The translations under genes and the position numbers were made by a program. A model generated the notes under the pieces. The model worked only from the letters and a program-made list of their open reading frames with translations, made no database searches and had not been told where the DNA came from. Positions 1 to 22,180 of a DNA stretch of 22,180 nucleotides are shown here, piece by piece. Numbering within the stretch: position 1 is the first letter of the stretch; each line of letters starts with the position of its first letter. This stretch comes from Psammoneis japonica (lineage: Eukaryota). The stretch covers positions 62,001 to 84,180 of the forward strand of contig QPGO01000261.1 in the NCBI GenBank assembly GCA_008632985.1, written 5' to 3'.

Positions 1-1063
1 TGCCTGTAGTAAAACCAGAAAGCGCTGCACTGACTCTTCATAGAAATCGTCGTGTGCCTTGTCCGCCGCCACGACCAGTAAAAAGAGCGACGACGCGTCA
101 TGAATGGTGCCTGCCCGACAGCATAGTCTTGCTGACCGCCGCAGTCATAGACCATTAACGTAATTGGATCATCGCTGTATCCTTCGGGTGCATCTATCTG
201 CACAGGTTCCACATTGAGATAGATGGTCCGTTCCTCCTCACCCTCTGTGCGCGCCGGGAAACGGCCCGCAATGGCATTCCGCAGGCTCGTCTTTCCTGCT
301 TCCCCGTCCCCCACGAGCACCGTCTTGAGCTGTCTGGATGTGGTTGCCTCCCCTTTGTCCACGGCTTCAAAGTAACGAGCAATCGCCCGAGGCCCGTTGG
401 CAACCTCGGGCGGGGGTTCCAACAGTGGATTACCATCCACATTAAAATATTTGCACGTTCCCTCAAGTTTCACAAAGGAGCGTGGAAGTCTTGTAATGTC
501 ATTGTGCTCAATGTCCAGCTTTGGAGATTGACGCCAATGTTGGTTCTTCTAGGCTTTTCCAATGGCCGGCACCCTTGTCTCCAATGGAATTTGTAGAGAT
601 AAAGCACGTCAATGTTTATTCGTTCTAGAGCTTTTCCAAAAGCCACGGCACCCTCGTCTCCAATGGAATTGCTGTCGAGATTAAGCTCCGTCAATGTTTT
701 ATTCGTTTCTAGCGCATTGCCAATGGCCGTGGCACCCTTGTCTCCAATGGAAGTCCAGCCGAGATAAAGCCCCTTCAATGTTTTATTCTTTTCCAATGCT
801 TTTCCAATGGCCGCGGCACCCTCGTCTCCAATGGAATTGCTGTTGAGATAAAGCCTCGTCAATGTTGCATTTGTTTCTAGTGCTTTTCCAATGGCCGTGC
901 GCCCCTCGTCTCCAATTGAATTCCAGCCGAGACCAAGCTCCGTCAATGTTGGATCATTCTCTTGGAAGCGACGAATTTTCTCTTGCTCATTTTGTGGCAA
1001 AGCGACGACCCAATCCGCTGTCACGTCAATGCTGCTGCTGGAACTTGCCGAAGACTGTTCCAT
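1..1063 (-). CDS. LRR-Roc (ROCO family) GTPase, 5' part, runs off the window start; contains frameshifts
   Basis: ATG at 1063 (MEQSSASS...), followed by 28-aa RI/NLRC3-like LRRs (LxxLxLxxNSIGDEGAxAIGxALExNxTL). After indels at ~520-630 a frame not in the ORF track reads KLDIEHNDITRLPRSF..VDGNPLLEPPPEV..AIARYF..LKTVLVGDGEAGKTSL..RTIYLNV..LMVYDCGGQQDY. This gives a P-loop at 311-285 and a Roc G3 motif DxGGQ at 146-132. A further frameshift near 90 is needed to read LFLLVVAADKA. Confidence 0.88.
556..960 (-). repeat. 84-bp tandem LRR-coding repeat, about 5 units
   Basis: The motif TCTCCAAT(G/T)GAA recurs at 909, 825, 741 and 657 (exact 84-bp period) and at 578 (79 bp, a unit with small deletions). 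Confidence 0.9.
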
Positions 1064-1658
1064 GATTTTGAAAACGAGACTTGTTTCCAAGCACTCCTGC
1101 AGCGCCAGTATCTTTTTCGTTTCACTCGAATATTTTGCGCAAGGATGAGTCGTCGTCCGTCACATTCGTTGGCTGCGTTGCCTCTCTGCGATGAAACTGC
1201 TCGAATGGAACGGAGCAAATGTGTTGGTGTATCTGACGAGAAGAGACAGTATAGTATCAAGGATGGGAATGTTATATTGTAAATGGATAATGGCTCTTGC
1301 ACAAGGGTAATGGCGATGCGGTCATGCCACACAAGATCCAAAGATGCCAAATGCCGGAGGAGAAAACGGAAGAAGAACATAAATCCTCATCATTCTCGTG
1401 CGTCAGTGGCGTTTTGCGAACGGATTGATTCTGATTCCTTTTTACAGTTAACTTAGTACAAGAGACTACGTTGAAAACTGAAGAAAAAGGAATCTTGGGC
1501 GAGTGTATCTTTTGATAGATCGTCACCCAATCAAAAAAGAACACCGCCGCACTCGTCCATTCATCACAGCCATCCCCATGCATCAAAGGAAACCCAGTTG
1601 CATCACTGCTGTTGCTCTGCTCTAGCACACATCACACACTCGAAAACAAACAAACAAA

Positions 1659-2685
1659 ATGGGAAAAAAGACAGCTGATGCGAGTCTCAAGGGCAAAAAG
1701 CCCATTCATCGAGGCACTTCAAAGACTGCCATTACGTCCAATCCGGGTCGGATCGGGAACAAGCTGAAACGTTCGGAAATGTACGGAAAGTATCTCATGG
1801 AAAAGAAGCGTCAAAAGAACATGGCTCGTCGCCAACGCGCCAAGGAAGCCGAGGCACTCGGAGAAGAAGCTCCGGAAAAACCCACGCCGCGAACTCTTGA
1901 GAACACGCGAGAGTTGGAACCGACGTTGGTCAAACCACACGATGAAGAAGTTGCTGCCGACCAAGCCGAAAGATGAGTTTGCACCCTACTTTAACGATCA
2001 AGTACGGCCCAAAATCCTCATCACCACAAGACCACGTCCGTCGAAACAGCTCTTTTATTTTATTGCAGACTTGCAACGATTCTTTCCGCAAATGCATTTT
2101 TATCCTCGCAAATCTTTTACAGTCAAGGAAATTTGTGGCTTTGCGGCCAATCGCGGCTTTACCCATTTGATTGTGTTGAGTGAAAAGTCCAAGGTATGCA
2201 ACGGCATGACCATATCCCATTTACGTGTGCATGACGGACACGTGACGGCCGGTCCCACGGCCTTTTTCAAGGTGAGCAATGTCATTACGTCGACGGACGT
2301 TCCCAATCACGGTTCGGCCACTAGTCACATTCCCGAATTGGTCTTGAACGGATTTGGAACACGACTTGGACATCGTGTTGGGCGCTTTTTGGGAAGTTTG
2401 TTTCCGCACAATGCGCAGTTTCAGGGACGGCAGGTGGCAACCTTTCACAATCAGCGGGATTTTATTTTTGTGAGACATCATCGATATGTCTTTGAGCCTT
2501 CCAAGAATATTAGCAAAGAAACAAAGCAACCCAAGACCAAGGCGAGGTTGCAAGAATTGGGACCTCGATTTACTCTCAAGCTCCGGTGGATTCAGGAGGG
2601 TACGTTTGATACCATGTTTGGTGAATATGAATGGATTCACAAGCGCAAAGAGATGGACACGACGCGGAGAAAGTTTCACTTGTAA
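1659..2685 (+). CDS. RPF1: Ribosome production factor 1 (Brix domain), with one +1 frameshift
   Basis: ORF 1659-1976 (IGNKLKRSEMY..PRTLENTRE..DEEVAADQAE) joins ORF 1897-2685 (DEFAPYF..PKILITT..PTAFFKVSN..PELVLNGFGTRLGHRVGR..FHNQRDFIFVRHHRYVF..LQELGPRFTLKLRWIQEGTFD..RRKFHL). Removing one A from AAA at 1969-1971 gives ADQAEDEF. Confidence 0.95.
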
Positions 2686-4095
2686 GATTCTAGTGTTGAC
2701 GGTAACTCAGCTGATGATTGTTAATGATCTAGTCTTTGTTAGTTTTTTTAATGTAGTGCTGTAATGCTAAAGAATGTGGACACGAATTGGAAATGACCAC
2801 CAGTTGGATCGCTGTCGTATGTTCGAGATGCCGCCGCCGTCTTGCACCATTTCGTTAAGTCATACGAGACACTGTCTTCTGCCTCGTCTCGTGTCAAGGC
2901 TCGTTCTTGTCCACCAAAACAAAATGCTATGTGCGGCCCACCAATGCGATTCAGGATCTTGCATCATGCTTGTTCCTTCAACTCATTCAAGGAATTCAAC
3001 TTGTGCCCTCCAACCTTGCAGAATGCGGTCCTGCACACAGTTGGAGAGCACTTGTGCTTGACTTGATGGCAGTGGAGGAGATTCTCCGTTGATTGCCTCA
3101 CAGTCATGTCACAGCAAGATTCAAGGGTGGCTGCAGAGTTGCAAATGCTCTGGAGCAAGACACGATGGATTGTTGGGAGGATTGAAAATGTGTCTCGCCG
3201 TTGACAGACACTCAAATTGCAATTGTGGCCCAAAGACAAAAGTGAGAGTTGGGTGGCACTTGGCAAAACAAGCATTGGTGACAATTGTCAAGAGCACAAC
3301 AGTCATGTGGTGCTCCAACCCAAAAAGAGCTCACCTGGAAGGGTGCCACAAAAAAAGTGCAGGAAGGAGTGGAGGGGTGCATCATTTTGCTCTTGCAATG
3401 AAAAACAGAACAACAACAAAAGCAATTGTTCTTTCTGTTTTGCCCTTTCCTTGCTTCCAGGCTGCTGCTCTCATTGTGGCCCAAGCAAGAATGAGCTGCA
3501 GGCACCAAGGTTGCAGGGTTGGTGGGTGGCGGGCTGGTGCAGCTCGCGGCATGCTGCTTCACGCGCCATCAGCCATGCAGCAGGCTGCACAAAGGATGGA
3601 GAGATGATGATGGGCTCCAGCTCTCTGCAACACGCAAGAGGAGCCTCAAGGGTGCTCACAATGAAGCTGCAGTCTCTGGAGGTGAACACTCAAGTTGGCC
3701 AATTTGTGGGGGCTGTGCATCTGACACAGACATCCGAGATGGGGAGCACACCCCCTTTTGCAAGACAGACTGGCATGGACAGGGTGAAGAGATCCGATGA
3801 TCTCTCCTTTGCTCACTTTCTTTCTCCTCCAGTGCATGATTGCCATCTGTCCTAGATGTTGTTAGATTGTCCCAATGCCAGCAGTCTGCAAGGTCATGAG
3901 CAGCAGTGCGCTGTTTTTGTCTTCCTCAATGCAACCACATTTCAACACCCACTGTGTGGTTCGGCGGTGTTTCTCTGTTGAAATCATCGTCTTTGTCACA
4001 GCCTTTTTTCTTTCTTGATTTGTGATCATCACAACCACCATGGAACACAAACCAGTGCTCCATGCAGGATTTTGATTTTTTTTTCCTGAGCAACC

Positions 4096-6239
4096 ATGGT
4101 CAACAAGAACACAGCTGCCATCGATTTGACCAAGATCAAGCCAACATTGGTCAACCTCACACCGGAACATTGCTTGCCCGATGCCCATTGTTTTGCCTGA
4201 ATGAGCTTCACTCAGACAAGACACCTGCTCCTGAAGATCTTCTGGATGAGTTCACTCCTCCCAACCTCAAGAGCAGTGCTGTTGCAACTCTCTTTCACAA
4301 AGTTCTTCAGGAGGATCTCATCATCCCAAAAGCTGCACTGACCAAAGATCTTGCACAGATTGCAGTGCTTGTGGAGAAGGCTGCTCTCTTTGTGGCTGTC
4401 CCTCAAGGTTCTCCAATTCACCTGAACCACACCAATCTTCACAAGGCTGTGATCAAGGCAATCTCAGACAATCAGGACACCACGATGACCCATGTTGGGA
4501 TTGTCTGTCTCCATTTTTATGCTGCTTTTCAATCTTGTGAATGTTGGAATGATGTGTGTGATGCTCCATGCCCAGAACCTTCTGCTGCCCCAAGTTCATC
4601 ACCTTTGCCAGCTGCTGCTGCAGGTTTCACTCCTTGTGACTTTGCCAAGGCCTTGGCTGCTCTGCCTGGTCCAAAAGACTGTGAGAATGCCACAACCAAT
4701 GCACCAAAGAGCTCTTCATCCCCTTCCAAATCTTCTGCCACAACCCTCACCCCATCAAGTGTCCTTTGCACCTTCAACCCAAAAGGATTGCCCACAGATG
4801 CACCAGCGCATTGCCAACACAAAGAAGATGGAAAGGTGATTTTAGGAACTTCACTCACCCGCTGCAAGTCTGGAAACCTCTGCTGTGAAGATGGGCTGAA
4901 TGTCTCATGCTTGCTGGTGGCTCTCTTTTTGTTCATTGTGCTGGATGGGATGCAAAATCCTTCCTGCAGGATCCTCTTGCTTGCAATGACATTTCTCCTC
5001 AAGGAATTGTGCATTGCACACTGCTGCAACTCAACAAGCCACCATGGCATGTGGCACGTGCATGCATCCCCTCTGGTGTTTTATCAAGGATGGCAGCAAT
5101 TGGGGGTTTGCAAGTGGCAATGATCCCACTGATGACCTGCAGCTTCAAATGTGGGGCCCACTTGATCAGATGAAATGGACTGTCTTTCAGTGCATTCAGA
5201 AGGTTGGACTTTTTTCTGCTGACTCCACGTGCCCTGACATTGTTCACCAATGTTGTGGAGATGGACATGCCGCTCTCAAGATGATCCCATTTGATGTTCT
5301 TCCTGTTTGGACAAAGCTTCCATTCAACTCATCACAAGCCACCAGCACCAGAACAACCTTGCTGTTGTCAGCTGCCATGCTCTGTCCCAAGACTTCCTTC
5401 AACTTCAGGCAATCATCTCCAATGTTGATGCATCCCTTTATGATCCCAGTGAGCTTAATGTTTTTCTCAGCAATGCCTGTCATGTTGAACGTCTCCACTG
5501 CAAGACTGCTGAAGCCCATGAAGACAAGAACAAGAAGCGTCAGTTTGCCCAGCAGAAGATTGTTGAGACTGTTGCTGTGCTTCTCAAGGAACCGGATGGT
5601 CCTGCTCTCTGTGTGACTCCTCCCCAAGTGTCCACCACATTGCATGCACAATCAGACCCCTTGCCCACAAGTGAATCCTCCTTTGGTGGCACCCCTCTGC
5701 AGTCTTGATTTGCCAGCTGCTGATGATCCATCTGATCAGCTGACTGATGCTGAGAAACCCTCCATGGAGCTGTCTCCTCCTCCAGTGGAAGTGCCCCCTG
5801 AAACTGTGGAATTCTTTGTCAATGAACACTTGCTGCCATGGAGGTGCCCAGGATGATGAAGCACAGGTGCTGCATGGTGTGTTTCCAAGGCTTGTGTCTG
5901 TGGGCTCAAGGCTGCACCATCCCTTGCACAGAATTGTCCTTGCCTTGTTTGTGGTGGTGACCATTGCTTTGCTGATTGTCTGGTGCCAAACAATGCTGAG
6001 TGCTTGAAATCTCACCTCTCATCCAATTTAGCCAATTTCTTCAATGCAATCAGTGTGCTCAAGCCACATTGCTTGGGGCTGACAAAACCAAAGAGGATGG
6101 CTCTGCTCCCTTGGATTGTTCTTGGGGCCATTGTCACATTCAGATGTGCAATGCCACCCATCCACCACCAATCTGAAACCACCACATTGCCAGCAGGGCA
6201 ACTGTGAAAGAGAGTCCAACCGATTCATCACCTTCCGCT
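4096..6239 (+). mobile_element. Outer Ty1/copia element A, degenerate gag region (left of the nested insertion)
   Basis: A fragmented reading frame starts at ATG ~4096. It includes DIVHQCCGDGHAALKMI and ALSQDFLQLQAII..ELNVFLSNA, resembling diatom copia gag, and a zinc knuckle CLVCGGDHCFADC (CX2CX3HX4C) at 5941-5979. A tentative short LTR-like TGTTG...CAACA lies at 3857-3947. Confidence 0.7.
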
Positions 6240-6488
6240 TGAGCAAATTGTGATGCATCATGTGGAGTCTGGTGTGCTGTGTGCTGTTGCACATCAGACA
6301 TCAGCAACAGTTGTAGCTCAGTCAACTGTTGAGATGTGGTGTTGGAGCAAAACTTGATGGGTCATCCTTCAATGGTGCTCACTTGTTGCACACAGTCGCA
6401 ACAGGCCTTGGAGCATCTTTGGGATTGTTGTTTTGTTGTCATGCCACCACTGTGAGTGGCTGAGCCATCATGCAGCTGGATTTGCTTG
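6240..6488 (+). repeat. LTR 1 of element B
   Basis: Similar to 8980-9229 and 11716-11957. Starts TGAGCAAAT and is followed by a PBS-like motif. Confidence 0.9.
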
Positions 6489-6500
6489 CTTTGTCAGAGC
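6489..6500 (+). promoter_or_regulatory. Primer-binding-site-like motif (second copy at 9230-9241)
   Basis: CTTTGTCAGAGC lies directly after the LTR. It resembles the tRNA-Met PBS TGGTATCAGAGC with TA->TG, but the match is only partial. Confidence 0.55.
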
Positions 6501-6723
6501 CACAGTCCACACTCAAAGGTTTTTTGGTTGACACATGATGACAAGCATGAAAGTTGATGGTTGTGTCTTGATGGCACAGTTCCAATGACAACTGCCGACT
6601 GGCTTGAGGGTGCACACCAATGAGCATTGCCTGGCATCAGCGCATGTGCAAAGCAGTGTTTTGACATGATTCTTCTGACACAATGGCTGCTCTCTCTTGA
6701 TGTTTGATGACTCAGGTTTCACC

Positions 6724-7950
6724 ATGGTGGCTTTGCCTCCAAACCCAATGGAAACAGTCCTCAACTGTAACTGGATCAGTTTTCAGTTGCCTGCTCAGCG
6801 CAATGCTGTCATGACCAATGCTGCTGCATTTGATGGTGTCGTGGACATGAAAGAGTCCAACATTGATGTGCTTGCATTGTCCCACGCAAGGAGGACTGCC
6901 GCTGAAGGGCATTGTCACTTTGGATTGGCTTGAACCCATTGTCTCAAGTCCTCAATCCATTGGGTGCAGGATTTTGAATGTGCAAGCAAAAATCTGACCA
7001 TTGATGGTTTGGATCAGGTGAGGTTCCATGATGCACTGTCTGCCACTTTCACAAGGGCCAAGATTTGCAACCAGATGAGGGAGCAATCCAAGTCTGTTGC
7101 TTGTGAGGCATCTCTTGGACTCTTGGAGAGCAACAAAGGCTTGGGCAAAATGGAGTGCTGCCTTCAAGAACAAGCAAGCAGTGGATCAAGGAGCACCGCA
7201 ACAGCCAGAATGGTCATCTTTGCTGCAAGTCACTGGAGAACCACTGCAAGGGCAAGGGCAATGCTGCCTGTTGCATCTCGGAAGCTGAGCATCCAGAGAG
7301 TGCTCTCTGCAGCAGAAGTGAGCATTCCATGATGTTTGAGATGTTTGTCATCAAGCTTCAGGAGATGTTCAACATTTTTGAGGAAAATGACAAACCCAAG
7401 ATGGAGGCCCAGAAGCTGTGCTTGTCATTTGACAAGGTGCAGCACCAGCAACTGCAGAACACTGTGGAGACCCTGAAGGTGCAGAACAAGTTTGGAGGTG
7501 GGATCACTTTTGCCACTGCATGCAACCATCTTGCCACAAAAGTTGCTGCACTCTCAGAGACAGTTGCACACCATTGTGTGATTTCTTCTCTTGCGTCCGG
7601 AGTCAGCAAGGAAGGTGATTCCATTTGCAATGAAGATGGATCCATTGACACTGGATTTGACAAGAACTGGTGTCAATTTAGCAAGGAAGACAAGAAGAAG
7701 GTTGTGGACAAGTGCTTGTGCCTGGGACTCAAGAAGAAGCCAAGCAACCCAAAGCATCATGCTGCATCCGTCAAGTTGCTCAAGGAGAAGAATCGGAAGC
7801 TGTCATCCCAGCTTGAACAAGTGAACCACACTGTTTCTTCCCTCAGCACTGGCAACAGCACTGACACTGCTGCAGACAATGCTTTGGAAAGAGGCAGCAA
7901 AGGTGGCAACAATGCTGGAGATGTGTTTGGGGGACACCAGAACAAGTTGA
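6724..7950 (+). pseudogene. gag of element B, copy 1 (copy 2 at ~9463-10685)
   Basis: MVALPPNPMETVL..HFGLA*THCLKSSIHWVQDF..KQWIK..SLENHCKGKGNA..MFEMFVIKLQEMFNIFEE..ITFATACNHLA resembles diatom CoDi gag. It contains stops, frameshifts and internal deletions. Confidence 0.8.
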
Positions 7951-7957
7951 TTGCTGT

Positions 7958-8910
7958 GTGATTTTTGACATCAAGTTGGGAGAGAACTTTTGGCGCAAGA
8001 GCAGAATGGTGGTGGGTGGTCACATGACTGATGCCCCATCTGCTGTCACCTGCTCCTTGGTTGTTTCCAGGGATTTGGCAAGGATTGCTCTTGCTCTTGC
8101 TGCACTCAATGACTTGGAAGTGTTTTTGCCTGCGACATCCAGAACACCTGCTTGACAGTGTCATGCCAAGAAAAGACATGGACTCATGCTGGCGAGAGTT
8201 TGGTGGGGAGAGCAGCTCAATTGTGGTGGCATTCAGGGCTTTCTTGGTGGAGACGCTTTGTGATCCAGGGTGCAAGCCCAGTGAGGTGGACCCCAATGTT
8301 TGGATGCAACCCGCAGTGAAGCCAGATGGGTTTGAGCACTGCAAGTGCATCTGGTGCACATGGACAATTTGTTGTCAATCAGTCACAAGCCAATGAATGC
8401 CATGGATGGGGCATCAAGCTAAAATTCAAGCTCAAGGACAACAAGGTGGTGGAACCGCCCCGACTCCTGCTTGGGTGCTCAGTTGGCAAAAATGGACTTA
8501 GCTGACAGCACCACTTGCTGGATGATGTCAGCAGAGGCGCATTTTCAGGCAGCAGTTCAGAATGTTGAAGAGAAGTTGGCCAAGCAAGGGAAGAGATTGA
8601 TGATCAAAGCTTGCGCACCCCTGAGCAGTGGACACAAGCCGGAGCTGGACACTCTGGGTGAACCAGATGCAGAAGGTCTCAACTGCTGCCAAGAGATGAT
8701 TGGCATTTTGGTTTGGGCAGTGGAATTGGGTGGAGTTGATGTCCATCTGGAAGTCTCCATTGTGTCAGCTCACCTTGCCTTGCTGCGCATTGGTCATTTG
8801 GAACAGGCATTGCATGTCTTTGCACATCTCAAACAGGTTCCAAAGCATTGGGTGGCATTTGATCCTCCACATCCGGTCATTGTCAAGACCAGATTTCAGA
8901 AGTGCAATGT
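7958..8910 (+). pseudogene. Copia reverse transcriptase fragment of element B, copy 1
   Basis: IFDIKLGENFWRKSRMVVGGHMT..VVSRDLARIALALAALNDLEVF..AFRAFL..DPNVWMQPAVKPDGFEHCKCI-LVHMDN (YVDD site at 8357-8368)..HKPELD..CCQEMIGILVWAVELGGVDVHLEVS..GHLEQALHVFAHLK. Protease, integrase and RNase H are absent. Confidence 0.92.
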
Positions 8911-8979
8911 GACTTGTGCGCTGGTTGAATTGTGTCCATCAAGTGCATCCTTGACTTGTCAGAAACATTTCAAGAGGAC

Positions 8980-9229
8980 TGAGTAAATTGTGATGTGTCA
9001 TGTGGAGTCTGGTGTGCTGTTGCACATTGGACATCAGTCATTGATGGATGGAGCTCGCTCAGTCAACCATTGTGATGTGGTGTTGGAGGGAAACTTGATG
9101 GGTCATCCTCCAATGGCACTCACTTGTTGCGTGCAGTTGCAACAGGCCTTGGAGCATCTTTGGGATTGTTGTTTTGTTGTCATGCCACCACTTTGAGTGG
9201 CTGAGCCATCATGCAGCTGGATTTGCCTG
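8980..9229 (+). repeat. LTR 2 (central, shared, chimeric) of element B
   Basis: Preceded by the PPT-like CAAGAGGAC and followed by the PBS-like motif. Its 5' part matches LTR 3 and its 3' part matches LTR 1. Confidence 0.9.
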
Positions 9230-10692
9230 CTTTGTCAGAGCCACAGTCCACACTCAAAGGTTTTTGGTTGACACATGATGACAAGCATGAAAGTTGATGG
9301 TTGTGTCTTGATGGCATGTTCCAATGACAACTGCCGACTGGCCTGAGGGTGCACACCAATGAGCATTGCCTGGCATCAGTGCATGTGCAAAGCAGTGTTT
9401 CGACATGATTCTTCTGACACAATGGCTGCTCTCTCTTGATGTTTGATGACTCAGGTTTCACCATGGTGGCTTTGCCTCCAAACCCAATGGAAACAGTCCT
9501 CAACTGCAACTGGATCAGTTTTCAGTTGCCTGCTCAGCGCAATGCTGTCATGACCAATGCTGCTGCATTTGATGGTGTCGTGGACATGAAAGAGTCCAAC
9601 ATTGATGTGCTTGCATTGTCCCACACAAGGAGGACTGCCGCTGAAGGGCATTGTCACTTTGGATTAACTTGAACCCATTGTCTCAAGTCCTCAATCCATT
9701 GGGTGCAGGATTTTGAATGTGCAAGCAAAAATCTGACCATTGATGGTTTGGATCAGGTGAGGTTCCATGATGCACTGTCTGCCACTTTCACAAGGGCCAA
9801 GATTTGCAACCAGATGAGGGAGCAATCCAAGTCTGTTGCTTGTGAGGCATCTCTTGGACTCTTGGAGAGCAACAAAGGCTTGGGCAAAATGGAGTGCTGC
9901 CTTCAAGAACAAGCAAGCAGTGGATCAAGGAGCACCGCAACAGCCAGAACGGTCATCTTTGCTGCAAGTCACTGGAGAACCACTGCAAGGGCAAGGGCAA
10001 TGCTGCCTGTTGCATCTCGGAAGCTGAGCATCCAGAGAGTGCTCTCCACAGCAGAAGTGAGCGTTCCATGATGTTTGAGATGTTTGTCATCAAGCTTCAG
10101 GAGATGTTCAACATTTTTGAGGAAAATGACAAACCCAAGATGGAGGCCTAGAAGCTGTGCTTGTCATTTGACAAGGTGCAGCACCAGCAACTGCAGAACA
10201 CTGTGGAGACCCTGAAGGTGCAGAACAAGTTTGGAGGTGGGATCACTTTTGCCACTGCATGCAACCATCTTGCCACAAAAGTTGCTGCACTCTCAGAGAC
10301 AGTTGCACGCCATTGTGTGATTTCTTCTCTTGCATCCGGAGTCAGCAAGGAAGGTGATTCCATTTGCAATGAAGATGGATCCATTGACACTGGATTTGAC
10401 AAGAACTGGTGTCAATTTAGCAAGGAAGACAAGAAGAAGGTTGTGGACAAGTGCTTGTGCCTGGGACTCAAGAAGAAGCCAAGCAACCCAAAGCATCATG
10501 CTGCATCCGTCAAGTTGCTCAAGGAGAAGAATCGGAAGCTGTCATCCCAGCTTGAACAAGTGAACCACACTTTTCTTCCCTCAGCACTGGCAACAGCACT
10601 GACACTGCAGACAATGCTTTGGAAAGAGGCAGCAAAGGTGGCAACAATGCTGGAGATGTGTTTGGGGGACACCAGAACAAGTTGATTGCTGT

Positions 10693-11648
10693 GTGATTTT
10701 TGACATCAAGTTGGGAGAGAACTTTTGGCGCAAGAGCAGAATGGTGGTGGGTGGTCACATGACTGATGCCCCATCTGCTGTCACCTGCTCCTCAGTTGTT
10801 TCCAGGGATTTGGCAAGGATTGCTCTTGCTCTTGCTGCACTCAATGACTTGGAAGTGTTTGCCTGCGACATCCAGAACACCTGCTTGACAGCATCATGCC
10901 AAGAAAAGACATGGACTCATCCTGGTGAAGAGTTTGGTGGGGAGAGCAGTTCAATTGTGGTGGCATTCAGGGCTTTCTTGGTGGAGATGCTTTGCGATCC
11001 AGGGTGCAAGCCCAATGAGGTGGACCCCGATGTTTGGATGCAACCCGCAGTGAAGCCAGACGGGTTTGAGCACTGCAAGTGCATCTGGTGCACATGGACA
11101 ATTTGTTGTCAATCAGTCACAAGCCAATGAATGCCATGGATGGGGCATCAAGCTAAAATTCAAGCTCAAGGACAACAAGGTGGTGGAACCGCCCCGATTC
11201 CTGCTTGGGTGCTTGGTTGGCAAAAATGGACTTAGCTGACAGCACCATTTGCTGGATGATGTCAGCAGAGGCGCATTTTCAGGCAGCAGTTCAGAATGTT
11301 GAAGAGAAGTTGGCCAAACAAGGGGAGAGATTGCTGATCAAAGCCTGCACTCCCCTGAGCAGTGGACACAAGCCAGAGCTGGACACTCTGGGTGAACCAG
11401 ATGCAGAAGGTCTCAACTGCTGCCAAGAGATGATTGGCATTTTGGTTTGGGCAGTGGAGTTGGGTGGAGTTGATGTCCATCTGGAAGTCTCCATTGTGTC
11501 AGCTCACCTTGCCTTGCTGTGCATTGGTCATTTGGAACAGGCGTTGCATGTCTTTGCACATCTTGGGCAGGTTCCAAAGCATCGGGTGGCATTTGATCCT
11601 CCACACATCCGGTCATCGACAAGACCAGATTCCAGAAGTGCAATGTGA
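10693..11648 (+). pseudogene. Copia reverse transcriptase fragment of element B, copy 2
   Basis: Near-identical to 7958-8910. ACDIQNTCLTA corresponds to the copia DIxNAYL motif, and HMDN is at 11091-11102. Confidence 0.92.
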
Positions 11649-11715
11649 CTTGTGTGCTGGTTGAATTGTGTCCATCAAGTGCATCTTTGACTTGTCAGAA
11701 ACATTTCAAGAGGAC

Positions 11716-11957
11716 TGAGTAAATTGTGATGTGTCATGTGGAGTCTGGTGTGCTGTTGCACATTGGACATCAGTGATGGCTGGAGCTCAGTCAACCGTTG
11801 TGATGTGGTGTTGAAGGGAAACTTGATGGGTCATCCTCCAATGGCACTCACTTGTTGCAAGCAGTTGCAACAGGCCTCAGAGCATCTTTGGAAACATTGC
11901 GTCATCATCACACTGGCGCTGTGAGTGGCTGAGCCATCATGCAGCTGGATTTGCTCA
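11716..11957 (+). repeat. LTR 3 of element B
   Basis: Starts TGAGTAAAT after CAAGAGGAC, ends ATTTGCTCA, and is followed by the TSD CGCT. Confidence 0.9.
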
Positions 11958-11961
11958 CGCT

Positions 11962-14050
11962 GAACTGCCTCTTTCCCACGCATCATTTGCTGACATTCTT
12001 TTGGATTTGAAGAAGTCAAGCACTCCAAACATTGCAAAGATTCCTGATGATGACACTGACATTGTGAAACAGGGGAGGGATGACACTCACCTTGCTTCCA
12101 TTCAACATGATCCATCTCTCCCACTGTCCAATGACACCCACCAAGACTTTGAACATTTTGACATGTCCCAACATCAACACTTGTCTCCATTGAATGCTGC
12201 TTGCATCTCCCCCATCCTTTCTCTGCTAGATCCTCCTGCCCAGTTTCCAACTGTGGATGCTCTGGTTCTCCCCATCAACCACATGCTCAGTGATTCTGTG
12301 ACACATCATGCACAGATTGACATGGGTGCTTGGGTCTCATGTGCAGGGCACAAGAACCTTCTCCACGCTTGTGGACCTTTTGGTCCTGACAACCCATGTC
12401 CCTTGAAGATGTTGCTTGCAGTTGAAGGATCTGATGCAGTGCCTCATGGCTTTGGTTGCTTGCAAGCACCTGCAGACAATGCAGACAGCTTTCTCCTTGT
12501 GTGCACCTTTTGCCATCCAAGTCTGCATTCTACCTTGATCAATGAATGTGATTTTGGATGAGCTCCTGGTTTGCCAAAATTAGAAAACATTGCATCTGAA
12601 GTCATCCAGAAGACATGTGCTGACAGTGCTTGCATGTGTGCAGCAACAACTGCTGCCAATGCACCCCCAGCAGTTGCTCATGGTGTTCTCTGGCATGGCA
12701 AAGTTTCCACCCAAGCGTTGGTCCCTCCTTCCATGACACCCACACTCCCAACACCACTGGCATCTCTTTGTGATTCTGCCACTGATTTTGAAGATGCATG
12801 TCCTTCCATGACACCCACACTCCCAACACCCCCAGCATCTCTTTGTGATTCTGCCACTGATTTTGAAGATGCACGTCAGTGTGCAGCATTTTATGTTGAT
12901 GTTCAACAAGAATCTGGAACAGACCCCTTGGTCAACACTGAGCTCTTTTTGATGCAATGCCACTCTACACCATCACCCACACCAGCCCTCCATGTTTCAA
13001 CTCCTGTTTGGTCATTGAAGGTTGAGACTGAACATCTTCCATGGCACCAGCATCTTGGTCATCCAAGTGATCATCACTTGTGCAATGCTCACAAGTGCAT
13101 CAAAGGTGTCCCAAAGTTCCCCCATGAATGATCAGCTCTCAATGCTTGTCCAATGTGCATTCAAGCAAAACAGGCCTCTGAGAATGAGGATTGTGCATCT
13201 GACTGTCTTGGGTTTGATGGCGAAACTTGTTAGATGGCAGTGTGTGTGCACCATTCCTGCGCATTTCATGGTGCAGCACAGGTCTCAAAAAAGCCAGCCC
13301 TTTCAAGTGGCTTTGCCAATTCCTGGACTGACATTTGCCAAATTTTATGACAAACATGCATTTGTGGACCAAGGTGGAGAATTGCACAAGAGTTCAAAAG
13401 TTTGTGACCACTTCCAACACAAAATCTAGCATGACTTGTGTCCTGCAGGTGCTGGAACATCCAGTCAATGTGGACCTGTTGAATGCTCACATTTGACTGT
13501 TGAGAATGCAGTTCATGCATTTTTGATTGTTGCCAATCTTCCAATTTGATTTTGGCCCTGTGCTTTTTGTCACTGCCTGCAAATCAAGAGTGCTGCTCCC
13601 ACCAAAGATCAAGATGCAGCACCCATCACACTGTTGCCACTGGCAAGGTTGATGACTTCACTGCTCTGAAGACTTTTAGCTGCCAAGCATGGGCACTGCA
13701 ACCATCAGAATTGTCCAGCTCAATTCAAGACAAATTCCAAGAAAGGTGTCTTCCTTGGTCATCTCCCCAACACTTTGAAGAATGTCTCATGGTGAGATCC
13801 AGTGACTGACAAGGTCAAAACAGTGAAAAACGTCCACTTTGATGAGGGCATGAATGACTTGCCATCAGATCACCTCTGCCCAATGCTGCTCATTTGCAAT
13901 GCATGGAAAATGGCCAAGAATGTCTTCCAGCTGAAACCCAGGAGACCACGGTTCCCATGTTCACATCACCCTTGAATCCTTTTGCCAAGACTGTTGCATG
14001 TGCCATGAAATGCCCTCCAAAGGATCCCACCTGTGGTTTTGTGGTGAAAT
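11962..14050 (+). mobile_element. Outer copia element A, degenerate protease and integrase (truncated before RT)
   Basis: Protease HAQIDMGAWVSC (DTG->DMG at 12319-12327). GAG-pre-integrase WHQHLGHPS..GVPKF and CPMCIQAK. Integrase core AFVDQGGELH, SSQCGPVEC and FWPCAF. SH3-like LKTFSCQAW..KGVFLGH..VHFDEGMNDLP. Confidence 0.88.
12727..12873 (+). repeat. 75-bp in-frame tandem duplication (2 units)
   Basis: Units start at 12727 and 12802 and encode PSMTPTLPTP(L/P)ASLCDSATDFEDA. Confidence 0.95.
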
Positions 14051-14364
14051 GCAAACTGAGTCTGGTGTGAAATGGCGGAAGCTCAGCTCCCTGATGTGAA
14101 AGAAGCAATGCGGTCCACCAAGATCAAATGGTTGTGTGATCCCAGGCCAGTCATGAGCAAAAAGGTGCAGCACCCTGGTCTGCTGTCAGGCACAAGACAT
14201 GCCAGTCTGTGTGGAGCTCCAGGTGGCTCAGACTCAGGGGTGAGTCAGCCAGGTGGTGCAGTTGCTCTCCATGGGTGGGCTGGTGGCAGCACTCTGGCAT
14301 GCATGGAAGCAAGCTGCAAGCCATGCCCCATGGCAGCGCAAGGGCTGGCCAATGCCCAAATTGA

Positions 14365-15400
14365 TCAACGCACACATTGACTCACTCTTTGGCTGAAAAG
14401 GGGCCCAAAACACTGAGGTGGCTCCTGTTTTCCAATGAAGCAACAATGTCTTTCCTTCAACACATCCAGCTTTCTTAAATTTCCCATCTTCCAACTTGTT
14501 CCAACACACTCCTGCTGCTTGCACTGATGATGTTCTGCACCCTGACATTCTGGTTCTGCATTTCCTTGTGGGATGTCAACATTGTGCCCATCAGGTGCAT
14601 CAGTTGTTTTGATGCTTTCATCATGGCGACCATTTGGTTGACAAAAATGTGGACCAAGCTGACTGCCAAATGCACTCATGATCTTGCACACTTGATCCAC
14701 AAAATGCTTCATGTGATCAGCCACCAAGCCAAGTTTTCTCTTGCACAGCATCACTGTGCAGACCATTTGCTGTCATTAGCTCCATTGCCCAGCCATTGCT
14801 GACAACTCTGCTGCCCAATTCAAAGAACTCCAGATTGTGGCAAGTCCATTCTTTCTTGGGCCTTGCTTCAATGGTTTCATGTTTGAAGAATTGTGCCAAC
14901 TTTAAAGCATCACCGACAACTCCATTGTTGTCTTGCACTGACCCAAATTGAAACCTCTTCTTGTCCATGGGCCAATTGCTGGCATGTTCTGCAAGAGGTT
15001 CACATGTCTCAGCAATCCATGCCACATGTGGGACAACCTGATGTCAACATCCTGCCCACACAGAAGACATCATTTGTGGTCAATGCAAAATGAAATTTGT
15101 TGCAAAGACATCCTGCGATCATTGCCATGGCACATTCTGTCAGGTTGGCCTCATGGCAGAATCCTGGCTTGTGACATTCAAGTCTTTGGATGCAGGCTTG
15201 ACCTCCAATGAGCTGCCAACATTCCTTGGTTTTCTGTGCTGCTCTTGCATGGCCCTGAACTGTGGCCATTGTCTCCTCTCCATTGTCAAATGAGGAGATC
15301 ATCAGTGCAGCAGCCAGTGGGCAGGAATCCTGTGAGGCTTCCCACACTTGCCTTGGATGCTTGTGCAGCTGTGGGTTGCCTGCAAAGAGTCGACTGTGCA
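14365..15400 (-). pseudogene. Unknown protein family relic, copy B
   Basis: Paralogous to 15440-16690: AAQKTKECWQLIGG / MIAGCLCNKFHFAL / SGCPTCGMD / FQFGSVQDNNGVVGDALKLAQFFK..EARPKKEW..LEFFEL / VQAAGVCWNKLEDG. Confidence 0.6.
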
Positions 15401-15439
15401 ACCTTCAAACCAGTGACACAACAATGTGATGTGATGCAA

Positions 15440-16690
15440 TTGCACCCAATCAACAATCCTGATGTGCCAAATGATTCACACTCCAAAGAGTGAGAACAAC
15501 AAAACAGATGTGTGTCCAATTGGCAACAATGTTTTTCTTTGATGTCAACAAGTCACCACATCTTTTGGCATGGCAGAAGCTTCAATGTCTTTTCTTCAAC
15601 ATGTCGGGGTTTCTCAAGTCCCCATCTAACAACTTGTTCCAACACACTCTTGCTGCTTGCATCAATGATCTGGCATTTACATCTTGGCTTTGCAGCAACG
15701 TTTGGGATTAAAATTTCCCCAAACGATCCTTCCCATGTTGCGAGCACTTCAGTTCTATCAACATGGCAATTCAGCAATTCACACACCAGTGCTCCACACC
15801 TTTGTCATTGAAGTTAAGAAGCACATCGAACTCATTTGTCATGCATCCCACCACATCAACAAAGCTCTTCACATGGGCACCATGTGAGCCATCCTTGCAC
15901 TTCATGATTGTGCGGACCCATGTCACTGACAAAGCCTGTCATCCATTCATCAATTCTCCATGGATGCAGCTCACAGAATTCCATCTTGCAACAGCCCCAC
16001 CTTTGTCTGGGCCTCAGTTCAACCACTTTACACTGGAAAAATTGTGCCAGCATCAAAGTGTTGAAGACAACTCTGCTGTCATCTCTCACCAAACCAAACC
16101 GCCAATGTGTCTCATGGTCATGTTGGTTGGGTGCACACTCCATCAAGAGCTCACATGCCCCACATGCATCCATGCTGCAGGCAGGGCAGCTCACTGTTGA
16201 CCATTCACTGAGTTGGTTGATGTCTTCCTTGTCAAGGGCAAGTCTGAACTTGTTGCCCCTTGCTCCTGCCATCATGTTCTCATCAAACTTCTTCTGAGGA
16301 AACACACCATCATTGTCACAACAGCAAGTGCACACCCAATGCAAGGCTTTGCCTCCAACCATTTGCCAATGCTCCTTGGTCTTGTGTGCCTCTCTCACAC
16401 ACTCCACCATTTTGCACCACACCTGTGTTCCTTCTCCAAACATGGAGATCATTGGTGCAGTGGCAGACATGTGCTCACATGCATCTCTTGTCCTCTCCTT
16501 CCTGCAGCCATGTGTCTTGCACACTGTCTTAAATCTTTCTGTCCACAGCTCGTGCCACTTTGCTTCAAGCTCCTTTTTTCTCATCTGGCACTCCGGTGAA
16601 GTGATTCCATCCAAACTTTCTGTCCTCAGCAAATTCCAGCAACAACAACCTGAAATCTGCCAACTCCCATCAGACATGCAGGTCACCAGG
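15440..16690 (-). pseudogene. Unknown protein family relic, copy A
   Basis: EAHKTKEHWQMVGG / MMAGARGNKFRLAL / VSCPACSMD / WRFGLVRDDSRVVFNTLMLAQFFQ..ELRPRQRW..MEFCEL / MQAARVCWNKLLDG..CFVVLTLWS. Confidence 0.6.
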
Positions 16691-17103
16691 TGTTGTCATG
16701 CACATGCTTTCCACAAACAAGCTGTGATCTTCCAGTGCCTTCTGGCAGTCTTGATCTTGGCATTTCTTTTTTTTTGGCTTCCAGCAGTTTGCTCAACACC
16801 TCAAACTTTTCCAAATGCAGCCTCAGCCACTGTCATGAGAGTGCATTGTGCACCTCCTAGAAATCTTGCACTCTGCCTGGCTCATCAGGCAGCAAATTGG
16901 TGTCGTGAACAGCAGTTGACATCATGGTCATGGCCAAATCAACAATTGTGATTGGTTGAGCCATGTGGATGAACACAAAAACAAAACCAAAATTCCATCT
17001 TTAAAGTGCTGCTGCACTTCCACCCCGCAACTCCGGCAACAAGCTGGCCCACACCCCCAGCACACTGACAGTGCGGCAGGAGCATGTGGCAATTGGCCAA
17101 GAT

Positions 17104-17127
17104 CGGCATCGTCCGCAGACGATGCCG
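17104..17127. repeat. Perfect 10-bp inverted repeat (hairpin)
   Basis: CGGCATCGTC-CGCA-GACGATGCCG. Confidence 0.85.
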
Positions 17128-17253
17128 TGCCAAAGTGACATGTGAATGAACACATCTTCTGGACTCAACACATCATTGCAACTTCTGGGTTGCAGGGTTC
17201 TTTCACCCACACACATCAGCATTCTTGTGTCACAGACAGGAGAAACTCTCCTG

Positions 17254-17853
17254 TCACACTTGACAGCCCATGATGGCTTGTTTGAACTTTTGAAGCTTCT
17301 TGCCCTTCAATGGCTCAGTCATGAAGTCTTGAACCATGTCATTGGCAGGACATCACTCCACTCTGAGACTGCCTTTCTTGAGCTGGTTGGTTGCAAAAAA
17401 AAAGTTGACTGTTGAGTGCTCTTGACCTCTTGCATGCACTCTTGCGCCCGCCAGCTTCCAGAAACATGGTGCTCTGTTGAACTGCCTCACTTTCTTTTCC
17501 TTGTGGCAGCCTGACTTGTCTGCTGCTGGCACCACCATGTCAATGTTGTTCTCAATGTTAGCCTTTTTGCACTGAAGCTGTTGCAAGCCATGTCTTCAAT
17601 GGACCTTGCCAGATGTGTGCCTTGAGTGCACTCCTTCTGCATGCACCTCACACAATCTTTTCCTTGACATCTTCAAAGGTTGCATTCCAAGAATTGCTGC
17701 TCAGTGATGAAGGGCAAAACTTCATCTCAGATTGAAAGCCTTTCTTGGCAGTGGTCTTCTCCTTGCTTGAGAGGACCTGTGACTTTTGTCACCCTTTCTG
17801 CGACCACATCATTGGCCTTGGTTGTTGCTTCTGCTGCTTCTTCTTCTGCTCAT
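17254..17853 (-). mobile_element. Mini copia element C: gag N-terminus joined to RNase H C-terminus
   Basis: ATG at 17853 (MSRRRSSRSNNQGQ), then EMKFCP..ATFEDVKEKIV (gag-like start). After ~17480 it reads SAMFLEAGGRKSACKRSRALN..FFATNQLKKGSLRVE*CPANDMVQDFMTEPLKGKKLQKFKQAIMG, the copia RNase H end (KHIDIR/ADxxTKPL region). A 9-bp-stem hairpin at 17235-17255 overlaps the stop. Confidence 0.78.
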
Positions 17854-18079
17854 GTTGCAGGCCCTCTGTGATTTGTTAACTGCAGGTGGCAAAAAATTGA
17901 CAAGCACCAACACAGTTGTGATGTTGACTCTTTGGGGTGAATGTTGAACCAGCAAGTCAATGGCACCAAACCAGAATTCCACACGGCTTCCTGTGCTCTT
18001 GTTGTTCTTGCTTTGGCTGCTTGTGTGGCTGTGGGTTGCCTTCAAAGCCGTCTGTGCAAATTTCAAACTTGGAATGTAA

Positions 18080-18290
18080 CAGGTGCCCAAAGATGCCAAT
18101 GCAATGCAATCATGTTTTCTTGACAAACCAAATGAATTGCTCCAAAGATTGAGAACAACAAAACAGACAGAATCAGACCAGTGATGGTGCATTTTTCCTC
18201 TCAAAGAGTTGCAGCATCCACCATGCAAGGAGCAACAACATCTTTCCTTCCACTTGTTCCAACAAGACTTCACACAAATGTCATGTCAAC
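18080..18290 (-). pseudogene. Unknown protein family relic, C-terminal fragment (copy C)
   Basis: SCWNKWKERCC..CFVVLNLWS. The DNA CTCCAAAGA..GAGAACAACAAAACAGA is shared between 18140-18167 and 15481-15508. Confidence 0.55.
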
Positions 18291-19796
18291 ATCAACCTTT
18301 CTCTTTCTATGAACACATGGGAAGAGGAGTCATTGGTTTGCAAATTGCTGAAATGAAGCTCAAAACACATGAGGACACTCATGATTCAGGCAAAACAGCC
18401 TAAAACCCAAAAAACCAAGAGCAGGCGAGGGCTGTTGTATTTTCTGCTGTTGGTCAGATCTCATCACTTCCTTTTTGATCTAAAGGCCCTTCACACAAAG
18501 AGAAAATGGCCAGCTCATTGCTGCCACCTGGCACTGTTGCCATGATGAGCACTTGCAATGGCACAGATGTGCCGGAGGCCAGTGCTGCAGCTGCTGGGGA
18601 TCTGCCACTCTGACTGCAATGAAGAGCAAACTCACCACCACCAGAGATAATTTGCCCTTGTTGCTTTGCCACAGACCAGAGAGGACATGCCATTGTGGTG
18701 CACACAAAACATGTCCAAAATCACCTTTGCAAGTCTCCAGCCCACAAACTCACATGTGAGCCACCCTCAACTTGCCTCAACAATGCACCCATGCACAGCC
18801 ACAGAGCTGATTTGGTTGAACAAGCCCTTTGATGAAGATGCAATCACAGAAGTCATTGTTGCTCCACAGCAACAAGAGGTGACAAACAATCTGTCAGCCA
18901 CACTTTTCCCCTGCTGAGCAAAGAAAAGTGCAGGCATTCTTGGCTCACAGCCCAGAGAGTGTGCTGTCATTTTCTTTCATGTCAAATGTTGAGTCAGACA
19001 TCCAGTCCAAAGACCATTTCTTCTGGTGCATTTTCCATGGCATCACTTTTTCTGTCTTTTAAGCTGTGCCAATCCTTGTTGCCAGAGACCTTGGGAGTGA
19101 GATGGACTTGGATTCCTGCAACAAAATGATCAGCCTGCAGCATGAACCTTGCATTGCTGAGTGCTTTACATCCTGAGGCTGAGGACTTGTGGGAGGAGCA
19201 GGTTGGGAGCACATCATCTGTCCTGATGCAGCAAGTCAGTTGTGCTGGACATTGAGTTGTGCAAGGACAATGACATTGGGTGTGGCCAGATTGCAATAAA
19301 GTAGCAAGGACCATAATAGCAGAGAAGTATGGAATCGTTCTCTTCTTTTCAATTTATGGTGAATGTAAACAGTTCGTTGTGTTTGCGAGTTCGTCGAAAG
19401 GTTCTTCAATCAAAGTGTACCCACGGCAGTAGTTCCGAGCTTAGCGACTTTCTCTACATAGCTCTGGCGTTGCAAGGACCTGCGGAAAGTATAGTTCAAA
19501 GTTCCGTTGGCTCGTATACAAGCGCGATTTTTAAAAGTGGTATTCTGAAAGCTAATAAAAAAAGGTAGCCGTCCTGAATGCTGTGCCGAGAAGAAAGATG
19601 CTTTAGATACTGCCTCTAAAAGTTGAAATTAGAAAGGTTGAAGAGTCTTTCATTAGGCCATTCTCTCTTCACCCTCTAGTGTTGAGTTAAGCTCAAAAGC
19701 TAGCTCTAGACAGAGAGACAGAGGAGCAGGTGTCGATCGGTCGATCGATTACTTTAGCGTTGCTACGCATCCGCACTGCAGCGCCGGCGTAACAGG

Positions 19797-20180
19797 TTAG
19801 CCACACAATGTGAACTCTACACAAGCTTTCCAAGCTCGAGTCAATACCCGGAATCTCTTGCTACCCCCGGTTCTCTTCGACGTACTGTAATGCATTAGCT
19901 TGTCTTTCAGTACAGTGCATCCCAATCTGATCGGTCTGGCCATAGTATCTCCACCAAATAATATGCCGGGTGCTCCGTCCGAGACTTGCACCAATTGATC
20001 TCCTTTACAGCTGTGGTGCGAATTTATTTTATTGACTTTCAGTATTATCCAAAGATGTGGCAGCACAGCAAATTTCCTGGCACCGACGCATCATAAAGGT
20101 ATTAAGATCCACAACACCGTAATAACACTCTCGAAAACAAGAGGACAGCAAAACCAAAGCATTCGAAGAGCTATGTGTAA
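19797..20180 (-). pseudogene. Degenerate partial duplicate of the TIR/C-terminus of the adjacent gene
   Basis: THSSSNALVLLSSCFRECYYGVVDLNTFMMRR vs AHTCTHAVIILSPNFRESRYCVMELNTFMMRR; LPHLW vs LSYLW; LKDKL..YVEENR vs LKDELVRYVEEHR. Contains stops and frameshifts. Confidence 0.85.
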
Positions 20181-20218
20181 CTTTCATTTTCACCAGCTCT
20201 GCGGTGCTATCCTTATCA

Positions 20219-22180
20219 CTAACTAGAGATTCCGCTAGATCCAATATTTTGAGCATGAGCATATACTTCCAAACTTGGGGGAATGGGAGGAGTTGTTTCG
20301 TCCAGGCGATGCTCCTCGACGTATCGCACCAGCTCATCTTTCAATGATAATCCATCCCATTCTGGCTTGTCTCGATCACACTTGAGACGTTCAATGAGGT
20401 CTGGCCACAATCTTCCGACTAGATACCTTGCGGGATCATCTATCCGAGCCTCGAGGTAGATCATCCTCTTTAGAGCTGGAGCAAAGTCGTCGACTTTGTC
20501 TAGCTTCCAAAGATACGACAGTATCTTCAAGTTTTTCTGCTCCCGTCGCATCATAAAAGTGTTGAGCTCCATGACACAGTAGCGACTCTCTCGAAAGTTG
20601 GGTGACAATATAATCACGGCATGGGTACACGTATGCGCAGCTTCGAGTAGAGAACGCATCTGGTCTTCCCCAGTTTTCAAGCTTCCATCATCGATGAAGG
20701 TATTGACGCCCAATCTTTTCGTGAGAAGCCAATGCGTAGGACGAGCAATACTCTCTTTGGCATCGATACCGCAGTGCGACAAAAACACATACGGATCGCC
20801 GTCAGGGTCGACCGGCCATTCAAGGTTGGGATTCGTCAGCCCAGCCACTGATAACTCTCCCACAGATGTCTCGATACCATCCAACAGTGCTTGCGTGTGC
20901 AAGCTAGTGACGTTTCGTTCACCAGCTGTACTCGGCGAGACGTAGGTTTGCGAATGACCAGGTATATCTTGTGTCGGATAAAGGTGATTGAGGCGCTCCA
21001 TGATTTTGTCGAGCAACTCATCCTTCCGACCTTTCTTGCTATCATGGAAAGTTCCATCTCCAGCATGGAACACCCTTCCGACTTGAACAACTTCTTTGCA
21101 TACATCACACACGAGACAATCTGTTGTCCTCTCCTCAGCTACTTCAGACCAGTCGAATTCGTGGCACTCATCGACGGCTCTACCGAGCTCAATGCAGCGT
21201 GCACAAGCGAGTACACAGTCGAAATCCAAACCTGGAAAATGATCGTTTCGTTCCGCGATAACAAATTCGACGGCACCTTGTAACAACCTCCACATGCCCC
21301 TGTCAACGCGAGCACCACGAGCTGTGAATACTAACCATGCTTCTCCTTCCATCTCAACAATCTCCGACCGCAAGCGACGGTTGGTGTTCTCGTCGAGGAC
21401 AATCGCGCCATACAGCCATGCACATATGCATTTCCCATGCGCATGAGTCGCGGCGGCAAAATGTGCAGCGAGACTTGGGGGGCATCCTTCCCACATCTTA
21501 AGGCGTAGTTCTTGCTCCTGTTGGCCATCAGACACTAAATTTGGCCACGCCTTTTGCAACTCTTCCGCTTGTACTTTTTTTCGTTGTTGAAAGAGAACCA
21601 CGGGCTTGAGGCCACGCAAACTGTCATCAAGCGAAGATCCAAAAATTACGTCCGAATCCAGAAGCATCTGGAGGATCATTGGGAAGTCCTGGTGATGATT
21701 CACTAGGTCATTCCACAAGAAGGGAAGAATCACGGGATCCAACTCTCCCTTTTCTGCCAGCTTCTTGAGTCCCCCAACTATGAGATTCCGCAGTCCAGCT
21801 GGCGGTCTCATAACTCCTTTTACAAATATTCCAATACTTTTTTGGAAAGCCGGTGATTTTATTTTTTCCAGCGTCAACGTGTGGTCTATGAGAGGTTTGA
21901 TCAAGTCGGTTACAAAAGACGGTTCCAAATACGCCAACCCAGCATCAACAAAAGTACTGCCCTGGGCTTCAAGAAGTCCTAGTGCATCATTGAACGTAGT
22001 GTCCTCAGCCAAGGGGGCGTGCAAGAAACGGAATTGATTCCACAATGACTTGAGCCTCTCAACTGAACAATAAGGTCCTTTTGCAGATCTATCACTTTCG
22101 TCGCCGTCTGCAGTCGTCTTCATATTCCCAATCTCGCCCAATGGGATAGCATCATCGGAACTTGCTACAGAGAAAAGCGC
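20219..22180 (-). CDS. COR-TIR protein (3' part of a probable ROCO gene), 5' end outside the window
   Basis: The frame is open to the window edge (ALFSVASSDDAIPLGE...). COR-like segments: LLEAQGSTF..YLEPSFVTDLIKPLIDH..GELDPVILPFLW..CPPSLAAHF..AWLYGAIV..CVLACARC. TIR domain: YVFLSHCGIDAKESIARP..TFIDDGSLKTGE..AVIILSPNFRESRYCVMEL. Confidence 0.85.
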   Translation of the reverse strand, partial: ALFSVASSDDAIPLGEIGNMKTTADGDESDRSAKGPYCSVERLKSLWNQFRFLHAPLAEDTTFNDALGLLEAQGSTFVDAGLAYLEPSFVTDLIKPLIDHTLTLEKIKSPAFQKSIGIFVKGVMRPPAGLRNLIVGGLKKLAEKGELDPVILPFLWNDLVNHHQDFPMILQMLLDSDVIFGSSLDDSLRGLKPVVLFQQRKKVQAEELQKAWPNLVSDGQQEQELRLKMWEGCPPSLAAHFAAATHAHGKCICAWLYGAIVLDENTNRRLRSEIVEMEGEAWLVFTARGARVDRGMWRLLQGAVEFVIAERNDHFPGLDFDCVLACARCIELGRAVDECHEFDWSEVAEERTTDCLVCDVCKEVVQVGRVFHAGDGTFHDSKKGRKDELLDKIMERLNHLYPTQDIPGHSQTYVSPSTAGERNVTSLHTQALLDGIETSVGELSVAGLTNPNLEWPVDPDGDPYVFLSHCGIDAKESIARPTHWLLTKRLGVNTFIDDGSLKTGEDQMRSLLEAAHTCTHAVIILSPNFRESRYCVMELNTFMMRREQKNLKILSYLWKLDKVDDFAPALKRMIYLEARIDDPARYLVGRLWPDLIERLKCDRDKPEWDGLSLKDELVRYVEEHRLDETTPPIPPSLEVYAHAQNIGSSGISS

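Follow-up and report, generated by a model that had tools for sequence, protein, structure and literature searches.

Background

RIP, a process of ascomycete fungi, permanently inactivates copies of mobile elements through dense transitions at a single dinucleotide; it is copy-specific, can proceed to saturation, and leaves relics that escape similarity searches. RIP converts CpA to TpA (C:G>T:A), raising TpA and AT content and creating stop codons. APOBEC3 edits the cDNA of retroviruses and LTR retrotransposons, leaving hypermutation that is element-confined, varies from integrant to integrant and is fossilised in the genome. Such editing converts C to U on minus-strand DNA, which yields G>A on one strand together with positional gradients. 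Hyperediting of retroelement RNA by ADARs, which to our knowledge are animal enzymes, produces dense clusters in which A is read as G, with a 3' G favoured. The tRNA adenosine deaminases TadA/ADAT have A34 as their natural target, next to an invariant U33 on its 5' side; the context recognised by bacterial TadA is U-A-C-G. We know of no natural DNA adenine deaminase.

The locus described here resembles RIP in all the respects named, with none of the 122 ORFs of the affected block reaching the Pfam cut-off, but the change is the opposite one, as an earlier note on this DNA had claimed: TpA is destroyed (A:T>G:C), GC content is unchanged and no new type of stop codon arises. The RID-related DNMT4 of diatoms, which has no known function (PMC9998398), is a cytosine enzyme. 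From APOBEC3 editing the locus differs in that A:T>G:C changes fall at TpA, equally on both strands and without a gradient. It departs from ADAR hyperediting in that T>C is as common as A>G, whereas RNA editing fixes only A>G of the sense strand, and in that TAG ranks with the contexts that are hit least.

A block depleted of TpA and CpG

The window (the whole 22,180-nt stretch of Psammoneis japonica DNA analysed) contains a block at 2930..19296 (16,367 nt), bounded by dense TA and CG positions, in which TpA and CpG have been converted to TpG and CpA. The depletion is real and extreme. We counted 51 TA (o/e 0.05) and 132 CG (o/e 0.14), with 1853 CA (o/e 1.83) and 1923 TG (o/e 1.87), an excess of ~1.85-fold, at a GC content of 0.484; 200 mononucleotide shuffles of the block averaged 1086 TA (sd 24, minimum 1008). 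The earlier note's estimate of about 50 TA in 16.4 kb was therefore accurate, as was its statement that the leftmost segment, 2930..3852, has none. This segment retains 15 CG and is only ~75% depleted of that dinucleotide (o/e 0.25), and its ORFs lack any Pfam family. Compared with the flanks, the block has 34 fewer TA and 48 fewer CG per kb, and 35 more CA and 52 more TG. Taken together, the four YpR dinucleotides have kept their frequency (0.2419 in the block versus 0.2368 in the flanks), so TA and CG were converted rather than lost. Where TA is more frequent within the block, CG tends to be rarer (rho -0.49 to -0.77), which none of the models considered here predicts.

The block lies between two host genes of normal composition, which encode a Brix-domain protein (1768..2685, + strand; Pfam PF04427, E 5.6e-28) and a TIR-domain protein (20219..22180, - strand; Pfam TIR_2, E 9.6e-11), the ORF of the latter extending beyond the window. 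TA and CG o/e are 0.44 and 1.04 in the left flank (1-2929) and 0.65 and 0.95 in the right (19297-22180). The intervening non-coding flanks, with 13 TA and 13 CG in 244 nt (2686..2929) and 60 TA and 42 CG in 922 nt (19297..20218), are unaffected (1,166 nt; TA o/e 0.80, CG 0.98), so the flanks are normal, as had been claimed, and the edges fall at the block of transposable-element (TE) DNA. Both edges are sharp, within ~30 bp. On the left, the final flank TA and CG are at 2928 and 2902 and no further TA occurs before 3853; on the right, TA is dense again from 19297 and CG from 19336, with zero CG between 18573 and 19336. A general neutral bias, under which TpA and CpG would be hypermutable genome-wide and the effect seen only where selection is absent, would fit the finding that the coding flanks, too, are short of TA (o/e 0.47). 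It is nevertheless very improbable, given the composition of the adjoining non-coding DNA, the abruptness of the switch, and the spread of TA loss from 2% to 64% among copies of one family in the same samples (see below).

Systematic misreading of the modified bases of silenced DNA, in sequencing or assembly, is a remote explanation. The sole run with this sequence, public DNA run X1, has no platform on record and may be the same data as the window's assembly, but its k-mer contigs (word depth ~100) match stretches of 1-2.5 kb with 0 differences (4212-5435, 5409-6477, 14472-17007 and 17663-18741). The same signature and neighbour bias are also present in contigs from several unrelated metagenome assemblies, and the copia relic described next shows ordinary decay in addition, including transversions and multi-step changes.

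Copia relics and tandem units

The clearest element in the block is a Ty1/copia gag-protease-integrase relic at 11953..14046 on the + strand (phmmer best E 5.6e-46; tblastn E 4.7e-74), whose relatives bear RVT_2, SH3_retrovirus and gag_pre-integrs. Running directly into it is a partial third copy (11716..11955, + strand), possibly LTR-like, of the first ~240 nt of a tandem unit. The two complete units of this 2.74-kb repeat, A (6240..8979) and B (8980..11715), both on the + strand, share 95.7% identity over 2,995 nt; the partial copy is 85.7% identical to A and 92.4% to B, with its differences from them concentrated in YpR dinucleotides. Unit A contains a faint copia RT-like trace (7994-8125, E 0.34). 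Unit B contains an RT-like trace (10729-10884; tblastn E 0.01), a Pfam RVT_2 match at E 0.031 (10603-11127) and a marginal RNase H-region trace (11421-11594), with reversal-aware scores of 74 (control maximum 72.5) and 79.5 (control maximum 72). A marginal second copia gag/protease-like trace lies at 15888..16199 on the + strand (reversal-aware score 96.5, control maximum 72; absent from plain tblastn at E<=1e-4), and a copia-like trace on weak evidence at 5562..5885 on the - strand (81, control maximum 72). Of the three copia elements on both strands that the earlier note had proposed, one clear + strand relic thus stands; what remains is a set of faint copia-like traces, most of them likewise on the + strand.

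Direction of change in the relic

We polarised the relic on 219 alignment columns that intact relatives conserve, and found ancestral TA replaced by TG at some sites and by CA at others on one and the same strand, as originally noticed. A single transition at TA accounts for 16 of the 66 columns in which the residue was replaced (A>G in 10 and T>C in 6, read on the coding strand); the others comprise 15 changes from CG, 11 other transitions, 12 transversions and 12 multi-change columns. None of nine conserved Tyr is kept (four TGY, three CAY, one TGA and one TCC), and only one of 13 Arg (four His, four Cys, one Gln and three Lys); other conserved residues are kept at 8/8 (Phe), 4/4 (Trp), 6/6 (Ser), 5/5 (Gln) and 9/10 (Lys). 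Permitting reversion of TG/CA lifts the alignment scores of the relic, for example from 182 to 237.5, and one paralogous contig retains TA or CG at positions that are CA or TG in the window.

Intact copies are not TA-free: relatives have a Tyr content of 2.5-4.5%, and a scan over 367 kb of related loci yielded no 600-nt segment with TA o/e <0.12. Selection for TA avoidance within the elements, such as escape from a TA-cutting nuclease or from TA-targeting insertions, would have parallels in the dinucleotide avoidance known in viruses and phages. We find it hardly credible here, as the destruction of conserved Tyr shows that the affected copies are not a replicating lineage, and intact relatives keep theirs.

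A related copia family

The signature recurs half finished in other, environmental diatom DNA, namely in a related copia family of 33 non-redundant copies (4,513 columns) at metagenome loci from few samples; the protein cluster of one relative bears the label Cylindrotheca fusiformis. Transitions affect 10.6-10.9% of TA positions versus 3.1-4.5% of the remaining A/T positions, on a majority-rule polarisation that may mis-call hypermutable sites. Individual copies have lost between 3/138 and 102/160 of their TA (2% to 64%) at similar background divergence, with 26 of the 33 copies below 30%. Copies were hit independently: those heavily hit do not form a clade, and doubly hit sites show 128 same versus 83 different outcomes (nine listed pairs among the five heaviest copies besides L070 and L076). 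The two strands are affected equally, with an A>G to T>C ratio of 329:313 on one strand, and along the family elements we found neither a positional gradient (Spearman p 0.21-0.84) nor, in runs tests over whole elements, strand coordination (combined p 0.95). Conserved Tyr columns changed to Cys or His in 8/36 cases at loci with TA o/e <0.45 versus 3/256 at loci with >=0.60 (p=3e-6).

Across copies, loss of TA is only weakly correlated with loss of CG (rho 0.41, p 0.018), so TA erasure is no simple by-product of CpG methylation; TA loss is also correlated with other transitions (rho 0.50). Some copies have lost 60-64% of TA with 18% of CG, and others 2-8% of TA with 12-24% of CG. Deamination of 5mC accounts for the CG>TG/CA arm of the block, which is TE-restricted, strand-symmetric and faster at WCG than at SCG, but it cannot remove TpA, and in the family the two arms run independently, the TA arm having gone about three times further than the CG arm in some copies.

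Neighbour-base specificity

TA loss depends on the neighbouring base, being far greater at T-A-Y than at T-A-R. The 51 residual TA in the block comprise 1 RTAY, 18 mixed and 32 YTAR sites, a distribution that departs from all nulls tried (p<=5e-10). A two-strand multiplicative model fits them (chi2 2.9 on 6 df), consistent with independent hits on each strand; with the ancestral TA baseline borrowed from relatives, its modelled per-strand survival is 0.80 for TAA, 0.38 for TAG, 0.09 for TAC and 0.084 for TAT. The seven heaviest family copies, picked post hoc with rates already seen, show A>G per strand at 204/634 TAY versus 74/466 TAR (odds ratio 2.5, p=5e-10), and the remaining 26 at 216/2582 versus 86/1892.

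These data bear on whether error-prone repair of 5mC-derived T:G mismatches in methylated heterochromatin (non-canonical MMR, Pol eta-like) could have mutated nearby A:T pairs. Such a by-product would suit the common sharp borders of TA and CG depletion in the window, the fact that both changes are transitions, and the weak correlation of the two losses across copies. The hotspots of Pol eta are, however, WA (AA and TA), and AA/TT shows no depletion (block 1.14, relatives 1.02), so that the Pol eta-like agent suggested in the earlier note fits poorly. TA loss also varies 10- to 30-fold at similar CG loss (L019, TA 3/138 and CG 18/150; L051, TA 102/160 and CG 30/167), and in L064 TA falls inside the element with CG alike on either side. 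Together with the LTR-like repeats described below, these observations make the by-product improbable.

Repeats and timing

In L051, the two LTR-like repeats, of 201 nt each, are distinguished by 13 nt, of which 12 lie in YpR dinucleotides, with 0 other transitions; this suggests that the element was hit while very young. Polarised by five outgroup copies, the differences comprise 8 TA losses versus 2 CG losses, as a by-product of CpG methylation would not predict, and one CA/TG double difference is traced to TA. T>C accounts for 5/5 changes in one repeat and A>G for 3/3 in the other (chance ~0.016). Strand coordination of this kind is expected of a processive single-strand deaminase, but is seen only in these repeats. 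When tandem unit A is aligned with unit B, 76 of 2,725 positions differ, including 10 CA<->TG doubles, where CG decay alone would give ~3-5 (a hand estimate), and 4 single TA differences. As background transitions alone would give an estimated ~8 of the latter, the window by itself is weak evidence of TA loss after duplication.

The differences between LTRs and the independence of copies would also be expected if finished double-stranded cDNA had been edited before integration. On such an account, extrachromosomal retrotransposon DNA was edited at TpA on both strands, by an APOBEC3-like logic, and integrants arrived variably hypermutated. This would explain the copy-specific intensity at similar background divergence, the early hit on L051, the match of the edges to the TE block with no spill-over into the non-coding flanks (1,166 nt), and, as predicted, the sparing of non-TE DNA. 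Single-stranded reverse-transcription intermediates should, however, give strand bias and gradients, and neither appears in the near-equal A>G and T>C of relic and family or along the elements. A 16-kb nest of several relics and a tandem array is saturated throughout, whereas most family copies have lost <30% of TA; CA<->TG doubles are in surplus between the tandem units, and TA loss grows with both age proxies, other transitions and CG loss. We regard pre-integration editing as unlikely, though deserving more weight than the other alternatives.

Discussion

Our preferred reading, to which we assign a probability of about 0.55, is that the block consists of dead Ty1/copia copies, nested or arrayed, that underwent CpG decay and, separately, strand-symmetric A:T>G:C hypermutation of TpA in double-stranded DNA. 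Diatom TEs are CpG-methylated, and the CG arm would therefore be the ordinary decay of CpG to TpG/CpA expected from 5mC deamination. In the TA arm, TpA becomes TpG or CpA, an A:T pair turning into G:C with either strand equally likely to be hit, and the A of 5'-T-A-Y-3' (equivalently the T of 5'-R-T-A-3') is strongly preferred. The substrate would be single TE copies as double-stranded DNA, once both LTRs exist and most likely in the chromosome; hypermutation halts at the TE border and can near completion. The process that the earlier note termed region-targeted may in fact be copy-targeted.

As to the chemistry, it appears most likely that an enzyme deaminates the adenine of TpA to hypoxanthine, which is read as G, although a mutagenic modification of the T in TpA would be equally compatible with the sequence data. 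TadA/ADAT and the TadA-derived laboratory adenine base editors offer a possible lead in that their target context resembles the T-A-Y preference found here; TadA/ADAT are, however, RNA enzymes.

The pattern suggests a DNA mutation process directed at TA, of which our literature searches gave no description. Its consequence, and possibly its role in defence, would be the permanent inactivation of element copies: all Tyr codons would be turned into codons for Cys or His, and signals of the TATA and AATAAA type would be lost through TpA erasure, which, unlike RIP, would make no premature stop codon.

Extent and boundaries of the TpA-poor block

The block (window positions 2930-19296; 16,367 nt) contains 51 TA, an observed/expected ratio (o/e) of 0.05, against an expectation of 1,086 +/- 24 from mononucleotide shuffles, and 132 CG (o/e 0.14); CA and TG are in excess, with 1,853 (o/e 1.83) and 1,923 (o/e 1.87) occurrences respectively. 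TA is entirely missing from the block's first 923 nt. GC content is 0.484 in the block versus 0.481 and 0.473 in the two flanks, which have TA o/e values of 0.44 and 0.65 and a CG o/e of about 1.0. Both edges are sharp: the final TA of the left flank lies at 2928 and its final CG at 2902, and on the right dense TA returns from 19297 and CG from 19336. A count by eye in the earlier note had given about 50 TA, with CpG scarce, TG/CA in excess and normal flanks, and our counts bear this out. A genome-wide neutral bias is an unlikely explanation, as the non-coding DNA adjoining the block (1,166 nt) has a TA o/e of 0.80 and a CG o/e of 0.98.

TA, CG, CA and TG, the four YpR dinucleotides, have an unchanged combined frequency, at 0.2419 in the block versus 0.2368 in the flanks. 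Per kb, the block has lost 34 TA and 48 CG and gained 35 CA and 52 TG; losses are balanced by gains, as predicted for conversion by single transitions. TA and CG counts per bin vary inversely along the block (Spearman -0.49, -0.77 and -0.71 for 1-, 1.5- and 2-kb bins). Per kb there are 2.2 TA and 10 CG in the left half, and 4.2 TA and 5.7 CG in the right half.

Contigs built from the public DNA sequencing run X1 (word depth about 100) match the block with 0 differences over four stretches of 1.1-2.5 kb. The platform of X1 is not on record and the assembly itself may derive from this run; even so, exact k-mer contigs at this depth argue against a base-calling artefact. Two further runs, X2 and X3, have no cover in the block and are not counted as evidence; no RNA run was among those listed as containing the sequence. 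Just outside the left edge, the stretch 2738-2869 also occurs in X1 as a second, diverged version (depth 64 of 220-294), which is the sole version in X2; the junction region may thus have an allele or a paralogue.

Content of the block and its neighbours

Of the block's 122 ORFs, not one passes the Pfam cut-off, so erased relics of this kind escape domain searches; nor does any long frame read with X at stops match a Pfam family. The only copia-type Pfam hints are three weak ones (RVT_2, gag_pre-integrs and SH3_retrovirus, E 0.03-0.07). The frame at 11827-14799, read with X at stops, nevertheless matches 181 proteins at E <= 1e-3 (best E 5.6e-46). The long matches are Ty1/copia polyproteins, which carry RVT_2, SH3_retrovirus and gag_pre-integrs, and one relative belongs to a protein cluster labelled as from the diatom Cylindrotheca fusiformis. 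By homology to polyproteins with the order gag, pre-integrase zinc finger, integrase and SH3-like domain, the substrate is identifiable as a Ty1/copia retrotransposon, of which a gag-protease-integrase relic lies at 11953-14046 on the plus strand (tblastn E 4.7e-74). Its gag part includes a 75-bp tandem duplication (12726-12877, 95% identity).

Upstream of the relic sits a 2.74-kb tandem repeat with faint RT-like traces, comprising unit A (6240-8979), unit B (8980-11715) and a third, partial copy (11716-11955). Other copia-like traces, two of them on the minus strand, are marginal in a reversal-aware scan, in which TG/CA may revert; scoring was penalised, as looser scoring let a reversed-query control reach 180. 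Of the three copia elements on both strands described in the earlier note, therefore, the plus-strand relic stands and the remainder are faint or marginal traces. The block's families are multi-copy, given that many X1 contigs match it at 80-95% likeness; 1,511 contigs match at >= 80%. Summed contig depth at 3492-4155 and 16772-17435 is about 3,000, versus about 100 for exactly matching contigs, which indicates that both segments derive from high-copy repeats.

The flanks hold ordinary genes with LRR/Roc, Brix and TIR domains (Pfam). The block is placed between the LRR/Roc gene (3-1159) and the TIR-domain gene (20219-22180), both immune-receptor-like in architecture; the former contains 3-4 tandem 84-bp units (531-954, about 80% alike) corresponding to 28-residue LRR_6 repeats.

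Direction of change in the copia relic

We aligned the relic to its relatives and tabulated substitutions, as had been proposed, over 219 columns, those at which no fewer than 8 relatives reach an agreement of at least 60%. None of nine conserved Tyr is retained (4 TGY, 3 CAY, 1 TGA, 1 TCC) and only one of 13 conserved Arg (4 His, 4 Cys, 1 Gln, 3 Lys), whereas other residues persist: Phe 8/8, Trp 4/4, Ser 6/6, Gln 5/5 and Lys 9/10. A single transition at an ancestral TA accounts for 16 of the 66 replaced columns (coding strand: 10 A>G, 6 T>C), and a single transition at an ancestral CG for a further 15 (8 G>A, 7 C>T); the remainder comprise 11 other transitions, 12 transversions and 12 columns that need more than one change. 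As the relatives contain 2.5-4.5% Tyr, these losses indicate that the ancestors had TA, and that TA>TG and TA>CA both occurred along one strand, in agreement with the earlier note. This rules out editing of sense RNA alone. Two other readings, that the block was already TA-free when acquired horizontally and that selection favoured the avoidance of TA, are rejected because conserved Tyr codons were destroyed.

Dependence on neighbouring bases

The 51 residual TA comprise 1 RTAY, 32 YTAR and 18 mixed contexts, a distribution unlike that of the flanks, of the relatives or of new TA arising from TG/CA (P <= 5e-10). A model in which the two strands are hit independently of each other, with the rate set by the base 3' of A, gives a good fit (chi-squared 2.9, 6 df), with modelled per-strand survival of 0.80 for TAA, 0.38 for TAG, 0.09 for TAC and 0.084 for TAT. 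Modelled survival of CG is lower beside W (0.26-0.33) than beside S (0.55-0.59). AA/TT is not depleted, its symmetrised o/e being 1.14 in the block versus 1.02 in related copia loci. A after A has thus been spared, unlike in Pol eta-type WA mutagenesis, and this speaks against polymerase error of that type; the Pol eta-like error-prone repair that the earlier note had listed among possible agents fits poorly.

Related copia loci show a graded series

A scan of metagenome contigs with the alignment of relatives yielded 80 copia loci (367 kb in total). No 600-nt window in these loci has a TA o/e below 0.12; the block is therefore extreme, and its relatives are not equally TA-free. The loci nonetheless form a graded series in which those low in TA are poor in RTAY (rho 0.46, P = 1.7e-5). 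After removal of near-duplicates (61 clusters), Tyr>Cys/His replacements at conserved Tyr columns number 8/36 in low-TA loci versus 3/256 where TA o/e is at least 0.60 (P = 3e-6).

About 48 of the loci represent one family, of which 33 copies were kept after 95% de-duplication and 4,513 columns polarised by majority rule. Transitions affect 10.9% of T and 10.6% of A at TA positions, 14.2% of C and 10.8% of G at CG positions, and 3.1-4.5% of other positions; A>G and T>C at TA are nearly equal (329 vs 313). Loss of TA per copy ranges from 3/138 (locus L019) to 102/160 (L051), that of CG from 12 to 45%, and other transitions from 1.4 to 9.6%. L051 and L064 have lost 60-64% of TA and just 18% of CG, and conversely L019, L018 and L060 have lost 2-8% of TA and 12-24% of CG, so that the two losses are separable (rho 0.41). 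The preference for a pyrimidine after TA recurs in the family: the seven copies with the heaviest loss have 204/634 T-A-Y versus 74/466 T-A-R sites hit (odds ratio 2.5, P = 5e-10), and the remaining copies 216/2582 versus 86/1892.

The heavy copies were hit independently. They are not mutually closer than to light copies at non-YpR sites, in pairwise comparisons sites hit in both members are about as frequent as the product expectation (e.g. 55 observed vs 45.9), and outcomes at such sites are about 60:40 same versus different. No gradient with position along the element was found in three heavily hit copies (Spearman P = 0.84, 0.45 and 0.21). Both outcomes are intermixed along whole elements, over which runs tests for strand coordination are non-significant, and heterogeneity of A>G:T>C among 25 copies is marginal (P = 0.06), with L058 showing 1 A>G and 10 T>C. 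L064 (1-8046) is a second case of a TE-bounded drop in TA: the element, which occupies the first 4 kb, has a TA o/e of 0.27-0.37 and the sequence beyond it 0.6-0.8, with CG o/e similar on both sides.

Repeats within elements place the change on DNA

A pair of 201-nt direct, LTR-like repeats (2457-2657 and 10566-10766 of L051) brackets the element in that locus. They differ by 13 mismatches, of which 12 lie in YpR, none is another transition and one is a transversion. Polarised by five homologous copies, the differences include five ancestral TA lost in the 5' repeat (all T>C) and three in the 3' repeat (all A>G), and one CA/TG double from a TA lost differently in each repeat; the single decayed CG site became TG in the 5' and CA in the 3' repeat (two losses). 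These differences indicate that TA was erased on DNA, after both repeats existed, and far faster there than CG decay or background change. The strand-skewed outcomes in these repeats and in L058 may be the trace of one-strand events.

Units A and B of the window, both erased, are 97.2% identical, with 76 differences over 2,725 aligned positions; 45 of the differences fall in YpR columns (21 CG singles, 4 TA singles and 10 CA<->TG doubles). The doubles are in modest excess over the 3-5 estimated from CG alone (retained plus single CG counts); the 4 TA singles are uninformative on TA loss, as background transitions are estimated to create as many.

Comparison with known systems

The closest systems are RIP, decay of 5-methylcytosine (5mC), APOBEC and ADAR, each of which differs in chemistry, strand pattern or both. 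Fungal RIP changes C:G to T:A, mainly CpA>TpA, and leaves TpA in excess; it acts before meiosis, through a RID/DNMT4-type protein, on both copies of duplicated DNA, with the mutations of one event on one strand of a copy. The block shows the opposite, as the earlier note had recognised: TpA o/e is 0.05 and CpA/TpG 1.85, and the polarised changes in the relic and L051 are TA>TG/CA. As to duplication, block sequences are multi-copy and both tandem units are erased, a comparison that covers multi-copy DNA only; as to one-strand action, the L051 repeats show 5/5 T>C in one and 3/3 A>G in the other, and runs tests over whole elements are non-significant.

APOBEC-type editing of cDNA yields G>A alone, confined to the plus strand, and a gradient along the element. 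Here, A>G and T>C are similarly frequent on the same strand (10:6 in the relic, 329:313 in the family) and the three heavily hit copies show no such gradient. The same ratios set the pattern apart from ADAR editing fixed by retrotransposition, which gives sense A>G only. The CG losses, by comparison, resemble 5mC decay, being about equal on the two strands and confined to the element (CG o/e 0.14 inside versus 0.98 outside). Diatom TEs are described as CpG-methylated in two reports (PMC9998398, PMC2806351), and the loss of CpG appears, as earlier suggested, consistent with 5mC deamination.

Mechanism and implications

The change converts A:T to G:C at TpA in double-stranded DNA of TEs. It is copy-restricted, strand-symmetric and neighbour-dependent, can be told apart from CpG decay and can approach saturation. 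Adenine deamination at T-A-Y would produce exactly the pattern seen, with a putative DNA adenine deaminase as agent. A mutagenic modification of T in R-T-A would leave the same pattern, from which the two are indistinguishable. The target of TadA is U-A-C-G, which the T-A-Y preference may recall by analogy.

Editing of the finished cDNA before integration is a serious rival as to timing. We prefer action in situ, on the integrated copy, because both strands are hit alike, no gradient is seen, a 16-kb nest is saturated uniformly and TA loss increases with proxies of age. We give a probability of a little over one in three to the full reading: that diatoms have a natural genome defence in which an enzyme acting on DNA at TpA hypermutates individual retrotransposon copies, changing TA to TG/CA on either strand until the copies are dead. 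The enzyme would be a DNA adenine deaminase whose T-A-Y preference is TadA-like, or would modify thymine mutagenically, and the system would be an A:T-directed counterpart of RIP.

Full-text literature searches turned up no account of TpA being erased from the DNA of TEs. We rate the target, TpA and its A:T pair, as new, and hypermutation of mobile DNA as already known; to our knowledge the latter has been described for cytosine only (RIP, 5mC decay, APOBEC), and we know of no described natural agent directed at the A:T pair of TpA in DNA; existing adenine base editors are products of laboratory evolution.

As TAA and TAG are nearly absent, the block has long spurious ORFs in all six frames, and gene callers are likely to predict spurious genes there; one such ORF (4026-5123) encodes 365 aa that match no Pfam family. 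In such genomes, dating by LTR divergence would be misled, as would dinucleotide-based tests for foreign DNA. A DNA adenine deaminase behind TpA erasure, if true, would be categorically new. If an enzyme is behind the signature, this would be genome defence of a new kind, and the enzyme a candidate for a natural A:T>G:C editor of DNA.

Follow-up and report, generated by a model that had tools for sequence, protein, structure and literature searches.

Neighbour-dependent survival of TA dinucleotides in a hypermutated block of diatom DNA

In one stretch of DNA from the diatom Psammoneis japonica, the few TA dinucleotides that remain are almost exclusively preceded by a pyrimidine and followed by a purine, which raises the question of whether the process that removed the others reads neighbouring letters. 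The window analysed here (22,180 nt of contig QPGO01000261.1; features given without a strand are unstranded) contains a hypermutated block at 2950..19290 in which TA and CG are nearly gone and CA and TG are doubled, with sharp edges against ordinary genes: the final ordinary TA is at 2928, TAs in the block span 3853-19167, and the following TA is at 19297. Observed/expected ratios per kb within 3001-19000 are 0.02-0.08 for TA, 0.05-0.26 for CG, 1.56-2.06 for CA and 1.68-2.19 for TG, compared with 0.37-0.72 (TA) and 0.85-1.12 (CG) in per-kb windows fully outside the block. Both neighbours are unmutated. Ribosome production factor 1 on the left (1897..2685, plus strand; Brix domain, 3.8e-28) served as the normal comparator and in the assignment to diatoms, and the organisms named among its 120 listed matches (six rows: Ditylum, Thalassiosira oceanica, Eucampia, Chaetoceros tenuissimus, Fistulifera solaris and Aulacoseira) are all diatoms; on the right lies an open frame with a TIR domain (20219..22180, minus strand; TIR_2, 9.6e-11).

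The block holds no intact gene. Pfam searches gave no match for its long frames and a single weak one, in a relic, for the read-through frames (12000-15502 plus, 14000-19293 minus). The relic (12160..14050, plus strand) comes from a Copia-type retrotransposon; it retains Gag, protease and integrase but lacks reverse transcriptase, is frameshifted and carries many Tyr to Cys or His changes. It has 25 relatives (best identity 43-45 %), covers residues ~78-700 of ~1,430 by tblastn, and weakly matches SH3_retrovirus in a profile search. Upstream is a tandem repeat on the plus strand, consisting of copy A (6240..8979, 2.74 kb), copy B (8980..11715, 95.7 % identical to copy A) and a partial copy C (11716..11955, matching the beginning of copy A at 81 % identity). 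The whole 16.3-kb block is probably dead transposon-derived diatom DNA.

Census of the surviving TAs

Every TA in 2950-19290 was tallied with its 10-nt contexts. The exact count of 51 (3853..19168), comprising 32 YTAR, 18 mixed and one RTAY, is identical to the approximate hand tally of the first-pass annotation. The YTAR sites are TTAG (12), TTAA (10), CTAG (5) and CTAA (5); the mixed sites are TTAT (5), GTAA (4), TTAC (3), CTAC (2), CTAT (2), GTAG (1) and ATAA (1); and the sole remaining RTAY is the GTAT at 18437..18440 (TA at 18438). Two nulls were used. TAs in the window flanks (216 in 5,839 nt) divide 47:104:65 into YTAR, mixed and RTAY, from which the block differs (chi2 38.1, p 5.3e-9). 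The pyrimidine-purine steps of the block itself, a skeleton unaltered by transitions, divide 996:2022:932 (25:51:24 %), and the block differs from these as well (chi2 41.1, p 1.2e-9). Counted on each strand, the base that follows the survivors on the 3' side is A 50, G 32, C 11 and T 9, against A 103, G 95, C 113 and T 121 in the flanks. Chance or base composition acting on a small skewed sample has next to no probability: there are only 51 sites, four of them tandem-repeat duplicates (10418, 11154, 11233, 11720), but removing these still leaves 29:17:1 (p 1.5e-8 against the skeleton), and the bias is seen again in two other element lineages. The YTAR bias of the survivors is real.

Not all of these TAs are old. 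A TAT codon in the relic (12892..12894, plus strand; context TTAT), at a column with Tyr in 8 of 15 homologues, is an old TA, and at least 4 of the 51 are newly made. Two are in-frame TAG codons in the relic (both plus strand), at 13231..13233 (Trp in 13 of 15 homologues) and 13427..13429 (Gly in 13 of 19). The others are probably new: a TTAA (9665..9666) where copy A has TTGG, with the polarity inferred without an outgroup, and a CTAG (10149..10150) where copy A has CCAG and all seven contigs aligned there have C. All four are YTAR (chance under the skeleton null 0.004), as would be expected if the TAs were mostly new, made by C>T changes (CA>TA, TG>TA) favouring Y-CA-R and removed by a destroyer with no flank rule. 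Such a creation bias is nevertheless very unlikely. The CA and TG precursors in the block are evenly distributed over the flank classes, and in the remaining 14 transitions that separate the tandem copies a 5' pyrimidine is not favoured (Y 8, R 6; manual tally). Copies A and B differ at 79 of 2,838 aligned bases, 66 of them by transitions, and share three YTAR TAs (7679/10418, 8420/11154, 8499/11233). Polarised events within the window are few, and two GTAA/GCAA differences between the copies are without an outgroup for polarity.

The products lean in the predicted direction, YTGY plus RCAR numbering 1100 in the block against 846 for YCAY plus RTGR (binomial p 9e-9), compared with 219 and 203 in the flanks (against this small flank sample the asymmetry is not significant, Fisher p 0.084). 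CG decay does not account for this lean, because the tandem copies differ by 21 CG losses whose tendency is the opposite (R 15 and Y 6 as 5' neighbour; manual tally). The 130 CG survivors of the block are unbiased by flank (RCGY 39, YCGR 33, mixed 58). CG erosion is probably a process separate from TA loss, and the two losses are separable.

Loss of ancestral TAs in related Copia elements

Almost no unmutated copies of the window sequence were found, so relatives of its Copia relic in metagenomes were used instead. Among 79 such loci, 32 form one family, and its 12 TA-depleted copies were compared with its 20 intact ones at 1,089 ancestral TAs, a comparison of mutated and surviving sites that the first-pass annotation had suggested. 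Survival is 13 % for RTAY (39/299), 36-38 % for the mixed classes (RTAR 43/119, YTAY 201/527) and 62.5 % for YTAR (90/144), with a Fisher p of 5e-26 between RTAY and YTAR; copy by copy, RTAY survives less well than YTAR in 11 of the 12 hypermutated copies, with one tie. Product agreement at sites shared between hypermutated copies is ~0.5-0.75, where our own arithmetic gives ~0.52-0.55 if they were independent, so shared ancestry or further context may inflate these p-values, and the bootstrap over loci used below answers this only in part. In a second, distant element (L052), the TA-poor part has 22:41:4 YTAR, mixed and RTAY sites on a skeleton that divides 224:503:241 (p 0.001), and the normal part has 25:91:46. 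Taken alone, the conserved Tyr codons of the window relic are not significant, with a Fisher p of 0.21 (after a pyrimidine, four TGY, one CAY and one retained TAT; after a purine, three CAY, one TGC and one TGA).

This gradient also bears on how the YTAR bias arose. At family CA or TG sites, new TAs in the intact copies divide 13:40:23, with no YTAR excess, which already contradicts a creation bias, and those in the hypermutated copies divide 51:94:15; the bias therefore arises by selective destruction. That survivors might be mainly new TAs, a possibility raised at the outset, holds to the extent of at least 4 in 51, but the ancestral-state test is direct and, together with the 13:40:23 of the intact copies, leaves the flank effect standing. 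Retention of YTAR by selection, as stop codons, target sites or regulatory words, is hardly credible either. YTAR does present TAA or TAG on both strands, and transposons are known to target TTAA. However, no intact gene was found in the long and read-through frames of the block, two of its YTAR TAs create in-frame stop codons that disrupt the relic, survival is graded across all 16 tetranucleotides and not bound to single words, and coding (13/39/58 %) and non-coding (14/35/73 %) parts of the related elements show the same gradient (RTAY/mixed/YTAR).

The first-pass annotation had proposed a strand-wise target, TAY or RTA, present twice in RTAY and absent from YTAR, and had taken the sparing of AA to argue against a generic WA mutator. 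The survival gradient supports the former, and the two forms can now be separated: at mixed sites it is mainly the A with a pyrimidine 3' that is changed (263 vs 139, p 6e-10), a purine two bases 5' having a weaker effect. RTAY sites change equally on both strands (TG 132 : CA 128), and no strand-coordinated runs of products were found in the hypermutated copies (346/704 vs 355 expected). The sparing of AA is borne out by its observed/expected ratio (0.94-1.37 in the block, 0.89-1.49 outside) and by A>G in the hypermutated copies, which reaches 31.7 % after T and only 4.5-7.9 % after A, C or G (5.5 % and 2.1-4.8 %, respectively, in intact controls). Among single contexts, C at +1 is best (ATAC and GTAC survival 8 %), although the edit fraction with T is close to it (0.40 vs 0.42), and of the +1/+2 contexts TACG is edited most (64/117, against 213/535 for the remaining TAC sites; p 0.004).

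By maximum likelihood, a pyrimidine at +1 raises the rate 3.35-fold (beta; bootstrap over loci 2.80-4.18) and a purine at -2 raises it 1.79-fold (alpha; 1.60-2.06), the negative log-likelihood falling from 1138.1 without a flank term to 1066.3 with beta and 1045.1 with both. At 6-12 % overall survival, these rates predict 35-44 YTAR, 7-16 mixed and 0-0.3 RTAY among 51 TAs; the 19 mixed and RTAY survivors of the window are somewhat above the model's 7-16. The rates were calibrated on metagenome contigs of uncertain host origin, which have no nucleotide similarity to the window relic, and the rule probably acts in the present genome as well.

A probable neighbour-reading transition process and known deaminases

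That the few remaining TAs are almost exclusively of the YTAR type points to a process that reads neighbouring letters, and a TA-specific transition process of this kind, together with the separate CG erosion, is a likely explanation of the block. It would turn TAs into TG or CA, with the A of each strand (or its paired T) changing ~3.4 times faster if a pyrimidine comes next and ~1.8 times faster with a purine two bases 5'. RTAY would be lost first because each strand of the palindrome presents the most favourable context, and YTAR would live longest because each of its strands presents the least favourable. The process is probably still active, or was active for long, at a steady state in which ordinary C>T changes on the plentiful CA and TG regenerate TAs and only YTAR newcomers persist, so that the 32:18:1 of the window would combine old survivors with filtered newcomers.

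The chemistry is probably enzymatic deamination of A in DNA. Our evidence consists of sequence counts, and the enzyme, inosine and the attacked base lie outside them. The same flank rule would result if the T of R-T-A were attacked, for example by enzymatic modification to a thymine that later pairs like C, and all counts fit this equally, since 'A then Y' on one strand is 'R before T' on the other and both describe one base pair. No present count speaks against attack on T, but we know of no enzyme converting T to a C-like base. It is considered unlikely because deamination of A in DNA has a precedent in amphioxus ADAT2 (PMC10354150) and is the hypothesis put forward for Bigelowiella natans (Mettrop et al., bioRxiv 10.64898/2026.01.13.699255).

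In B. natans, integrated viral sequences and transposon-like DNA are hypermutated specifically at TpA, and an ADAT2-like A-deaminase is proposed as its cause (10.64898/2026.01.13.699255). As here, changes are nearly only A>G or T>C at TpA, giving TpG or CpA, are restricted to foreign DNA or repeats, where they stop at sharp local boundaries, and lead in the long term to TpA depletion with a gain of CpA and TpG. However, that host is a chlorarachniophyte and the present one a diatom, and the TpA depletion of its viral region is modest (Rho 0.45), whereas loss here is near total (0.02-0.08) and accompanied by CG erasure. The order RTAY > mixed > YTAR is absent from the main text of that preprint, the only related paper found; its Table S2, with 231 mutations, could contain this information.

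By comparison with published contexts, the preference for a pyrimidine at +1 reverses that of ADAR and fungal ADAT editing and matches the bacterial TadA motif UACG only loosely. TadA edits tRNA-Arg A34 and mRNAs, with the extended motif YTACGAA (PMC12255301). The TadA analogy, from which the first-pass annotation took an enzyme-like specificity to be plausible, holds only loosely: T precedes the edited A, C is the best next base and TACG is the top pair. In contrast, TadA loses editing when C at +1 becomes T, has Y at -2, requires G at +2 and acts on an RNA hairpin loop (PMC12255301); here T is about equal to C, R is favoured, G is only a mild plus and the substrate is chromosomal DNA. An ADAT-family enzyme, Tad2/Tad3 (ADAT2/3), is likewise proposed for A-to-I mRNA editing in the sexual stage of fungi (PMC4817773; PMC11087585; PMC11156358), which also depends heavily on U/T at -1 (85.7 % in Fusarium graminearum; PMC4817773). 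Its +1 preference, however, is the reverse (A 39 % ~ G 37 % > U 17 % > C 7 %), it favours the UAG and UAA triplets whose DNA counterparts are spared here (PMC4817773), and it acts on RNA. Metazoan ADARs also have U as the best 5' neighbour and A>G as the outcome, and can hyper-edit repeats, but they prefer a 3' G (G > C ~ A > U or G > C > U ~ A) and also edit A after A (PMC4817773), a context left alone here. Their substrate is double-stranded RNA, whereas the changes at RTAY here are balanced between strands and without strand-coordinated runs.

Repeat-induced point mutation (RIP), known from Neurospora and other fungi, is likewise a genome defence by mutation, in which repeats are peppered with transitions and genes are spared. 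Its C>T changes fall chiefly at CpA and thereby create TpA (as also in the abstract of PMC7296669), whereas here TpA is destroyed and CpA and TpG accumulate. In amphioxus, a single enzyme of the CDA fold, ADAT2, deaminates both A and C in DNA (PMC10354150), and such dual activity could in principle connect the TA and CG losses of the block. However, it is reported to act on A in GAA and on C in TCG (PMC10354150), and not on TA, while CG loss here shows no T-C-G preference and is separable from TA loss. The flank rule thus narrows the types of enzyme that are candidates for erasing TA in silent diatom DNA.

Surviving TAs and the content of the depleted block

In the transposon-derived block at 2950-19290, dinucleotide ratios (observed/expected) are 0.02-0.08 for TA, 0.05-0.26 for CG and 1.6-2.2 for CA/TG. 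A complete listing of the remaining TAs with their contexts comprises 51 sites: 32 YTAR, 18 mixed (12 YTAY and 6 RTAR) and a sole RTAY, the GTAT at 18438, which matches exactly the tally of about 32, 18 and 1 made by hand in the first-pass annotation. The window flanks hold 47:104:65 TAs in the same order of classes, vs 32:18:1 in the block (chi2 38.1, p 5e-9). Since transitions keep purine and pyrimidine identity, the block's own skeleton of pyrimidine-purine steps (996 Y..R, 2022 mixed and 932 R..Y) shows what an unbiased process leaves, and outside sequence is unneeded; relative to this skeleton null, the skew has a p of 1.2e-9, or 1.5e-8 when the four tandem-duplicate TAs are removed. The 130 CGs left in the block are without comparable skew (39 RCGY, 33 YCGR and 58 mixed), and the flank bias thus belongs to the TA process alone. 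Products at mixed sites in the block also lean in the direction of the flank rule, with 1100 YTGY and RCAR vs 846 YCAY and RTGR (219:203 in the window flanks; p 9e-9 vs 1:1 and p 0.084 vs this small flank sample). CG decay is not the source of this lean because its 21 polarisable events lean in the opposite direction (5' neighbour R in 15 and Y in 6). Per 3' base, TGC is enriched and TGT is not, as estimated from composition only.

The block edges are sharp, and the adjoining RPF1, LRR and TIR frames are of ordinary composition. The edges were set at 2950 and 19290, with the true borders lying within the TA-free gaps 2928-3853 and 19167-19297. The content is repeat-derived and comprises a relic of a Copia element, a tandemly repeated unit and multi-copy repeats. 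The relic, a frameshifted retrotransposon remnant running from Gag to integrase at 12160-14050, was recognized through protein matches to Copia polyproteins, and the tandem array at 6240-11955 holds two full copies (A and B) of a 2.74-kb unit and 240 nt of a third. Self-comparison of the window revealed internal paralogues only for the tandem unit, together with three short diverged matches. In the one public run that contains this DNA, 878 contigs matched 9300-19290 at 80% likeness, 427 of them less than 90% alike, and parts of the block have hundreds of diverged copies there. TA is restored almost nowhere by these contigs (among 40 listed of 816 differing places in 9300-19290), because the paralogues are mutated too. 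At 16982-17315, summed contig depth in this run reaches 5,295, compared with 120-1,200 outside it, and a single place is covered by as many as 55 contigs; this stretch is a high-copy short repeat.

Fifteen long frames of the window were searched against Pfam; no family was found for the 11 inside the block, and the four matches (TIR_2/TIR, Brix and LRR) all lie in flank frames. Frames read through their stops at 12000-15502 (+) and 14000-19293 (-) gave a weak SH3_retrovirus match only. The window is eukaryotic. By Pfam, the left flank carries LRR repeats and a Brix-domain gene, and the right flank carries a TIR-domain frame at 20219-22180 (-); the block is thus flanked on both sides by genes with immune-receptor-like domain types (the LRR frame and the TIR frame). 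The LRR_6 repeats of the left-flank frame at 470-1090 (-) are encoded by an 84-nt tandem repeat at 623-958, 80-82% alike between copies. The Brix gene is ribosome production factor 1 (RPF1), and the organisms named among 120 listed relatives (six rows with a name) are all diatoms: Ditylum, Thalassiosira oceanica, Eucampia, Chaetoceros tenuissimus, Fistulifera solaris and Aulacoseira. Within the Gag part of the relic, 12726-12875 consists of two 75-nt tandem copies that are 95% identical. Conserved Tyr is replaced by Cys or His throughout the relic, so that Pfam barely recognizes hypermutated elements; at 13075-13083, for example, the relic has H-L-C in place of the invariant 'Y-L-Y' in the zinc-finger region of the integrase.

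The flank bias could reflect context-dependent destruction or context-dependent creation of TAs, and polarised sites bearing on this question are few in the window. Over 2,838 bases, copies A and B have 79 mismatches, and 66 of these are transitions. The differences are mostly CG vs TG/CA (21 sites), with eight clean CA-vs-TG doubles and about four involving TA, which dates both processes relative to the duplication: TA loss was nearly complete before it, and CG decay continued after it. Three YTAR sites are retained in both copies, and two GTAA/GCAA differences, read without an outgroup, have the direction expected if A before a pyrimidine changes. Two TAs of copy B look new, namely TTAA at 9665 (TTGG in copy A) and CTAG at 10149 (CCAG in copy A, with C in 7/7 contigs matching there). 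Two TAs of the relic are in-frame TAG stops where homologues have Trp (13/15) and Gly (13/19), and both are new TAs too. At least four of the 51 TAs in the block are new, all four of them YTAR (chance 0.004 under the skeleton null), and the remaining TAs are therefore not simple survivors. The TAT at 12892, in a column with Tyr in 8/15 homologues, is an old TA that survived. It belongs to 13 relic columns with Tyr in at least half of the aligned homologues, two of which are uninformative: after a pyrimidine, these codons now read TGY (4), CAY (1) and TAT (1), and after a purine CAY (3), TGC (1) and TGA (1), which is the direction expected for the flank rule, at small numbers (Fisher p 0.21).

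Fate of ancestral TAs in related Copia copies

The closest proteins of the relic are full-length Copia polyproteins (25 matches); ten were aligned, and 79 loci were then retrieved from metagenome contigs. Thirty-two of these loci belong to one Copia family (L003-L049, 75-90% nucleotide identity), with 20 intact copies (TA o/e at least 0.55) and 12 depleted ones (0.08-0.49), the latter with CG close to normal. A TA was considered ancestral when present in at least 60% of three or more aligned intact copies with agreeing flank classes, and sites with a present state other than TA, TG or CA were dropped. This left 1,089 ancestral TAs in the 12 depleted copies, of which 373 were kept, 391 had become TG and 325 CA. 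Survival was 13% for RTAY (39/299), 36% for RTAR (43/119), 38% for YTAY (201/527) and 62.5% for YTAR (90/144), and RTAY fell below YTAR in 11 of the 12 copies, with one tie (Fisher p 5e-26 for the pooled classes). By tetranucleotide, it ranged from 8% for ATAC and GTAC, through 16-21% for ATAT, GTAT and TTAC, to 53-69% for TTAA, TTAG, CTAG and CTAA. At mixed sites, the changed base was the A before a pyrimidine in 263 cases vs 139 (p 6e-10), and the symmetric RTAY sites gave TG and CA about equally (132:128). GC-skew blocks of the window had been considered as a trace of strand-biased editing, and this idea was dropped given the unbiased symmetric sites of the related copies.

A competing-risk model with one dose per copy was fitted to the depleted copies. 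When a pyrimidine follows the changed A (+1), the rate factor (beta) is 3.35 (bootstrap over loci 2.80-4.18); a purine at -2 gives a factor (alpha) of 1.79 (1.60-2.06). The negative log-likelihood drops from 1138.1 without a flank term to 1066.3 with +1 only and 1045.1 with both, and hence both terms are needed. Per half-site, the edit fraction by +1 base is 0.42 for C, 0.40 for T, 0.22 for G and 0.20 for A. These rates are calibrated on elements of other organisms, from metagenome contigs, and applying them to the window assumes that the same rule holds there. From flank density, roughly 600 TAs are expected in the block; with 51 left, an overall survival of 6-12% was used, and the model with the fitted rates predicts 35-44 YTAR, 7-16 mixed and 0-0.3 RTAY among the 51 (observed 32, 18 and 1). 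The slight surplus of non-YTAR sites is compatible with some young TAs being mixed in or with a dose that varies along the block.

Within the Copia family, the extent of TA loss varies by degrees among copies, with o/e of 0.08-0.49 and fitted doses of 0.07-0.65 in the 12 depleted copies, and L004, classed as intact, has lost 12/43 RTAY and 1/25 YTAR. The 32 loci therefore offer a ready-made dose series for studying the TA process. Pfam found no family in eight flank frames of two of the loci, L007 and L036.

The same gradient (RTAY/mixed/YTAR) is found in coding (13/39/58%) and non-coding sequence (14/35/73%). In depleted copies, A>G amounts to 31.7% after T vs 4.5-7.9% after A, C or G, and in intact copies to 5.5% after T vs 2.1-4.8% after other bases. 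Biased creation of TAs was evaluated using new TAs, at sites where the family has CA or TG: their classes (YTAR:mixed:RTAY) are 13:40:23 in intact copies and 51:94:15 in depleted ones. The lack of YTAR excess in intact copies indicates that creation is unbiased and that the filter is destruction. Depleted copies carry the same product at shared sites in about 0.5-0.75 of cases; inherited changes would give 1.0, and independent hits are expected, by our own arithmetic, to agree in about 0.52-0.55. As agreement is somewhat above this expectation, the p-values should be read as orders of magnitude only. Neighbouring mutated sites do not have a common strand of change (346/704 vs 355 expected), neither kept nor lost sites form clusters, and strand-coordinated TG/CA runs are absent from all 12 depleted loci (L029, L020, L009 and the other nine). 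This absence of runs and of strand bias differs from the clustered editing of single-stranded DNA by APOBEC-type enzymes and from a process coupled to transcription. The pattern extends to a distant element (L052), where the TA-poor stretch has 22:41:4 vs a skeleton of 224:503:241 (p 0.001), and is absent from its normal stretch (25:91:46).

CG erosion as a probable second process

CG erosion looks like a second process, separate from TA loss. It lacks flank bias in the window, is absent from most of the related TA-depleted copies, was active after the tandem duplication and occupies a different stretch in L052, and is held separate for these reasons. In the related family, 68% of CGs are kept in depleted copies vs 79% in intact controls. 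In L052, a CG-poor stretch at 3001-5000 (CG o/e 0.06-0.23, TA 0.35-0.57) adjoins a TA-poor one at 5001-9000 (TA 0.13-0.45, CG 0.58-1.07), and thus the two erasures can occur apart.

Known editing systems and possible mechanism

The only counterpart described in the literature searched comes from Bigelowiella natans, in which integrated viral DNA is hypermutated at TpA (bioRxiv 10.64898/2026.01.13.699255). The main text of that preprint names the TpA rule and a candidate resembling ADAT2, with no flank context. Transitions at TpA to TpG or CpA are common to B. natans, the window and the related copies, and in B. natans as in the block they stay within sharply bordered stretches of non-genic DNA that is foreign or derived from repeats. 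The B. natans process affects TpA without CpG, whereas in the window CG is eroded too (0.05-0.26). In addition, the raised local rate was measured directly in mutation-accumulation lines of B. natans. A full-text search for TpA hypermutation in diatoms returned no literature; one candidate, PMC9258296, deals with antibody hypermutation.

Other editing systems differ in their neighbour preferences. ADARs, which act on double-stranded RNA, favour a 3' G and accept A at -1 (as quoted in PMC4817773); here G at +1 is poor (0.22) and AA is not edited above background. Fungal Tad2/Tad3 share the U at -1, matched by T here, but take A or G at +1, with UAG and UAA favoured (PMC4817773), and TAA and TAG are spared here. 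Amphioxus ADAT2 edits DNA at GAA and TCG (PMC10354150), rather than TA. Fungal RIP changes C>T at CpA and so makes TpA, the dinucleotide destroyed here. Bacterial TadA requires UACG, set in YTACGAA and in a hairpin loop, and no longer edits when the C at +1 becomes T (PMC12255301). Its natural site is the closest likeness of the flank rule, yet as many as three of its five defining features appear to be lacking here. The analogy with TadA drawn in the first-pass annotation holds for T at -1, common to both, and for TAC/TACG as the best context; it fails at +1, where C is required by TadA and T (0.40) here nearly equals C (0.42), and at -2, where R (alpha 1.79) and not Y is favoured. TACG was edited at 64/117 sites vs 213/535 for other TAC (odds ratio 1.8, p 0.004, uncorrected for 16 contexts), making G at +2 a mild plus and no requirement.

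Altogether, the best-supported account is a transition process specific to TA and sensitive to the bases on both sides of it. Its optimum would be the palindrome R-T-A-Y, in which the base pair adjoining the changed A:T pair would count about twice as much as the pair on the other side, and either strand would be hit independently during long action on silenced repeat DNA. With such a long-lasting process, new TAs would be continually filtered by the same flank rule. The chemistry may be adenine deamination, as proposed for B. natans; were the T of R-T-A changed instead of the A, the sequence record would be identical. If adenine is the target, stacking between two pyrimidines might let it flip out more easily than stacking on a purine would.

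So far, hypermutation of invading DNA at TA has a single description, from 2026 and for one alga, with no known enzyme. The same process is seen in the window and the related metagenome elements, and its neighbour rule can be measured there. It is known from the 2026 preprint; what is new here is a different algal lineage, the measured rule and an added, separable CG erosion. The window comes from a diatom, and diatoms rank among the most important groups of phytoplankton. The flank rule is a first constraint on the enzyme, since readers of the ADAR or fungal ADAT kind are disfavoured by a pyrimidine 3' of the edited A, and it predicts about threefold enrichment at TAY for the 231 de novo mutations recorded in the B. 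natans lines. In such genomes, transposon ages based on divergence and dinucleotide screens for foreign DNA would suffer context-dependent distortion. A bolder reading, to which we give rather less than even credence, is that diatoms have a dedicated genome-defence mutator that reads R-T-A-Y and both flanking base pairs in silenced chromosomal DNA, acting on either strand independently and without transcription-strand bias. Its neighbour preferences would match none of ADAR, eukaryotic ADAT2/3 and bacterial TadA, representing a new DNA-editing specificity; the enzyme behind it might form a new family or be a heavily modified ADAT2 paralogue. If true, the flank rule would be a fingerprint with which to find the mutator and trace the system across algae.

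Follow-up and report, generated by a model that had tools for sequence, protein, structure and literature searches.

Post-insertion TpA loss in a tandemly doubled Copia-type retrotransposon of a likely diatom

Structure of the doubled element

The window (the whole 22,180-nucleotide stretch of DNA that was analysed) contains a sharply bounded block of decayed mobile DNA in which TA occurs 51 times against about 1089 expected, and CG 132 times. Observed/expected ratios in the block are 0.05 for TA and 0.15 for CG, compared with 0.43 and 0.65 (TA) and 1.03 and 0.94 (CG) in the two flanks; TA depletion is limited to the block, and the flanking genes have kept their TA. Positions 6240-11957 are a single internally deleted Copia-type LTR retrotransposon, the body of which was doubled later by unequal crossover. 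Its features are:

2930..19296, no strand: decayed mobile DNA around the element, poor in TpA and CpG (dinucleotide observed/expected)
6236..6239, + strand: target-site duplication, left copy, CGCT
6240..6488, + strand: LTR1, the original 5' LTR (matches LTR pairs of full-length relatives)
6244..6446, no strand: TA-derived LTR1/LTR3 differences (TA kept in a relative, CG in none)
6308..6488, no strand: CG-derived inter-LTR differences at 6308, 6327, 6376, 6397, 6426, 6434 and 6487 (CG kept in relatives)
6489..8979, + strand: internal copy 1, with leader, gag remnant and reverse-transcriptase (RT) remnant (tblastn with P0001; blastn to full-length relatives; RVT_2 in relatives)
~6724-7946, + strand: gag remnant of copy 1, with a 190-bp deletion near 7173
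7308..7310, + strand: gag codon TGC, against CAC at 10047-10049 in copy 2
7941-8908, + strand: RT remnant of copy 1
8830..8833, + strand: best TA-derived inter-copy difference (copy 1 reads CA; copy 2, at 11564-11567, reads TG and has two more A-to-G changes)
8980..9229, + strand: LTR2, recombinant, LTR3-type to ~9138 and LTR1-type from ~9150 (column comparison)
9230..11715, + strand: internal copy 2, with the same deletions as copy 1 (copy-versus-copy alignment)
11716..11957, + strand: LTR3, the original 3' LTR
11958..11961, + strand: target-site duplication, right copy, CGCT

In internal copy 1, pol has lost about 2.8 kb and, at its 3' end, another 0.6 kb; the tandem copies, LTR plus body, are identical at 2649 of 2751 columns with no large gaps. 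TA steps survive at 7679, 8420, 8499 and 8984/11720. LTR2 agrees with LTR3 at 24 columns and with LTR1 at one in its left part, and with LTR1 at 20 columns and LTR3 at none in its right part. Because LTR2 is chimeric, we infer that the outer LTRs underwent unequal crossover; the three LTRs do not count as three independent copies, and most of the LTR swaps given as examples in the preliminary description are older than the duplication. RVT_2 was recognised in two relatives (L027 and L033; E 8e-14 and 2e-14), with RT lying about 900 residues into pol; the Pfam integrase domain was not found in the mutated copy, and a Pfam search with the gag and RT remnant of the window returned no family. In the nearest named gag cluster, Bacillariophyta is the commonest phylum, the phylum being known for 4 members only. 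A left-flank query for the empty insertion site returned only paralogues (77-84%), a metagenome scan with P0001 for intact source-element DNA yielded 72 candidate stretches and no such element, and there is no unmutated copy among those aligned here.

Differences between copies and between LTRs

Alignment of 6489-8979 with 9230-11715 gave 51 substitutions, 46 of which are transitions. Adjacent CA/TG swaps number five, against a mean of 0.27 under shuffling (at least five in 0 of 20000 shuffles); a further 19 single sites are CG/TG or CG/CA. Three of the five swaps are CG-derived: 8058, where 120 of 120 homologues have Ser; 8159, where CG is kept in 8/8; and 8480, where an ancestral TA would have made a stop codon. 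The best TA-derived case is at 8830, where relatives carry TA, TG and CA and never CG, and where the codons of intact homologues are Leu in 114 of 120 and Lys in 118 of 120. Sites 6768, 6926 and 7308 are ambiguous as to TA origin. Since the duplication, change has occurred at about 22 CG sites and clearly at one TA site, with about three new TA steps expected from background alone. The differences between the tandem copies are mostly CG decay, probably of the ordinary kind, and continued TA loss is weakly supported.

The letters quoted previously are correct (TGC and CAC in gag; TGTAAC at 6766 against TGCAAC at 9505), as are the LTR differences, but the gag codon had been taken for a conserved Tyr, and gap-free codon alignment places it opposite a conserved His (CAC/CAT in 15 of the 15 relatives shown, and His in P0001), with Tyr as the next codon. 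Two of the LTR sites quoted there trace to CG, namely the three-state site at 6327 (CG in 18/18 family-A LTRs) and the GGTGCTC/GGCACTC site at 6376 (17/18). The proposal that the copies resolve one ancestral dinucleotide in opposite directions is not supported in that form: the swaps come from two dinucleotides, TA and CG. That the bulk of change predates copy divergence is borne out by 28 of 32 TA-class sites resolved alike in both internal copies; its continuation after the duplication holds for CpG decay, and for TA depends on 8830 together with the three ambiguous sites.

LTR1 and LTR3 are 82.6% identical, and seven of their differences trace to TA. At 6244, CA in LTR1 faces TA in LTR3, with TA ancestry taken from the LTR terminal inverted repeat and from family-B LTR starts; at six further sites (6256, 6305, 6409, 6437, 6442 and 6445) the two LTRs resolve TA in opposite directions. 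Sixteen other LTR pairs show 210 differences in all, of which 42 are CA/TA, 35 TA/TG, 57 CA/TG, 43 CG-involving and 33 other, and 77 have a surviving TA on one side. Because the outer LTRs of one insertion differ both ways at TA-derived sites, as do these other pairs, the mutations arose in chromosomal DNA once the element had inserted, rather than through RNA editing, in agreement with the earlier claim.

Polarity, strand and context of TpA loss

To establish polarity, the RT remnant was aligned to 120 RVT_2 proteins and Tyr was counted frame-wise. At 10 of 10 conserved Tyr columns of the remnant both copies read TGC, CAC or CAT, the YxDD Tyr found in 120 of 120 homologues is CAC at 8357, and in all 11 conserved RT tyrosines have become Cys or His, while other conserved residues are largely kept (Phe 6/6, Asn 4/4, Lys 7/8, Asp 7/9, Glu 9/11). 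In one 1412-codon pol frame, 17 of 24 conserved Tyr are lost. Other copies have lost TA and kept CG, and TA loss is for this reason independent of CpG decay. Across 23 copies in two families, which are partly non-independent (TG/CA concordance has medians of 0.585 and 0.63, and two of the copies are 99.3% identical), 4740 of 5791 TA-class copy-sites (82%) now read TG or CA, compared with 10% and 16% of CG-class sites changed and with A-to-G rates of 0.77% after A, 0.69% after C and 0.57% after G, a contrast that is widened because polymorphism defined the TA class, whereas control columns were chosen by a 75% majority.

Strand, dinucleotide and context counts were made without L025 and L041, near-duplicates of L023. 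Products are balanced over the strands (TG 827/CA 753 in one family and TG 1555/CA 1605 in the other), and strand-coordinated clusters are absent, TG/CA concordance being 0.49-0.54 over 8 distance bins in both families, with one of the 16 bins at z=3.0. CpG decay likewise lacks strand coordination. TAC and TAT are targeted above TAG and TAA: the change fraction is 0.52 and 0.50 when A precedes C and T, and 0.32 and 0.30 when it precedes G and A, and this pyrimidine bias is mirrored across strands (78 vs 22 and 46 vs 14 sites). These results make it very probable that a TpA-specific process acting after insertion exists. The sequence cannot distinguish whether A or T was the damaged base.

Explanations and known systems

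Plain CpG deamination of elements in which TA was rare from the start would account for all 19 single sites, swaps 8058, 8159 and 8480, and the seven CG-derived LTR sites, and the genome has C5-methyltransferase matches; it cannot turn conserved Tyr into Cys or His, nor does it explain copies without TA that still have CG. The Tyr polarity refutes it as a complete account, and we regard it as hardly credible. Even less credit is due to editing ahead of integration, whether A-to-I in the element's RNA or deamination of its cDNA. ADAR does prefer A-to-G after U; against this, the strands here are equal and uncoordinated, TAG is disfavoured where a review gives 5'UAG as the wild-type ADAR2 motif (PMC10661471), and TA sites differ both ways between the LTRs of one insertion. 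LTR pairs that diverged in this manner refute the idea. It is also very improbable that faulty assembly (stacked alleles or consensus errors) produced the tandem and the differences between its copies. A mis-join within an LTR would likewise yield a chimeric middle LTR, and among the contigs listed none is shown bridging LTR2, but the collapsed body contig has a depth of 180.7, whereas the seven single-copy contigs that the listing gives for this block range from 93.6 to 105.3, and 46 of the 51 differences are transitions in biological context. That short-read contig, at about twice single-copy depth, mixes the alleles of both copies (the sample may be the assembly's own), and at least some of the differences are consequently not consensus errors. 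The listing of sequencing runs that hold this DNA gave one DNA run and no RNA run. An artefact, even if real, would not affect the TA conclusion.

An error-prone, Pol eta-like polymerase that places G opposite T during repair or replication of heterochromatin is improbable. The WA motif is typical of such polymerases, and three consecutive A-to-G changes (11565-11567) and AG at 17 of 111 invariant AA sites vs 5 of 141 GA sites in the window lineage would be in keeping with it; within families, however, AA to AG is not above CA or GA, and the same-strand clusters predicted by patch synthesis are not seen. A base mark at TpA in silenced DNA, either a modified adenine or a thymine oxidised by a TET/JBP-type enzyme, which decays or mispairs to give A:T to G:C as a by-product of silencing, is unlikely but deserves more serious consideration. 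Deamination of 6mA and mispairing of 5-formyluracil provide the chemistry, and the palindromic target, equal strands and independent sites mirror CpG decay, with CG lost from the same blocks. Yet the 82% loss of TA in young copies, against 10-16% for CG, is fast for passive decay, and Pfam Tet_JBP had no match in the genome, although the control was also silent. The main text of a preprint on Bigelowiella natans, moreover, describes hypermutation that switches on and off between lines (bioRxiv 10.64898/2026.01.13.699255).

As a whole, we give about an even chance to a dead, tandem-doubled Copia-type element in which TA went to TG or CA after insertion, likely through a host adenine deaminase acting on silenced mobile DNA, with CG decay added, probably by methylcytosine deamination. 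At insertion the element had two identical LTRs and duplicated 4 bp of its target; it then underwent internal deletions and lost about 95% of its TA and about 85% of its CG while its LTRs fell to their present identity. The chimeric LTR2 suggests that crossover between the 3' and 5' LTRs next doubled the body. The copies have since diverged by 2%, chiefly at leftover CG steps, with perhaps a few further TA losses at most. Since TpA is palindromic, inosine from A on the top strand would give TG and on the bottom strand CA, and deamination may have proceeded site by site on either strand, preferring A before C or T. Such a process would make no stop codons and would remove tyrosines, including that of the RT YxDD motif, leaving crippled copies with open frames.

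For the agent itself, an adenine deaminase working on DNA is evenly balanced against all else. The TAY context resembles the TadA substrate, a likeness given no weight here; a literature search on TadA context found nothing. A search of the genome found only apparent housekeeping deaminases, labelled by motif reading: a dCMP deaminase-like gene, one TadA-like, one ADAT2-like, two ADAT1/ADAR-domain loci and others. The TadA-like and ADAT2-like genes are anyway expected for tRNA editing. The missing strand coordination does not fit a processive single-strand deaminase, and it suits a decaying base mark equally well. More tentatively, it is possible that diatoms defend their genomes with an undescribed enzyme that naturally edits A to G in double-stranded chromosomal DNA, prefers TAY and is directed to silenced transposons. 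Of common origin with the chlorarachniophyte process, it would kill elements by stripping tyrosines while frames stay open, and would still act on old copies. If true, such a mutator would add a new class to the known genome defences and would be relevant to base editing. The context and strand results offer a fingerprint against which candidate enzymes and the B. natans mutation list can be compared. In such genomes, LTR-divergence ages are inflated, and an open reading frame such as the 1412-codon pol frame is no sign of a live element.

Like the CoDi elements, the Ty1/copia-like elements of diatoms (PMC2806351), this one combines an LTR-gag-pol-LTR layout with an RVT_2 reverse transcriptase; it differs from CoDi in that the LTRs of its family end in CG...CG and the target duplications are 4 bp long, the latter seen in relatives also. 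P. tricornutum LTR retrotransposons carry CpG methylation (PMC2806351), and deamination of 5-methylcytosine in methylated diatom elements, methylation being putative here, would fit the change of CG to TG or CA, including most inter-copy differences; unlike the process described here, it leaves TA untouched. CpG decay in the element is probably this ordinary deamination. The window's outer TG...CA LTR ends are CpG-decay products. Typical Ty1/copia elements have TG...CA ends and 5-bp duplications, and these were not found in the relatives.

RIP in ascomycete fungi converts CpA/TpG to TpA in repeats on both strands, crippling transposons; pairing of repeats during the sexual cycle sets it off, and a RID-type enzyme is involved. 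As commonly described, it shares with the present process confinement to repeats, dinucleotide-specific transitions and action on both strands, with transposons crippled, but its polarity is opposite: TpA is gained there, and here it is lost at conserved Tyr, with GC raised and no stop codons. C:G to T:A polarity of the RIP type was not found here, nor were the one-strand bias, strand-coordinated clusters and identical LTRs of APOBEC/ADAR-type editing.

Our literature search, with few subscription papers within reach, returned nothing on TpA hypermutation in diatoms and a single work on the process in general, the B. natans preprint by Mettrop et al. (bioRxiv 10.64898/2026.01.13.699255). Its main text describes hypermutation at TpA in NCLDV and virophage DNA integrated in the genome, which arises de novo, at a rate raised about 1000-fold in some lines only, proposes an ADAT2-like deaminase, and notes that TpA-poor sequences are enriched for reverse-transcriptase and DDE domains. 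Both systems show A:T to G:C change at TpA only, with TpG and CpA products, in the chromosome and in foreign DNA only. The targets here are LTR retrotransposons of a likely diatom, rather than viral inserts; TA erasure is near complete (0.05, against 0.45 in the B. natans viral region), and CpG decay is overlaid, unlike in the case presented there. The main text of the preprint contains neither the +1 pyrimidine preference nor the missing strand coordination seen here, and does not mention diatoms. A process so far described for viral inserts, in one preprint of 2026, would by the present results extend to the retrotransposons of a distant algal lineage, in which LTR pairs show its action on the chromosome.

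Architecture of the TA- and CG-poor block

The retroelement at 6240-11957 is located within a long block poor in both TA and CG, with genes of ordinary composition (LRR/Roc, Brix and TIR) at both ends of the window.

Features of the block and its flanks
1-1159, minus strand: LRR plus Roc domain gene, TA normal (flank)
1768-2685, plus strand: Brix-domain gene, TA normal (flank)
2930-19296: TA- and CG-poor block, 51 TA vs ~1089 expected, 132 CG; observed/expected 0.05 (TA), 0.15 (CG)
20219-22180, minus strand: TIR-domain gene, TA normal (flank)

The Brix end matches four paralogous places (77–84%), and the right flank has a 78–90% paralogue (L031) at most 10 kb upstream. The host genome is eukaryotic (91 Mb) and probably that of a diatom, Bacillariophyta being the commonest phylum among gag look-alikes, few of which had a record.

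Comparison with full-length relatives gave the layout LTR1 (6240-6488), body copy 1 (6489-8979), LTR2 (8980-9229), body copy 2 (9230-11715) and LTR3 (11716-11957), both bodies comprising gag and reverse transcriptase (RT) remnants, with three deletions in common. A single 4-bp target duplication, CGCT, brackets the whole array, indicating a single insertion; 4-bp duplications also occur in relatives. The left part of LTR2 agrees with LTR3 at 24 columns and with LTR1 at 1, while its right part agrees with LTR1 at 20 columns and with LTR3 at 0, and the body was therefore doubled by unequal crossover after divergence of the outer LTRs, which are 82.6% identical today. A short-read contig across the body, with mixed alleles of both copies and a depth of 180.7 vs 93.6–105.3 in single-copy contigs (from a run that may be the assembly's own sample), supports two real body copies.

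Usual LTR ends are TG...CA, and the usual target duplication is 5 bp. LTRs of this family have CG at both ends and terminal inverted repeats of 9 bp, and their target duplications are 4 bp long (window 6236-6250 and 11947-11961; related loci L027/L043, L028/L044, L021/L022, L029 and L033), and the TG...CA outer ends of the window element are CpG-decay products mimicking canonical ends. Following LTR3 is a second decayed retroelement-like pol (12000-14100, plus strand), with zinc-knuckle-free integrase-region motifs read by eye (e.g. WHxxLGH) and a 75-bp tandem repeat at 12726-12875.

Erasure of TpA after insertion

In both copies, each of the 10 conserved Tyr columns of the RT remnant has become Cys or His, whereas most other A-containing residues survive; the YxDD Tyr, too, is now CAC. 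Among genomic copies, the gag Tyr positions of P0001, an intact homologous protein used as query, read TAC/TAT, TGC/TGT or CAC/CAT, two of the seven being mostly Phe, and many copies lack TA yet retain CG. Across two element families (9 and 14 copies, including one 99.3% identical pair), 4740 of 5791 copy-sites of the TA class are now TG or CA, compared with A-to-G changes of 0.57–0.77% at AA, CA and GA, a contrast widened by defining the TA class by polymorphism and control columns by a 75% majority. CG-class sites had changed at 10% and 16%.

When an element inserts, both of its LTRs derive from a single template. The 210 differences within 16 LTR pairs comprised 77 of TA vs TG/CA, 57 of CA vs TG, 43 involving CG and 33 others; the differences at TA sites therefore occurred in the chromosome, as the preliminary description had argued in preference to RNA editing. 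Our results show that TA erasure is a post-insertion, DNA-level and two-stranded process.

TA loss can be patchy inside one element, with 12 vs 2 (L026), 16 vs 6 (L053) and 3 vs 14 (L054) TA left in the two LTRs. In another copy (L027:5763-9998), a 1412-codon open pol frame reads Cys or His at 17 of 24 conserved Tyr, and its Tyr content is 0.8% vs a median of 3.5% in 120 homologues; this pol looks intact, and is likely dead.

TA- and CG-derived differences between copies

The preliminary description quoted the letters of copies and LTRs correctly. The bodies differ by 51 substitutions, 46 of them transitions, and five adjacent CA/TG swaps vs 0.27 expected indicate that swaps are not due to chance; the preliminary description did not separate TA from CG origins, and a swap can arise from either. 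Nineteen body sites are CG vs TG or CA, a few of which could be CG gains. Three swaps are of CG origin: 8058 (Ser in 120/120 homologues), 8159 (CG in 8/8) and 8480, where we infer a CG ancestor because TA would be a stop. The swap at 8830 is TA-derived, with Leu-Lys conserved and TA, TG and CA among relatives. At 6768 and 6926, where one copy reads TA, a TA ancestor is probable, but new C-to-T or G-to-A changes are an alternative, ~3 new-TA gains being expected, of which 7410 is one. The proposal that the process continued after duplication has its best TA case at 8830, and continuing TA loss is weakly indicated overall. Identical resolution of 28/32 TA-class sites in both bodies indicates that most TA loss is older than the copy split, in agreement with the earlier claim.

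LTR polarity was set against 21 relatives. Differences between LTR1 and LTR3 are TA-derived with opposite resolutions at 6256, 6305, 6409, 6437, 6442 and 6445; 6244 (CA vs TA) is also TA-derived, judging by the terminal inverted repeat and by how LTRs of a related family, B, start. CG-derived differences are 6308, 6327, 6376, 6397, 6426, 6434 and 6487, and 6295 is in neither set. A three-state site (6327) and GGTGCTC/GGCACTC (6376) had been listed among swaps from one ancestral dinucleotide, but relatives have CG in 18/18 and 17/18. Likewise, 7308, described as a likely conserved gag Tyr, faces a His codon in 15/15 relatives shown, the conserved Tyr being the next codon; the ancestor of codon 7308 may be TAC, CGC or CAC. 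About half of the earlier examples are CpG decay or of ambiguous ancestry; the observation is partly confirmed and its interpretation partly supported.

Body differences are unevenly distributed (15 fall within 6489-8050, the initial 1.56 kb, vs 36 within 8051-8979, the final 0.93 kb; p=1e-6), the low 5' value possibly reflecting later gene conversion. Copy 2 has short runs of adjacent transitions at 11564-11567 (CAAA vs TGGG) and 9666-9667 (GG vs AA), each of which may be one multi-base event. Two TA-class sites have CG in one copy (6448 vs LTR3, 8808 vs 11542), requiring both bases to change; elsewhere, TA-class sites almost never read CG (4 cases).

Candidate mechanisms and known systems

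TG and CA outcomes were equally frequent in two families, and neighbouring outcomes along a copy showed no dependence on one another at distances of 2 to 3200 bp (concordance 0.49–0.54; 1/16 bins at z=3.0). The changed A favours a following pyrimidine (0.52 and 0.50, vs 0.32 and 0.30 with purine), a preference seen in mirror image on the two strands (78 vs 22 sites, p=2e-8; 46 vs 14, p=4e-5), and surviving TA in the window block is mostly TTAG, TTAA, CTAG, CTAA or TTAT. This strand balance, uncoordinated outcome and mirrored context exclude editing of RNA or cDNA, and also speak against patch synthesis and against long processive tracts. Our best guess, to which we give an even chance, is a deaminase that would act on TpA site by site in chromosomal DNA. 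The other explanation left by these results, a decaying base mark at TpA, is in our view less likely. Which sites are hit is weakly clustered, as could be explained by copy-level differences. In the host genome, a deaminase search gave no candidate that stands out, the matches reading as housekeeping genes, and a Tet_JBP search gave no match, its control being silent too.

The polarity of RIP is opposite to that of the TA erasure seen here. The literature searched yielded no report of TpA hypermutation in diatoms; a passage of PMC2806351 mentions CpG methylation in diatom LTR elements. In their main text, Mettrop et al. describe how viral DNA integrated in Bigelowiella natans is hypermutated de novo from TpA to TpG/CpA, and they propose an ADAT2-like deaminase; the words 'diatom', 'CpG' and 'context' are absent from that main text (bioRxiv 10.64898/2026.01.13.699255). 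By analogy, the process in the window would be a variant of this very recently described, unexplained TpA process.

What the first reader, a model, noticed from the sequence alone, without database searches (positions are those of the whole stretch)
8334..8368. RT active-site motif is rewritten entirely by TA and CG transitions
The DNA GAG CAC TGC AAG TGC AT- CTG GTG CAC ATG GAC AAT reads EHCKCI-LVHMDN where diatom copia RT has EYYEYILVYVDD. Each substitution is TA->CA or TA->TG (Y->H, Y->C, Y->C, Y->H) or CG->CA across a codon junction (E->K, V->M, D->N). Elsewhere protease DTG->DMG (12319) and RNase H TKPL->TEPL (ACT AAG->ACT GAG) fit the same rule. This fixes the direction of change and shows it is inactivating mutation, not codon bias or an alternative genetic code.
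Basis: partly seen in the sequence, partly recalled or inferred. Interest (0 to 1): 0.8.

Follow-up and report, generated by a model that had tools for sequence, protein, structure and literature searches.

The report
Transposon block stripped of TA and CG
A 16-kb stretch of dead jumping genes in a diatom genome has had almost every TA and most CG pairs of letters rewritten to CA or TG, a pattern of targeted mutation that no known genome-defence process explains.

Summary
The motif at 8334-8368 reads as described, with a 1-base deletion. Relatives carry FEYYEYILCYVDD there. In RT copy 2, all conserved Tyr columns are His or Cys: 11 of 11 against 6 homologues, and 10 of 10 against more than 60.

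The motif is a sample of a sharply bounded block, 2930-19296. There TA is 51 observed against 1087 expected and CG is 132 against 958. CA and TG are nearly doubled, while the total share of pyrimidine-purine steps is unchanged. The flanking genes are normal.

Read unitigs at about 100-fold depth reproduce the sequence, so it is not a base-calling artefact. The two terminal repeats of one small copia derivative resolved the same sites differently (CA versus TG). The change therefore happened in DNA after insertion. Outcomes fall on both strands about equally.

Tyr-free RT fragments with the same His/Cys signature exist in public metagenome protein sets.

I read it as TE-confined, dinucleotide-specific transition hypermutation. 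The CpG part fits methylation decay. The TpA to CpA/TpG part has no known counterpart and its enzyme is unknown. Nine literature searches found no description.

The parts
2930..19296 (.). Block depleted of TA and CG (16,367 bases) with sharp edges. It is made of degenerate transposon remains.
   Evidence: TA 51 observed / 1087 expected (0.047); CG 132 / 958 (0.138); CA 1.83; TG 1.87. The last dense TA is at 2928 and the next at 3853. Dense TA resumes at 19297 and CG at 19336. YR steps are 24.2% of dinucleotides in the block against 23.7% in the flanks.
8334..8368 (+).
6240..6489 (+). Direct repeat r1, the left terminal repeat (LTR-like) of the small copia derivative.
6721..7946 (+). Remnant of a gag-like first ORF, copy 1. 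It is joined directly to the RT; protease and integrase are missing.
   Evidence: tblastn with ORFs of metagenome relatives, E down to 6e-39. Of 13 conserved Arg columns, 4 are His, 5 Cys, 1 TGA and 2 kept as AGG.
7898..8983 (+). Reverse transcriptase remnant, copy 1, with at least three frameshifts.
8980..9230 (+). Direct repeat r2, a chimera: its left part is like r3 and its right part like r1. This is the footprint of an unequal crossover.
   Evidence: r2 equals r3 at 23 of 27 informative columns up to column 176, and equals r1 at 28 of 28 from column 188.
9460..10674 (+). Remnant of the gag-like ORF, copy 2.
10633..11644 (+). Reverse transcriptase remnant, copy 2 (frame +1 to 11091, frame +3 from 11085). 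It has the same motif, frameshift and 13-residue deletion as copy 1.
11716..11958 (+). Direct repeat r3, the right terminal repeat.
   Evidence: 81% identical to r1 as read, and 91% once CA, TG, TA and CG are treated as one symbol.
1897..2685 (+). Unmutated left flank: ribosome production factor 1 (Brix domain) gene. It serves as the normal-composition control next to the edge.
   Evidence: PF04427, E 4e-28; named hits are all diatoms; flank TA 0.44, CG 1.04.
20219..22180 (-). Unmutated right flank: an open frame with a TIR domain.
   Evidence: flank TA 0.65, CG 0.95.

Best explanation
The window comes from a diatom. Bases 2930-19296 are a nest of dead transposon fragments. After insertion, these fragments underwent a transition hypermutation specific to dinucleotides and confined to the block. 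It acted on double-stranded DNA and converted the two self-complementary pyrimidine-purine steps, TpA and CpG, into CpA or TpG, on either strand with about equal chance. The result is loss of all Tyr codons and of most CGN Arg codons, creation of TGA stops, and destruction of the RT active site. The order of events is shown here. A roughly 3-kb copia derivative (repeat, gag-like ORF, RT fragment, repeat) inserted. TA was then purged essentially to completion and CG largely so. An unequal crossover between the two terminal repeats later made the repeat-internal-repeat-internal-repeat array. CpG decay went on afterwards. The chemistry is inferred. The CpG half is deamination of 5-methylcytosine in methylated transposon DNA. 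The TpA half needs a second activity that has not been described. It could be deamination of adenine in TpA (A to inosine, read as G). It could instead be a mutagenic modification of the thymine in TpA, for example oxidation of the 5-methyl group. Either would be aimed at the same silenced or repeated DNA, as RIP is in fungi.
For: Composition: (block TA 0.047, CG 0.138, CA 1.83, TG 1.87; flanks TA 0.44/0.65, CG 1.04/0.95). The edges are sharp to within a few bases. Conversion rather than loss: the YR share is 24.2% against 23.7%. In the RT, the loss of TA (4.2%) plus CG (3.8%) relative to 62 relatives equals the gain of CA (3.2%) plus TG (4.3%). Direction: Tyr columns are 11/11 and 10/10 His/Cys. 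Of 13 gag-like Arg columns, 10 are His/Cys/stop and 2 are kept as AGG. At 316 conserved columns there are 111 mismatches, 53 of them explained; the events are CG>CA 18, CG>TG 15, TA>TG 11, TA>CA 9. Not intrinsic to the family: 80 of 80 metagenome loci of relatives have TA o/e of at least 0.41 (median 0.66) and median CG 0.96, and no 1-kb window falls below TA 0.31. Real sequence: unitigs of run X1 at word depth 94-104 match with 0 differences over 2885-3817, 4212-5435 and 5409-6477, and one bridges the left edge. After insertion: r1 and r3 bound one internal region and r2 is their crossover chimera. r1 and r3 differ at 12 of 64 YR sites by CA versus TG, and a three-way column shows TG / CA / CG. 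TA purge before the duplication: 7 of 7 comparable Tyr sites have the same outcome in both copies, and the frameshift and deletion are shared. CG decay after it: 23 sites have CG in one copy only, and 7323 is CAT where 10062 is CGT. Specificity: non-YR sites differ by only 44 of 1489 between copies, 20 of them transitions. Generality: 9 Tyr-poor RT fragments were found among the 150 best representatives, from JGI/IMG, ENA and Logan. They have 46 of 51 His/Cys at conserved Tyr columns, while Trp and Gly are kept at 100%, Arg at 85% and Asp at 79%.
Against: No enzyme, base modification or targeting signal was seen, and the whole genome is not held, so repeat-dependence could not be tested. Block-confinement rests on one locus. 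That r1 and r3 are true LTRs, identical at insertion, is inferred from their position and the chimera, not from canonical ends or a target-site duplication. The outer block ends show no target duplication. Which of the 12 discordant sites in the repeats were TA and which were CG cannot be told. My estimate that CG alone would give about 5 is rough. 58 of 111 mismatches at conserved columns are not explained by the rule, so ordinary decay has also happened. Four TA sites persist in both tandem copies, so the TA process may no longer act. The public Tyr-poor proteins could come from the same species as the window. Run X1 may be the sample the assembly was made from, and its library type is not on record.
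Confidence: 0.7

Rival explanations
1. Editing before integration. The element's RNA or cDNA was hyper-edited by an ADAR-like A-to-I activity (which prefers a 5' U) and an APOBEC-like C-to-U activity during retrotransposition, and already-mutated copies were integrated.
For: The TA purge is complete, uniform along the block (residual TA per 500 bases: mean 1.5, variance 1.4) and sharp-edged. It predates the tandem duplication. Edited retroelement copies are known in vertebrates (PMC4866542; search listing and abstract only).
Against: Outcomes fall on both strands about equally (TA>TG 11, TA>CA 9; CG>TG 15, CG>CA 18) and without runs (25 against 27.4 expected, P 0.29; 29 against 27.2, P 0.73). 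Editing of one strand of an intermediate should be one-sided. The two terminal repeats of one element, which reverse transcription makes from the same template, resolved 12 of 64 YR sites in opposite ways. All parts of the block are purged, on both strands, including parts with no detectable retroelement gene.
Confidence: 0.1
2. Ordinary slow decay. CpG is lost through methylation, as in many genomes, and TpA is low because TpA is under-represented everywhere. The block is simply old.
For: CpG to TpG/CpA decay of methylated transposons is established, and methylation of diatom transposons is reported (PMC9998398; passages read). TA is already below 1 in the flanks (0.44-0.65) and in intact relatives (median 0.66).
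Against: TA o/e is 0.047, lower than CG, and about 14 times below intact relatives. Meanwhile 60 of 82 invariant RT columns are still identical and most of the rest follow the rule. Non-YR divergence between copies is 3% with no excess of transitions. No known spontaneous process removes TpA by transitions at a rate above methylated CpG. The intergenic flank 2686-2929 keeps TA at 0.69 right up to the edge.
Confidence: 0.1
3. Technical artefact. Modified bases at CpG and TpA in this region were systematically miscalled or mis-polished in a long-read assembly.
For: Base-calling errors at methylated motifs are known for nanopore consensus (recalled, not from a call). The artefact would be confined to modified DNA and would give transitions.
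Against: Unitigs of run X1 with word depth of about 100 agree letter for letter over several kb of the block and bridge its left edge. The copies carry shared frameshifts, a 39-base deletion and a rearranged gene order. Similar Tyr-free fragments occur in JGI, ENA and Logan assemblies.
Confidence: 0.04
4. Selection against CpG and UpA in an active element, as in many RNA viruses that evade host sensors and nucleases.
For: Joint CpG and UpA suppression is a known viral pattern (PMC2707012; search listing only).
Against: The changes destroy conserved residues, including the catalytic motif, and make stops. Selection on a working element would be limited to silent sites.
Confidence: 0.02

Closest known systems
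Repeat-induced point mutation (RIP) of ascomycete fungi
   Same: Transition-only hypermutation with a dinucleotide preference. It is confined with sharp edges to transposon or repeat DNA, acts on integrated double-stranded DNA, hits either strand and kills the coding capacity. Paralogous copies end up differing at the target sites.
   Different: RIP turns CpA into TpA, so TA rises and GC falls. Here TA is erased, GC stays at 48%, and half of the events are A:T to G:C, which a cytosine deaminase or methyltransferase cannot make. RIP is known only in fungi. Dependence on duplication, on a sexual stage or on a RID-type enzyme could not be tested. Diatoms do carry DNMT4, a relative of RID of unknown function (PMC9998398; passages read).
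Decay of methylated CpG to TpG/CpA in silenced transposons (vertebrates, plants and others)
   Same: The CG half of the pattern: products, symmetry between strands, restriction to transposon DNA, and continuation after the tandem duplication.
   Different: It does not touch TpA, yet here TpA is more completely removed than CpG.
APOBEC3 and ADAR hyper-editing of retroelement intermediates
   Same: Enzyme-made transitions that inactivate retroelements. ADAR prefers A after U (recalled), which would give UA to UG.
   Different: Those act on one strand of RNA or cDNA and leave one-sided, clustered changes. Here outcomes are balanced, unclustered and differ between the terminal repeats. ADAR is not known outside animals (recalled).
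Enzymatic thymine modification: 5-hydroxymethyluracil of dinoflagellates and base J of kinetoplastids
   Same: A modified T placed in repeated or silenced DNA. Early work reported a preference for TpA and TpC in Crypthecodinium, as cited in PMC11071213 (passages read). 5hmU is linked to transposon silencing (PMC11572971; abstract only). Base J sits in TpA of telomere repeats (recalled).
   Different: No mutational purge of TpA has been tied to these marks. Breviolum showed no sequence preference (PMC11071213). Nothing here shows that diatoms modify T.

Membership tests
Ty1/copia reverse transcriptase (Pfam RVT_2, PF07727) | Significant sequence similarity to proteins that carry the RVT_2 domain | tested here: met
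   6 hits, all PF07727, best E 7e-47 and 52% identity; 53 hits, 48 of them with PF07727; 2027 proteins at E up to 0.001.
Ty1/copia reverse transcriptase (Pfam RVT_2, PF07727) | Matches the Pfam model itself | tested here: not met
   no RVT_2 match, even at E up to 1 for the 206-residue piece, and 0 families for 102 ORFs of the block.
Ty1/copia reverse transcriptase (Pfam RVT_2, PF07727) | Catalytic Y-x-D-D and an open frame (a working enzyme) | tested here: not met
   HMDN in place of YVDD, frameshifts, and a 13-residue deletion. It is a dead remnant of the family.
Complete LTR retrotransposon | Two terminal direct repeats around gag, protease, integrase, RT and RNase H | tested here: inconclusive
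   Direct repeats r1/r3 and a crossover chimera r2 are present. A gag-like ORF and the RT are present, but protease, integrase and RNase H were not detected. No target-site duplication was identified.
Fungal RIP | C to T / G to A only, preferentially at CpA, so that TpA accumulates | tested here: not met
   TA o/e is 0.047; 20 of 53 polarised events are TA>CA/TG, that is A:T to G:C.
Fungal RIP | Confined to repeated DNA with sharp borders and acts on integrated DNA | tested here: inconclusive
   Sharp borders and action after insertion are shown. Dependence on duplication could not be tested without the genome.
Fungal RIP | Needs a RID-type methyltransferase and a premeiotic stage | not testable with these tools
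   No genome and no experiment. A diatom DNMT4 is reported in PMC9998398.
Methylated-CpG decay | CpG to TpG/CpA on both strands in methylated DNA | tested here: met
   for the sequence pattern. Methylation itself was not measured.
Methylated-CpG decay | Accounts for the whole pattern | tested here: not met
   The loss of TpA lies outside it.
APOBEC/ADAR editing of retroelement intermediates | Strand-asymmetric, clustered changes made before integration | tested here: not met
   outcomes are balanced and runs tests are not significant; the terminal repeats are discordant.

The most novel reading that the evidence does not exclude
Diatoms, or at least this lineage, possess a genome-defence process analogous to RIP but chemically different. 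It finds transposon or repeated DNA after insertion and erases both self-complementary pyrimidine-purine steps. This implies an activity that makes A:T to G:C changes at TpA in nuclear DNA: a DNA adenine deaminase, or a mutagenic thymine modification. That activity would work alongside 5mC deamination at CpG. Its products are transposons that standard domain models cannot see, and Tyr-free 'hypothetical proteins' scattered through marine metagenome catalogues.
Probability: 0.45. Interest if true: 0.9.

Novelty: new variant of a known kind. Interest (0 to 1): 0.82.

Why it matters
Targeted point-mutation defences against transposons are known only from fungi and involve cytosine only. A process that removes TpA by A:T to G:C transitions would point to an undescribed DNA-editing or DNA-modifying activity in a major group of marine algae. 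Natural enzymes of that kind are of direct interest for base editing.

It would also give a function to look for in the diatom relatives of the fungal RIP methyltransferase.

There is a practical side. Such DNA has only TGA stops and therefore many long chance ORFs. It escapes Pfam-based transposon annotation (0 of 102 ORFs matched). It has already seeded public protein sets with Tyr-free fragments. Repeat content in these genomes is therefore probably underestimated and gene counts overestimated.

Tried and rejected
- **Pfam on the block:** six-frame read-through in 2000-residue chunks, and 102 ORFs of 75 residues or more, gave no family.
- **Other domains:** an HMM of six full polyproteins, and tblastn with 121 ORFs from 80 metagenome loci, detected only the gag-like ORF and the RT of one element.
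Codon-wise counting against a mirror-rule control replaced it.
- **Adenine or thymine as the base hit at TpA:** a runs test under two strand pairings of 53 polarised events was not significant either way. The question stays open.
- **Patchiness of residual CG or TA:** counts per 500 bases are close to Poisson, so I dropped the idea that CG survives in islands.
- **Weaker internal repeats** found after collapsing YR steps (14438-15314 / 15577-16464; 15325-15604 / 17974-18257) aligned too poorly to use.
- **Whole genome and earlier findings:** neither was available.
- **Other collections:** Viral-contig scans with P0054 and with the window's RT piece found nothing. The 80 metagenome loci kept were all normal in composition, so no DNA of another depleted copy was obtained.
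- **Expression:** no RNA holder was listed. Run X2 covers the flank 2400-2688 but not the block. Its kind is unknown, so nothing is concluded.
- **Atlas search** of the Brix ORF gave no taxon.
- **Literature:** nine searches found nothing on loss of TpA in transposons. The library lacks most subscription journals, so this is weak evidence of absence.

Full report
**1. The observation**

A search with the downstream frame (8351-8980, stops read as X) found six polyproteins of 1289-1408 residues. All carry Pfam RVT_2; the best has E 7e-47 and 52% identity. In the pairwise alignment, P0001 has FKYYEYILCYVDD where the window has FEHCKCI / LVHMDN. P0008 and P0015 have FEYYEYILCYVDD and FKYYEYILCYVDD.

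**2. Fate of conserved residues**

I used columns where at least 4 of the 6 homologues have Tyr.
- RT copy 2 has 11 such columns. All are His (5) or Cys (6).
- The in-frame parts of copy 1 have 7, all His or Cys.
- With 56-66 relatives translated from metagenome loci, copy 2 has 10 such columns: 5 His and 5 Cys.

Conserved Arg behaves as the rule predicts.
- Arg encoded by AGR is kept.
- The others are Trp, Gln, Gln and Cys, and two CGC codons survive.
- In the gag-like ORF upstream, the 13 conserved Arg columns in copy 1 read His 4, Cys 5, TGA 1, AGG 2 and other 1.

At 82 RT columns that are invariant in the six homologues, 60 are unchanged. Of the 22 changed, 16 can be derived by the rule, against 5 under a mirror-image control rule on AC/GT. 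Over 316 conserved columns of copy 2, 205 are identical and 111 differ. The rule explains 53 of the 111. The 53 uniquely polarised events are CG>CA 18, CG>TG 15, TA>TG 11 and TA>CA 9. The other 58 mismatches are ordinary divergence or decay.

**3. The motif is a sample of a block**

Dinucleotide profiles show that 2930-19296 (16,367 bases) is depleted throughout.

| Region | TA o/e | CG o/e | CA o/e | TG o/e |
|---|---|---|---|---|
| Block 2930-19296 | 0.047 (51 observed / 1087 expected) | 0.138 (132 / 958) | 1.83 | 1.87 |
| Left flank | 0.44 | 1.04 | – | – |
| Right flank | 0.65 | 0.95 | – | – |
| Intergenic 2686-2929 | 0.69 | 1.14 | – | – |

The edges are abrupt. TA occurs every 10-30 bases up to 2928, and the next TA is at 3853. 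Dense TA resumes at 19297.

The total share of pyrimidine-purine steps is the same inside (24.2%) and outside (23.7%). Against 62 relatives, the RT has lost 4.2% TA and 3.8% CG and gained 3.2% CA and 4.3% TG. TA and CG were therefore converted, not deleted.

The RT family is not TA-poor or CG-poor by nature. All 80 metagenome loci of relatives have TA of at least 0.41 (median 0.66) and median CG 0.96. None has a 1-kb window below TA 0.31.

**4. Is the sequence real?**

One public run (coded X1) holds 0.90 of the sampled words. Its unitigs, at word depth 94-104, match 2885-3817, 4212-5435 and 5409-6477 with no difference. The first of these bridges the left edge. About a hundred reads agreeing letter for letter argues against a long-read base-calling artefact at modified bases. 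The library type is not on record, and the run may be the assembly's own sample. 167 of 269 laid contigs are 90-95% alike, so related copies exist elsewhere in that genome.

**5. Anatomy**

The flanks carry ordinary genes: an LRR protein (470-1090, minus strand), ribosome production factor 1 with a Brix domain (1897-2685) and a TIR-domain frame (20219-22180, minus strand). All named homologues of the Brix protein are diatoms: Ditylum and Thalassiosira oceanica at 76%, Fistulifera at 71%, Chaetoceros at 63%.

Inside the block, 6240-9226 repeats at 8980-11954 (95.7% identity, period 2740), and a third copy of the first 250 bases lies at 11716-11958. Each unit holds a gag-like ORF remnant (6721-7946; 9460-10674) joined directly to an RT remnant (7898-8983; 10633-11644). 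Protease, integrase and RNase H were not detected.

The middle 250-base repeat is a chimera. It equals the right repeat at 23 of 27 informative columns up to column 176, and equals the left repeat at 28 of 28 from column 188. That is the footprint of an unequal crossover between two direct repeats that once flanked a single internal region, giving a repeat-internal-repeat-internal-repeat array.

Nothing in the rest of the block matched any profile.

**6. When and where the change happened**

The two outer repeats are 81% identical as read, but 91% identical once CA, TG, TA and CG are treated as one symbol. At 12 of their 64 shared YR sites, one has CA and the other TG. One column shows all three states: TG, CA and CG. 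Terminal repeats of an LTR element are identical at insertion (established knowledge). That these two are such repeats is my inference from position and the chimera. If so, the sites were resolved independently after integration, in DNA.

From the YR make-up of intact relatives, I estimate about 11 discordant sites if both TA and CG were resolved independently, and about 5 if only CG was. The observed number is 12. This estimate is rough.

The two internal copies share the outcome at 7 of 7 comparable Tyr sites, the frameshift and the 13-residue deletion. The TA purge was therefore complete before the crossover.

Between the copies, 633 of 696 YR sites are concordant CA or TG. A further 16 are CA versus TG, 23 have CG in one copy only, 16 have CG in both, 4 have TA in both and 4 have TA in one. 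Three of the four CA/TG discordances that lie in the RT polarise to CG ancestors: TCG Ser at 8058, GCG Ala at 8159 and CGG at 8480. This is my reading. So CpG decay continued after the crossover.

Non-YR sites differ at 44 of 1489, 20 of them transitions. There is no general excess of transitions. The 51 residual TA are of the order expected from ordinary transitions at 3776 CA/TG sites since the purge (inference).

**7. Strands**

Outcomes are balanced, and the share going to CA is 0.42-0.45. They show no runs under either way of pairing events by strand: 25 runs against 27.4 expected (P 0.29), and 29 against 27.2 (P 0.73). This argues against editing of one strand of an RNA or cDNA intermediate. 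It leaves open whether A or T is the base hit at TpA.

**8. Elsewhere**

Among 53 near-length hits of the N-terminal RT piece, three have no Tyr (P0034, P0042, P0054). Among the 150 best of 2027 representatives found with the C-terminal piece, nine have under 1% Tyr, against a median of 4.2%. These come from JGI/IMG, ENA and Logan records, one on a 32-kb contig.

At seven conserved Tyr columns, the nine Tyr-poor proteins have His 29, Cys 17, Tyr 2, Phe 2 and Arg 1. Normal hits have Tyr at 500 of 594. In the same nine, conserved Trp and Gly are kept at 100%, Arg at 85%, Asp at 79% and Leu at 77%. The His/Cys pattern differs from protein to protein.

The signature therefore recurs in several RT lineages in environmental data. 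I cannot say whether they come from more than one species.

**9. Mechanism**

Shown here:
- a transition process specific to TpA and CpG;
- it is confined to this transposon block;
- it acted on integrated DNA;
- it hit both strands;
- it was completed for TA before a later rearrangement.

Inferred:
- The CpG half is deamination of 5-methylcytosine. Methylation of diatom transposons is reported in PMC9998398 (passages read).
- The TpA half needs another activity. One candidate is deamination of adenine after T. Another is a mutagenic modification of the T of TpA, such as oxidation by a TET/JBP-type enzyme. A TpA/TpC preference for 5hmU in Crypthecodinium is cited in PMC11071213 (passages read), and a link of 5hmU to transposon silencing appears in PMC11572971 (abstract only).
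- The sharp edges call for targeting by repeat homology, small RNA or chromatin domain, as in RIP.
- Diatom DNMT4 is related to the fungal RIP enzyme RID, and its function is unknown (PMC9998398).

None of this could be tested without the genome.

**10. Comparison and verdict**

The pattern works like RIP in what it does. It fails RIP's defining chemistry, because TA falls instead of rising and 20 of 53 events are A:T to G:C. It includes ordinary CpG decay but exceeds it. It does not fit APOBEC or ADAR editing, or selection against CpG and UpA.

Nine literature searches found no description of TpA loss in transposons. The library is incomplete, and supplementary files were not consulted.

I rate it a real, striking feature and a new variant of targeted transposon mutation. 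There is a substantial chance that it reflects a new DNA-editing activity.

Noticed in passing
window 2930-19296: With TA gone, only TGA can stop a frame (TAA+TAG 10-18 per frame against TGA 101-169). Long chance ORFs therefore arise, for example 4026-5120 (365 codons). None of 102 ORFs of 75 residues or more matches Pfam. This is a hazard for gene prediction and repeat annotation.
   Followed up: partly
window 8830-8833 vs 11564-11567; 6927-6928 vs 9666-9667: Between the two tandem copies, a T followed by AAA in one copy is T followed by GGG in the other, and TAA in one is TGG in the other. These runs of A/G differences behind a T go beyond the simple TA rule and might hint at processive adenine changes.
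   Followed up: no
window 6486, 6604, 8611 (copy 1) vs 9227, 9343, 11345 (copy 2): Three separate differences between the copies have the same context, GCTTG in copy 1 and GCCTG in copy 2. The cause is unknown.
   Followed up: no
window 2400-2840: In run X1 the left flank shows a second allele at higher depth. For example, at 2439 the other letter has depth 220 of 310, while the block runs at about 100. The block may be present on only one haplotype.
   Followed up: no
window 12726-12877: A 75-base tandem duplication inside the block is 94.8% identical, and 98.7% identical after collapsing YR steps.
   Followed up: no
window 438-958: Internal direct repeats of about 75-170 bases lie within the LRR gene of the left flank and are 77-83% identical. 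They are presumably the leucine-rich repeat units.
   Followed up: no
window 12900-13130, + strand: The read-through translation shows a stretch that looks like the zinc-finger start of a copia integrase (W-H-x-H-L-G-H ... C-x-x-C). It was recognised from memory only; no search confirmed it.
   Followed up: partly
residual TA sites in 2930-19296: 30 of the 51 remaining TA are preceded by T, and only 1 by A. This is either a resistant context or the way new TA arises.
   Followed up: no
locus L040: One metagenome relative is moderately low in both TA (0.44) and CG (0.38), with CA and TG at 1.5, evenly along its 5 kb. It may be an intermediate stage or a different host composition.
   Followed up: partly
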